Source: Nitrosopumilus sp. b3
GTDB lineage: Archaea; Thermoproteota; Nitrososphaeria; Nitrososphaerales; Nitrosopumilaceae
Length of the DNA stretch: 32,000 bases
Assembly: GCF_014078525.1 (NCBI RefSeq)
Contig: NZ_MU078695.1
Span: 68,851 to 100,850 of the forward strand
Direction of reading: 5' to 3'
Shown: piece after piece, positions 1 to 32,000 of the stretch
How the letters are laid out: the number at the start of each line of letters is the position of its first letter
Numbering within the stretch: position 1 is the first letter of the stretch
Notes under the pieces: model-generated
Told to the model about the DNA's origin: nothing
What the model saw: the letters and a program-made list of their open reading frames with translations, nothing else
The model's database searches: none
Translations under genes and position numbers: made by a program

Positions 1-138
1 GCTACCAAGTATGCAGAAACTGTGAGTATTGGAGCATCTGCGACAAGAAGGAGAATGAGGAGTAATTATTTTCACTTGTTACTTTGGATTTTGTAAGAAT
101 CGTCACCTATATCTTCACACAAAAAGAGTTATGATAAT

Positions 139-3100
139 ATGACAACCGCAAACGATCTTTTCAACCCAAAGACGATCAGGCGTTTGTGTTCAGATGTAAA
201 AATTTCTACCAAACAAAAAAAGGCTGCAAGTGAATGGCTGAAGCTGTTAGAAAGCGGACAGTTAGAAAAAGAAAAGCAGAATTATTTCAAATTCGGACTG
301 ATTGTTCTAAAAGATCTCCTTGGATATCCTGTCAAAGAAGATATGGGGTATGAGGAAGGCAATGTAGAATTTACGTTTTCAAATAATGAAGGCAAAAAGA
401 TAGTTTGTTTCGAAGCCAAGGGAACAAAAACAAAGGATCTGTTTGCGCCACAGTATAGAGACAAGAAGGAACACTCCACTCCTGTGAAACAGACATGGGA
501 TTACATGGGTATACTCAATCTTGATTACGGAATAGCCACAAACTACGAACAGTTTGTGCTTATAGACAAAGGCAAAGGAACATCAAAGTTTCATTCATTC
601 CACTTCAAAGACATCAAGAAGGATGAAGAGAAATTAAGAGAATTCATTGCAATCTTTTCTAAAAGCAGTATCATAGACAACAAATTCGTCACCACTCTTT
701 ATGATCAGTCAGTTATAGAAGAAAAAGAGTTCACCAAACAGTTCTACAGATTATTCCATGAGACTCGCCTTATGTTGATTAAAGAATTTCAAAGTAATGG
801 AGAGATTCAGAGAGACGAAGCAATCCATTATGCACAGTTGTTTTTGAATCGAATGGTGTTCATCTTCTTTGCAGAAGACACCGGAAAAGTTCCACAGAGA
901 CTAATTCGGGATCAGATATTGAAAGTACTAGACGCAGTTCCAGTGTCAGAGCATTCAAAATATGCATACGACACGATTTTTTCACTTTTTGAAAGTCTTG
1001 ACAAGGGGTCGAACACGCCAGTACAAATTTTTGGTTTTAACGGAGGTCTGTTCCAAGACAAAATCCCTCCAAGATTTTATGTTAAAGATTTAACACCTTC
1101 TGGATTTTTCAAGAAAGAATATCAGAATTCGGAGTTAAAGAAGAAAGTAAAGTTAGACGAATTTGCGGAGAAGGTTATAAAAAAATATCAAAACAGAATC
1201 AATCCCATAATCACTAATTTACTTTACATGTCTTCATTTGATTTCAATACGGAGTTAAACGTAAACATCCTTGGGCATATTTTTGAACAGTCACTAACAG
1301 ATCTTGAAGAATTACAGGAGACAAAAATCTCAAAACGAAAGATTGAGGGAATTTTTTATACTCCCGAATATGTCACAGACTTCATTTGCAGGAATGCAAT
1401 TATTCGTCATTTGTCAAAGAATAATGCTTCCAACATAGAAGATTTGATAAAAGAGTATTCAGAAGATATCGGACAACTAGAAGAGAAATTCAAGGGAATC
1501 AAAATTCTTGATCCAGCATGTGGCTCTGGTGCATTCTTGTTAAAGGCCGTTGATATATTGTTAGAAATTCACAAACAAATTCAGACGTACAAAGAATTCA
1601 AAGGACAGTACAGTATTTCCATGAAAGGTAAGAAAGACAAGAAGATATCAGAGCAGTTTACACTTTCAAAATGGAATGAAGAAAGTGAGGCAAAAAAGAT
1701 TATTGAAAGTAATATTTTTGGAGTAGATGTCAATCAAGAATCGACAGAGATCACTAAACTGAGTTTGTTCTTGAAAATAGCCACAGGTAACCGTAAATTA
1801 ATTGATTTATCAAAAAACATTCGAGTCGGAAATAGCCTAATCGACGATAAAAAAGTAGATTCCAAGGCATTCGATTGGAAAAAAGAATTCAAGGAGATTT
1901 TTGATAAGGGTGGATTCGATATTGTGATTGGAAATCCTCCATATCTAAGAATACAGGGATTGCATGAAGGCCACGAACATACCACAAAATTTATCGAAAA
2001 AAACTTCCATTCCGCTACAGGGAGATATGATTTCTATGTTTTGTTCATAGAGAAAGGTTCAACATTATTGAAGAAAGATGGTTATCTAGGGTTCATTGTT
2101 CCTCATAAATTTACTGCAGCGCAGTTTGGTTCAGGAATTCGAGACTTCTTGAAAAAAAATAAGTTAATCGACACTTTCATCAGTTTTGGACACAATTTTG
2201 TTTTTGAAGATGTGACAACTTACACAGGCATACTAATCTTGAAGAATTCCATACATGACAAATTTTTCTTTAAAGAAATTGGCAAGTTATCATCAGGTTC
2301 GATTGAAAGTGAATTATCCCTAATTCATAGAAATGATTTTTCACAAATATCGTTTGATTCATTGTCTGAGAAACCTTGGAGTTTGCAATCCGATTCACAT
2401 CAAGGCATTACCAAAAAAATCAATGAAGCAGGACCTCCGATTACAGAACATTTTGACAAAGTTCTTCAGGGAGTAATTACAGGAGATGATGAAATCTATT
2501 TCCTGTCTTTAACCAAAGACAAGGGAAAAACGGCAATGTTTCATTCTTTGAAAGCAAATTCAGAAGTAGAATTAGAAAAGGAATTGTTAAGACCAGTATT
2601 GGGAGGAGAGGACGTAAAACGATTCAAGGAGATAAAACCAAAGCAGTATGTAATTTATCCATATGTAGTAGAGTCTGGAAAGCAGAGGGTTTTGGAAGAA
2701 TCAGAGTTGAAGAAGAAATATCCTTTGGTTTATGATTATTTGTTAAAATTTAAACCATATTTGATTGACCTGAGAAAGCGTTTCAAAACAAATCCCAAAT
2801 TCTGGTACGGTTTACACAGATCACGTCAGTTAAGTTGGTTTGAACAAGAGAAAGTAATGACGCCTGAAATATCCCTTGGATGCAATATGACGCTAGATAA
2901 CGAAGGACATGTACACAATACCCAAGTATACAGTTTCATACGCAATACAGAAAACAAAATCGATAACAAGTACTTTTTAGCGATTCTAAATTCAAAGATA
3001 TCTTGGTTCTATTTGAAAGGCAGTGGAAATGTTTTACGTGGAGGATATCTTAGATTCAAATCAAAGTATCTCGAGCCATTCTGCATACCAGTTCCAGACA

Positions 3101-3483
3101 AAAAAGTAGAGAAAAAACTAGTTGATAAAATGACAGACAGGTTAGACAGACAGAAAAAGTTTGATGATAAATATTCTAAATTCATAAACTTAGTAAAAAT
3201 TAATTTCAAGCTTGACAAGATTCCATCGTCGATTAACAAATTCTATCAAGACAGTTTTGAAGCCATGCTTACTTCGTTAGAAAGTGAAACAAGGGTAAAG
3301 ATTGGCATAAAAGACAAGTCAGAACTGATGGATATTTTCGAGTCAGCTTCAAAAGATTTGTTAAAAATAAAATCAGAGATTTTTGAAATAGATGACGAAG
3401 TAAATGGGATTGTTTACAAACTTTACAATTTGGATGAAAGTGAAATCATGGAAGTAGAAAAAAACTATCCTGAAGTTAATTGA
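139..3483 (+). CDS. Type IIG (Eco57I/MmeI-like) fused restriction endonuclease / N6-adenine DNA methyltransferase
   Basis: 1114-aa ORF. N-terminal PD-(D/E)xK-like 'NVEF...CFEAKG'. Methyltransferase motif I 'ILDPACGSGAFL' and motif IV 'VIGNPPY' (NPPY). Long C-terminal region consistent with a target-recognition domain. Confidence 0.85.
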   Translation: MTTANDLFNPKTIRRLCSDVKISTKQKKAASEWLKLLESGQLEKEKQNYFKFGLIVLKDLLGYPVKEDMGYEEGNVEFTFSNNEGKKIVCFEAKGTKTKDLFAPQYRDKKEHSTPVKQTWDYMGILNLDYGIATNYEQFVLIDKGKGTSKFHSFHFKDIKKDEEKLREFIAIFSKSSIIDNKFVTTLYDQSVIEEKEFTKQFYRLFHETRLMLIKEFQSNGEIQRDEAIHYAQLFLNRMVFIFFAEDTGKVPQRLIRDQILKVLDAVPVSEHSKYAYDTIFSLFESLDKGSNTPVQIFGFNGGLFQDKIPPRFYVKDLTPSGFFKKEYQNSELKKKVKLDEFAEKVIKKYQNRINPIITNLLYMSSFDFNTELNVNILGHIFEQSLTDLEELQETKISKRKIEGIFYTPEYVTDFICRNAIIRHLSKNNASNIEDLIKEYSEDIGQLEEKFKGIKILDPACGSGAFLLKAVDILLEIHKQIQTYKEFKGQYSISMKGKKDKKISEQFTLSKWNEESEAKKIIESNIFGVDVNQESTEITKLSLFLKIATGNRKLIDLSKNIRVGNSLIDDKKVDSKAFDWKKEFKEIFDKGGFDIVIGNPPYLRIQGLHEGHEHTTKFIEKNFHSATGRYDFYVLFIEKGSTLLKKDGYLGFIVPHKFTAAQFGSGIRDFLKKNKLIDTFISFGHNFVFEDVTTYTGILILKNSIHDKFFFKEIGKLSSGSIESELSLIHRNDFSQISFDSLSEKPWSLQSDSHQGITKKINEAGPPITEHFDKVLQGVITGDDEIYFLSLTKDKGKTAMFHSLKANSEVELEKELLRPVLGGEDVKRFKEIKPKQYVIYPYVVESGKQRVLEESELKKKYPLVYDYLLKFKPYLIDLRKRFKTNPKFWYGLHRSRQLSWFEQEKVMTPEISLGCNMTLDNEGHVHNTQVYSFIRNTENKIDNKYFLAILNSKISWFYLKGSGNVLRGGYLRFKSKYLEPFCIPVPDKKVEKKLVDKMTDRLDRQKKFDDKYSKFINLVKINFKLDKIPSSINKFYQDSFEAMLTSLESETRVKIGIKDKSELMDIFESASKDLLKIKSEIFEIDDEVNGIVYKLYNLDESEIMEVEKNYPEVN

Positions 3484-3553
3484 AATACATAATGTTCAGA
3501 TATTTGAGAAAATGGGAAAGAATTTGAAGAAGCAATCCTAACTGAAATATACC

Positions 3554-4441
3554 ATGTCAATGCAGTATTTTCAACTATCGCAGTCTCTAGACCTTATTTT
3601 ACAGAAAGTCAACAACATCCACGGACTCCGTTTCTTGTATAATATAGCGAAAAAGGGAGCAAACAAGGATGAACAAGATGACCTTGAATTAATAGAGTCG
3701 GTCACAAAACCTTTCTTTGATCCTTATACTGAAAGCAGACAGTTGTTTACACAGTGGATGATTGACAGTGATATCTACATATCAGCCACCAATTTTGACA
3801 AGGATAACTTTCTCAAACGATTTGTAAAACAAAGAGACAAGGTTCAAACAGAATTTGATAAAATCAAACCGAATTCCAACAAACTGGCTGAAAAAGTAGG
3901 AGAATTAAAAATTCACTTAGATGCATTGGAAAGACACGGTACACGAAAAGCCGTCATCTCAAGCATTAAGCAAAAAAGTACCCCCCAACTAGAAGATACA
4001 ATAATTCTTGAGAAAGGCAAAACAGTGGATATCCTAAAGCAAGTATCTGAAATTTTCAATGGATCCGCAAGATTTCTCAAAGTCATGGACAAGTGGGCAG
4101 GCGTAAAAATGCTAGATTATTTCGTGTCAGTTCCAGAAATTCCCATAAAAATCCTGACATCTAATCTTGAAAAGAAAAGTGAAATTGAATTTCAAGTGAT
4201 GCTAAACAGAATAAACGAAACCCGTTCCAATAAAATCGAAGTGCGTGTATGTGATCCTAAAGAATTTCATGACAGATACATCATTAATGAAAAAGACTTG
4301 TGGATGATTGGTTCTTCGTTGAAAGATGTTGGATATAAGAACTGGACTACCATCACTAGGACAAATGACAATGAAAAGAGAGGAGACATCAACAACATAT
4401 TCGATGATTTGTGGAAAAAATCATCGGTCTTTTCGTTTTAA
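3554..4441 (+). CDS. Hypothetical protein with C-terminal 'HDR'-motif domain (possibly PLD-fold, MIT_C-like)
   Basis: 295-aa ORF 70 nt downstream of the RM gene on the same strand. The C-terminal 'FHDRYIINEKDLWMIGSSLKDVG' recalls the HDR...G..L signature I remember for MIT_C/PLD-like domains; this assignment is low confidence. Confidence 0.6.
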   Translation: MSMQYFQLSQSLDLILQKVNNIHGLRFLYNIAKKGANKDEQDDLELIESVTKPFFDPYTESRQLFTQWMIDSDIYISATNFDKDNFLKRFVKQRDKVQTEFDKIKPNSNKLAEKVGELKIHLDALERHGTRKAVISSIKQKSTPQLEDTIILEKGKTVDILKQVSEIFNGSARFLKVMDKWAGVKMLDYFVSVPEIPIKILTSNLEKKSEIEFQVMLNRINETRSNKIEVRVCDPKEFHDRYIINEKDLWMIGSSLKDVGYKNWTTITRTNDNEKRGDINNIFDDLWKKSSVFSF

Positions 4442-5355
4442 GAATTCTTTCTAGGATCAATACCTATCTCAAGCATTCTTTGTATGATTTCATATGAAAA
4501 TTTTTCAGCAGTTGTTTTTTCCAATAAGATATTCTTGTATGGATCACTGTCAAAACTCCAATTATTCACACATGACAAATGCTTGAAAAAACCCAAAAAC
4601 AAAGCAGGGATTTTTAACTCGAAGTCCATAATATTTTCTAAATTGAGCAGTATTTTGTGATTTACAAAATCATATTCAACAATCATATCGCCATTTATTT
4701 CTGTGTCAATTTTTGCAGGAAAAATCCCATAGTATTCTGAAAGGAGGATGTTTGCATCATCATAATTTTCAAGCAACATCTCTGTAACATATTTTCTGAT
4801 TATGTCATCAGAGGGAATCTTGTATCCTGTGTATTTGTTTGTCCTAGTACCATATGCTGCAAGTATAGGATTGTCTTGGTTGTCAAAATTTATTTTTCCT
4901 TTATAGATGGCAAGTTCTTGATCATGTCTTGAACCAGGTTTTATAATATCTTCAGATTTTTCTTTTATGATTTTGTATGCATCTTGGACAAATTCCTCCC
5001 ATGTATCATAATCTTCAGGCAAAATCATTTCATCCCAAGCAAGAATAAGACAGTTGTTGTTATCTGCTATTTTTTGTCTAATTTTTTGGTGCCATGAGGA
5101 ACCATTGAACTTTCCTTCATCTATAAAATCTTCCAGATCATCACGCACATACTTTGCAATGGCCTGTGCATTTTTCCTGTCAATCTTTTTTCTATCTCTT
5201 CTCCAAATTAGAATATAACAAGAGTGCGGTAGAGTAAACTTGAAGTCAATATATTCCCAAGTACCGCCGGAATTCAACTCGTCGGTTATGTGCATGTCAT
5301 GAATGGTCCCATATTCATCCGCAAATGCTAAAACATATGCATCGTCCGTGTACAT
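4438..5355 (-). CDS. Hypothetical protein (305 aa), no recognisable motifs
   Basis: Long uninterrupted ORF convergent with 3554..4441; the two stop codons overlap (TTAA at 4438-4441). Acidic, no TM segments. Confidence 0.6.
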   Translation of the reverse strand: MYTDDAYVLAFADEYGTIHDMHITDELNSGGTWEYIDFKFTLPHSCYILIWRRDRKKIDRKNAQAIAKYVRDDLEDFIDEGKFNGSSWHQKIRQKIADNNNCLILAWDEMILPEDYDTWEEFVQDAYKIIKEKSEDIIKPGSRHDQELAIYKGKINFDNQDNPILAAYGTRTNKYTGYKIPSDDIIRKYVTEMLLENYDDANILLSEYYGIFPAKIDTEINGDMIVEYDFVNHKILLNLENIMDFELKIPALFLGFFKHLSCVNNWSFDSDPYKNILLEKTTAEKFSYEIIQRMLEIGIDPRKNS

Positions 5356-5433
5356 GTTTTATCAAATGGTCTCAGAATCAAATATTTTGCGAATAATGTC
5401 TAATCTTATATAGAAAATACAGTAACTTTCAGT

Positions 5434-5631
5434 ATGGCAACAAAGTATAGTATTCATGTTAAAAAAGACGGCAAATTCTATGTCGGGTATTGTATTGAGA
5501 TTCCACAGGCAAGAGGACAAGGCAATACCAGAGCAGAAGCAATTGCGGACACAAAAGAAGCCATAAAAATTTGCAAGTCATATTTATCGTCTAAAAGAAA
5601 ATCCACCAAAGCTGTTACCGTAACGATTTGA
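5434..5631 (+). CDS. hicB: HicB-like antitoxin (UPF0150 family)
   Basis: 65 aa. 'YSIHVKKDGKFYVGYCIEIPQARGQGNTRAEAIADTKEAI' matches the typical HicB N-terminal fold pattern. TATA-like 'TTATATA' about 27 nt upstream of the ATG. Overlaps the downstream toxin gene. Confidence 0.8.
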   Translation: MATKYSIHVKKDGKFYVGYCIEIPQARGQGNTRAEAIADTKEAIKICKSYLSSKRKSTKAVTVTI

Positions 5632-5843
5632 GTCTTCCTGTTTTGGGGTGGCGCGAAGTTTTGGGTGCGCTGAAGAAAAAAGGATTTTATCCATCACGCC
5701 AAAGAGGCAGCCACATCATAGTTGAAAATGGTCAAGGTTTATGGTCCTCAGTCCCACGTAAAGATGAGCTTGGGAAAGGACTGCTCTTGGCAATAATAAA
5801 TGATTGTGGTCTTACCAAAGAAGAGTTTTTGGAATTGCTATAG
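5628..5843 (+). CDS. hicA: HicA-like mRNA interferase toxin (YcfA family)
   Basis: 71 aa. '...LKKKGFYPSRQRGSHIIVEN...' is the characteristic HicA core with GSH. TTG start overlaps the hicB stop (TTGA). Confidence 0.8.
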   Translation: MSLPVLGWREVLGALKKKGFYPSRQRGSHIIVENGQGLWSSVPRKDELGKGLLLAIINDCGLTKEEFLELL

Positions 5844-5866
5844 ATACAATTTGATGTTTTGTTTTC

Positions 5867-8800
5867 CTAGTCTGACGAGCTTGAATACAATATGTTTGCA
5901 ATGTCTATCATGCTGTCAAATACTGACTTACAAAATATGTTGATCTCTTTTTCAGAAATAGTAATTTTATTTTTGTTCAAGATAGAACTCACAATATCGA
6001 TTAATTCTACTAGCGTTCCTTGGTCGTTGCTTTGATGTTTCATGTAGATGGTTTTTGCAAGTTCGGTATTCTCTGAAACATTGTAATGTCTTTTTAATTC
6101 TCTATCAAAGCCCCCATTATTTGAAATATTTTGAAATGCCTTTTCAGAAGAAATGATACTGATAACGGAATCTCCTACCAACGATACAATGTTTGTGTTT
6201 TTGTTAAACAGCATTGTAATGATGTCTTGTAATGCAACAGTAGGAGTCTTGTCTTCTTTTGACGATGCTGCAATCTTGATTCTATCTAATACTCCTAGTT
6301 GGGTCTTGACAAGTTCAGAAATTGTTTTAACAGGGTTTTCTCTACTTTCAGCACCACCTAACTCTAGATGTTTGAATGTTAAATCTGACGGAATTACACG
6401 AATCAAGTTGTATGTGAATTGCAAGTTTGTTTCACTAGGATTATCTTTTTCAAACTTTTTTTCTGCGTGTTTAAAGGCATTATGGAATAAAGTAGTAAAG
6501 TTCCCAAAATCTTTGATATTCATAGGGATGATGCCAATTCGAGTGGATGCTCCTGAGGTTTTATCTAGAATTAACATGTTCTTGTATCTATCATCATTAT
6601 TGATTCTTGCTAGCTCTTCGCATGAATCTTTCATATAATCATCAATGATCGGCATTACTCTTCCGTCACTACGAGTAATCATGTAAGCAGAAATCATCTG
6701 AGATGTTAATGCATGCTCAATAAAGTCTACGCTGATTTGAGTAGTCATCACATTGGCCAAAGCCATCTGAGTCTTTTCAAGTAACTTACGGTACTTGTCA
6801 TCTGTAGACATACTCTCAAGTTTTGAATCAATTTTGTCAAATCTAACTCCGGCTAGCTCTTTTGTGCTTCCAAAAAGCACACCCTTTTGCAATTCTGCAG
6901 TAAAGTCCACTAATCCGTTGAACTTGGTAATATCTCCCGAAAATACTTGCATACAAATTTTGCCAAGAGTTATTTTTTCATGTCCAAATTGTTTTTCAAA
7001 TCCATGCCTTTCCATCCATGCATAGAGAGTCTTTACAGTCAACTCATGAACTGACGCTGCTTTACATGATTCTTCTCTTGCAACATCAAAGTACTGGGTA
7101 AAGAATAATACAAGTGATGAGAAAACAAGTGCATCCATTTCATTTTCAGTCATTGTTTTCCACTGTTGATTTGCTATGATGTGCTTTGATAACAAAAGCA
7201 TTGACAAAAATCTTGATTTGTTGTTTTCATTTTGAAAAACTTCTATGATTTTCTCAACAGATACGTTTCCGGTGTTTTTTATTTCCTGTTCGTTTAGAAA
7301 GTCAACAAAGTTGTTCATGTCGGCTATGAGTCTTTTGTGAAATTCAAATGATGTCGATAGATCATCTAATAAGAAGTCATTTTTTGAATGCATCAGTTTG
7401 ACAAGAAGGATTTTCTGATTTTCTGTAATGTTGTTAAAGACGGATAAAGGATCTTCTATCAAAATCTCTGCCAATCCCAAAGTTAAGTTATTATCAATGA
7501 TTTTCTTGTACAGCGTCTTTCTCTCTGTTCTCAGTTGAATGTAATCATAGTAGAAAAGAAGAATGATTTCTTTTTTGATGCCGATTTTACTTGCAAGTCC
7601 TTCAGAAATATCTTCTTCTAAATTATCCCCACTAAACAGAATTTTATCAAAGTAATCCAGTCTGATTTTTTCTGGTATTGGATTATTTCGTGCCTCCAAT
7701 GCAAACGCAATCAGATTTTTGATTCTGACATTTGATTGAATTTGTTCAACGATCTTGGATTCCATTGAAGATAAATTGAACTCTGACTGTTTTGAGATCA
7801 CTTTACGACAGATATTTTTGAGATTTTCTGTGTCTTGATTTTCTAGATGAATTATTCTGTTGTCTACAAACATATCTGCAACAGAGGAAATCATGCTGTC
7901 TTGGGTTCTAGAGGTGCTCCAAATCCTGTTTGATGCCTGAGTTTCACCGATATAGTCAAGGTACACAAGCATAAGCAGCATCGGATTATCTATGGACAGT
8001 ACCTCTGAAACCTTGTTGATCAGTTGTTTGCTCCAGTTATCATAAATTGCAGTGGATGGAAGGAATTGCATAATTTCGTCCTTCTTTTGATTGTTTATGC
8101 TAAATTTTACATCACGAAGAATCTGCAACACTAATTTTTTCTCCTTTTCCAAGTCAGTGTAAAATGCCTCATACAGTTTCAGGAATTCTTTAAGCGAGAA
8201 TGGAGACATTCCAGAAACCATCTCTACAAACGCTCCTTTGTTTTCGTTTTTTGGTTCTATGTTGAACTTGTGCATCAGAATAAAAACTAGTTCATCGACC
8301 TTTTGATCTTGTTTCAGAAGGCTCCAAATGTCTTTCAAATTCGTTTCATTATTTGTATAATCATAATAGCATATTTTCAAAACAAGTTGAGAAACTTGCA
8401 AATGCTTGGAAAGTTTTGACGTTATGCCATCCAACCATTCAGATTCTGTCTGGCTTAAACTACTAAATTTCATCAGTCTCCTTTCAGATTCTTTGTCCAG
8501 TAAGCGGTACTCAGATAAGGCATTGCATAATGACAGAGCAAAGTATTCTTGATTGTGTTTGATGGATTTTCCCGAATAGTATTCCTTTAGTCCCGGGACA
8601 TAGTCTTGTATCACTGCAATATTTTTTGCAAGTCTTTCTTTGATGTCTTGGAAATTTCTTTTGTTTGTAGACAGGTTTGATTCTATTTTGACATCGGATT
8701 CTGGAATTTCGCCTGTCTTTTCATGGAGTCGATTTAGATTGTCATTTTCGTTGTCCCTTGTTCTTATCAAATTCGAGTTAATCGAACTGTTAGTCTTTAT

Positions 8801-9280
8801 GATCAGTATCAGCAGTCCTATGAAAGTAGCTATTCCAGGTATGAGTAATGGATCTATGGGGATTTTTTCGAGTTCAGGATTTATCTGTAGAACATCTAAA
8901 GAAATTACCGCATACAAGGCAAAGAACAATATTCCAAAAATTATCAAAATTGTGATTAATTTCCATTTGATTGATGAAGCGATTTTGTCTAATGCGTTGA
9001 TTGTATCCTTAGTAGTTTTGACTGAAGAACGTATGAAATCGGATGCAGATTGTTTGAACAAATCAAATCGGTGATTGATTTTGTTTACGGATTCATTAAT
9101 TTTGGATTCATTTTTTTCTACATCTTCAAAAAATTTCTCGCTATCTCTCTTGAACTGATCTTCGTTGTTACGGATTTTTTCTTCAGACTCGTCAAGTTCC
9201 TTTTCGCGTTTTCTTAGATCTTCTCCACGAACGTCACGTAATTCGTCTAATTTGTCGCTATTTTCTCTCTCGTTGACCAT
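5867..9280 (-). CDS. Giant hypothetical membrane-anchored protein (1137 aa): N-terminal charged coiled coil, two TM helices, large uncharacterised C-terminal region
   Basis: Uninterrupted 3.4-kb ORF. N-terminal ~95 aa are E/K/D-rich. Hydrophobic stretches 'WKLITILIIFGILFFALYAVISL' and 'LLIPGIATFIGLLILII'. No Walker or nuclease motifs seen by eye. Confidence 0.75.
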   Translation of the reverse strand: MVNERENSDKLDELRDVRGEDLRKREKELDESEEKIRNNEDQFKRDSEKFFEDVEKNESKINESVNKINHRFDLFKQSASDFIRSSVKTTKDTINALDKIASSIKWKLITILIIFGILFFALYAVISLDVLQINPELEKIPIDPLLIPGIATFIGLLILIIKTNSSINSNLIRTRDNENDNLNRLHEKTGEIPESDVKIESNLSTNKRNFQDIKERLAKNIAVIQDYVPGLKEYYSGKSIKHNQEYFALSLCNALSEYRLLDKESERRLMKFSSLSQTESEWLDGITSKLSKHLQVSQLVLKICYYDYTNNETNLKDIWSLLKQDQKVDELVFILMHKFNIEPKNENKGAFVEMVSGMSPFSLKEFLKLYEAFYTDLEKEKKLVLQILRDVKFSINNQKKDEIMQFLPSTAIYDNWSKQLINKVSEVLSIDNPMLLMLVYLDYIGETQASNRIWSTSRTQDSMISSVADMFVDNRIIHLENQDTENLKNICRKVISKQSEFNLSSMESKIVEQIQSNVRIKNLIAFALEARNNPIPEKIRLDYFDKILFSGDNLEEDISEGLASKIGIKKEIILLFYYDYIQLRTERKTLYKKIIDNNLTLGLAEILIEDPLSVFNNITENQKILLVKLMHSKNDFLLDDLSTSFEFHKRLIADMNNFVDFLNEQEIKNTGNVSVEKIIEVFQNENNKSRFLSMLLLSKHIIANQQWKTMTENEMDALVFSSLVLFFTQYFDVAREESCKAASVHELTVKTLYAWMERHGFEKQFGHEKITLGKICMQVFSGDITKFNGLVDFTAELQKGVLFGSTKELAGVRFDKIDSKLESMSTDDKYRKLLEKTQMALANVMTTQISVDFIEHALTSQMISAYMITRSDGRVMPIIDDYMKDSCEELARINNDDRYKNMLILDKTSGASTRIGIIPMNIKDFGNFTTLFHNAFKHAEKKFEKDNPSETNLQFTYNLIRVIPSDLTFKHLELGGAESRENPVKTISELVKTQLGVLDRIKIAASSKEDKTPTVALQDIITMLFNKNTNIVSLVGDSVISIISSEKAFQNISNNGGFDRELKRHYNVSENTELAKTIYMKHQSNDQGTLVELIDIVSSILNKNKITISEKEINIFCKSVFDSMIDIANILYSSSSD

Positions 9281-9322
9281 ACTGCATTTAGAAATTAACG
9301 ATTTAAATCACTATTCATACTA

Positions 9323-9634
9323 TCATAGTTTTTTGTATCTTGTTCTACAAAATGCCTCAAAATCATCATATTTCTTGCATGCGTAGTTGTCCCATCTCTC
9401 CGAGAGTTCTGCGATGTTGTGTCTTTTCCAGTTCTCATATTCTGTCTTTTCAAGCTGCTTGAGCAGAGATTTGTCGTTTGCAATGTCTACTTTTGACATG
9501 ACTATCCAGTTATCAGCGATATATCCGGCAAGAAATCCAAACGTGTCAATCTCGTAGAACATCACTTCCCCAAGCCTTGAATACGGATCGTAGTTTCGGG
9601 CCTCGCCAATTATCATTCCTTTCTCGTTTACCAC
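9323..9634 (-). CDS. Hypothetical protein, paralog of 9957..10400
   Basis: 103 aa. Shares 'IGEA(R/K)NYD..SR.G', 'Y(E/Q)NW(K/R)' and 'F..FCR..Y' blocks with the ORF at 9957..10400. Confidence 0.6.
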   Translation of the reverse strand: MVNEKGMIIGEARNYDPYSRLGEVMFYEIDTFGFLAGYIADNWIVMSKVDIANDKSLLKQLEKTEYENWKRHNIAELSERWDNYACKKYDDFEAFCRTRYKKL

Positions 9635-9650
9635 ATAGCCCTGAATTTTC

Positions 9651-9854
9651 TCATTTTTGATAAAAATCCCTCTTGTACTGTTTGATCATCTTTTGTGCAT
9701 CAGAAAACGAGACAGGCTTCCAGTTTCTATCTTTGATTGCACCATTGTCAATTAGTTCCTCAACGCTGATGTATCCCCACTCTGCCATCTGGTCGTCATT
9801 TAGATTTGCATAGCCAAACGCAAGATTCTGCTTTACATCAAGTTCTGCAATCAA
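9651..9854 (-). CDS. Hypothetical small protein (67 aa, TTG start), possibly the C-terminal part of an interrupted longer gene
   Basis: The ORF has no ATG start. It lies in the same frame as upstream ORF 9957..10433, separated only by one TGA, with no further stop for 102 nt. Confidence 0.4.
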   Translation of the reverse strand: MIAELDVKQNLAFGYANLNDDQMAEWGYISVEELIDNGAIKDRNWKPVSFSDAQKMIKQYKRDFYQK

Positions 9855-9956
9855 CCAATAGAATCCTATTCTATCAATTGACCACTTTTCGTAAATCTTC
9901 TTTTTCTCAAATTCTATTCCATCAGTTTCATACAGTGCAGGAATTTTTTCTGAGAT

Positions 9957-10400
9957 TCAATCACCTTGAGGAGTCTTTACTGATTCTCTTTTGGAATCAA
10001 AGTAAAATGCAGTCTGAAGGTATTCTACGCATTCTGAAAACATGCTAGTCAGAAATTCGTTTAGTTCGCCCTTGTGTTTTGATACATAATAGCCTCTGCA
10101 AAACTGGTCAAAATCAAGCAAATTACGTCTAATTCTTTCGTAATCGCTCTGAAGCATGCCACGGTTCTGATATCGCCAATTTTGATATTTGGCCTCAGCA
10201 AGAGACTTTCTAAGGGGATCCTCTTTTTCTATACGCTGCGCTTCAATTATTTTGCAGTCATCATCTAGAATCAAATCTCTGAATTCATCTCCATCTCCCA
10301 GATGATAGAGTTTCAAAAATCCTTTCCTTGAATGAGAGTCGTAGTTCTTTGCTTCTCCTATCACTTTGTTTTCAGAGTTTATGATATAGTTTTTTTCCAT
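9957..10400 (-). CDS. Hypothetical protein, paralog of 9323..9634
   Basis: The ORF is open from 10433, but 'MEKNYIINSENKVIGEAKNYD' (ATG at 10400) aligns with the N-terminus of the paralog. Start is uncertain. Confidence 0.6.
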   Translation of the reverse strand: MEKNYIINSENKVIGEAKNYDSHSRKGFLKLYHLGDGDEFRDLILDDDCKIIEAQRIEKEDPLRKSLAEAKYQNWRYQNRGMLQSDYERIRRNLLDFDQFCRGYYVSKHKGELNEFLTSMFSECVEYLQTAFYFDSKRESVKTPQGD

Positions 10401-10469
10401 ATCTATCTGAAAACTGGTTAGATTCAGGCACAAAATGCGTTATGGATGGATGATTTTCCGAAAAAACCA

Positions 10470-10901
10470 TCAAGCAGTTATTGGATAGTATGTGATAACA
10501 AATGGAAGTACAAAACACACTATTGAAGCAATAAGCAGAACAACCTGCATCCAGTTCCAACCCATTCCTACGATATAATGCCACATGAAAAAGAACATCG
10601 CAGTTAGTCCAGATGCTAGTATCAGGAATTTGTATTCAAGAGAATCCACAAAGTCAATCAGTGTTTCAGAAAACATAATCCCTACTGCAGGAATCACAAA
10701 AACAGTTAGGAAGAACAGCAGTGTGGCAATCTTCCATGTAGCGACAAGAGGTCTGAGGTTTTTGTGTCCTTTCACTCTTTTGAATCGAAAGTGCCATCCG
10801 GCATTGTCACGGTATATCGACAACAGTATTGCAATCTCTTCAAGAAAGAACAGAAATGCACCTACAAGTGCTACGTTATAGATTGTTGATAGTTCCACCA
10901 T
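10470..10901 (-). CDS. Integral membrane protein (about 4 TM helices)
   Basis: 143 aa, four long hydrophobic segments, immediately downstream of the ATPase gene on the same strand. Confidence 0.65.
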   Translation of the reverse strand: MVELSTIYNVALVGAFLFFLEEIAILLSIYRDNAGWHFRFKRVKGHKNLRPLVATWKIATLLFFLTVFVIPAVGIMFSETLIDFVDSLEYKFLILASGLTAMFFFMWHYIVGMGWNWMQVVLLIASIVCFVLPFVITYYPITA

Positions 10902-10961
10902 GTTTTCTCAATAATTGTTTAAAGTGTTAGTTCTTAATTGCTTCCATTATCACTAATTGCA

Positions 10962-12815
10962 TCAATTCATTCTGGTCTTTATTTTTTCAAAGAAGTCAGG
11001 AACGTTTTGTATTAGGAGAAACAAAACGTTAGAATACTTGTTTTCTTGTTTAAGAGATTCTAAGAGTTTCTTATCGTCTGAAGTTACAACAACTGCATCA
11101 TATTTGGTTACATTTCGTGAAATGTTGTAATGTATGTCTGAAGTTCCAAGTTCAACTTCAACCACTGAATTAAATTTAGAAATCATAATGTCAGGACCGT
11201 CTTTGACGTTGTTTCTTATCTCCAGTCCAATGCCATCAATCTTCTTTGAAATCCAGTCGACATAGAACTGATGTCTTACACTTGGAATCTGTTTCGGTTT
11301 TTGATAGAGAATAATTGGTGCTCCTCTTCCAAGCTTTGCCTTTTGGATCTCAATCTTCTTTTTCTTCAACAGAGATTTGACCACTGAGGCATACTTCTTG
11401 TCGTCCCATCCAAGAGATTTTCTCCTTTGACGGACTGGCAAGAAAGGCTGTTTTTCCAGAAATTCCAAAAACTCATTCTCTTCGGGTCTAGGCAAATCGA
11501 TTTTTTCAGGCACAAAATTCTCTGTTTCAGGCTCATGTGCACGTATTGGAAAGTCGTCAGAGATTATCAGAAATGGTTCGTGCCCGATTGTGCTTACTAT
11601 GGCGTTCTTGTTTGGAAGTCTTACGAATTTGTCTGAAAGATATTCTGCCTCTATTGGGTCAACAAACCCGACAGACTCTGCAATAATTTTAATGTCTTCT
11701 TGATGCTGCAGTCGGAATGAAATCTTTGTTCCGGTATTTTTGAAGATGTCTCTTTCAATATTGCTTGGCGACTGCGTGATCAGAACTATTCCACATCCTC
11801 TCTTTCGCAATCTTGTTGCAAACTCTGTTGCAGGCCACGACTCTGTGACAATCATCTTGTGAAGAATTCTTGGAACTAACAGTTGTGCTTCGTCTGCAAC
11901 AAATATGTTTGTCAGTTGTTCGGTTTGCTCTCTCTTCAACATTTTTCGCAGAAAGTAAATCGTGAATATGTTGTAAATCAGTCTTAGTTCAGAGTTGTAT
12001 GCTACTAAAGAATCAAGTTCATGAAGGTCTATGACAACATTTTTCTGATCAATAGTTGTAAAGTCAGGATTTGATTTTGTGCATAGAAAGATTTCTTTTA
12101 GCGGGCTTCTAAGAAAAGGATCTAATCTTACCAGAAGTGCAGTCTTTGTCTTTTGCAGTGCAGTTAGCTTCTGTCTGTCATATGATTTGATGTTGTGAAT
12201 TAGTTCTTCAATGCTGTTGCTTTCTTTGATTGTTTCCTGAAGGACAAAGTTCATCTGAGCTGAAAGGTCTGTGTATTCTTTTTCAATTCCTTTGAAGACA
12301 GTTTCTCGAAACAATTCTCTTATCAGTCCTGGGTCTTTCAGATCAAAAGGATTGATTCTCAGGTTTTTGCCAACTGCACAATACGTTGTTTCTTTTCTTA
12401 GATTTGGAATGATGTTTTTCCATTCTCCTTCCACATCTATGATCAAAGCCTTTGGTCCTGACTTTTCCACTTTCGATACAAGATTCATTGCAAACCTTGT
12501 CTTTCCAGAACCTGTCTGTCCGGATATCATCGTGTGCTTTGTCAGAATGTCGCTTGGAAGATTGAAGGGTAGTCCTTCAGAGGTTCTGCCCAGTTTCATG
12601 CCCCAATAGTCCAAAATAGGGCTGTTTTCGAGCCTGAATCTCACGATTTGGCACCTTGGACAGTATCTTTTTCCTCTCACAAAGTTTCCGCAAATACATT
12701 GCCAGTTCACTGCCACACCTCCCGACATATTTGACAGAGTTTGTAGAGATTCGGCTTTTGCTGTCTCATCACTACTTTTGTCTCGATGTGAAACATGCAG
12801 AATATCTGCTGGCAT
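10962..12815 (-). CDS. Zn-ribbon / HerA-FtsK-superfamily (DUF87-like) P-loop ATPase with C-terminal wHTH-like and PD-(D/E)xK-like regions
   Basis: Zn-ribbon 'CICGN...CPRCQ'; Walker A 'GQTGSGKT'; Walker B-like 'IFVADEAQ'. The C-terminus has a basic helical segment, then 'GPDIMISKFNSVVEVELG' (nuclease-like, inferred). An alternative start 'MSGGVAVNW' at 12728 would reduce overlap with the upstream ORF. Confidence 0.8.
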   Translation of the reverse strand: MPADILHVSHRDKSSDETAKAESLQTLSNMSGGVAVNWQCICGNFVRGKRYCPRCQIVRFRLENSPILDYWGMKLGRTSEGLPFNLPSDILTKHTMISGQTGSGKTRFAMNLVSKVEKSGPKALIIDVEGEWKNIIPNLRKETTYCAVGKNLRINPFDLKDPGLIRELFRETVFKGIEKEYTDLSAQMNFVLQETIKESNSIEELIHNIKSYDRQKLTALQKTKTALLVRLDPFLRSPLKEIFLCTKSNPDFTTIDQKNVVIDLHELDSLVAYNSELRLIYNIFTIYFLRKMLKREQTEQLTNIFVADEAQLLVPRILHKMIVTESWPATEFATRLRKRGCGIVLITQSPSNIERDIFKNTGTKISFRLQHQEDIKIIAESVGFVDPIEAEYLSDKFVRLPNKNAIVSTIGHEPFLIISDDFPIRAHEPETENFVPEKIDLPRPEENEFLEFLEKQPFLPVRQRRKSLGWDDKKYASVVKSLLKKKKIEIQKAKLGRGAPIILYQKPKQIPSVRHQFYVDWISKKIDGIGLEIRNNVKDGPDIMISKFNSVVEVELGTSDIHYNISRNVTKYDAVVVTSDDKKLLESLKQENKYSNVLFLLIQNVPDFFEKIKTRMN

Positions 12816-12934
12816 CTTTCACATACTCTTTTACAGTTGATGCAGGTCAAAGAAAGACATGTGTAGCACTCGCCGTTGATTTCGTTTCTTTTTGACAGAG
12901 ATTTGCATATGCTGCATCTAACCAGATTTTCCAT
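12707..12934 (-). CDS. Small multi-CxxC zinc-binding protein (75 aa)
   Basis: Cys pairs 'CSIC', 'CYTC', 'CINC', 'CERC', 'CQIC'. In the same-strand train between the integrase and the ATPase. Confidence 0.5.
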   Translation of the reverse strand: MENLVRCSICKSLSKRNEINGECYTCLSLTCINCKRVCERCQQIFCMFHIETKVVMRQQKPNLYKLCQICREVWQ

Positions 12935-13097
12935 TGTTGATCACTACAAAACATTTTGGACAGACCAGAACATCATCAATCAACTGCAAACACATCTCGC
13001 AGCATTTGTTGTTGCATTTGTGACACACACCAAGAGTTTTGTAAGAATTAATCGAGTGTCCACATTTCAAAATTATTGATTCGAATTCTTCGTACAT
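12918..13097 (-). CDS. Small multi-Cys zinc-binding protein (about 59 aa from 'MYEEF')
   Basis: The ORF is open from 13130, but the ATG at 13097 overlaps the TGA of the upstream 41-aa ORF (TGATG), suggesting translational coupling. Contains 'CHKC', 'CEMC', 'CPKC'. Confidence 0.5.
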   Translation of the reverse strand: MYEEFESIILKCGHSINSYKTLGVCHKCNNKCCEMCLQLIDDVLVCPKCFVVINNGKSG

Positions 13098-13222
13098 CAC
13101 TCTTCCTCCATGTCGACAAACGCATTGCACAGATCACAAAGTGGAAAGTTCTCCCAAAAATGTATGCCGTATTTTTCATCGTCTCCACGATATTCTTTGC
13201 ATCGAGTACAGAACCCTTTCAT
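13097..13222 (-). CDS. Mini zinc-ribbon protein (41 aa), below the ORF-track length cut-off
   Basis: Hand translation of the minus strand gives MKGFCTRCKEYRGDDEKYGIHFWENFPLCDLCNAFVDMEEE*, with two CxxC pairs. The stop overlaps the next ORF's ATG. Confidence 0.4.
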   Translation of the reverse strand: MKGFCTRCKEYRGDDEKYGIHFWENFPLCDLCNAFVDMEEE

Positions 13223-13281
13223 CTCTTTGTATTGCACATGAAGTAAAAACTAGATTGCGTCTGCAAAACTTTCCGAATATG

Positions 13282-14583
13282 TTAGACGTCTTCTATTTTT
13301 TGTAAAAGAAGATCAAACTGTTTCTGAGAATCTTTTTTGTTTGAGGCTGTCTTCGGATTACAAATCTCTGTTAGTGCGTTCTTCAACTTCTCCATTTTTT
13401 CGGAATCGGATGCGATTCCATACAACAGTTGGTCGAGTTTCTGCTTTTTTTGATCAAGAGCAACAGAATTTTTGACGTTAAGAAAAGCACCGCATCTATA
13501 GCAGAATTTAGAGACAGGAGAGTTTTGTATGCTGCACCTGAAACATTCGATTGATGTTATCTGTTGGATGTTCTCTTCTGGTTCTTTGACTCCGTTGAGT
13601 GTCCTGACTGCCTTGTCAATATGCCTTCCATATCTCTTCATGTATGTTCTTGGCATCTTTGAGCCGAACTGCCATCCCATAACCAAACACTGTTGAGGTT
13701 CATTGAGTTTGTCCAGAATCTCGTCGGCTTTTGTGTGTCTGAAGAGATACTTGAATACCCTCTTCTTGATTCCGGCCCTTGCTGCAATCTTCTTGATTAG
13801 TCGATATGACGCGTTGTAGTCTATCTGCTTGTTACGGTTGGAACGTCCAAAGCCTACCCATAATGGAGCGTCTGTTTCGTCTGACCTAGGATGGATGTTA
13901 AGCCAGGTGGTCAACGCAGGGACAGATGTGATAATTCTTACAAAATCTTCTCCTTTCTTTCCATGAACCCATAGTTTTGCCCCTGTTGAGTCAAATTCGA
14001 TATCTCCAATGTGTAACGTCAGGACTTCTTCAGGCCTTCTTCCAGATTCAAAGAAAATCTCCAAAAGTGCCCTGTCTCGAGGATTTTGAGTGGCGTTAAG
14101 AAGTGCAATCTTTTCGTCATATGTCAGCAGGTTTTTTGGAAGTATAGGATGCTTGCTCTGCAGATTTTTCTTGTCTTTTATCCATCTAACTTCTGGAGGA
14201 TATCCGTAATCGTCCCAGTCTTTGAAGGACTTCCAGAACTTCTTTATGATGATCTTGAAATCTCTTTTTGTCCAGTCCGACCAGTCCTTTCTTTCAAGGT
14301 CGGCGACAAACTTTATCAAGTCATCTTTTGTCACGTCTTCAAATGGTTTTCCTATATCTGTAGAAACTTGTCGCAATGTGTTAAGACATTTGCAGATTCT
14401 TGATTTTGAAACACCTTCTGCAACTCTGACATAGTAGTACTTGCGGAGAGTTTCCGAATTGTACTTGTCGTCTTTTATCTTTCTAAGTTCTGAATCTATC
14501 CTCTTGTCCAGTTGGTACAATTCTTCTGCTCTGCTCATTACATCAACCTGTTTTCTGTTTAATTGTAGATTGCATGTAGACAA
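13282..14583 (-). CDS. Tyrosine recombinase / integrase with C-terminal zinc-ribbon and helical extension
   Basis: 433 aa. Catalytic-region motifs 'ESGRRPEEVLTLHIGDI' (Arg I) and 'LFRHTKA' (R-H box), with a Tyr-bearing 'RTYMKRYG'. After the catalytic domain comes 'CFRCSIQNSPVSKFCYRCG' (CxxC-x10-CxxC) plus a charged tail. Confidence 0.9.
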   Translation of the reverse strand: MSTCNLQLNRKQVDVMSRAEELYQLDKRIDSELRKIKDDKYNSETLRKYYYVRVAEGVSKSRICKCLNTLRQVSTDIGKPFEDVTKDDLIKFVADLERKDWSDWTKRDFKIIIKKFWKSFKDWDDYGYPPEVRWIKDKKNLQSKHPILPKNLLTYDEKIALLNATQNPRDRALLEIFFESGRRPEEVLTLHIGDIEFDSTGAKLWVHGKKGEDFVRIITSVPALTTWLNIHPRSDETDAPLWVGFGRSNRNKQIDYNASYRLIKKIAARAGIKKRVFKYLFRHTKADEILDKLNEPQQCLVMGWQFGSKMPRTYMKRYGRHIDKAVRTLNGVKEPEENIQQITSIECFRCSIQNSPVSKFCYRCGAFLNVKNSVALDQKKQKLDQLLYGIASDSEKMEKLKNALTEICNPKTASNKKDSQKQFDLLLQKIEDV

Positions 14584-14584
14584 T

Positions 14585-14750
14585 CTTCCGAATTAAAACG
14601 CAGAGAAAATGCACGGTGCAGCCCTTGACCCGTTACAAAAGGCTGGGGAAGTGCCTATATTATCAGGTCAGTTGCTGAACTGATTGTTTCTCTGCATTTT
14701 TAATGATTTTCGGAAAGAGGATTGGATCCGTTACACCTGCACAACGTGCA
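14585..14750. promoter_or_regulatory. Structured GC-rich divergent control region between integrase and orc1/cdc6 (imperfect 24-31 nt inverted repeat, nested hairpins, repeated palindromes)
   Basis: Left arm 14585-14608 'CTTCCGAATTAAAACGCAGAGAAA' pairs with right arm 14687-14717 'TTTCTCTGCATTTTTAATGATTTTCGGAAAG'. Inner stems are GCAC/GTGC plus CAGCC/GGCTG (14611-14654) and TCAGTT/AACTGA (14668-14683). TGCAC(N1-3)GTGCA occurs at 14610-14620 and 14738-14750, and CCGTTACA at 14630-14637 and 14728-14735. Confidence 0.45.
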
Positions 14751-14913
14751 CCCCTACAACGAATACAATTCTCATTCAGAAAATCTCATGACAAAGACTT
14801 CTTTTCTAATAAAAAATAATTTTCTATGTTCCAACAGCTATTTTGCAAAAGCTGTTTTTTCGGAAAATGGTCCCATCACAATATTTAAGCTTGATAAAAT
14901 TCGTTTAGCAAAA

Positions 14914-15894
14914 ATGAAAAAGCAGATATTATTGGACAGGAGCGTATTTGAAGATACCTTCATCCCAGAGACGTTCGTTTCAAGAGAAAATCACATTAGA
15001 GAGATCATTCGGCATCTACAGCCTGTAAAGAATGGCGATTTTTCACAGTATCTGTATATTCACGGGCCACCAGGCGGAGGAAAAACTGCAATAATCAGGT
15101 CGATTCTCAAAGAAAACTTTCCAAAACAGCATGTCTATGTGAATTGTTTCAGAGACAGAACTGCCAACAAGATAATGGAGGAAGTGTTACTTCATTCCGG
15201 AATTATGTTCAGCGGAAGAGAATCAACAAGAGATATGATCAAGAAGTTTGAGAAATCTAAGAAGAGAATGTTGATTTGCCTTGATGAGGCAGATTATATC
15301 AAAGACACAGACATACTAGGGGTTTTTGTAAGAAATCTCTGTGGACTAATACTGATTTCTAACAATCATTCTTTTTCAAAAATAGATTCCAGATTAAGAA
15401 GTAGAATATTCTTTAATGAAGTAGAGTTCAACCCATATGAACCTGCAGACATCAATCAGATTCTGACTCATCGTATTTCCTATGGTTTACGTGACGGATG
15501 TATCAATGACAATCTTCTATCGGTACTATCAAAGTTCTCCAACGGAGATGCAAGAATTGGACTGCAGACTCTAAAGATAGCAGCAAATGAGGCTGAATCC
15601 AACAACTCGGAAACCATCACCATGGATGAAATAAAGTTGTCTGCCAAGAGAACCAGAAAATACAGACTGTCACTTGTTTTAGGTGAGCTCAACGAACACC
15701 AGTTGAAAATTCTAGACATCCTCAAAGAACACAACAATCTGAGATCGGGCGAGTTGATGAGGATCTACAGGCAGAGGACACAACACGACATTAACGACAG
15801 GACATATCGCAACTACATGATGCAACTTGTCGATTTTGCACTTGTAAAAGAAGGAGGCACCACAAAGGCAAGGACCTATGAGATTTTGTTGTAA
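14914..15894 (+). CDS. cdc6: Orc1/Cdc6-family AAA+ replication initiator (short form)
   Basis: Walker A 'GPPGGGKT', Walker B 'CLDEADYI', C-terminal winged-helix-like region. The ORF is open from 14722, but 'MKKQILLDRSVFEDTFIPETFVSRENHIREI' has the canonical Orc1 N-terminal spacing, and the upstream part covers the repeat-rich control region. Confidence 0.9.
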   Translation: MKKQILLDRSVFEDTFIPETFVSRENHIREIIRHLQPVKNGDFSQYLYIHGPPGGGKTAIIRSILKENFPKQHVYVNCFRDRTANKIMEEVLLHSGIMFSGRESTRDMIKKFEKSKKRMLICLDEADYIKDTDILGVFVRNLCGLILISNNHSFSKIDSRLRSRIFFNEVEFNPYEPADINQILTHRISYGLRDGCINDNLLSVLSKFSNGDARIGLQTLKIAANEAESNNSETITMDEIKLSAKRTRKYRLSLVLGELNEHQLKILDILKEHNNLRSGELMRIYRQRTQHDINDRTYRNYMMQLVDFALVKEGGTTKARTYEILL

Positions 15895-15936
15895 GGACTA
15901 ATGCATCTTTTTATCTAATCACATGTATAAGCAACC

Positions 15937-16281
15937 GTGGATTTTGACGGATTTCAGTTATTGATTGAAAGAGACTACAAGGAGTTTGCAGAGTTTGAAG
16001 AAAATTCAAAGAATATGTCATTAGAAGAACTGAAAGAAAATCACAATAATTGGCGCAATAAGATGAAAGACATTACTGAAAAATACGGATTTTCAAATGA
16101 AAGTGAAAAAGATCCTGACATTTCTCTGTTCATGGTCAAACTGACATATTTTTACTATCTTGCAATGTTCTGTTGGAAGTCTTTGCGGGCATATACTGAA
16201 AGACTTGCAGAAGAGCATCAAAAATTGAAGAAATCTAAGAGAAAAACAACTGCAAAGAAAAAAGCCAAGAAAAAAGAGTAG
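15937..16281 (+). CDS. Hypothetical protein (114 aa, GTG start) with Lys-rich tail
   Basis: ORF directly downstream of cdc6. Its stop codon lies inside repeat copy R1. One hydrophobic segment and a KKxK tail. Confidence 0.5.
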   Translation: MDFDGFQLLIERDYKEFAEFEENSKNMSLEELKENHNNWRNKMKDITEKYGFSNESEKDPDISLFMVKLTYFYYLAMFCWKSLRAYTERLAEEHQKLKKSKRKTTAKKKAKKKE

Positions 16282-16302
16282 AGATATTGTAAGCGTCTCA
16301 AT
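16278..16302 (+). repeat. Cassette-boundary repeat copy R1 (GTAGAGATATTGTAAGCGTCTCAAT)
   Basis: The first 20 nt are identical to R2. Contains the TAG stop of 15937..16281. GAGAT/GTCTC can pair around the TGTAAG loop. Confidence 0.8.
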
Positions 16303-16402
16303 CGCTTCTGCCGTTATCTAAATTGTCAAAAAGGTATCCGACCCCACAGTGGTTGCGGATTCCATCCGGTCCATCCCCACTGTGGGTTCAGACCCCTTTT
16401 TG
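16303..16402 (+). repeat. Long repeat copy A: CTGCCGT...AAATTGTCAAAAAGGTATCCGACCCCAC core plus ~76-nt GC-rich imperfect hairpin
   Basis: Core 16320-16347 matches 18159-18186 with 1 mismatch in 28. Hairpin stems: CAAAAAGG (16327-16334) / CCTTTTTG (16395-16402); CCCACAGTGG (16343-16352) / CCACTGTGGG (16377-16386); nested CGGAT (16356-16360) / ATCCG (16364-16368). Confidence 0.75.
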
Positions 16403-16410
16403 AAAAATAA

Positions 16411-16435
16411 GTAGAGATATTGTAAGCGTCCTAAT
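16411..16435 (+). repeat. Cassette-boundary repeat copy R2 (GTAGAGATATTGTAAGCGTCCTAAT)
   Basis: Near-identical to R1. Preceded by GAAAAATAA, as in the other copies. Lies 40 nt upstream of the methyltransferase ATG. Confidence 0.8.
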
Positions 16436-16474
16436 TTTTTTACTAAATATAAAGAACAAACACCATTTATCAAC

Positions 16475-17038
16475 ATGGGATTTTTTGATACTGAGAAAGG
16501 GGTTAATGAATACATCAAGATGGCAGAAGGTTTTGATGGAACAGAACTGATCAAGATTTTACAAAAGTTTCTTCCTTTAAAATCTACAGTGCTAGAGCTT
16601 GGTATGGGGCCTGGGAAAGACTTGGATATTCTAAACGAATCTTACCTAGTTACGGGTTCCGATTATTCCCAGATTTTCATAGACAAATACAGAAGACAAA
16701 AACCCGATGCAGATTTGCTAAAACTTGATGCGATAACTATTCCAACAGATAGAACTTTTGACTGCATATATTCTAACAAGGTATTACATCACTTAACAAG
16801 AGAAGACTTGAAAAAATCCTTTCAGAGACAGAAAAAAGTCTTGAATCCAAATGGTATTGGATTTCATTCTTTTTGGAGAGGGGATGAAGATGAAAATTAT
16901 GACGGATTATTATTTACAAAATATCAGATTGAAGAATTAAAGAAAGTGGCAGAGAATGATTTTGAGATTTTAGCCATAGAAATTTACACAGAAATGGAAA
17001 AAGATGATTCAATATATTTAATGGTAAAAAATAAATGA
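16475..17038 (+). CDS. Class I SAM-dependent methyltransferase
   Basis: 187 aa. SAM-binding motif I 'VLELGMGPGKD', acidic loop 'GSDYS', and 'DCIYSNKVLHHL' (post-II/III region). The stop codon lies inside repeat R3. Confidence 0.8.
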   Translation: MGFFDTEKGVNEYIKMAEGFDGTELIKILQKFLPLKSTVLELGMGPGKDLDILNESYLVTGSDYSQIFIDKYRRQKPDADLLKLDAITIPTDRTFDCIYSNKVLHHLTREDLKKSFQRQKKVLNPNGIGFHSFWRGDEDENYDGLLFTKYQIEELKKVAENDFEILAIEIYTEMEKDDSIYLMVKNK

Positions 17039-17062
17039 TAGAAATACTGTAAGCGTTCCAAT
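17037..17062 (+). repeat. Cassette-boundary repeat copy R3 (GATAGAAATACTGTAAGCGTTCCAAT)
   Basis: Fills the whole 23-nt gap between convergent genes. Overlaps the TGA of the methyltransferase and abuts or overlaps the TGA (minus strand) of 17062..17481. Confidence 0.75.
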
Positions 17063-17481
17063 CATTTATTGAGATTATAAGTCAGTGCCAACAAAATACA
17101 GTGTTTTATTTTGTTTACAGGAATTTTCTCTTTTTCATTAAACACGATCGCTCTGTTTCCCTGATAGGTTAATTCTGGGTATATTTTTCTGAAAGTCTCT
17201 ACCAAGTTGGTCTGACAGTGAAAGTACATTGCAAATTCTCCTTTGAATTTATGCTTGTTTATACGAATCATAGTGCCACTTTTTGATTCAGTTGTAAGAT
17301 AACTTGGCTCGCCCCATCTTAGGGTCTCTTCTAGTTTACCAACTTCTTTTGTTTTTGATGCTACTTCAAAAATGAGTTCTCGAAGAGACAATAATTTGAT
17401 TCTTATTTTTGATGGATAACTAGCAAACTTCTCAGTTATCTCTGGATTTGAAAATGTTTTCTGTATTTTCTTCTGACTCAT
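17062..17481 (-). CDS. Small conserved protein, possibly DUF1801/YdhG-like
   Basis: 139 aa. 'LEETLRWGEPSYL...' and the overall pattern resemble YdhG-like proteins from memory; not verifiable here. Confidence 0.6.
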   Translation of the reverse strand: MSQKKIQKTFSNPEITEKFASYPSKIRIKLLSLRELIFEVASKTKEVGKLEETLRWGEPSYLTTESKSGTMIRINKHKFKGEFAMYFHCQTNLVETFRKIYPELTYQGNRAIVFNEKEKIPVNKIKHCILLALTYNLNK

Positions 17482-17545
17482 GTTCTTGAATTACAATTGG
17501 TTTTTTGAATATTAGTAATTTACCATGATGACAAAAAATAAAGTT

Positions 17546-17570
17546 GGTAGGAGTTTGTAAGTACTCCAAT
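17546..17570 (+). repeat. Cassette-boundary repeat copy R4 (GGTAGGAGTTTGTAAGTACTCCAAT)
   Basis: Preceded by ACAAAAAATAA (17531-17541), as in R3 and R5. Perfect 5-bp stem GGAGT/ACTCC around TTGTAAGT. Confidence 0.8.
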
Positions 17571-17591
17571 AGCTTTGTTTTTATATTAGAA

Positions 17592-17619
17592 TATACCATA
17601 GTATACTAGAGTATACCAT
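17592..17619 (+). promoter_or_regulatory. Candidate operator of the RelB/RelE-like operon: three (G/A)TATAC units at ~10-bp spacing
   Basis: 'aTATACCAta GTATACtaga GTATACCAtg'. TATACCAT occurs at 17592-17599 and 17612-17619. The palindrome GTATAC occurs at 17601-17606 and 17611-17616. The element overlaps the ATG (17618) and sits just downstream of TATA-like 'TTTTATATTA'. Confidence 0.4.
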
Positions 17620-17851
17620 GGAACAAAGCACAATCAAACTTTCTAAAAAGATAAAAAACGATCTCAAAAAACAGATGACCCATCCAGGCGAAACCTATGA
17701 AATGGTAATTGCAAGACTGCTAAAAAACTCACAGGAAGACGATGTGTTAAGCCCTGCAATCATCAAAAATATTGAAGAAGGAGTGGCAGACATCAAGGCA
17801 GGACGTGTGTATACATCTGAACAAGTCAAAAAGAGACTAGGCCTAAAATGA
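17618..17851 (+). CDS. Putative antitoxin (RHH/RelB-like) of the RelE/ParE-family toxin
   Basis: 77 aa. N-terminal 'TIKLSKKIKNDLKK' resembles the strand-helix of ribbon-helix-helix proteins. The stop is 1 nt from the toxin start. Confidence 0.7.
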   Translation: MEQSTIKLSKKIKNDLKKQMTHPGETYEMVIARLLKNSQEDDVLSPAIIKNIEEGVADIKAGRVYTSEQVKKRLGLK

Positions 17852-17852
17852 T

Positions 17853-18107
17853 ATGACATGGCAAGTCATATGGTCTGAAAAGTCTGTAAAGCAGCTAGAA
17901 AAACTAGACAAGAAAAATGCACAAAGGGTTTATGATGCAGTGTTAGATTGTACACAAGATCCGTTCAAAAGTGTGGCAAGACTTTCAAATTCGCCATTTT
18001 ACAGACTTAGAGTAGGAAATTACAGAGTTATTTTGGATCTGCAGCAAAGTAAAATGATTATCTTTGTTATCGAAACAGATCACAGGGGAAGAATTTACAA
18101 AAAATAA
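17853..18107 (+). CDS. relE: RelE/ParE-family type II toxin
   Basis: 84 aa. 'W.V.WSEKSVKQLEKLDKK...', 'FYRLRVGNYRVILDL' and 'IIFVIETDHRGRIY' are the canonical RelE/ParE blocks. The stop lies at the edge of repeat R5. Confidence 0.85.
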   Translation: MTWQVIWSEKSVKQLEKLDKKNAQRVYDAVLDCTQDPFKSVARLSNSPFYRLRVGNYRVILDLQQSKMIIFVIETDHRGRIYKK

Positions 18108-18108
18108 T

Positions 18109-18131
18109 GGTAGGAGTTTGTATACTCCAAT
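18109..18131 (+). repeat. Cassette-boundary repeat copy R5 (GGTAGGAGTTTGTATACTCCAAT)
   Basis: Same as R4 except for a 2-nt deletion in the loop. Preceded by ACAAAAAATAA, which encodes the toxin C-terminus and stop. Confidence 0.8.
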
Positions 18132-18213
18132 AACTTTCTGCCGTCACTTCATTTTGTAAAATTGCCAAAAAGGTATCCGACCCCACTGTGGGCGCGGAGA
18201 CCATCAGGTCCAC
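18132..18213 (+). repeat. Long repeat copy B (CTGCCGT...AAATTGCCAAAAAGGTATCCGACCCCAC...), lacking the right hairpin arm of copy A
   Basis: Shares CTGCCGT and the 28-nt core with copy A. The following ~30 nt (CTGTGGGCGCGGAGACCATCAGGTCCAC) align at roughly 70% to copy A's hairpin left arm and loop. No equivalent of the right arm was found. Confidence 0.7.
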
Positions 18214-18247
18214 TACATCACTCTATCAAATCATAGAAAATTTAAAA

Positions 18248-19225
18248 TTACTTGACTTGAATTATTCCTTTTTCCACTAGATATTGAATGGAATTAACTA
18301 ATTCAGTATCAGATGTAAGATCATTTGACCACCATCCAATATTTTGACGAACCCAATCTGGAACAGTATTCTCAGAATTACCAGAATTTCCAGACAAAAT
18401 TGGAATCTCAATTATTTCCTCAGTAATCAAATATTCAATGCCATCAATAAATTCAAAATCTTCAATCAATCCATCAGACCACCATGATGCGACATTTTTG
18501 AAATATGACGGAATCTGAATTTTATTTAATTGAAAATCCACTTTGCCAAAATTTTCTTCATCATAAGATGCAATTATACTAAAACTCCCAGATTCCCAAT
18601 TATCTGCAATTCTGATGTGAGCAGTAAAATCGCCGTTAGATTTTCCAGTGATTTTTACATCAGATGTTAAACCACTAGGATGAAGAATCTTTAATGTGAT
18701 CAGTTCCCCTCTTTGATAATTTTTGATATTACCATTTACCTCAACTGTGGATTTCTCATTACCTGTAACGGTAATTTCCTCTTCATCAATCTCCAAACTT
18801 CCAATGCTGGACATGACTGGTATATTTTGCACAGAAACAGAAGTGATAGAAAAGGAGGCAGAACCAATTTCATTATTGAGATAAGTTGCTAATAGTGGAT
18901 AATTTCCTACATCCCAATTAGAATCAAGCAGTATAGGAGTAGAAAAATTGCCTTCCTTATCTGCTTGAGTTTTTAGAATTATTGAAGTGTTATCAGGTTT
19001 TTTGATTTCAATGAGTATCACCTGACCTGAATTATAATCAACTACATTTCCAGAGATATTAAGAATTGTGGGAGCAGTTTCAGAGATAGAGATGGAATCT
19101 TGGTCAATATTTAGCGAACCAAACTCAGTTGAACTACCGGAAATGGCAGAAACTGATACAAAATTTGAACTGACAATAATCATTACTAGAATTGATGTAA
19201 TAACTATGCCATAATTCAAGATCAT
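18248..19225 (-). CDS. Secreted/cell-surface protein with duplicated beta-rich domains and duplicated C-terminal W-rich motif
   Basis: 325 aa with an N-terminal hydrophobic signal/anchor. Two internal repeats ('NISGNVVDYNSGQVILIEIKKP...NWDVGNY' and 'VNGNIKNYQRGELITLKILHP...NWESGSF'). Two C-terminal 'WWS(D/N).L..D.E....I.YL' motifs. Confidence 0.75.
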   Translation of the reverse strand: MILNYGIVITSILVMIIVSSNFVSVSAISGSSTEFGSLNIDQDSISISETAPTILNISGNVVDYNSGQVILIEIKKPDNTSIILKTQADKEGNFSTPILLDSNWDVGNYPLLATYLNNEIGSASFSITSVSVQNIPVMSSIGSLEIDEEEITVTGNEKSTVEVNGNIKNYQRGELITLKILHPSGLTSDVKITGKSNGDFTAHIRIADNWESGSFSIIASYDEENFGKVDFQLNKIQIPSYFKNVASWWSDGLIEDFEFIDGIEYLITEEIIEIPILSGNSGNSENTVPDWVRQNIGWWSNDLTSDTELVNSIQYLVEKGIIQVK

Positions 19226-19395
19226 GTCTCATAAGAAATATCATTCAATAATTAAAGAATTTCATGGGTAGGAAATCATTAGAGGTTGAAAACAGATTAA
19301 AGAAAAGTATTTTGATTATCAAAAATTTTATGCATGCGTAATTTGTCCATAATATTCAAACATGATCACATATTCTTGAAATCAATCATAATAGT

Positions 19396-19782
19396 ATGAA
19401 CATTCGTGTAATACTAATTGATGATTACCATGATGTAACTGGAGTAATTTCAGAATTTCTTGGTTTCAACTCAATTGATGTAATTGCTATTGGAAGGAAT
19501 GGAAAAGAAGCAGCAGAATTATACAAAAAGCATTTACCAGATGTTGTCGTAATGGATTATTTGATGCCAAAGTTTAGTGGAATATATGGTCTAGAGAGGA
19601 TCCGCAAGATAAATCCCCATGCCAAAGTTATCATGTTGACAGGAAGTACAGATGACAAATTAGATGAGAAATTAAAAAAAGCGGGAGCTTCTGAAATATT
19701 ACCCAAACCATCTAGTATGAATATAATTATGGAAACAATAAAAAAAGTTTCAATGAAGAATTCTATTACAGTAAATAATTAA
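19396..19782 (+). CDS. Single-domain response regulator (CheY-like receiver)
   Basis: 128 aa. 'ILIDD', phospho-acceptor context 'DVVVMDYLMP', 'IMLTG' and 'KP' are the receiver-domain signature positions. Confidence 0.85.
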   Translation: MNIRVILIDDYHDVTGVISEFLGFNSIDVIAIGRNGKEAAELYKKHLPDVVVMDYLMPKFSGIYGLERIRKINPHAKVIMLTGSTDDKLDEKLKKAGASEILPKPSSMNIIMETIKKVSMKNSITVNN

Positions 19783-19815
19783 GGGGGAAATGAAAAAACT
19801 CTAAAATTAATTTAT

Positions 19816-20136
19816 TTATCTTTCCAACCTAGAAATAAAATCAGATATGCTATTTTGATTTACTGATGTGCCAAAAATACTCTTTATTTTATTGAGAACT
19901 AAATCGTATGAATCCCCATAGATACTGATCAAAACAGACTTTAGGCTTTCAGGATGATCAAATATTTCATTTGTAGAAATGCTATATTCTTCTTTCAATT
20001 TTTTATTAATTATCTCAAGTGAGTCAATTTCAATTCCAAGCAAAACATGCTCAATTACAGTTGCTACTAATTCTCTATAGGTTTCATCCGCATTTAGATT
20101 TTTGACTTTATATTCATCCAAAAAAATCATTTCCAA
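19816..20136 (-). CDS. Hypothetical protein (106 aa)
   Basis: Clean ORF convergent with the receiver gene. No motifs recognised. Confidence 0.55.
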   Translation of the reverse strand: MEMIFLDEYKVKNLNADETYRELVATVIEHVLLGIEIDSLEIINKKLKEEYSISTNEIFDHPESLKSVLISIYGDSYDLVLNKIKSIFGTSVNQNSISDFISRLER

Positions 20137-20363
20137 AATTAAAGTCTAAATTAGAAAAAGGCACACTCATTTTTTAGCACATACATAATAAGTAATAAAA
20201 AAGACATCATCATGACATAATGCATTTTTTTGTTTTTAATAGAAATGCTGTGCATTTTAAGCACATGAAGTATAAATAAAAATTTGTAAATTTTTTGTAA
20301 AATTTACAGAAATCAAGGGATTCAAAGAGACTAGTTAAAATGGAACAGAATTAAATCGCCCCT

Positions 20364-20495
20364 ATGAAAGCCAAGTTTAATGGTAAATGTGTAGAATGTG
20401 GTGAATCAATTAAGGTTGGAAAGGAAATACTGAAAAATTCAGATGACAAATGGGTTCACAAAGCATGCTCAGATTTAGAAGAAGAATTACCATAA
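20364..20495 (+). CDS. Small Cys-containing protein (43 aa), below the ORF-track cut-off
   Basis: Hand translation gives MKAKFNGKCVECGESIKVGKEILKNSDDKWVHKACSDLEEELP*. It has CxxC plus H..C, a possible zinc knuckle. The ATG sits in a long promoter-like AT-rich gap. Confidence 0.45.
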   Translation: MKAKFNGKCVECGESIKVGKEILKNSDDKWVHKACSDLEEELP

Positions 20496-20552
20496 TTTAC
20501 TAGAATAAATCAGTAAAAAATTTTTTAAATAGCTTTGAAAAAACATGATCAG

Positions 20553-20975
20553 ATGAATTTAAAATTTAACGTATTTTTGATGGCATCAATTATTGCAGTT
20601 TTGTCTATCGGAGTCATTCCGACAGAGATTTCAGCACAACCCAATGAAGTTACGATCACTCCAATTAACGAGGAGATTAGTTTGGAGAAAACAGTAGCCA
20701 CCATGTATGTACCAGAAGACAATACATTGCCTTGGGGGTTTGTAAAAGGTGCACCATCAGAATACGTTGAAAGATTTCCTGTAATAATTCAGTTTTACAG
20801 CGGCGAGGATCCTGTACATTTCGCTCAAGTAGATGTAAAAGGAGACGGTTCCTATGAATACAAATTCAGAGTTAGAAACTTGGATTCGACTACAGGAGAA
20901 TTTGTAAATATTTTTGAAGGAGAATACACTGTAAAGATTTTCAAAGTAATTCCAAATTCCAACGACATAGTTTAA
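20553..20975 (+). CDS. Secreted hypothetical protein
   Basis: Signal-like 'MNLKFNVFLMASIIAVLSIGVIPTEISA'. The ORF track begins at a TTG (20535); the ATG at 20553 is preferred. Confidence 0.65.
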   Translation: MNLKFNVFLMASIIAVLSIGVIPTEISAQPNEVTITPINEEISLEKTVATMYVPEDNTLPWGFVKGAPSEYVERFPVIIQFYSGEDPVHFAQVDVKGDGSYEYKFRVRNLDSTTGEFVNIFEGEYTVKIFKVIPNSNDIV

Positions 20976-20977
20976 AA

Positions 20978-21595
20978 TCAATAAGGTGTTCCAGTTTCTC
21001 TTTGTTTTGCAAAAGCTGAAACATACCACTCAAATTCATCTAAAAATTTAGTAATCCTTCTATCATAATTTTCATCCAATAATTTTCCATCATCATTAAA
21101 CACTTCCTGCACTTTAGAGATTGGTAATTGTGAAGGAATCGCAGGCATTCCCATCTCTGCCAATATTTGCCGTAAATGATTTCCAGCCAAAACTCCTCCA
21201 AATGGACCTGCTGAATATGAAATAATAGCTGAAGGCTTGAAAAAATATTCTTCTAAAAAATAATCCAATGTATTTTTTAACGCAGATGACACGCTATGAT
21301 TATATTCAGGAGTTATTGGAACATACCCTTCTGCATCCTGAATTATTTTTTGTAGTTTTTGCAATTTTACAGAGGGTGATTTCATCTCTTTGTACATTTT
21401 ATCAAGTAATGGAAGTTCCAATTCCACAGGGTCAACCATAGAAACCTGATGGCCGCGATTTTGCAGTTTTTCAACTATCCATTGTGCAACTTTGATTCCT
21501 TGTCTTTCAGATCTAACAGAACCAACAATAACTACAATTTTTGCCAATAGGCACAAAATAAAAAAATACAATAAAAGATTTTTTCTAAATCCCAC
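20978..21595 (-). CDS. NAD(P)H-dependent FMN reductase family oxidoreductase
   Basis: 'IVVIVGSVRSERQG' (the GSxR signature), 'PEYNHSVSSALKN' and 'ISYSAGPFGG'. The true start is probably internal (for example TTG near 21547, giving 'MAKIVVIVGS'), because the N-terminal 20 aa look non-native. Confidence 0.8.
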   Translation of the reverse strand: MGFRKNLLLYFFILCLLAKIVVIVGSVRSERQGIKVAQWIVEKLQNRGHQVSMVDPVELELPLLDKMYKEMKSPSVKLQKLQKIIQDAEGYVPITPEYNHSVSSALKNTLDYFLEEYFFKPSAIISYSAGPFGGVLAGNHLRQILAEMGMPAIPSQLPISKVQEVFNDDGKLLDENYDRRITKFLDEFEWYVSAFAKQRETGTPY

Positions 21596-21649
21596 CTAGA
21601 ATTAATTCACAGAATTCATATATTGATTGGATAGTTGAAGAGCTAGAAA

Positions 21650-22189
21650 ATGAGCAAGAACTTTTGGCATGATATTGAATCAGGAAATGATATTCCTGAA
21701 ATCATTAACGTGATTGTAGAGATCCCAAAGGGTTCAATGAACAAATATGAATATGACAAAAAACACAACATGATAAAATTAGACAGGGTACTATTCTCAC
21801 CATTTCACTATCCAGGAGATTATGGACTGGTTCCTCAAACTTTATCTGATGATGGGGATCCACTTGATGCGCTCGTACTAGTTACAAACTCAACATATCC
21901 AGGAATTCTAATTGAGGCAAGGCCAATTGGATTACTGCAAATGAAAGATGATGGTAAATTAGATGACAAAATAATTTGTGTTGCAACAAATGATCCCAGA
22001 TATTTACACACTACAGATATTGCCGATATCGAAGATCATTACCGTTCAGAAATTGCTCACTTTTTTCAAGTGTATAAAGACCTAGAAGGAAAAAAAGTAG
22101 AGATCTTAGGTTGGAAGTCTGCAAAAGAAGCAAAAATTGTAATTGTGGAATCAATAAAAAGATACAAAGACACTTTGAAAAAATATTAG
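21650..22189 (+). CDS. ppa: Inorganic pyrophosphatase (family I)
   Basis: 179 aa. 'VIVEIPKGSMNKYEYD', 'LDRVLFSPFHYPGDYGLVPQTLSDDGDPLDALVL' and 'DDKIICV' are the classic family I PPase active-site blocks. Confidence 0.95.
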   Translation: MSKNFWHDIESGNDIPEIINVIVEIPKGSMNKYEYDKKHNMIKLDRVLFSPFHYPGDYGLVPQTLSDDGDPLDALVLVTNSTYPGILIEARPIGLLQMKDDGKLDDKIICVATNDPRYLHTTDIADIEDHYRSEIAHFFQVYKDLEGKKVEILGWKSAKEAKIVIVESIKRYKDTLKKY

Positions 22190-22190
22190 A

Positions 22191-22445
22191 ATGTCAAAAA
22201 AATGTGAACATTTCTCTGAAGAGAAACAAGTTTCTCCAAATACAAAAAGTTGTCAAGAGTGTGAAAAAGAACACCTACCAGTTGTTGCAATTAGAATGTG
22301 CTTGACATGTGGTCATGTTGGATGTTGTGATTCATCTATTGGAAAGCATGCAACCAAGCACTTTGAGGAAACAGGGCACCCAGTTATGAAAGCAATCCCC
22401 AATGACATATGGAAGTGGTGTTATATTCACAAAGAGTATTACTGA
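22191..22445 (+). CDS. UBP-type zinc-finger domain protein
   Basis: 84 aa. 'CEHF...CQEC...IRMCLTCGHVGCCDSSIGKHATKHFEETGHPV' matches the zf-UBP pattern. Starts 1 nt after the ppa stop. Confidence 0.8.
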   Translation: MSKKCEHFSEEKQVSPNTKSCQECEKEHLPVVAIRMCLTCGHVGCCDSSIGKHATKHFEETGHPVMKAIPNDIWKWCYIHKEYY

Positions 22446-22458
22446 TATTCTTTAGTAT

Positions 22459-22656
22459 CTACTTCATTGTTCGTAGTTGCTTTTCAGTGTCACGAATAAA
22501 ATCTTCATATTTCATAATTTGAGTTGTAATTCGAAATGCATTCATTTGATCCTCATTGGCTTTTGAGCCTAAGAGAGGTTTTCGTAGTGCCATAAGTCGC
22601 TGCTGTTCCTCAGTTGCTTTAAGAATATCATTTCTAAGATCATCCCTTGTTGCCAT
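22459..22656 (-). CDS. Small helical hypothetical protein (65 aa)
   Basis: Clean ORF in an otherwise unoccupied interval, with charged heptad-like composition. Confidence 0.5.
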   Translation of the reverse strand: MATRDDLRNDILKATEEQQRLMALRKPLLGSKANEDQMNAFRITTQIMKYEDFIRDTEKQLRTMK

Positions 22657-22733
22657 ATATTGTATACGTGAATTTGAGATTTAAGAATTTCAATACATAT
22701 TGATTTTTTAATAGTTAGAAAATGATATTTTTA

Positions 22734-24506
22734 ATGACAGAATATCAGCTTGGAAAATGGGATCTGTCAGAATTAGCAAAAGATCCAAAAAGTCCAGCAT
22801 TTCAAAAACAGATTCAGGAATTAGAAAAACAGTCTGAAAAATTTGAAAAAATTAAATCCAAACTAGATCCCAAAATGTCATCTGAAAAATTTATGAATAT
22901 TTTACATCAGGTAGAAGAGATCTCAGAAAAAATGAGCAAGATTGGAGGATATGCATCTTTGTCATATTCTTCAGACACACAGTCTGATGAGGCAACATCA
23001 CTAATGACCAAAATGTCAAAATTAGGTTCTGAGGTTTCAAACAAGATTCTATTTTTTGATTTATGGTGGAAAACTCAAGTCGATGATAAAAATGCAAAGA
23101 GACTAATGAAAAATGCAGGAGAAGTAACAGAGTACCTAGCCCATAAAAGATTATTTGCAAAATATGCACTTAGTGAACCTGAAGAGAAAATAATCAACAC
23201 ACTAGACGTTACTGGAATCTCTGCACTAGTAAAATTGTATGACAAAATAACAAATGCCTACGAGTACAAAATGAAGATAGGCAATAAAACAAAAAAGATG
23301 ACAAGAGAGGAACTCACAAATTATGTTCGAAGTACTAATTCCAAAGTTCGTGAAACTGCTTACAAAACAATTCTTTCAAAATATTCCGAAAACAAGGGAG
23401 TAATTGGGGAAATATATCAAAACATTGTTCTTAATTGGAGAGATGAAGGAATTGAGATTAGAGGCTACAAATCCCCAATCTCAATGAGAAATATTGGAAA
23501 TGATGTTGATGACAAAACTATAGAATCACTTCTTTTAGTATGTAGGAAAAATTCCTCAGTTTTTCAGAAATTCTTTGCTCAAAAAGCAAAGATGTTGAAA
23601 ATGAAAAAATTGAGGAGGTATGATTTGTACGCACCAGCAGCAGCAAAAATCAAAGAAAAAAACTATTCATACAACGATTCAGTTAAACTAGTTTTTGAAT
23701 CTCTAGGAAAATTCAGTTATACATTAGAAGAATTTGCAAGAAAGGTATTCAATGAAAATCATATTGATTCATCAGTAAGACAAGGAAAGAGAGACGGGGC
23801 ATTTTGCAGCACATTAACTCCAAAAATTACACCCTATGTTCTAGTAAATTTTACAGGAAAATCAAGAGATGTGTTTACTTTAGCTCATGAATTAGGCCAT
23901 GCTGTTCACAGTCAAGCTGCACAAGACAGATCAATTCTTGTTCAAGATGCACCATTGCCATTAGCAGAAACTGCATCAACATTTTCAGAATTGTTGCTGT
24001 ATGATAATATATCCGATAAAATTTCAGACAACGAAAAAAAGATCATGTTATCTGAAAAAATAGATGATCTATATGCAACGATTCTTAGACAATCATTTTT
24101 TACGATTTTTGAAGTAGATGCCCACGAACAAATTGGGAAAGGAACTACAGTTGATGAAATTTCAAAGACATATCTTAAAAATCTCAGGGAGCAGTTTGGA
24201 AACTCAGTAAATCTTTCAGAAGACTTTGCAATAGAGTGGAGTTGCATTCCACATTTTTACCACACACCATTTTACTGCTATGCATATTCATTTGGAAATT
24301 TACTTGCATTATCACTATTTCAAAGATACAAGAAGGAAGGAAAAGACTTTGTCCCATCATATATCGAAATTCTTGCCGCAGGTGGCTCAAAGAAACCAGA
24401 AAAACTGCTATTAGAGCACGGATTCGACATAGGTTCTCCAAAGTTTTGGCAAGAGGGATTTGATTATGTCAGTAATCAAGTTAAAACATTATCATCATTG
24501 AATTAG
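22734..24506 (+). CDS. pepF: Oligoendopeptidase F (M3B metallopeptidase)
   Basis: 'FTLAHELGHAVH' (HExxH) with downstream 'ETAS.FSE'. Length and N-terminal 'W.L..L' pattern are typical of PepF. The ORF is open from 22722; the ATG at 22734 ('MTEYQLGKWDL') is preferred. Confidence 0.9.
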   Translation: MTEYQLGKWDLSELAKDPKSPAFQKQIQELEKQSEKFEKIKSKLDPKMSSEKFMNILHQVEEISEKMSKIGGYASLSYSSDTQSDEATSLMTKMSKLGSEVSNKILFFDLWWKTQVDDKNAKRLMKNAGEVTEYLAHKRLFAKYALSEPEEKIINTLDVTGISALVKLYDKITNAYEYKMKIGNKTKKMTREELTNYVRSTNSKVRETAYKTILSKYSENKGVIGEIYQNIVLNWRDEGIEIRGYKSPISMRNIGNDVDDKTIESLLLVCRKNSSVFQKFFAQKAKMLKMKKLRRYDLYAPAAAKIKEKNYSYNDSVKLVFESLGKFSYTLEEFARKVFNENHIDSSVRQGKRDGAFCSTLTPKITPYVLVNFTGKSRDVFTLAHELGHAVHSQAAQDRSILVQDAPLPLAETASTFSELLLYDNISDKISDNEKKIMLSEKIDDLYATILRQSFFTIFEVDAHEQIGKGTTVDEISKTYLKNLREQFGNSVNLSEDFAIEWSCIPHFYHTPFYCYAYSFGNLLALSLFQRYKKEGKDFVPSYIEILAAGGSKKPEKLLLEHGFDIGSPKFWQEGFDYVSNQVKTLSSLN

Positions 24507-24523
24507 ATTTTTAAATTAATGGG

Positions 24524-24552
24524 GCTGACAGTCCAACGCATGGACTGTCAGC
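24524..24552 (+). other. Perfect 12-bp GC-rich stem-loop downstream of pepF (terminator-like or small structured RNA)
   Basis: GCTGACAGTCCA (24524-24535), loop ACGCA, TGGACTGTCAGC (24541-24552). Begins 18 nt after the pepF stop. Confidence 0.5.
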
Positions 24553-24621
24553 TTGTTCCCCGAACGGTTTGAATTCGATGTCATCCTACAAAAAATGGCA
24601 ATCTGATTTAAACGTTTGAAA

Positions 24622-25209
24622 TTATAGACCCAATTTTTTTGGCTTTATTTTCCTAATTGTACCAACAAGAATTCCAATGGTGAATCCCAACTGATACAGA
24701 AAGTACAAAAGAACTTCAAACGTACTCGGAGTAAGATCTGTGAGTCTGCTCAAACCTGTAAGTAAAAGTAAAAGAATACTGGAAAACAAGACAAATATTT
24801 TTGCTGCGCCGCCAAGATTTGTGAATTTTAAAAGAACAAAGGTCATCACAGTTACTGAGATTGCCAAGATAGTAAGAAAACCAGTATTCATCCCAAAAAT
24901 CAAAAATAATGATGATGCAATCTCTCCAGTATTTCCTGCAGATAAATTAAAGAGATCAATTTTTTCAGGTGATGCAAATCTAGGAACACTCAAAATAGCA
25001 TTTGCTAGAAATAAAAAAAACAATGTTACAGAAACTGTCTTTAGATGATTTTGGAGACGTGGGAATCTTACAAGAATAGACCGTCCCAAAATTATTCCTT
25101 GAATAAGACCAATTCCAAAAACTATCAGAACAGCAATTAGTTGTATTATGGGTTCATTGAAAGTATCAACAAGAAACGGAATAAGTGCCATTACCAGTAG
25201 ATTATTCAA
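24622..25209 (-). CDS. Integral membrane protein (about 5-6 TM)
   Basis: 195 aa, almost entirely hydrophobic segments. Confidence 0.7.
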   Translation of the reverse strand: MNNLLVMALIPFLVDTFNEPIIQLIAVLIVFGIGLIQGIILGRSILVRFPRLQNHLKTVSVTLFFLFLANAILSVPRFASPEKIDLFNLSAGNTGEIASSLFLIFGMNTGFLTILAISVTVMTFVLLKFTNLGGAAKIFVLFSSILLLLLTGLSRLTDLTPSTFEVLLYFLYQLGFTIGILVGTIRKIKPKKLGL

Positions 25210-25322
25210 ATGTAGAGAATATTATCTAATTGGTATGGATTTTTGTCAATATCACCCAATCACTTGATTAGAGTATTCCAAGTAGGAGTAAATTTTATAA
25301 TTTCCTCAATGTTGGGAACACC

Positions 25323-26480
25323 ATGCAAAAGTTAGTTTTTTTGTTTTTTTTAAGTGCAGTAATTGGTGTTTCGGTAAATTATTCATATTCACAAGAAATG
25401 AGTCTTGCAACCTTTCAAGAAACTGCTCAAGTAATTATTGACAAGAGCATATCACAAAATGTCACTGCCTCAATTACACTCCAAAGTACAAGCATTCAAG
25501 AGATCAAAATTCCAGCAGAATTAGAACAACGAATTAGAGAGAATGGAAATATTTCTGCAGTCACAGTAACCAACCAGAATCAGTGTGTATTAGGCGTAAG
25601 TGACGAGTCATGCATTTTGATTAATGTAAAGAGAAATCCAGAGGATAAGAATTTTCTTCAAATTCAAAATAGAACCATCCAGATTGCAGGACAGTTCATA
25701 GATGAGATAAATGAAGTGTTTGACACTAACGCCGAACTTCATTCTACCTTTATCCACAGTTCAGATGAAGCAAGTGTTGCCATGGAAACCTCAGGAGTAA
25801 TTTCAGGCAGAGGAACTATTTCTGCAGTATACACAATGCCTATGGAAGATACAGATTCAATGTATGAAAAAATCTCTGCAATATTAATTCCTAAAATAAT
25901 TAGGGATTCAGGAGGATTTTATGATGTTGCAAGAAATCTTTCACATCAAGAAAATTCAAAAATGACAGTCTCAATAATCCCAACTGAAAATAGATCACTG
26001 CTGCAATTAAGATTATCAGTGAATTATCCTCAAACAGCATCAGAAATCAATCAAGTTAGTCCACTAGAATTTTTGAAAACTAACGAGTTAAAAAGATCAG
26101 ATTATTTTTCATCAGGGTTTTATCCTCTGAATTCAATAATTCAGATAGTGGTATTAGATTCTGAAGATACGAAAGTTTCAGATGTAAAAGGAAACATTAC
26201 ACCTTCACAAATCATAGGAGATGAAAGAATTCCAACTGATATTTCAGAAAAAGGATGGATATTCGATCCCCAGGAAGGACAAAGAATTCAAGGAAAATAT
26301 ATTTTCGGCAAGGATACAACAATTAGCAAACAAGAACTAGAATTTTCACTTGGTGGAGAGCAATTACAAAACAAACAAGCTGAAAAAATAGAATTTGATG
26401 AATCAATCGTAGTTGTAATTATCATAACTGTTGTTGCAATTGCGGCTGCAGTGTTTTATCTTAAAGGATATAAAAAATAA
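25323..26480 (+). CDS. Secreted protein with C-terminal TM anchor
   Basis: N-terminal signal 'MQKLVFLFFLSAVIGVSVNYSYS'; C-terminal 'IVVVIIITVVAIAAAVFYL' followed by KGYKK. Confidence 0.7.
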   Translation: MQKLVFLFFLSAVIGVSVNYSYSQEMSLATFQETAQVIIDKSISQNVTASITLQSTSIQEIKIPAELEQRIRENGNISAVTVTNQNQCVLGVSDESCILINVKRNPEDKNFLQIQNRTIQIAGQFIDEINEVFDTNAELHSTFIHSSDEASVAMETSGVISGRGTISAVYTMPMEDTDSMYEKISAILIPKIIRDSGGFYDVARNLSHQENSKMTVSIIPTENRSLLQLRLSVNYPQTASEINQVSPLEFLKTNELKRSDYFSSGFYPLNSIIQIVVLDSEDTKVSDVKGNITPSQIIGDERIPTDISEKGWIFDPQEGQRIQGKYIFGKDTTISKQELEFSLGGEQLQNKQAEKIEFDESIVVVIIITVVAIAAAVFYLKGYKK

Positions 26481-27047
26481 TCATAGTAAAAGAACTGCTG
26501 CAGCAAATACAGTTGTCCATTTTCCATCTTTATCACCTTTTGTTGATTGAGTGATGTTTTTTGTATTGTATATTTTTCCTGAAATTGACCACTGTTGTCT
26601 TTTTTCATCCCAGTTTTTATCAACATCAAATGGAATTCCCAATGAAGAAGCTAGCATTTGTGCTGCAATGTCTTCAGCATAATCACCAGCTTGAGTCTCA
26701 TTTTGTCCAAAAGATTCGTATTCTGAAAGGTAACCGTATCTACTATTGTCCTTGGGGATTGCAATACCTACAGAAGCTGCACACATCCTATGGGGCTCTC
26801 TAGTCTGATTTTTTGAATAAATTGTAAATAGTATTTGTCCAGGGCTAATTTGTTTGAGTCCTTCTTTTCTTGAAATCAATTTTGCTTTAGGTGGGAATAT
26901 GCTTGATATCAATACAAGATTAGTTCCTGCAATTCCTGCATCCCTTAACGCATATTCAAAGCTGGTCAATCTATCTTCGTGTACACCTTTTCCTTTTGTA
27001 AGAAATAATTTTTTAGCAACTAAATCAAGCATTTCTGAATTCATCAA
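26481..27047 (-). CDS. pdaD: Pyruvoyl-dependent arginine decarboxylase
   Basis: 188 aa. 'KLFLTKGKGVHED...SFE.ALRDAGI...NLVLISSIFPP' contains the self-cleaving Ser-Ser site context typical of PdaD. The start is possibly 'MLDLV' a few codons in. Confidence 0.9.
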   Translation of the reverse strand: MMNSEMLDLVAKKLFLTKGKGVHEDRLTSFEYALRDAGIAGTNLVLISSIFPPKAKLISRKEGLKQISPGQILFTIYSKNQTREPHRMCAASVGIAIPKDNSRYGYLSEYESFGQNETQAGDYAEDIAAQMLASSLGIPFDVDKNWDEKRQQWSISGKIYNTKNITQSTKGDKDGKWTTVFAAAVLLL

Positions 27048-27122
27048 AGATAGTTATTATTTATACTTTAATTGAAAAAGAGAAATTCTAAAATCAAATC
27101 TGTAAAAACCAAAACTCTTTAC

Positions 27123-27362
27123 CTAATCTCTTTTTTTCTTCTTCTTTCTTTTGTCAGGAGATTTTTGAACTTGTGTCAGAAAGATGAATGTAAAGAATGC
27201 CCCTAAACCTACATTGATGACACCCATAAAAGTAATCATCATAGTCATGGATGGAGGTGCAATACTTAATCCAATAATAATTCCCAAGACTCCTGTAGTA
27301 AAAAACATCATCATCAGAACCTTGACCCTTGTTGGCTCAATGTATCTCATATGTCGTATCAA
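27123..27362 (-). CDS. Small membrane protein (2 TM) with poly-Lys tail
   Basis: 79 aa, two hydrophobic helices, 'KRKKKKKRD' C-terminus. Confidence 0.55.
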   Translation of the reverse strand: MIRHMRYIEPTRVKVLMMMFFTTGVLGIIIGLSIAPPSMTMMITFMGVINVGLGAFFTFIFLTQVQKSPDKRKKKKKRD

Positions 27363-27472
27363 AATACGACATTATTATAAACTGACGGTCAGGCAATGAG
27401 ATCAAGATACAGTATGCTCTGGGAATTAATCTTGGTAACATTTTAAACCTGAAAAATTTCATTTTTCTATGT

Positions 27473-27547
27473 GCCAATGTAGCTCAGCCTGGTTAGAGCA
27501 GCTGATTTGTAATCAGCAGGTCGTGGGTTCGGATCCCGTCATTGGCT
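27473..27547 (+). tRNA. tRNA-Thr (anticodon UGU), CCA not encoded
   Basis: Hand-folded cloverleaf. Acceptor GCCAATG/CATTGGC, D stem GCTC/GAGC, anticodon stem GCTGA/TCAGC with loop TT-TGT-AA, T arm GTGGG-TTCGGAT-CCCGT, discriminator T. Followed by a T-run. Confidence 0.9.
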
Positions 27548-27615
27548 TTTTTAATATTCTACATTTCCAAATTTGGCAATACGAATAAGTATGCTAAATT
27601 TCGCCTTTAATCAAA

Positions 27616-28422
27616 ATGAGTTCTGATGATTCTGAAGTTATTGGAAATGATAAAGAAAATAAAGTTATAAAAAAATCAACATTTAATGGATTGATAATTA
27701 GTTTAATTGTAATAGTTGGAATTGCAGCATTTTTTGCTGGATCTTATTCATCTGTATTCAACTCCAATCAAATTACAGAAGAAGATCTTGATGATGCAAT
27801 TGCTAAATTAGAACTTAAAATACTGCAAAATCAATTACCCACAAAACAACCAACTCCCACAGTAAAAATTTCAGCAGATAATGATCCGATAATTGGAAAT
27901 CCGGATGCACCAATTACTATAATTGAATTTTCAGATTTTCAGTGTCCATTTTGTGCCAGATTTCACATTCAAACACTACCATTAATTCTTGAAGAGTATA
28001 TTGAACAAGGAAAAGTGAAATTAGTTTTCAGAGATTTTCCTATTCAAAGTATTCATCCCAATGCATTACCTGCATCAGTTGCAGCTGAATGTGCAAATGA
28101 ACAAGGAAAATTCAGAGAAATGCACGATATGTTGTTTGATAATCAAAATCAATGGAATAAACTAGAAACTAATGATGTGCTTTCTTTGTTTAGTAATTAT
28201 GCATCAAATATTCAATTAGATCAAGAAATCTTTGATTCATGTCTTACTAGTGGAAAGTATATCGAAGAAATTAGAAAAGATCTTGATGATGGTAGAGATT
28301 ATGGAGTGTCAGGTACGCCTGGATTTTTTGTAGGTAATGAAAAGATAGGATTTGTAGAGCTTAAAGGAGCACAACCATTTGAAAGTTTTAAAAAAATTAT
28401 TGATTCGCAGTTAGAGGCGTAA
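27616..28422 (+). CDS. DsbA-family thiol:disulfide oxidoreductase, membrane-anchored
   Basis: N-terminal TM 'GLIISLIVIVGIAAFFAG'. Thioredoxin-fold active site 'FSDFQCPFCARF'. C-terminal 'GVSGTPGFFV' (cis-Pro loop). Confidence 0.85.
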   Translation: MSSDDSEVIGNDKENKVIKKSTFNGLIISLIVIVGIAAFFAGSYSSVFNSNQITEEDLDDAIAKLELKILQNQLPTKQPTPTVKISADNDPIIGNPDAPITIIEFSDFQCPFCARFHIQTLPLILEEYIEQGKVKLVFRDFPIQSIHPNALPASVAAECANEQGKFREMHDMLFDNQNQWNKLETNDVLSLFSNYASNIQLDQEIFDSCLTSGKYIEEIRKDLDDGRDYGVSGTPGFFVGNEKIGFVELKGAQPFESFKKIIDSQLEA

Positions 28423-28524
28423 AAAATAACAAGCGTTTATTACACGTTTAGAGTCATTTCAATTATCGGAATAATGACGTCAAAGCAATGAGCTTTTCGT
28501 CATTGCTTAAGAGAAGAAAATAAA

Positions 28525-29838
28525 ATGACAAAATTTACAGAATTAGGATTAAAAGATGAGATACTAAAGGGAATTGCTGATCTACATTTTGAAGAAGCAT
28601 TTCCAATTCAAGAAGCTGTAATTCCCGTACTACTTTCAGGAAGAGATGTTGTTGGTCAGGCACATACAGGTTCTGGAAAAACTGCAGCATTTGCATTATC
28701 AATGCTACAAGAAATACAGCCAAAAAATGGCATTCAAGGGTTAATCATGGCACCTACAAGAGAACTTGCAATGCAGATTAGTGATGAAATTAAAAAATTT
28801 GGAAAATACACTGGAATCAAAGTAGCAACAGTATATGGAGGACAAGGTATGGGAATCCAATTAGATACTCTTCACAGAGGAGTAGAGATTGTTGTTGCAA
28901 CTCCGGGCAGATTAATTGACCATCTTAAAAGAGGATCAATCGAACTCAGAGATGTTACCCATATTGTTCTTGATGAAGCTGATACAATGCTAGACATGGG
29001 ATTTGTAGACGATATTTCATTTATTTTGGATTTAGCACCTGAGGATAGAGTTATGTCATTGTTTTCAGCAACAATGCCTACCGAAATTCTCAGATTATCT
29101 GAAGAATATCTTAACAATCCAAAACAATTCCTTTTAGATGCAGATGATCTCAGTGGAGAAGGAATTGATCAATCATATTTGGTAATTAAAGACAGAGACA
29201 AGTTCAAGTATCTAATTGATTTTATCAAAAAAACTAAAGGTCAATCAATTGTATTTTGCTCAACTAAATATAGAACTAGAGATGTTGCAAAATTCCTCCA
29301 TCAAGAAAAATACAATGCAGTTGCAATTGAAGGAGATATGTCTCAGCATAGAAGAGAACAATCCATGGGTAAATTCAGAAGTGGAAAAGCAGATATTCTT
29401 GTTGCAACAGATGTGGCATCAAGAGGCATTGACGTTCCAAGAGTAGAACTAGTAGTAAATTATGATGTGCCAAATCAAGAAATGGCATATTTTCATAGAA
29501 TTGGAAGAACTGCAAGAGCTGGAGCACTAGGTAAAGCAATCACATTTGTATCATATTCGTCAGTAGGAGATTGGAATCTCATTAAAAGACAAATCAAAGT
29601 TCCTCTCAGAGATCTGAATGAAGAAATGGGAATTCAAATATCTATTCCAGATCCTCTAAAAAGACAGACACCCTCAAGAAGGTATGGAGGCCAATCAAGA
29701 TCTAATTATTCCAGAGGAGGTCGTTCCGGAGGTTATGGAAGGTCTGACAGGAGTAGAAACCCCAGAGATGACAGAGGCAAAAGAAAGAGGTACGGGGACG
29801 ATAATAGAAATAGCTACGGCGGACGTAGTAGATGGTAA
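28525..29838 (+). CDS. DEAD-box ATP-dependent RNA helicase with Arg/Gly/Ser-rich C-terminal tail
   Basis: Q-motif 'F.E.FPIQ', 'AHTGSGKT', 'PTRELA', 'DEAD', 'SAT', 'HRIGRTARAG'. The C-terminal ~70 aa are rich in RGG/RS/RD. Confidence 0.95.
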   Translation: MTKFTELGLKDEILKGIADLHFEEAFPIQEAVIPVLLSGRDVVGQAHTGSGKTAAFALSMLQEIQPKNGIQGLIMAPTRELAMQISDEIKKFGKYTGIKVATVYGGQGMGIQLDTLHRGVEIVVATPGRLIDHLKRGSIELRDVTHIVLDEADTMLDMGFVDDISFILDLAPEDRVMSLFSATMPTEILRLSEEYLNNPKQFLLDADDLSGEGIDQSYLVIKDRDKFKYLIDFIKKTKGQSIVFCSTKYRTRDVAKFLHQEKYNAVAIEGDMSQHRREQSMGKFRSGKADILVATDVASRGIDVPRVELVVNYDVPNQEMAYFHRIGRTARAGALGKAITFVSYSSVGDWNLIKRQIKVPLRDLNEEMGIQISIPDPLKRQTPSRRYGGQSRSNYSRGGRSGGYGRSDRSRNPRDDRGKRKRYGDDNRNSYGGRSRW

Positions 29839-29890
29839 TCACTGTAAAACTTAAAGACCTGAACTTCACTAATTATTACAAGGTATACTA

Positions 29891-30124
29891 ATGCACAAAG
29901 GATTCATTTTACTGAATTGTGATCTGGGCGCTGAAGAATATATCGTAGATGAGTTAAAACACATGCAAGATGTCAATAATGCATATCTTACTTTTGGTGC
30001 ATATGATGTAGTTGCAGAAGTGCAAACACAAAACCAAGATGAATTAGAAAAAGTGATTGCAGCAATTAGAAAATTATCAAGAGTTGTAAGCACTATGACG
30101 CTAAATGTTATTCAGCCCGAATAA
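29891..30124 (+). CDS. Stand-alone Lrp/AsnC-type ligand-binding (RAM) domain protein
   Basis: 77 aa. 'GFILLNCDLG.EEYIVDELKHMQDVNNAYLTFGAYDVVAEV...ELEKVI..IRKL..VVSTMTL' fits the RAM-domain pattern, without an HTH. Confidence 0.7.
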   Translation: MHKGFILLNCDLGAEEYIVDELKHMQDVNNAYLTFGAYDVVAEVQTQNQDELEKVIAAIRKLSRVVSTMTLNVIQPE

Positions 30125-30157
30125 TAGTTATAGGAGTTATATCAGAATTGTTTCAAA

Positions 30158-30448
30158 TTGCAAAAAATTGATTATGAAGCTCCAGTATGGGTTTTAAATT
30201 ATAATAATCCAAAACCACTATTAGATCATGCCATCCATATGCTAGAAAGACATGGAGTTAAACGAGAAGATATGGAAATTACAGAAACTCCTAAAGCTAA
30301 AGTTGGTGCAATAGTAGTCGAGATTTGGCCATATGAATTAGTTATTGGAAGAGTAAGAACAACTAGAAATGATTCATTTATCAGTGGTACAGAATTTACG
30401 GTAGAATTAAAGTTAGATGACGATGGGAATTACATAGATTATCTTTGA
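30158..30448 (+). CDS. Hypothetical protein (96 aa, TTG start)
   Basis: Clean ORF. Its stop overlaps the TTG start of the next gene (TTGA). Confidence 0.5.
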   Translation: MQKIDYEAPVWVLNYNNPKPLLDHAIHMLERHGVKREDMEITETPKAKVGAIVVEIWPYELVIGRVRTTRNDSFISGTEFTVELKLDDDGNYIDYL

Positions 30449-31134
30449 AGAAAAAGAAAATACAGAATATCATAATTGGAATAATAGCAGTTCTAATAAT
30501 TGGAGGTATTGCAGCATACAGTTATTCCATAGACCAAACCAAACAGAAAGGGCTCCAATTCGGAATAGAGCTTGAACAAATACAAGAAGATGTTAAAGAA
30601 TTACAAACAAAATTTTATTCTGAAAAAACAAAATGGGAAGAAGGAGACATTACAAAAGAAGAATTGTTGGAATTTTATCAAAAACATTTGCAGGATTTTG
30701 AGGAAATAATTTCCAAATATGATGAATTGTCACCTCCAGAGATCTTCAAGGGTTCTGTGGATCTTTTGAAATTATCATCTCAGGCTCAACTAGTTAGTGA
30801 TTCAGAGTTTATCAAATGGATTGAAACTGGTGATGAATCAGCTAAAATTCGTTCAGATACTCAAATTCAAGAATCATTAGAATATGAAATGTTGGGTTTG
30901 GTTGAATTTTATTCAGCTAAAACTGGGGTCAAAAACTATGATGAGCCAGAAAAGTTTGAAGCGCCACAAACGGGACTAACACAAAAAGTAATACAGATTT
31001 CTGAAAATATGAAAAATCAGTGTGATGAAGAATTTAGAAACGAGTTAGGGGAATTTGATTCAGAACAAACCGAAATTGAGTGGTTCAACTGTACAAATGA
31101 GGCAAAAAAATGGAAAATAGAGCATTTGCCGTAA
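30445..31134 (+). CDS. N-terminally membrane-anchored helical protein
   Basis: 229 aa. 'IIIGIIAVLIIGGIAAY' TM followed by a charged helical region. Confidence 0.6.
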   Translation: MKKKKIQNIIIGIIAVLIIGGIAAYSYSIDQTKQKGLQFGIELEQIQEDVKELQTKFYSEKTKWEEGDITKEELLEFYQKHLQDFEEIISKYDELSPPEIFKGSVDLLKLSSQAQLVSDSEFIKWIETGDESAKIRSDTQIQESLEYEMLGLVEFYSAKTGVKNYDEPEKFEAPQTGLTQKVIQISENMKNQCDEEFRNELGEFDSEQTEIEWFNCTNEAKKWKIEHLP

Positions 31135-31235
31135 TAAAAAATAATTTCTACCACCCTACAATATTAAAATCATCGAAAAATTTCTTTTGAAAATATTTTA
31201 GTAAATTTTATCATCTAGAATGTTTTGGTAGTATT

Positions 31236-31583
31236 ATGGAAATTGAAGTGGCTGTTGAAAAACTATTGAAGCTTAGTCCATCAGTTAGAGTAGTGACTGT
31301 ATGCGATCTAAATGGAAAACTAGTTTATTCAGCACGTTCAAAGAAGGTAAGCATTTTGGTGTCAAAGAAACAAAGTTTGGCATCATTAAAGGCTGCAGCA
31401 TATGATTGGAAGCAAAGAAAAAAACTTTTGAAGTCACTAGGGGCATGCAAATACGTTGTTGCAGAATATGACAAAGTAAAAAGAATAGTCATTCCTGCAG
31501 GAAAGAATCATATTTTGTATGTGACTACCACTGCTTCCTTAGATCATAACAAAGTTGTTCGAAAGGTACGCTCTTTCAAGTAA
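31236..31583 (+). CDS. Hypothetical protein (115 aa)
   Basis: Clean ORF with an AT-rich upstream region. No motif recognised. Confidence 0.55.
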   Translation: MEIEVAVEKLLKLSPSVRVVTVCDLNGKLVYSARSKKVSILVSKKQSLASLKAAAYDWKQRKKLLKSLGACKYVVAEYDKVKRIVIPAGKNHILYVTTTASLDHNKVVRKVRSFK

Positions 31584-31678
31584 CCTTTACAATTTTTATT
31601 TTTTCTATTTTTTAATTAGATATCAAATAATTTTCAAATTATTTACAGATGGTAAAAAATATTGATTGTGTTTTAGTG

Positions 31679-31936
31679 TCACTTTTTGAGTTGTCGTCTT
31701 CCGGTACCTCTTCCAGAACTAACCCACATACCTTTTGTGTCTGTAGATTTGGTATCTGCAATATCTCCAAATTTTATTTTTCCAGTACCTCTTCCAACAG
31801 TAACATACTTGTCTTTAGAGGCTTCTTTTCTTGCAGCTTGAATTTTTTTGAAATCTGAGCCGGACCATTTACTGGCATCGTCATCAACTTCAATAGTACC
31901 TGTTCCTCTACCAGATCGTACTTTAATTTTAGCCAT
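31679..31936 (-). CDS. Small basic protein with three 'GRGTG' repeats
   Basis: 85 aa containing 'RSGRGTGTIEV', 'TVGRGTGKIKF' and 'SSGRGTGRRQL'. Confidence 0.6.
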   Translation of the reverse strand: MAKIKVRSGRGTGTIEVDDDASKWSGSDFKKIQAARKEASKDKYVTVGRGTGKIKFGDIADTKSTDTKGMWVSSGRGTGRRQLKK

Positions 31937-32000
31937 ATTTTCTAATTATTAGTACCCGATTCTCATTAATAAGATTTTTAAAAAGACCAATTTTTGAACA

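Follow-up and report, generated by a model that had tools for sequence, protein, structure and literature searches.

The seven-kilobase gene train described here, from Nitrosopumilus sp. b3, is probably a mosaic of three evolutionary units carried on an integrated mobile element. It is not one new machine: the train combines the conserved core of a family of integrating mobile elements of ammonia-oxidizing archaea, which has been catalogued but is uncharacterized, with a local insertion and an unrelated giant gene. It lies in the window, that is, the whole stretch of 32,000 nucleotides that was analyzed, and was compared with ~85 related loci drawn from genome and metagenome sets that possibly contain a few duplicates.

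Every ORF listed in a previous, sequence-only reading of this region was confirmed on the minus strand, and the end coordinate given there for the train, 13222, corresponds to the ATG start of its first gene, g46. The TGATG stop/start overlap at 13097 and the longer overlaps of 17 nt (12918-12934) and 109 nt (12707-12815) are present in the sequence as described. The remaining gaps are 3 to 60 nt, and an apparent gap at 9854-9957 is coding, specifying the N-terminal part of the g67 protein. All train genes other than g143 have homologues elsewhere and are therefore real genes rather than chance ORFs. The proposal that they form one operon with a single transcript is doubtful: at the motif level, TATA-like hexamers are found at -27 of both g46 and the giant.

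The previously recognized setting, a mobile element beside an integrase, was substantiated. The integrase gene (13282..14583, minus strand) encodes an XerA/XerC-like tyrosine integrase with a C-terminal zinc ribbon (Pfam Phage_integrase, 43.2 bits; NCBIfam XerA). Divergent from it is a Cdc6/Orc1 replication initiator (14722..15894, plus strand) identified by Pfam Cdc6_lid and AAA domains, and beyond that is g114 (15937..16281, plus strand), a small lysine-rich protein that is common to some related elements and whose homologues adjoin Cdc6 in loci L003 and L042. On the other side, the giant is flanked by cargo: an MmeI-like type IIG restriction-modification (RM) enzyme (139-3483, plus strand; Pfam), a PLD-like PDC-S05 candidate defense gene (3554-4441, plus strand; PADLOC, E = 4e-15), a 305-aa gene with no assigned function (4438-5355, minus strand), and a HicB/HicA toxin-antitoxin pair (5434-5843, plus strand; Pfam). 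A sister element, L002, has the same left-side cargo genes. No element ends were found within the window.

A conserved backbone in integrative elements of Nitrososphaeria

The first unit consists of g46, g70, g75, the ATPase, a DUF2958-like gene (g67), and g103, and probably forms one operon whose promoter lies ahead of g46. The tyrosine integrase and Cdc6/Orc1 accompany it, and the whole gene set characterizes a family of plasmid-like integrative elements that is widespread in Nitrososphaeria. Loci from genomes and metagenomes repeat the order Cdc6, integrase, g46, g70, g75, ATPase, g67, g103. Among the assessable ATPase loci, the integrase is present in 23 of 33, in either orientation, and Cdc6/Orc1 in 19 of 27; g46 lies upstream of the ATPase in 38 of 58, and g70 or g75 is found no more than 2.5 kb upstream in 51 of 65. 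A DUF2958-like gene follows within 3 kb downstream in 29 of 59 loci, typically 16 nt past the ATPase stop codon, and g103 homologues come after it in 16 of 53. The conserved part of each element is only ~8 kb and contains no capsid candidate, and the region downstream of the backbone is variable and rich in defense genes (type I RM, CTD10/MC6, SLFN+Piwi, AbiE, and N6_N4 methylase).

The operon opens with three small cysteine-rich genes. The first, g46, was reported by the ORF finder as 13097-13237, but the GTG at 13237 is probably not its start, as judged from homologues that begin with MRGFCxRCKEY and keep four Cys residues in the alignment; starting from ATG 13222 (13097..13222), it encodes a 41-aa CxxC...CxxC zinc-ribbon protein, and a TATA-like TTTTTA lies at -27 from this ATG. 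The g70 ORF (12918-13130) likewise has its start placed by homologues at ATG 13097 (12918..13097), which uses the A of the g46 TGA. Its 59-aa multi-Cys zinc-binding product (GAGTGATGTAC) is a paralog of the 75-aa multi-Cys zinc-binding protein encoded by g75 (12707-12934); the two group in a single BLAST cluster and have matching Cys columns. The g75 gene overlaps both g70 and the ATPase ORF. These zinc-ribbon proteins could be DNA-binding or regulatory partners of the ATPase.

The ATPase (10962-12815, 617 aa) shows the strongest conservation in the element, with identities of 42-88% across loci, versus 30-58% for the integrase and 26-50% for Cdc6, and has at least 225 homologues. Its earlier assignment to the HerA/FtsK superfamily stands: it clears the Pfam DUF87/HerA threshold (50.2 bits versus 23.2). 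An N-terminal zinc ribbon (C41-C56) is followed by a P-loop core of the HerA/VirB4/TrwB clade, with Walker A GQTGSGKT at 99-106 and Walker B DEAQ at 308-311, by a winged-helix domain at ~444-505, and by a C-terminal domain at 513-616. Among NCBIfam models, CedD scored best (98.9 bits) and VirB4 reached 60.3 bits, both far below cutoff; the best PADLOC match was mad8/HerA, and the best PHROG match carries the annotation terminase large subunit. A Foldseek search with the AF2 model (pLDDT 85) retrieved HerA (4d2i, E = 3e-16), the VirB4 C-domain (4ag5, TM 0.69), the DndH C-domain (7es4), and TrwB, with TM scores of 0.6-0.7 for the last three; HerA subunits of antiphage systems are among its closest relatives of known structure.

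Profile searches of PDB and Pfam with the C-terminal domain gave no match. The predicted alpha-beta-beta-beta-alpha-beta order and the invariant acidic residues, among the invariant positions H515, D542, E555, S559, and N564, are the basis for suggesting that this domain may be nuclease-like. The ATPase lacks transmembrane (TM) segments, and the loci share no conserved membrane partner downstream of it; therefore, it cannot alone move DNA across a membrane. We infer that it is a putative DNA-handling motor of the element. It would assemble as a ring of the HerA/VirB4 type, and its winged helix would recognize element DNA, which the motor would then translocate or process, while the nuclease-like domain may nick or cut it. 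Such a motor would help the element itself to propagate, by mobilizing or segregating it or by loading it into a transfer route whose genes lie elsewhere.

The last two backbone genes are small. The 67-aa g67 ORF (9651-9854, minus strand) covers only the last two thirds, on the C-terminal side, of a ~100-aa conserved protein (9651..9953 with its extension), whose family alignment (A4) has a mean column identity of 75%. Eight of 13 family members match Pfam DUF2958 and nothing else (best E = 9e-4), at a score just under the gathering threshold (18.6 versus 21 bits), and the motif IPxLYxTE...WY/WL..E.D...FGY..L...AEWGY.S..EL is common to the family and to DUF2958, which is itself a family without assigned function. 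In one distant clade, an orphan DNA methylase lies directly after the DUF2958-like gene, which may have an establishment function. g103 (9323-9634, minus strand, 103 aa) encodes a conserved ~100-aa protein, a backbone component of Nitrosopumilales-type elements, with no family match in Pfam, PHROGs, PADLOC, or NCBIfam.

A local insertion and an independent giant gene

The second unit, g143 and g158, is an insertion specific to the window that separates the ATPase from the DUF2958-like gene. g143 (10470-10901, minus strand, 143 aa) encodes an ORFan whose four hydrophobic segments bear out its earlier description as a 4-TM protein; it has no family match in Pfam, PHROGs, PADLOC, or NCBIfam, and a homologue was found in none of the 59 ATPase loci. 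g158 (9957-10433, minus strand, 158 aa), which probably starts at ATG 10400, was correctly paired with g103 as a duplicate (BLASTP E = 2e-13, 30% identity); it aligns with the g103 family and is a diverged copy bearing a C-terminal extension. Insertions recur at the ATPase-to-g67 junction, a hotspot where L003, L011, L013, and L018 carry different inserts. In the window, the insertion took away the start codon of g67: the N-terminal part of that gene (9855-9953, 33 conserved codons) is intact and in frame directly after the g158 TGA, in the same frame, and contains no ATG, GTG, or TTG start, leaving TTG 9854 as the sole canonical one.

The third unit is the giant (5867-9280, minus strand, 1137 aa), an independent cargo gene and the first of the variable cargo region. 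The coiled-coil N terminus and two TM segments proposed for its product were recovered from the AF2 model (pLDDT 81.5) and from hydrophobicity as a long, charged N-terminal helix followed by a TM hairpin at ~100-167. The body beyond the hairpin is large, all-alpha, and predicted to be cytoplasmic, with one small alpha/beta domain (864-962) in which Y866, G910, R914, G916, P919, and F925 are invariant (alignment A1). The family comprises at least 107 clusters of ~1130-aa proteins, with representatives mostly of 1100-1150 aa that align over their full length. Foldseek searches of PDB and BFVD gave no significant match, and no PADLOC, Pfam, NCBIfam, or PHROG family was assigned.

Only one of 40 ATPase loci, in the close sister element L002, has the giant downstream, as a truncated copy directly after the ATPase; most giant-seeded loci have no ATPase. 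Elsewhere, it directly adjoins Avs2 (L030, E = 1e-190), PDC-S54 (L036, E = 2e-72), or an AriA/GajA-like ATPase followed by type I RM (L028). PDC-S05 is one gene away in L027, L037, and the window; in L037, EcoRI RM, ApeA/PDC-S58, and IS elements lie within 10 kb, and in L031 the giant is inside a D5-primase/integrase element. The giant family moves independently among defense islands and small mobile elements. Its product is most likely cytoplasmic with a membrane anchor, and guilt by association across about eight independent contexts makes it a candidate for defense or interelement conflict. L028 has g67, g103, and the giant in that order but no ATPase, so that g103 and the giant may be linked to some degree.

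Alternative readings and known relatives

The earlier suggestion that the ATPase, a membrane protein, and the giant form one module would make the whole train a single operon for a new system of DNA transfer, secretion, or defense. The co-directional genes, with overlaps or gaps of no more than 60 nt, agree with it, as do the truncated giant after the ATPase in L002 and the gene order retained in L028, and the statement that no named system matches the combination held. With g143 in 0 of 59 loci and the giant in 1 of 40, however, the proposed system fails the co-occurrence test; the ATPase is missing from most giant loci and has no conserved TM partner downstream, and the giant carries a separate TATA-like box at -27. 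This reading is already largely refuted, and we consider it very improbable. A provirus morphogenesis module (for example, of a spindle-shaped or pleomorphic virus), with g143 as the capsid or membrane protein, the giant in adsorption or as a tail, and the ATPase in packaging, would recall the zinc-binding protein, ATPase, and small hydrophobic capsid protein proposed to be common to putative spindle-shaped viruses of ammonia oxidizers (PMC10866085). Many ATPase-bearing contigs are 31-35 kb long, and the terminase annotation of the best PHROG match points the same way. Yet a profile scan found the ATPase family absent from a viral-contig collection, where two giants used as queries had no close relatives either; g143 is not conserved, the conserved ~8 kb offers no capsid candidate, and the large domain of the giant is predicted to be cytoplasmic and matches nothing among viral structure models, so that this reading seems extremely unlikely.

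The zinc-ribbon genes and the ATPase might instead constitute a defense system merely carried by the elements, in which a HerA motor has a fused nuclease effector, as in DUF4297-HerA or SIR2-HerA. The best PADLOC and PDB sequence matches of the ATPase are indeed to these defense HerAs and to mad8 of MADS, systems that join the same ATPase clade to a nuclease-type effector; its own nuclease-like C-terminal domain is predicted to be fused, AbiE pairs are inserted directly beside it in several loci, and the surrounding region is full of defense genes. In SIR2-HerA/Nezha, DUF4297-HerA, and MADS, however, the effector is a protein of its own and the whole system belongs to the variable cargo, whereas the window ATPase is conserved more strongly than any other gene of its element and is fixed beside the integrase and Cdc6, and known defense cargo varies between loci. 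It also lacks the HerA N-terminal barrel, no other train protein matches any PADLOC model, other mad or SIR2 components are absent, and the DUF2958-like gene and the orphan methylase that comes after it in one clade are typical of element establishment rather than of host defense. We regard a defense role as unlikely and favor the mosaic, in which the ATPase belongs to the element itself.

Within the HerA/VirB4/CedB-CedD/TrwB clade, the window ATPase shares the P-loop core fold and motifs. It differs in lacking the HerA N-terminal barrel, the VirB4 N-terminal domain, and any TM segment, and in having instead an N-terminal zinc ribbon, a C-terminal winged helix, and the nuclease-like domain; all of its equivalog scores are far below cutoff. 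The pT26-2 family of Thermococcales and Methanococcales and the pR1SE-like haloarchaeal plasmid-vesicle plasmids are likewise integrative and plasmid-like, combining a large variable region with a small conserved core to which a HerA/VirB4-like ATPase belongs. These ATPases, t26-14p of pT26-2 (PMC6972569) and ORF25 of pR1SE (PMC10818511), have been proposed to move plasmid DNA. No sequence similarity to the window element was found in either group, and their cores consist mostly of transmembrane proteins, while the window family conserves no membrane protein.

In the literature, the element family appears only as the "cryptic integrated element" NitAQ6f-E1 of Nitrosotenuis sp. AQ6f (Krupovic et al. 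2019, PMC6563490), in a study that does not discuss the backbone module. NitAQ6f-E1 carries no giant and no g143, and its cargo of metal resistance and ThiF/YukD-like genes differs from that of the window; it spans 58 kb at tRNA-Met, with an inserted AbiE pair preceding the ATPase. The backbone is nevertheless the same and in the same order: Cdc6, XerC-type integrase, g46/g70/g75, ATPase, DUF2958-like gene, and g103 family. Its ATPase homologue, P0025, located beside XerC and Cdc6 and annotated as arCOG00280 "HerA helicase," is 61% identical to that of the window. A few copies of the element family also occur in genome bins labeled Bathyarchaeia and Aenigmatarchaeota.

Composition of the train across related loci

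All of the ORFs that the sequence-only reading had named between 13222 and 5867 were recovered on the minus strand, and its junctions held: the TGATG junction at 13097 is present, as are the overlaps between g70 and g75 (17 nt) and between g75 and the ATPase gene (109 nt). The other intergenic gaps in the train are 3 to 60 nt. Among the three small zinc-ribbon genes, g46 encodes a four-Cys ribbon, and g70 and g75 are multi-Cys paralogs. The 617-aa HerA/VirB4-clade ATPase (10962-12815, minus strand) and the 1137-aa protein, here called the giant (5867-9280, minus strand), are identical to C6990_05440 and C6990_05415, respectively, on a 157-kb contig of Nitrosopumilus sp. b3. The paralog pair proposed earlier is genuine (103-aa protein g103 versus 158-aa protein g158, E = 2e-13), the 143-aa protein g143 contains four hydrophobic segments, as described, and the two transmembrane (TM) segments claimed for the giant are borne out by a hydrophobic hairpin at approximately residues 100 to 167. 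The 67-aa ORF needed correction: it is the C-terminal portion of a conserved protein of ~100 aa, g67. The N-terminal 33 codons of g67 (9855-9953) are intact, without a canonical start; the loss could be the scar of a recent insertion, or the gene could use a non-canonical start or be reached by read-through. The g67 and g158 genes share a frame, with one TGA stop between them (9855-9957). On the right, the train is flanked by a tyrosine integrase gene and then a divergent cdc6/orc1 gene. A TATA-like TTTAAA box 27 nt upstream of the giant ATG suggests that the giant may have a promoter of its own; g46 has a TATA-like box at the same distance from its ATG.

No family match was found in Pfam, PHROGs, PADLOC, or NCBIfam for g103/g158, g143, or the giant. 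The g67 family is tentatively described as weakly but consistently DUF2958-like: 8 of 13 members match Pfam DUF2958 and nothing else (best E = 9e-4), with the member at locus L008 scoring 18.6 bits (E = 0.0024; gathering cutoff, 21). A profile search of the PDB with this family was empty.

The earlier reading treated the ATPase, a membrane protein, and the giant as one unit, which fails on co-occurrence, a test that this reading had itself proposed. We identified more than 225 ATPase homologues, nearly all in Nitrososphaeria; loci were drawn from genomes, metagenomes, and individual contigs, and their ORFs were searched with the window proteins and family profiles. With assessable loci as denominators, and with some duplicates possibly shared between the genome and metagenome collections, g70 or g75 lies upstream of the ATPase in 51/65 loci and g46 in 38/58, an integrase is present in 23/33 and Cdc6 in 19/27, and the downstream side carries the DUF2958-like gene in 29/59 and a g103 family member in 16/53, whereas g143 was found in 0/59 and the giant in 1/40. 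Typically, 16 nt separate the ATPase stop from the start of the DUF2958-like gene, and no conserved multi-TM ORF was found downstream of the ATPase across the related loci. The sole ATPase locus with a giant, L002, is a sister element (78% ATPase identity) in which the giant is truncated to 652 aa and the HicBA, 305-aa, and MmeI cargo is as in the window.

Variable genes enter this arrangement at several points. Four loci (L003, L011, L013, and L018) have differing inserts where the ATPase gene meets the DUF2958-like gene, and g143 and g158 of the window are one further insertion at this hotspot. Several loci have an AbiEi/AbiEii pair inserted after g75, ahead of the ATPase. Past g103, gene content differs among loci: a type I restriction-modification (RM) system with CTD10/MC6/DUF2326 in L001, and a PaaX-like and HATPase pair in L003. 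Immediately after the DUF2958-like gene, the more distantly related clade has an N6_N4 DNA methylase. In two Nitrosotenuis elements, L007 (12629-15616) and L009 (11201-14198), the g103 family gene is directly followed by genes for a Schlafen/AlbA_2 (SLFN) protein and a Piwi-domain protein, which together resemble a defence pair of the short Argonaute type. In the window, a defence-type cargo block at 139-5843, left of the giant, encodes an MmeI-like type IIG RM enzyme (1,114 aa), a PLD-like protein matching PADLOC candidate PDC-S05, a 305-aa protein with no assignment, and a HicB/HicA pair. The cargo of the family as a whole is varied and defence rich, including RM systems, AbiE, short Argonaute-like pairs, and ABC-3C-type genes. 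We read the train as a backbone operon, a local insertion, and the first cargo gene placed side by side in a mosaic; genes packed closely and in one direction on a mobile element need not form one functional system. A second, diverged ATPase at ~9.6 to 11.7 kb of L017 and a 230-aa ATPase fragment at the start of L012 each lie within 10 kb of the first copy, which suggests tandem or nested elements at these loci.

The ATPase and its domains

The ATPase belongs to the FtsK-HerA superfamily of P-loop proteins: its RecA-like core carries both Walker motifs, A and B, and its profile score exceeds the threshold (Pfam DUF87, 50.2 bits; cutoff, 23.2). In family alignments, GQTGSGKT (residues 99 to 106) and DEAQ (residues 308 to 311) are invariant or nearly so. 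Its AlphaFold model (pLDDT, 85) matches HerA (4d2i; Foldseek E = 3e-16) and also the C-terminal domains of VirB4 and DndH as well as TrwB (Foldseek, TM 0.6 to 0.7); as modeled, the similarity to TrwB is generic to the clade.

Closer assignments were rejected. CedD and VirB4 are the best NCBIfam matches, and the ATPase shares their clade without being orthologous to either, because its scores fall far under the cutoffs (CedD, 98.9 bits versus 600; VirB4 TIGR00929, ~60 bits versus 643); a TM segment and partners are also missing. Membership in VirB4/type IV secretion, including Ced/Ted, was taken to require a VirB4 N-terminal domain or TM anchor, with a VirB6-like channel and a VirB2-like pilin as conserved neighbours; on these grounds, and with no conserved multi-TM ORF downstream in related loci and g143 in 0/59, the ATPase was not placed there. 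A type IV coupling protein (TrwB/VirD4/TraG) would have an N-terminal TM anchor, an all-alpha domain, and a full-length profile match; the Pfam TrwB_AAD_bind match spans only P-loop residues 86 to 134, and no hydrophobic segment was found in the ATPase. The two NCBIfam HerA models scored 35.5 bits (cutoff, 800) and 14.8 bits (cutoff, 970). The protein does not appear to be a HerA helicase proper, of the kind acting in HerA-NurA end resection: in the model, nothing but a zinc ribbon and two short strands lies ahead of Walker A, and the N-terminal HAS-barrel is absent.

The model and alignments divide the ATPase into this N-terminal zinc ribbon, the P-loop core, a winged helix (three helices and a hairpin), and a C-terminal domain of alpha-beta-beta-beta-alpha-beta order in which H515, D542, and E555 are invariant. 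Compared with PD-(D/E)xK enzymes, the predicted order of elements fits and both acidic residues, D542 and E555, are invariant, while K is not conserved at the lysine position. Tentatively, the modeled domain may be nuclease-like; profile searches of the PDB and Pfam with it returned nothing.

The giant protein family

Word-seeded searches with the giant, as a single sequence or a profile, recovered only the giant itself, and its family emerged from a full phmmer scan: at least 107 clusters at 50% identity, mostly of 1,100 to 1,150 aa, aligning end to end at 20 to 33% identity. Their divergence kept these alignments from serving as seeds for scans of loci. The invariant residues Y866, G910, R914, G916, P919, and F925 fall in a C-terminal stretch, with P408 further upstream. 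In the AlphaFold model (pLDDT, 81.5), a long N-terminal helix runs into the TM hairpin, followed by an all-alpha body and a small alpha/beta domain (residues 864 to 962). With its two TM segments, the predicted hairpin must leave the N terminus and the large domain on one side of the membrane, which we infer from flanking charges to be the cytoplasmic one. Foldseek comparison of the model with the PDB and with BFVD viral models gave no significant match, and no PADLOC v2 defence model matched the protein at E <= 0.05.

Giants occur in diverse settings, with GC contents from 0.36 to 0.47. One directly follows Avs2 (L030; E = 1e-190) and another directly precedes PDC-S54 (L036; E = 2e-72). In L027 and L037, the giant is accompanied by a ~193-aa protein and a PLD-like PDC-S05 homologue of the kind also present in the window cargo, with IS elements, EcoRI RM, and ApeA/PDC-S58 around them. 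The giant of L031 lies within a small D5-primase/integrase element, and that of L038 is surrounded by metabolic genes. In L028, the HerA-like ATPase is absent, and an AriA/GajA-like ATPase and a type I RM system come after a g67-g103-giant array; the contig opens with the end of another gene (1-156), not the HerA-like ATPase. Because this other gene precedes the array, the g67-g103 pair can move without the ATPase. In L035, two ORFs upstream of the giant (101 and 108 aa) resemble g67 and g103 by size but are not homologous. Given this diversity of giant-seeded contexts, we conclude that the giant is an independently mobile gene favouring defence islands. Its association with defence genes is one of neighbourhood, seen in ~8 contexts, and tentatively points to a role in defence. 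The giants constitute a large uncharacterised family recurring in defence islands, a second experimental target beside the motor.

Element type, proposed role in propagation, and candidate ends

Most mobile elements of ammonia-oxidising archaea, a globally important group, carry no label beyond "cryptic." One such family now has a recognisable signature module and is widespread. The window shares with NitAQ6f-E1, an element of Nitrosotenuis sp. AQ6f, a tyrosine integrase, Cdc6/Orc1, and an arCOG00280-type ATPase in synteny, and the ATPase homologue P0025 (1616631-1618472) lies inside that element. NitAQ6f-E1 was described as a 58-kb "cryptic integrated element" at tRNA-Met, in which P0025 is labelled arCOG00280 "HerA helicase" and adjoins AbiE, XerC, and Cdc6, and the homologues of g67 and g103 are given as hypothetical (Krupovic et al. 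2019, PMC6563490). The same authors state that cryptic elements lack signature genes, and the module is not discussed there (PMC6563490). The element type is catalogued yet not characterised, since NitAQ6f-E1 was published as cryptic and its module left undiscussed.

We infer that the backbone serves propagation of the element, because no gene set in the family is more conserved and because it holds a fixed position, is linked to an integrase and a replication initiator, includes an ATPase with DNA-binding and predicted nuclease-like domains, and is followed by establishment-type genes (the DUF2958-like gene and, in one clade, an orphan methylase). In the main alternative, the ATPase module would be a defence system of HerA type in its own right: PADLOC mad8 and defence-type HerA models match the ATPase, profile search of PDB sequences returned only distant HerA proteins, and HerA and DndH are among its Foldseek matches. 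MADS was rejected, as mad8 is the sole match and the remaining train proteins match no mad model. That the train derives from a provirus is unlikely: in the viral-contig collection, a profile scan did not find the ATPase family, nor were close relatives of either of two giants found, the giant has no significant BFVD match, and the family has no conserved structural candidate. Proposed spindle-shaped viruses of ammonia oxidisers (NYMAG-47) were likewise set aside; their genomes come from IMG/VR, where the ATPase family was not found, and the hydrophobic protein of the train is not conserved.

A role in propagation has an analogy in other archaeal plasmids, pT26-2 (PMC6972569) and pR1SE (PMC10818511), in which a HerA/VirB4-like ATPase was proposed to move plasmid DNA. 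Since the present family conserves no membrane component, the element probably relies on a route encoded elsewhere. Two linked ideas, which we regard as possible rather than probable, are that the giant is an unrecognised defence or conflict protein and that the backbone marks a distinct family of archaeal integrative plasmids with a terminase-like motor. The giant would act as a single-gene, membrane-anchored protein in defence or inter-element conflict, with its modeled alpha/beta domain, bearing the motif GGxxTRxGxVPxGM, as an active or sensing core. The plasmid family would be defined by the Zn-ribbon genes, the ATPase with its winged helix and nuclease-like domain, and the DUF2958-like gene; its motor would recognise, cut, and pump element DNA for transfer without encoding conjugation machinery. 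The spread of archaeal elements that have neither capsid nor pilus may find its explanation in this compact motor of the HerA/VirB4 clade, with its DNA-binding and nuclease-like domains.

No pair of att direct repeats was found within the window, and the left end of the element probably lies beyond position 1. Just past Cdc6 and its small neighbour g114, a 54-nt direct repeat (87% identical; 16320-16373 and 18159-18212) bounds a 1.8-kb segment with a SAM methyltransferase gene and a DUF1801 gene. Inside the repeat, the palindrome CCCACWGTGG has 5 matches, on two strands at three sites (16343-16386 and 18182-18192), versus 0.01 expected. The repeat, a candidate right end, could be the right att site of the element or an origin-recognition box; as a family-wide origin or att signal, the repeat and its boxes were rejected, being absent from all other related loci. 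A 34-nt motif (GAAAAAAGAGTAGAGATATTGTAAGCGTCTCAAT-like) has three intergenic copies around the methyltransferase gene (16269-16302, 16402-16435, and 17029-17062). The sole RNA gene detected in the window by ARAGORN and Rfam, a tRNA-Thr (TGT) at 27473-27547, was rejected as an attachment site, as no matching direct repeat ties it to the element.

In L003, a tRNA-Arg (1587-1664) lies ~2 kb past Cdc6, with host-like aquaporin and peroxiredoxin genes on its far side, and is probably the integration site of that element. Set beside the tRNA-Met site published for NitAQ6f-E1, it suggests that family members differ in their attachment sites. Approximately 10 ATPase-bearing contigs (e.g., those behind L001, L006, L011, L041, L042, and L043) span 31 to 35 kb; in four of them, each read at one end, the ATPase sits 4.3 to 5.4 kb from that end. 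These contigs may be complete elements assembled apart from the chromosome.

Follow-up and report, generated by a model that had tools for sequence, protein, structure and literature searches.

Thaumarchaeal integrated elements are found mainly in the 3′ ends of tRNA genes, and those with a tyrosine recombinase form arrays through re-use of the same site (PMC6563490). Their att sites have been defined only as short direct repeats with a median length of 17 bp, with no arm structure (PMC6563490). NitMar-E3 of Nitrosopumilus maritimus is described as a single element of 41 kb; its att sequence, TCCCATCCGGTCCAC, lies in tRNA-Val(CAC), and 48 nt separate the integrase from the att end (Krupovic et al., 2019; PMC6563490). 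Arrays of a related kind are known from bacteria, where elements decay to att-flanked units without an integrase and accretion follows, as in the CIME–ICE/IME systems (Pavlovic, 2004; Bellanger, 2011; PMC5704250). Sites of the dif type have two 11-bp inverted arms with a fixed 6-bp spacer. In the pdif modules of Acinetobacter, small single-gene or toxin–antitoxin modules lie between short inverted-repeat sites for a Xer-type recombinase, and these sites alternate in orientation.

Here, we analyse a 32,000-nt stretch of contig NZ_MU078695.1 of Nitrosopumilus sp. b3 (the window, in which all positions are numbered). The initial annotation had described an array of gene cassettes delimited by five copies of a short repeat (R1–R5) next to a tyrosine recombinase, and had put it forward as the best candidate for an undescribed recombination or cassette system. 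The connection that it drew between the repeats and site-specific recombination by the nearby tyrosine recombinase is upheld, and the DNA that holds the repeats is mobile and not core genome. The recombination site is another matter: instead of R, the comparative evidence gives the 12-nt 3′ end of tRNA-Val(CAC), with R as an element-side arm motif. Sequence comparison shows a tRNA-Val site with two cores, homologous arms, an empty site in relatives and one distant homologous module.

Layout and grouping of the R copies

The five copies were all located on the + strand and where they had been placed. R1 (16269–16302) and R5 (18099–18137) would form the outer blocks of the element-side (P) arms of a large element, E2, and a small unit, E1, respectively. 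R2 (16402–16435) directly follows the P′ arm, upstream of the methyltransferase promoter region; R3 (17029–17062) takes up all of the 23 nt that separate the convergent genes for the methyltransferase and DUF1801; and R4 (17536–17576) lies in the divergent promoter region of the DUF1801 and antitoxin genes. The tight association with gene boundaries noted earlier also holds, with stop codons inside or touching R1, R3 and R5. The TAG stop of a 114-aa open reading frame is the TAG of GTAG in R1 (16279–16281), the methyltransferase TGA (17036–17038) and the ParE TAA (18105–18107) lie inside the A-rich leaders of R3 and R5, and the DUF1801 stop on the minus strand (17062–17064) touches R3.

R is an imperfect 7-bp inverted repeat, TAGGAGN/NCTCCAA, after an A-rich, stop-rich leader. 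The arms of ∼7 bp have one or two mismatches, which are present in R2 and R3, and the spacer between them is 11 nt in R1–R3, 8 nt in R4, 6 nt in R5 and 9 nt in the single copy of a related element, L010. Thermodynamically, the stems that had been proposed are marginal, with energies of 0 to −2.9 kcal/mol (z −0.5 to −2) and no fold for R2. On the minus strand a T5–T7 run follows every copy, and a minus-strand gene precedes this run at R3 and R5 only.

The description of R as one motif in five copies is correct for common layout and position but not for sequence statistics. R1 and R2 are identical over a central 21 nt (21/21; blastn E 1e-6 within the window) and at 30 of 34 nt overall, while R4 and R5 are 91% identical over 32 nt with a 2-nt indel (blastn E 1e-4 within the window). 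R3, which had been called intermediate, groups with R1 and R2, as a model of these two recovers it at E 1e-3. A model of R1–R3 finds R4 only at E 7.9 and R5 not at all, the reverse search from R4 and R5 fails too, and a five-copy model has no further match in the window. Statistically, the copies form two subfamilies, A (the equal R1 and R2, plus R3) and B (R4 and the closely similar R5), which are connected by position alone.

Two tRNA-Val att cores and their arms

The segment between R1 and R2 had been described as a non-coding hairpin element. It is an att region, which holds the overlooked 3′ end of tRNA-Val(CAC), CCATCCGGTCCA. This first core (16362..16373, + strand), at the E2/E1 junction, is identical to the last 12 nt of tRNA-Val in N. 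adriaticus and also matches the published NitMar-E3 att TCCCATCCGGTCCAC. The second core (18201..18212, + strand; CCATCAGGTCCA, one mismatch) marks the right-hand border with the chromosome. The window has only these two copies of the 12-nt core CCATC(C/A)GGTCCA, in direct orientation, against 0.04 expected. A 54-nt repeat of 87% identity (16320–16373 and 18159–18212; blastn E 1e-9) was also missing from the first inventory of repeats, together with its tRNA-Val ends. Its copies follow R1 and R5 at similar spacing and both end with the tRNA-Val 3′ end, where the second stops exactly; ∼110 nt to the left of each core are homologous between the two cores.

The P arm before the first core (16303..16361, + strand) consists of a spacer, the palindrome CCCCACAGTGG and a T-arm copy that has diverged from that of the tRNA, and is 87% identical to 18159–18200; by reading, 20 of 25 nt of the diverged copy equal the T arm plus acceptor of the N. 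adriaticus tRNA-Val. Repeat comparison places a second spacer, palindrome and diverged T-arm copy at 18138..18200 (+ strand). On the other side of the first core, the P′ arm of E1 (16374..16411, + strand) contains a second palindrome, CCCCACTGTGGG, and pairs with 16318–16352 to give a 92-nt imperfect hairpin with 35-nt arms that are 80% complementary (−48.8 kcal/mol, z −5.1). Both a P arm and a P′ arm are present at this core, as expected of a hybrid site.

The hairpin was rejected as a known RNA family. Among Rfam covariance models run on the window only tRNA-Thr at 27473 passes, and the match of the hairpin to a microRNA-precursor model is sub-threshold (23.7 bits, cutoff 90 bits). A MITE or small transposable element was rejected as well: neither IMG/VR nor 596 Gb of species-representative genomes contained a true match to a 19-mer of the hairpin, and the second copy ends at the tRNA 3′ end. 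The repeat that flanks the hairpin is 21–34 nt long.

Chromosomal flank and empty site

The 5′ two-thirds of tRNA-Val is absent from the window, which contains no intact tRNA-Val; this is expected at the right-hand junctions of 3′-end integration. The window would cover the tRNA-distal end of the array, so that a left att and a complete tRNA-Val are predicted beyond its limits. The first conserved chromosomal gene (18248..19225, − strand; 325 aa) is 91% identical to that of N. adriaticus, and the gene order beyond it is the N. adriaticus order. From the second core onwards, the window runs collinear with N. adriaticus and with a metagenome contig (L008), first with the 3′ end of their tRNA-Val and then with the flank downstream of it. 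The empty site is seen in both, where an intact tRNA-Val(CAC) lies beside the 325-aa gene (L003 and L004 in N. adriaticus) and stands exactly where the window has R5, the arm and the core.

Gene content of E2 and E1

Everything to the left of 18212 is element-like, with a type IIG restriction–modification enzyme, HerA, the integrase and Cdc6, and the GC content is 0.37–0.40 at 9–16 kb compared with 0.30–0.34 in the flank (∼34% in the window overall). E2 appears to be a large integrase-carrying element with its right end at 16373. It encodes a HerA/VirB4-like ATPase (10962..12815, − strand; Pfam DUF87/HerA and TrwB_AAD_bind), a Xer-like tyrosine integrase with a C-terminal 4-Cys zinc ribbon (13282..14583, − strand; PF00589, 4.8e-11), a Cdc6/Orc1-like replication initiator (14722..15894, + strand; Pfam Cdc6_lid and AAA) and, last, the 114-aa open reading frame (15937..16281, + strand), which has no family. 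The best match of the integrase family profile is XerA (4A8E, 1.5e-15), with a further XerA match at 1.6e-11; that to IntI4 is weak (2e-5) and covers a short stretch only. Cys347, Cys350, Cys361 and Cys364 of the integrase are invariant across 16 homologues, and many of its relatives directly adjoin tRNA genes. No lambda-type arm-binding domain is recognisable in it with Pfam or the family profile. The integrase lies 1.7 kb from the junction.

E1 would be a 1.84-kb unit without an integrase, located between the two att cores (16374–18212). Its only genes are those for a methyltransferase, a DUF1801 protein, an antitoxin and ParE; integration and transfer genes are absent. The SAM-dependent methyltransferase (16475..17038, + strand; Pfam) has homologues (75–78%) that are ordinary chromosomal genes in other Nitrosopumilus, and no R lies beside these. 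The DUF1801-domain gene (17062..17481, − strand; PF08818, 2.8e-10) is cargo in the opposite orientation. The antitoxin (77 aa) and the ParE/RelE-type toxin (84 aa; PF05016, 4.9e-9) are encoded at 17618..18107 (+ strand), and an operator-like direct repeat, TATAnTAGAnTATACCAT, occurs twice at these genes (17582–17619). The methyltransferase and the toxin–antitoxin pair are each preceded by an AT-rich region of its own that contains TATA-like boxes.

A related element and the distribution of R

L010 has homologues of HerA, the integrase and Cdc6 (63, 55 and 49% identical, respectively) in the same neighbourhood, with HerA and the integrase side by side. One R–spacer–palindrome–core–palindrome module lies ∼90 nt past the last open reading frame of its Cdc6 operon and is the top match of a single-sequence search over 805 kb (E 0.005). 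This significance needs the whole module; R by itself is non-significant there (E 2.6–13). The L010 copy has B-type arms, then the same CTTTCTGC(C)GT spacer, and the equivalent P′ side ends in TTTTTTGAAAAATA. L010 has no array, and as it has a single R and a P′ side without R, a core flanked by R at left and right is not a family trait. R1, R5 and the single L010 copy are positional homologues.

Apart from this module, searches of ∼800 kb of related loci gave no R, and the motif is also missing from the ∼14 kb of the window that is host DNA, from ∼100 kb of chromosomal DNA of other Nitrosopumilus and from the other 16 kb of the b3 element. Nor did GTDB representatives, IMG/VR, phage and plasmid collections or the fetched loci yield another locus where R bounds the units. 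Since R is missing from related loci and from the flanks of the methyltransferase homologues, it is not a generic gene-end signal. The initial annotation had named a motif common at ordinary gene ends as what would speak against its proposal; the searches of the window and the ∼800 kb of loci were negative, which favours a locus-specific role.

Comparison with described systems

The overall architecture corresponds to tandem integration at a tRNA gene, which is already described, and to that extent the earlier view of an undescribed system does not hold. Stacked insertion in tRNA-Val belongs to a known class of events, its site is published, and tandem accretion with decay at a tRNA hot spot is a known process. 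NitMar-E3 and the b3 array share the genus, the target gene and the att sequence. The b3 array also has, like NitMar-E3 and the thaumarchaeal cryptic integrated elements (CIEs), a tyrosine integrase, integration at a tRNA 3′ end and cargo that includes restriction–modification, toxin–antitoxin and methyltransferase genes, and three features by which thaumarchaeal CIEs are recognised were found in b3: a tyrosine recombinase, att repeats with part of a tRNA and an empty site in a relative. Nevertheless, b3 differs from NitMar-E3 in its at least two stacked units, its integrase 1.7 kb from the junction and its five occurrences of the arm motif. Cdc6 and HerA are lacking among Nmar_1155–1169, the NitMar-E3 genes compared, a range that leaves out Nmar_1134–1154. 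The CIME–ICE/IME arrays of Firmicutes resemble b3 in having an integrase-less att-bounded unit in tandem with an integrase-bearing element at a tRNA 3′ end, with an internal hybrid att. These arrays are, however, bacterial and conjugative, and CIMEs usually comprise several kb of decayed element, without arm-motif copies at every gene boundary.

Integron arrays share with b3 the small units, including toxin–antitoxin pairs, an adjoining tyrosine recombinase and a repeated boundary element, and the likeness extends to the ∼90-nt imperfect palindrome at the R1–hairpin–R2 boundary. However, no RYYYAAC/GTTRRRY core was seen on reading R1–R5 and the hairpin, palindromes occur at 1.5 of the five b3 boundaries (one full, one half), the b3 units have their own promoter-like regions with DUF1801 inverted, the integrase is closest to XerA and the demonstrated site is the tRNA att. 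An integron was rejected on its sites and cassettes, as attC cores and promoterless cassettes in one orientation are lacking. The b3 units are also similar to pdif modules, which are small single-gene or toxin–antitoxin modules bounded by short inverted-repeat sites. R was rejected as a dif/pdif-type Xer site: its ∼7-bp arms are mismatched, its spacers range from 6 to 11 nt (11, 11, 11, 8 and 6 nt) and its copies point in one direction, as judged against the definition of dif.

Origin of the array and role of R

On balance, we lean towards reading positions 1–18212 as elements integrated in tandem in the tRNA-Val(CAC) 3′ end, an array that grew by accretion and decay. This reading follows from the two tRNA-Val cores and the intact tRNA-Val of N. 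adriaticus at the same spot, and the hallmarks of a tandem array are present in the two adjacent segments, the internal att, the direct orientation and the cores 1.84 kb apart. Strand exchange would occur within the 12-nt core, and attP would run in the order R, a 17–27-nt spacer, a short palindrome, the diverged T-arm copy, the core and the second palindrome. R1 and R5 would be the outer conserved block of the element-side arm; most likely, R is a candidate protein-binding site that aids or directs recombination and not the crossover site. Less certainly, R2–R4 may be arm motifs from earlier accretion rounds, in which small related elements were stacked at the same att before recombination or deletion at short repeats removed the cores in between. 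This is what we infer for the function of R and the history of R2–R4. Counting against accretion plus deletion is the need for several events, and it offers no natural account of why R hugs every gene end or why no unit exceeds one gene or operon. Also on the opposing side are the single R of L010 and its non-significant match there, the purely positional connection of subfamilies A and B, and an integrase in which no lambda-type arm-binding domain is recognisable. A flanking motif that recurs at every gene boundary of a tiny integrase-less element is the single odd feature.

Tight boundaries, with one gene or operon in every R-to-R unit, would suit a different origin in which R is the recombination site itself. 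Single-gene circles with one R would have been inserted at a resident R beside the tRNA att, by the element integrase, host XerA or short-homology recombination, and the outcome would be an integron-like cassette array. The two R copies around a unit come from one subfamily and resemble each other most closely (R2/R3 for the methyltransferase, R4/R5 for the toxin–antitoxin pair), as expected for hybrid sites produced by insertion. All copies have a single orientation, their 7-bp imperfect inverted arms and short spacer resemble a simple recombinase core site, the methyltransferase is chromosomal elsewhere and would therefore have been captured, and the integrase is Xer-like with its weak match to IntI4 (2e-5). 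We nevertheless consider recombination at R unlikely, because the inter-arm spacers are unequal (11, 8 and 6 nt; 9 nt in L010) and strand exchange is impossible between copies with unequal overlap regions. The arms are also short, with mismatches in R2 and R3, the R1–R2 unit is an att region and not a gene, L010 has its single R without an array, no second R-bounded locus was found in the collections and fetched loci searched, and circles of 500–630 bp are physically awkward. That the R-bounded units are true cassettes, with R beside the tRNA att as a secondary recombination site at which the Xer-like zinc-ribbon integrase or host XerA would insert and reshuffle small gene circles, seems quite improbable.

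R could also be a regulatory module that was copied together with the genes and has no role in recombination: a terminator or insulator, with a weak hairpin and TTATTTTTT on the minus strand, or an operator. Four of the five copies lie at gene 3′ ends, R3 forms the whole spacer between convergent genes and the A-rich leader supplies stop codons. A T run is an archaeal termination signal, and on the minus strand a T5–T7 run follows every copy. R1 and R5 would block read-through from the host gene at 18248–19225 into the element. However, on neither strand is there a gene that R2 or R4 could terminate, and the strong T run is on the strand opposite to the one that the three + strand genes would need. 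The marginal stems, a terminator scan that calls none of the five copies, and the lack of the motif in host DNA, the chromosomal DNA of other Nitrosopumilus and the remaining 16 kb of the element further make a regulatory module improbable. Very unlikely, finally, is an illusory family made up of two unrelated recent duplications (R1/R2 and R4/R5) and a chance look-alike, R3, with AT-rich leaders and the TGTA/CAAT pattern in common by coincidence. The cross-subfamily models do fail (E 7.9 and 17), and ∼34% GC in the window makes A-rich leaders and short common words cheap. Against coincidence, R1 and R5 have the same position relative to the homologous 54-nt repeat and the att core, the R1 and R2 model recovers R3 (E 1e-3), five copies lie on one strand at gene boundaries within 1.9 kb, and the L010 copy has B-type arms and the same CTTTCTGC(C)GT spacer.

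Implications

The b3 locus and the distant L010 give a first attP sketch for the family of elements with HerA, a zinc-ribbon integrase and Cdc6, in which an outer inverted-repeat motif and a spacer are followed by two short palindromes around a tRNA 3′-end core. If the R copies were recombination sites, they would represent a gene-capture mechanism not previously described in archaea, and the cassette reading, if true, would give archaea their own equivalent of gene capture by integrons or pdif modules, carried by an integrative element. Otherwise, the locus is an ordinary, well-resolved case of island growth via accretion and decay. In Nitrosopumilus, tRNA-Val(CAC) is a re-used hot spot, where an att-bounded unit of <2 kb with a methyltransferase and a toxin–antitoxin pair can persist beside a complete element.

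Attachment cores and the proposed tandem layout

The integrase and the methyltransferase of the window match proteins of Nitrosopumilus sp. b3 at 100% identity. N. adriaticus has a counterpart of the gene at 18248-19225, with 91% identity, and the gene order rightward of it is the same in the window, in N. adriaticus and in L008, a metagenome contig with an empty site. An intact tRNA-Val(CAC) lies immediately to the left of its counterpart in both N. adriaticus and L008. Of the tRNA, the window has only the T arm and 3' end (GTGG...CCATCCGGTCCA) and lacks the 5' two-thirds; its alignment with the two loci runs from there across the downstream flank. The terminal 12-mer, CCATC(C/A)GGTCCA, has exactly two occurrences in the window, on the + strand at 16362 and 18201 (0.04 expected). 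As this 12-mer is both the 3' end of tRNA-Val(CAC) and the published attachment (att) sequence of NitMar-E3, a 41-kb element of N. maritimus SCM1 (NC_010085, 1029598-1070572) integrated in tRNA-Val(CAC) at TCCCATCCGGTCCAC (Krupovic et al. 2019, PMC6563490), it is an att core, and position 18212 is the right-hand junction between integrated DNA and the chromosome.

In N. adriaticus (L003, 11012-11108) and in a relative (L008, 1490-1586), the variable region of tRNA-Val(CAC) is extended by a 20-nt insertion with the potential to fold as a GGGA-GUAA-UCCC stem-loop, and the gene that contains it is accepted by both ARAGORN and Rfam. In another Nitrosopumilus lineage (L005-L007), a run of very small ORFs (44-74 aa) and a DUF2196 gene, in place of tRNA-Val, comes after the orthologue of the 325-aa gene at 18248-19225, and this run may be another variable region at the equivalent chromosomal position.

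All of the DNA left of 18212 looks mobile. It encodes an MmeI-like restriction-modification enzyme, a PLD-family nuclease, large ORFs without a family, a HerA/VirB4-like ATPase, an integrase and Cdc6/Orc1, and its GC content is 0.37-0.40 at 9-16 kb versus 0.30-0.34 in the flank. The genes at 139-4441, a 1114-aa MmeI/Eco57I-like type IIG restriction-modification enzyme followed by the weak PLD-family match, lie in the large element and look like defence cargo. The 1137-aa ORF at 5867-9280 (- strand) has no Pfam family; a full-length homologue, 24% identical, is found at 2525-5830 of another integrase locus (L068).

A 54-nt repeat, much clearer than the short + strand repeats R1-R5 that lie at gene boundaries, follows R1 and R5 at similar spacing (16320-16373 and 18159-18212; 87% identity, E 1e-9), and both copies terminate in the core. 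The core-to-core distance is 1.84 kb. The simplest layout is a tandem array of two units: E2, the large integrase-bearing element ending at 16373, and E1 (16374-18212), which lacks an integrase and contains a methyltransferase, a DUF1801 gene and a toxin-antitoxin pair. Integration at tRNA 3' ends and array formation by re-use of the site have been described for thaumarchaeal (PMC6563490) and other archaeal elements, and in the CIME model for bacteria, elements decay to att-bounded units without an integrase, to which a new element then accretes (PMC5704250).

Rightward, the first 54-nt copy runs on into the 3' arm of an imperfect palindrome 92 nt long, which has 35-nt arms with 80% complementarity and folds at -48.8 kcal/mol (z -5.1); the second copy has no such continuation. 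The long palindrome arises because a short one, CCCCAC(A/T)GTGG, occurs on either side of the core. The stretch between R1 and R2, which the initial annotation regarded as a non-coding hairpin element and a unit of its own, is instead a hybrid att site containing the core. The 38 nt right of the first core form the P' arm of E1, and the P arms of E2 and E1 extend ~110 nt left of each core, comprising R, a spacer, a short palindrome and a diverged copy of the T arm. The first att copy also holds a local direct repeat, TCCATCC-GG-TCCATCC (16362-16380), which overlaps the core and is absent from the second. The P-arm spacer CATTTTGTAAAATTGCC (18134-18172) resembles the 17 nt directly 5' of N. adriaticus tRNA-Val, CTTTTTGTAGAATCTTC (L003, 11109-11125), a similarity that is non-significant against shuffles (p 0.06); comparison of the P-arm spacer with the 17 nt upstream of the tRNA gave p 0.06 and 0.47.

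The repeat family and its gene boundaries

All five copies were present on the + strand at the positions first proposed: R1 at 16269-16302, R2 at 16402-16435, R3 at 17029-17062, R4 at 17536-17576 and R5 at 18099-18137. In blastn within the window, R1 and R2 share 21 identical nt and 30/34 overall (E 1e-6), and R4 and R5 are 91% identical over 32 nt with a 2-nt indel (E 1e-4). A profile of R1 and R2 recovers R3 at E 1e-3. The profile of R1-R3 finds R4 only at E 7.9 and R5 not at all, and that of R4 and R5 recovers none of R1-R3. These reciprocal failures, together with the R3 match, define two subfamilies, A (R1, R2 and R3) and B (R4 and R5), which are joined by layout and position and not by sequence statistics. 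The initial observation is real; its statistical core consists of two repeat pairs plus R3. As duplex DNA, every copy can be read as two imperfectly inverted 7-bp arms, TAGGAGN ... NCTCCAA, which are 11 nt apart in R1, R2 and R3, 8 nt in R4 and 6 nt in R5. At the DNA level the stems first proposed are marginal (0 to -2.9 kcal/mol, z -0.5 to -2); R2 forms none, and a stable hairpin was rejected on these energies and z-scores.

The gene calls are confirmed by Pfam, namely a SAM methyltransferase of class I, DUF1801, a toxin of ParE/RelE type preceded by a small partner, and the tyrosine recombinase at 13282-14583. Gene ends coincide with the repeat as first described: R1, R3 and R5, or their A-rich leaders, contain the stop codons of the 114-aa ORF, of the methyltransferase gene and of the ParE gene, and the DUF1801 stop adjoins R3, which makes up the whole 23-nt gap separating the convergent methyltransferase and DUF1801 genes. 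R2, R3 and R4 lie inside E1, one at every gene boundary, and the copies around a unit match in subfamily, R2/R3 (A) flanking the methyltransferase and R4/R5 (B) the toxin-antitoxin pair. At 17582-17619, a direct repeat, TATATTAGAATATACCAT / TATACTAGAGTATACCAT, each half of which is internally palindromic, lies just upstream of the antitoxin start codon and overlaps it; this repeat probably serves as the pair's operator.

Candidate identities of the repeat

Several identities were tried and rejected. For a known RNA, Rfam at gathering thresholds gives tRNA-Thr alone, with only sub-threshold hairpin and snoRNA matches in the region, where ARAGORN finds no tRNA. A generic gene-end signal or generic terminator was dismissed as the five-copy R profile has no further match in the 32-kb window or in 805 kb of loci; R is absent from the host part of the window, from ~100 kb of other Nitrosopumilus chromosome and from the remaining 16 kb of E2, and a terminator scan makes no call at R. 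With regard to the refuting condition set in the initial annotation, the profile scan of the window and related loci gave no sign that R is common at ordinary gene ends. A MITE or multicopy repeat is likewise rejected: exact 19-25-mers of the hairpin and R are absent from IMG/VR and GTDB species representatives, the sole exceptions being two bacterial matches taken as chance, and the whole unit has no blastn match in phage and plasmid collections. Local alignments of R with the tRNA gene and with the flank upstream of it do no better than shuffles (p 0.2-0.95), and an origin of R in either was discarded. R shows what we take to be a resemblance to Pyrococcus dif; a dif-like Xer site was rejected on the misfit of arm and spacer geometry, and no published thaumarchaeal dif was found in the literature examined. 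As for a mobile methyltransferase cassette, homologues of 75-78% identity, common genes of the chromosome, occupy two distinct neighbourhoods of ordinary chromosome, neither of which contains R, and R does not accompany this gene.

The integrase and relatives of the element

The integrase, whose best match is XerA 4A8E (1.5e-15), is of Xer-like type, and a lambda-type arm-binding domain could not be recognised in it. Its family carries a C-terminal CxxC...CxxC zinc ribbon, with Cys347/350/361/364 invariant in 16 sequences, and we infer that this ribbon is a candidate reader of R. One family member is annotated 'integrase/ribosomal protein L40E' in one source. Relatives of the integrase outside b3 are at most 59% identical, and many directly adjoin tRNA genes.

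Among 80 metagenome loci searched for closer relatives of the element, one was informative: L010, which shares 63% identity with E2 in HerA, 55% in the integrase and 49% in Cdc6. IMG/VR yielded none, and L095/L096, from a different organism with 55% integrase identity, contain neither R nor the module. In L010, AAAAAAATTTGGGTAGGAGATTAGTCGCCTCTCCAATAGGCTTTCTGCGTTAT... lies ~90 nt past the last ORF of the Cdc6 operon; next come two short palindromes flanking ...TTCCTTCGGGCCCA, with TTTTTTGAAAAATA after them, an arrangement that matches R1 through the hairpin. This module is the best match of the R1-hairpin query in a single-sequence search of 805 kb of loci (E 0.005); its R alone is best-ranked for the R4 and R5 queries, yet non-significant (E 7-13 in one search, 2.6-4.4 in another). 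The R arms are GGAGA/TCTCC in L010 versus GGAGT/ACTCC in R4/R5 and GAGA/TCTC in R1, and the L010 loop is unrelated. R is therefore a conserved P-arm feature in this family of elements. L010 has a single R, and only the window repeats it fivefold. The R-att module starts ~230 nt (L092, L093) or ~330 nt (L010, L091) from the ends of four independent assemblies of the L010-type element; these ends fall at two shared positions, which suggests a repeat or a strain-variable junction there.

Discussion

How R2, R3 and R4 came to lie inside E1 may be explained by a history of stacking, at the core, of several small elements related to one another, followed by loss of the intervening cores through deletion between neighbouring R copies; exactly one solo R would result if R1 recombined with R2. 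An integron-like reading, in which circles carrying one R inserted at a resident R, accommodates the matching subfamilies around each unit, a pattern that also fits stacking. We consider this reading improbable: the R spacer of 6-11 nt is incompatible with strand exchange between copies, and the related element L010 has no array. Stacking followed by deletion is favoured for these same reasons and because the tRNA core is the only crossover site with comparative support, although it needs several events and leaves the tight one-gene-per-unit layout unexplained. R may also be regulatory, as a terminator or insulator, which could coexist with a role as an arm site. A minus-strand T5-T7 run follows the weak hairpin in every copy, as would suit such a function; R3 and R5 agree with it, R2 and R4 do not.

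The initial interpretation was partly right, in tying the repeats to recombination and to the adjoining integrase; it misplaced the recombination site, which by comparative evidence is the core, and overstated the novelty, since the architecture is best read as a tandem array whose att site in tRNA-Val is already published. What is new is a unit of <2 kb bounded by att cores, an arm motif that recurs at each gene boundary of that unit, and a first outline of the attP arms for one thaumarchaeal element family.

Follow-up and report, generated by a model that had tools for sequence, protein, structure and literature searches.

Two ~100-nt direct repeats in a Nitrosopumilus genomic island, interpreted as right-hand junctions of elements integrated in tandem at tRNA-Val(CAC)

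Two direct repeats of about 100 nt flank a 1.8-kb block in the 32-kb stretch of DNA that we analyzed (the window), which comes from a Nitrosopumilus relative of N. adriaticus. Sequence comparison indicates that they are very probably the right-hand junctions of two related integrative elements, referred to as E1 and E2, that occupy the 3' end of the chromosomal tRNA-Val(CAC) gene in tandem. The original prediction had proposed att sites or tandem integration, and the tandem option is backed by the start of synteny with a relative at position 18201, by three empty sites, and by the presence of the last 12 nt of the tRNA in both repeats. The window delimits the island on one side only, at its right boundary, and the left end lies outside.

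Structure of the two repeats

The repeats, hereafter copies A and B, and their flanks are composed of the following segments, all on the plus strand.

16279-16302 (+): R1, terminal hairpin repeat of E1 (covariance-model match, 53.3 bits)
16303-16319 (+): conserved extension CGCTTCTGCCGTTATCT, found only after terminal R repeats (CTGCCGT at 16308-16314)
16320-16361 (+): P (element-side) arm of copy A, made of the left inverted repeat and a degenerate tRNA T-arm (repeat and alignment)
16362-16373 (+): core of copy A, CCATCCGGTCCA, equal to the last 12 nt of tRNA-Val(CAC) and also present within the published NitMar-E3 att
16374-16401 (+): right arm of copy A, TCCCCACTGTGGGTTCAGACCCCTTTTTG, attributed to E2 as its P' arm (identical to the flank in contig L001)
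18111-18131 (+): R5, terminal hairpin repeat of E2 (covariance-model match, 38.2 bits)
18132-18158 (+): extension with CTGCCGT (18138-18144) and a 14-nt spacer (sequence comparison)
18159-18200 (+): P (element-side) arm of copy B (repeat and alignment)
18201-18212 (+): core of copy B, CCATCAGGTCCA, with one mismatch to the tRNA; collinearity with the chromosome of a relative begins here
18213-18247 (+): chromosomal flank B', orthologous to the DNA located 3' of the intact tRNA-Val in N. adriaticus-like contigs

Copy A (16279-16373, 95 nt) and copy B (18111-18212, 102 nt) each contain an R repeat, the extension, and the core. Global alignment of the whole module revealed identity at 78 of 105 columns, a score reached by none of 2000 shuffles. 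A repeat search of the window detected a 54-nt direct repeat (16320-16373 versus 18159-18212, 87% identity), and the 20-nt sequence AAAAAGGTATCCGACCCCAC occurred exactly twice in the 32 kb (0 expected, based on 100 shuffles). No third copy of the module was found in the 32-kb window. As had been predicted, R1 and R5 are directly followed by a shared second module composed of CTGCCGT, a variable spacer (5 nt in the copy that follows R1), and a 28-nt stretch, the two copies of which differ at a single position (T/C at 16326/18165). The next 26 nt match at 20 positions (77%), close to the estimate of roughly 70% over about 30 nt, and CTGCCGT is absent after R2, R3, and R4. The designation of the 28-nt stretch as the core did not hold: this stretch appears to be element-derived P-arm sequence, and the recombination core would correspond to the 12-13-nt tRNA end with which the module terminates on the right.

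Both copies terminate in the last 12 nt of the intron-containing tRNA-Val(CAC), and the direct repeat thus includes part of the target tRNA gene, as is the case for att junctions. From the core of copy A rightward, positions 16362 to 16401 are identical (40/40) to a segment of contig L001 that consists of the last 12 nt of tRNA-Val(CAC) and 28 nt of its flank. Over their last 28 nt, copies A and B match each other at 22 positions, versus 20 (A) and 18 (B) matches to the real tRNA, and they share the T-loop GCGGA in place of the TCAAA of the tRNA. Because the copies are closer to each other than to the tRNA and have this derived T-loop in common, the arm portion is likely to be element-borne. 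We also considered that the P arm together with R1 could be a decayed full-length copy of tRNA-Val, given their similar lengths and the alignment produced by MAFFT. This candidate was dropped, as the similarity beyond the T-arm and the acceptor end was no better than chance.

Copy A and its right arm form an 85-nt imperfect palindrome (fold of -48.8 kcal/mol, z = -4.7), with the dyad at 16364.5 inside the core and inverted repeats 24 nt apart, a distance wider than that of classical core-type sites. Copy B is a half-site in which the right arm of the palindrome is absent. The palindrome is overlapped by a minus-strand open reading frame (16318-16554), in all likelihood a spurious one. The long hairpin of copy A lies directly 3' of a gene (R1 begins with the stop codon of the open reading frame at 15937-16281), and R hairpins are located after stop codons. 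These features would fit a structured noncoding element, such as a terminator or insulator hairpin or a small RNA gene, duplicated along with cassettes and unrelated to recombination. We regard this explanation as highly improbable, since copy B, which is devoid of the 3' half of the hairpin, folds no better than about 2.5% of shuffles, the end of the module coincides exactly with both the 3' end of the tRNA and the synteny break with relatives, and the same 12-nt core is found within a published att site. Rfam did not provide any match to the repeats either: searches at gathering thresholds retrieved only a tRNA-Thr at 27473, and the E-value mode gave nothing credible in the repeat region. 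The palindromic structure and the presence of two copies could also evoke a dispersed repeat of the MITE or REP type that landed twice by chance. This is extremely improbable, since such repeats are expected in many copies and only two were found in 32 kb, target-site duplications are lacking, and copy B is a half-site.

Empty sites and the arrangement of the junctions

Comparison with relatives lacking the island, as suggested by the original prediction, revealed an uninterrupted tRNA-Val(CAC) at the place held here by copy B in three N. adriaticus-like contigs (L003, accession CP167059.1; L004; and L089). In all three, the tRNA gene is located 33 nt from the stop codon of the orthologue of a 325-amino-acid gene (88 to 91% amino acid identity). 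Window positions 18201 to 29221 align by blastn with positions 11026 to 1 of L003 (88% identity over 11 kb), and blastn against L003 detected no similarity to the N. adriaticus-like chromosome to the left of 18201. The proposal that copy B may be the right end of the whole island thus gains support, since the intact tRNA-Val at its place in relatives and the collinearity starting at 18201 indicate that copy B corresponds to attR, the right junction of an island that, from these alignments, appears to be inserted at the 3' end of tRNA-Val.

The right arm of copy A has a different origin. It matches at every position the DNA that immediately follows tRNA-Val in L001 and differs from the native flank of L003 and L089. 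The collinearity of L001 with L003 (83.7% identity) extends as far as the tRNA 3' end and is lost beyond it. Since the 28 nt that follow the tRNA in L001 are 100% identical to the right arm of copy A, this arm is likely to be mobile sequence. The genes located after the tRNA in L001 (znuBC-like) are only circumstantially element cargo.

In the arrangement that we propose, the arm of each repeat would comprise the terminal R hairpin, the CTGCCGT box, the inverted-repeat block, and the degenerate copy of the tRNA T-arm, followed by 12-13 nt common to the element and the tRNA, CCATC(C/A)GGTCCA(C), in which the tyrosine integrase of the element would exchange strands. Copy B would be a P-O-B' junction, consisting of arm, core, and native chromosome. 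Copy A would be a P-O-P' junction, in which the arm of the left element E1 and the core are followed by the opposite arm of the right element E2, and such an attP-like junction is expected when an element integrates into the attL or attR of a resident element. The junction joins the P arm that is common to copy B, the core, and the 28 nt matching the post-tRNA flank of L001; attribution of these 28 nt to E2 as a P' arm depends on this single external contig. The repeat, the tRNA end, the empty sites, and the synteny break are directly visible in the sequences, whereas we infer where strands are exchanged and in which order the elements integrated, and either element may or may not still be able to excise. 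The prediction of an attL/attR pair therefore holds for copy B, the candidate attR, and not for copy A, which is not a simple attL: it appears to be a hybrid junction that separates the element with the integrase (left) from the 1.8-kb block (right). The intact tRNA-Val and, directly after it, a P'-type arm (TCCCCACTGTGGG... or a related sequence) are expected as attL upstream of the window, and the corresponding attB-like junction would join tRNA-Val to CTACATCACTCTATC. Since the left end is expected to lack the P arm, a search there for a third 28-nt copy, as had been suggested, would probably fail even if this model is correct.

Alternatively, a single composite element could have integrated once via the site of copy B, copy A being an internal duplication of its own att region, for instance by unequal or R-to-R recombination, through which the 1.8-kb cargo block was acquired. 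Among the R pairs, similarity is highest (88% over 34 nt) between R1 and R2, located on either side of the 99-nt att module of copy A, a related Nitrosotenuis element (L011) carries an uninterrupted R-punctuated cargo array ending in R and CTGCCGT, and E2 has neither an integrase nor a replication gene. We nevertheless consider this scenario unlikely, since the right arm that is present in copy A and absent from copy B is identical to the DNA that follows tRNA-Val in L001, and since a simple duplication of the right end would give P-O-B', whereas P-O-P' is the product of tandem site-specific integration.

Searches for the modules elsewhere retrieved little. An exact-pattern scan of 185,579 species genomes with the P-arm core gave 0 matches. 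A degenerate two-arm pattern matched two contigs only in the metagenome collection, L001 (the tRNA-Val flank itself) and L002 (a GC-rich chance match), and had 0 matches in viral contigs. In the latter collection, R plus CGCTT gave two chance matches inside coding regions, and the core plus P' arm gave none. The 1.4 Mb of fetched loci contained no further copy of the module besides the tRNA flank of L001.

Gene content of the elements and their hairpin repeats

Tandem integration in tRNA-Val would assign the following features to the two elements.

1-16278 (no strand): element E1, at least 16.3 kb, with its left end beyond the window start
10962-12815 (-): HerA/FtsK-like ATPase of E1 (PF01935, 4.6e-13)
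13282-14583 (-): tyrosine integrase of E1 (PF00589, 4.8e-11)
14722-15894 (+): Cdc6/Orc1-like AAA+ protein of E1 (PF22703 Cdc6_lid, 6.7e-11)
16412-16435 (+): R2 hairpin repeat (covariance model, 46.7 bits)
16475-17038 (+): class I SAM methyltransferase, E2 cargo (PF13649, 7e-14)
17039-17062 (+): R3 hairpin repeat (covariance model, 46.5 bits)
17062-17481 (-): DUF1801 protein, E2 cargo (PF08818, 2.8e-10)
17548-17570 (+): R4 hairpin repeat (covariance model, 44.1 bits)
17618-18107 (+): putative antitoxin (17618-17851) and ParE-family toxin (17853-18107), E2 cargo (PF05016, 4.9e-09)

The backbone of E1 (approximately 9.5 to 15.7 kb) is 65 to 73% identical at the nucleotide level to Nitrosotenuis and Nitrosotalea integrase loci and is preceded by defense cargo that includes an MmeI-like restriction-modification gene, a PLD-like gene, and a 1137-amino-acid open reading frame. 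The GC content of E1 is 37 to 40%, versus 30 to 34% in the chromosome. The tyrosine integrase, encoded 1.7 kb to the left of copy A, is apparently intact, as R183, K209, R282, W304, and Y314 are invariant in an alignment of 19 homologues. A tyrosine recombinase with its catalytic residues is thus encoded by the element near one of its ends, as in other elements bounded by att junctions. PF00589, a generic profile, is the only Pfam match of this protein above the curated cut-off. The protein also displays a weak C-terminal zinc-ribbon match, and its nearest relatives are XerC/D-type element integrases. The integrase-profile scan of viral contigs gave one distant match (23% identity).

E2 (1,839 bp) is an att-bounded unit without a recombinase of its own, as found in tandem arrays and cis-mobilizable elements (CIMEs): Pfam analysis of positions 16402 to 18158 identified the methyltransferase, the DUF1801 protein, and the ParE toxin-antitoxin pair only, with no integrase or replication gene. 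Homologues of the methyltransferase (70 to 78% identity) are chromosomal in other Nitrosopumilus, and the two contexts inspected (L092 and L093) were ordinary chromosomal neighborhoods containing no R repeats, att modules, or further E2-like units. From its gene content, E2 could be either a decayed older element or a cis-mobilizable passenger dependent on the integrase of E1. The one-base mismatch in the core of copy B calls for caution concerning mobilization of E2 by this enzyme, and excision of E2, or of the array as a whole, may no longer be possible.

The R repeats are 21 to 24 nt long, with a 5-bp stem, which covaries, and a 6- to 11-nt loop, in which TnTTGTAAGCG is conserved. The five repeats of the window and the four of L011 are all in one orientation. 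Covariance-model and motif searches of about 45 loci, including other integrase-family loci, detected R hairpins only in the window and L011, and they were absent around the chromosomal homologues of the cargo. One speculative idea, to which we give little credence, is that the R hairpins are more than terminators and delimit the units of a cassette-accretion system that is particular to this thaumarchaeal element family. Host-like genes (methyltransferase, DUF1801, and ParE toxin-antitoxin) would be captured or shuffled at R sites beside attP, and the terminal R with its CTGCCGT box would be an arm-type site coupling the array to the integrase. If true, the cargo arrays would be assembled by an archaeal mechanism resembling that of integrons. 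Similar to the attI/attC arrays of integrons, R1 to R5 are short one-orientation hairpins that punctuate gene- or operon-sized cargo beside a tyrosine-recombinase site. Unlike attC sites, which are 55- to 140-nt bipartite palindromes with paired R and L boxes, the R repeats are about 24 nt long with a 5-bp stem. Further differences from integrons are the integrase, a XerC/D-type enzyme that targets a tRNA gene, and the inverted orientation of one cassette, and nothing indicates that recombination takes place at R.

Comparison with known elements and implications

The closest published parallel for the target is NitMar-E3 of Nitrosopumilus maritimus SCM1, the att of which, TCCCATCCGGTCCAC, is located in tRNA-Val(CAC) (Krupovic et al. 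2019, PMC6563490, Table S2) and contains the 12-nt core of the present repeats. Both elements reside in marine Nitrosopumilus hosts and have a XerC/D-type (arCOG01245) integrase at the end opposite the tRNA. By its published description, NitMar-E3 differs in several respects: the island spans 41 kb, its cargo relates to metal homeostasis, no Cdc6 or HerA backbone appears in its gene table, and it is not described as a tandem array. The combination of integrase, HerA, and Cdc6/Orc1 is found in Nitrosotenuis elements similar to NitAQ6f-E1, a cryptic integrated element of that genus with its att in tRNA-Met(CAT) (PMC6563490), with 65 to 73% nucleotide identity for L011 and sister loci. L011 ends in the same terminal R hairpin and CTGCCGTTATCT box, a few tens of nucleotides from a tRNA 3'-end core. 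R1 and its extension (16283-16319) are 92% identical over 38 aligned positions to L011 5567-5604, and CCTTTGGACCCACTC, located approximately 26 nt beyond R and CTGCCGTTATCT in L011, matches 12 of 15 positions of the published NitAQ6f-E1 att in tRNA-Met. In contrast, these elements target tRNA-Met(CAT) rather than tRNA-Val, and the arm sequence that separates the CTGCCGT box from the core is not related to that of the present repeats.

Tandem arrays, accretion, and CIMEs of bacterial ICEs have been reviewed (PMC5704250), and both tandem integrations and loss of the integrase after integration have been noted for archaeal elements (PMC8371274). The present island resembles the bacterial arrays in that one tRNA gene harbors both an element with an integrase and, beside it, an att-bounded unit devoid of one, the two being separated by an attP-like hybrid junction. 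It differs in that the host is an archaeon and E2 may be simply a decayed remnant, mobilization in cis being here a possibility only. Unusually short att sites have been reported for thaumarchaea, and tandem arrays have been described before. The general picture of such elements, including tRNA targeting, short att sites, tandem arrays, and integrase-less remnants, is therefore unchanged.

Together, these results establish where a genomic island of a marine ammonia-oxidizing archaeon ends on the right and which gene it targets, and provide a second, independent case of tRNA-Val(CAC) use beside that published for N. maritimus. The hairpin and CTGCCGT box are conserved between Nitrosopumilus and Nitrosotenuis elements with different tRNA targets. 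If copy A is indeed a preserved P-O-P' junction, it exposes both att-site arms of an uncharacterized archaeal integrase family, and the two junctions offer concrete substrates for the biochemistry of thaumarchaeal integrases.

Direct repeats ending in a tRNA-Val sequence

The window is AT-rich (GC of 30 to 40%), and its best protein and nucleotide matches come from Nitrosopumilus. A repeat search of the window revealed a 54-nt direct repeat with 87% identity (16320-16373 versus 18159-18212), and the 20-mer AAAAAGGTATCCGACCCCAC occurred at two sites only, one in each copy, for a chance expectation of 0. Both copies, designated A (left) and B (right), begin with one of the ~24-nt hairpin repeats R1 to R5, followed by a CTGCCGT box: R1 (16279-16302) in copy A and R5 (18111-18131) in copy B. 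The box is missing after R2, R3, and R4. Alignment of the two modules from the R repeat to the end gave 78 identities in 105 columns, a score reached by 0 of 2000 shuffles. The direct repeats described in the original prediction, including their extension after R1 and R5 only, are thus present in the sequence; a third copy of the module was not found within the window. Together with the 28 nt located beyond the shared module, copy A forms an 85-nt imperfect palindrome (arms 16318-16352 and 16377-16411, 80% complementarity) with a predicted folding energy of -48.8 kcal/mol (z = -4.7). Copy B breaks off at the position matching the center of this palindrome. Both the palindrome and the half-palindrome end of copy B had been missed in the original prediction.

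A degenerate pattern covering both palindrome arms retrieved one informative metagenomic contig, JACKQG010000655.1 (L001), in which the match lies directly 3' of an intron-containing tRNA-Val(CAC) gene. Positions 16362-16401 were identical to L001 at 40 of 40 positions, comprising the last 12 nt of the tRNA (CCATCCGGTCCA) and the next 28 nt, and copy B ends with CCATCAGGTCCA, indicating that the shared module terminates in the tRNA-Val 3' end. A diverged yet recognizable T-arm was present just upstream of this core in both copies. The last 28 nt matched the genuine tRNA at 20 (copy A) and 18 (copy B) positions and each other at 22, and GCGGA replaced the T-loop TCAAA in both copies. Because the copies are closer to each other and have GCGGA in common, the T-arm-like part is element-borne rather than a remnant of the host gene. 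The 5' half of tRNA-Val was not found in the window, which lacks GGACCGG, and a tRNA search of the window returned only tRNA-Thr at 27473.

Right boundary of the island and the candidate internal junction in copy A

The first gene to the right of copy B is the following.

18248-19225, minus strand: gene for a 325-aa protein

An orthologue with 91% identity was found in the complete N. adriaticus-like genome CP167059.1 (L003), in the order IleRS, ferritin, sucC, sucD, two small ORFs, tRNA-Val(CAC), the 325-aa gene, response regulator, FMN reductase, pyrophosphatase, M3 peptidase, and, at some distance, tRNA-Thr. Beyond 18213, the window corresponds to the L003 segment that follows tRNA-Val on the right; blastn aligned 18201-29221 to L003 with 88% identity and gave no alignment to the left of 18201. 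A gap of 33 nt lies in L003 between the intact tRNA and the 325-aa gene's stop codon, and the sequence after copy B is an indel-free orthologue of this tRNA 3' flank. The same empty arrangement was present in two additional contigs (L004 and L089). Based on this collinearity and on the empty sites, copy B is the right-hand junction of an island that entered the tRNA-Val 3' end, in agreement with the proposal that copy B may mark the right end of the island. The suggested comparison with relatives lacking the island thus revealed one uninterrupted copy of the target, the intact tRNA-Val. The left end, with an intact tRNA-Val and sucCD, is expected beyond the window start. In another Nitrosopumilus lineage (L005 to L007), a gene for a 319-aa homologue of the 325-aa protein lies away from tRNA-Val and is followed by approximately ten very small ORFs (44 to 74 aa) and an M10-like peptidase gene.

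Collinearity of L001 with L003 (83.7% identity) extends through the final base of tRNA-Val, beyond which the two contigs are completely different. Past this base, L001 carries a 28-nt sequence matching the right arm of copy A with 100% identity, followed by znuB/znuC-like genes; neither L003 nor L089 has this sequence in its native flank. Since these 28 noncoding nt are identical between genomes that are ~84 to 88% identical elsewhere and are absent from native flanks, the right arm is marked as putative mobile-element sequence, i.e., an element-side (P') arm. Copy A may therefore be read as a P arm, a core (O), and a P' arm, the hybrid site predicted for tandem integration of two elements through one shared core. 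The dyad center of the palindrome (16364.5) is inside the 12-nt core, which would fit a pair of inverted integrase-binding sites around the predicted exchange region, although their spacing of 24 nt is wide. The original interpretation of the repeats as att sites or a tandem-integration scar is supported with corrections: the 28-nt stretch taken there as the core is P-arm sequence, the recombination core would be the tRNA end at the right of the module, and copy A is the candidate P-O-P' junction. In L001 (8201-10344), the synteny break falls exactly at the tRNA-Val 3' end, the metal-transport genes recall the start of the N. maritimus element NitMar-E3, and an inverted GGTCCACCCCACAATG motif lies ~170 nt downstream.

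Gene content of the two proposed elements

The integrase-bearing element located left of copy A (E1) encodes the following.

E1, left part, 139-4441 (with the next gene): MmeI/Eco57I-like fused restriction-modification enzyme, 1114 aa
E1: tyrosine integrase (PF00589), with R183, K209, R282, W304, and Y314 invariant among homologues
E1: Cdc6/Orc1-like protein and HerA-like ATPase

The GC content of E1 is above that of the chromosome, and its backbone (~9.5 to 15.7 kb) displays 65 to 73% nucleotide identity with integrase loci from Nitrosotenuis and Nitrosotalea MAGs. Region 139-4441 looks like defense cargo in the left part of E1; the protein encoded after the restriction-modification enzyme has a weak, sub-threshold PLD-like match. 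Between the defense genes and the backbone, the island contains a 1137-aa ORF (5867-9280, minus strand) for which a Pfam search gave no match at E ≤ 0.001. The HerA and integrase genes are separated by two short Cys-rich ORFs with CxxC motifs, of 75 and 70 aa (12707-13130, minus strand), a stretch with 65 to 70% nucleotide identity in Nitrosotenuis and Nitrosotalea loci. Integrase relatives (33 to 41% identity, L013 to L086) are numerous in MAGs of Micrarchaeota, Bathyarchaeia, and other archaea, and also occur on contigs binned as bacterial (Chloroflexia, Phycisphaerae, Nitrospirota, and Zixibacteria), a pattern that mis-binning or cross-domain spread could explain.

The block between the two cores (E2; 1,839 bp start to start) encodes only a SAM methyltransferase, a DUF1801 protein, and a ParE toxin-antitoxin pair. 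Because E2 contains cargo genes only, it may be either a decayed older element or a cis-mobilizable passenger. Strand exchange by tyrosine recombinases is inhibited by heterology in the overlap region, and the core mismatch in copy B (CCATCAGGTCCA) suggests decay. Homologues of the methyltransferase (70 to 78% identity) are found elsewhere in ordinary chromosomal contexts. The probable operator of the toxin-antitoxin operon lies immediately before the antitoxin start codon, where two direct repeats, AGAATATACCATAG and AGAGTATACCATGG, overlap a palindrome (17575-17621).

R hairpins, arm architecture, and related integrations

Seven R copies were used to build a covariance model, which matched five sites in the window and four in L011, a Nitrosotenuis element with the same backbone as E1 (HerA, integrase, and Cdc6), all in one orientation.

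R hairpin copies
Window: 16279-16302
Window: 16412-16435
Window: 17039-17062
Window: 17548-17570
Window: 18111-18131
L011, minus strand: 7675-7711
L011, minus strand: 6462-6498
L011, minus strand: 6143-6179
L011, minus strand: 5581-5617

Nothing significant was detected in ~45 other loci, including the chromosomal contexts of the cargo genes. The hairpins (~24 nt; 5-bp stem, loop TnTTGTAAGCG, A-rich leader, and CAAT tail) punctuate cargo genes in these two related elements of different genera, and six of the nine come immediately after the stop of a sense-strand gene. The stem is paired in 88.6% of cells, with double changes in three of five pairs and a covariation score reached by 0 shuffles and 0 slid registers; for only seven related sequences, this covariation is suggestive, not conclusive. 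The hairpins may act as element-specific terminators or insulators, delimit cassettes, or be remnants of earlier element termini.

On the Cdc6 side of the L011 integrase gene, 4.4 kb from it, GATACTGTAAGCGTCCCAATCGCTTTCTGCCGTTATCT is 92% identical to R1 plus the CTGCCGT box of the window, and CCTTTGGACCCACTC, ~26 nt beyond, matches the published att of NitAQ6f-E1, in tRNA-Met(CAT), at 12 of 15 positions. These similarities indicate that the arms used by this integrase family have the terminal hairpin and CTGCCGT box as a conserved feature, whereas the core-proximal sequence follows the target tRNA. We infer that hairpin and box form a putative protein-binding (arm-type) site.

The locus belongs to an already known kind of integration, since a matching att, tandem arrays, and integrase loss have been described. 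Among thaumarchaeal integrated elements catalogued by Krupovic et al. 2019 (PMC6563490), 57% reside in tRNA genes, some of which contain introns; att sites are short (median of 17 bp); and tandem arrays formed by tyrosine-recombinase elements were noted. NitMar-E3 (41 kb) occupies tRNA-Val(CAC) with the att TCCCATCCGGTCCAC (Table S2, PMC6563490), which includes the core of the window in the same tRNA of an N. maritimus host, and begins with an ABC metal-transport gene, as does L001 past tRNA-Val. A review (PMC8371274) also notes tandem integrations and loss of the integrase gene after integration. The closest mechanistic analogue is bacterial ICE/CIME accretion (PMC5704250), in which an integrase-less att-bounded unit lies beside a competent element. 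What the analysis adds is the exact target and right-hand limit of the island, an attP-like junction preserved with both arms visible, and an arm motif of hairpin plus CTGCCGT that different genera have in common; only the element-specific R hairpins might prove new.
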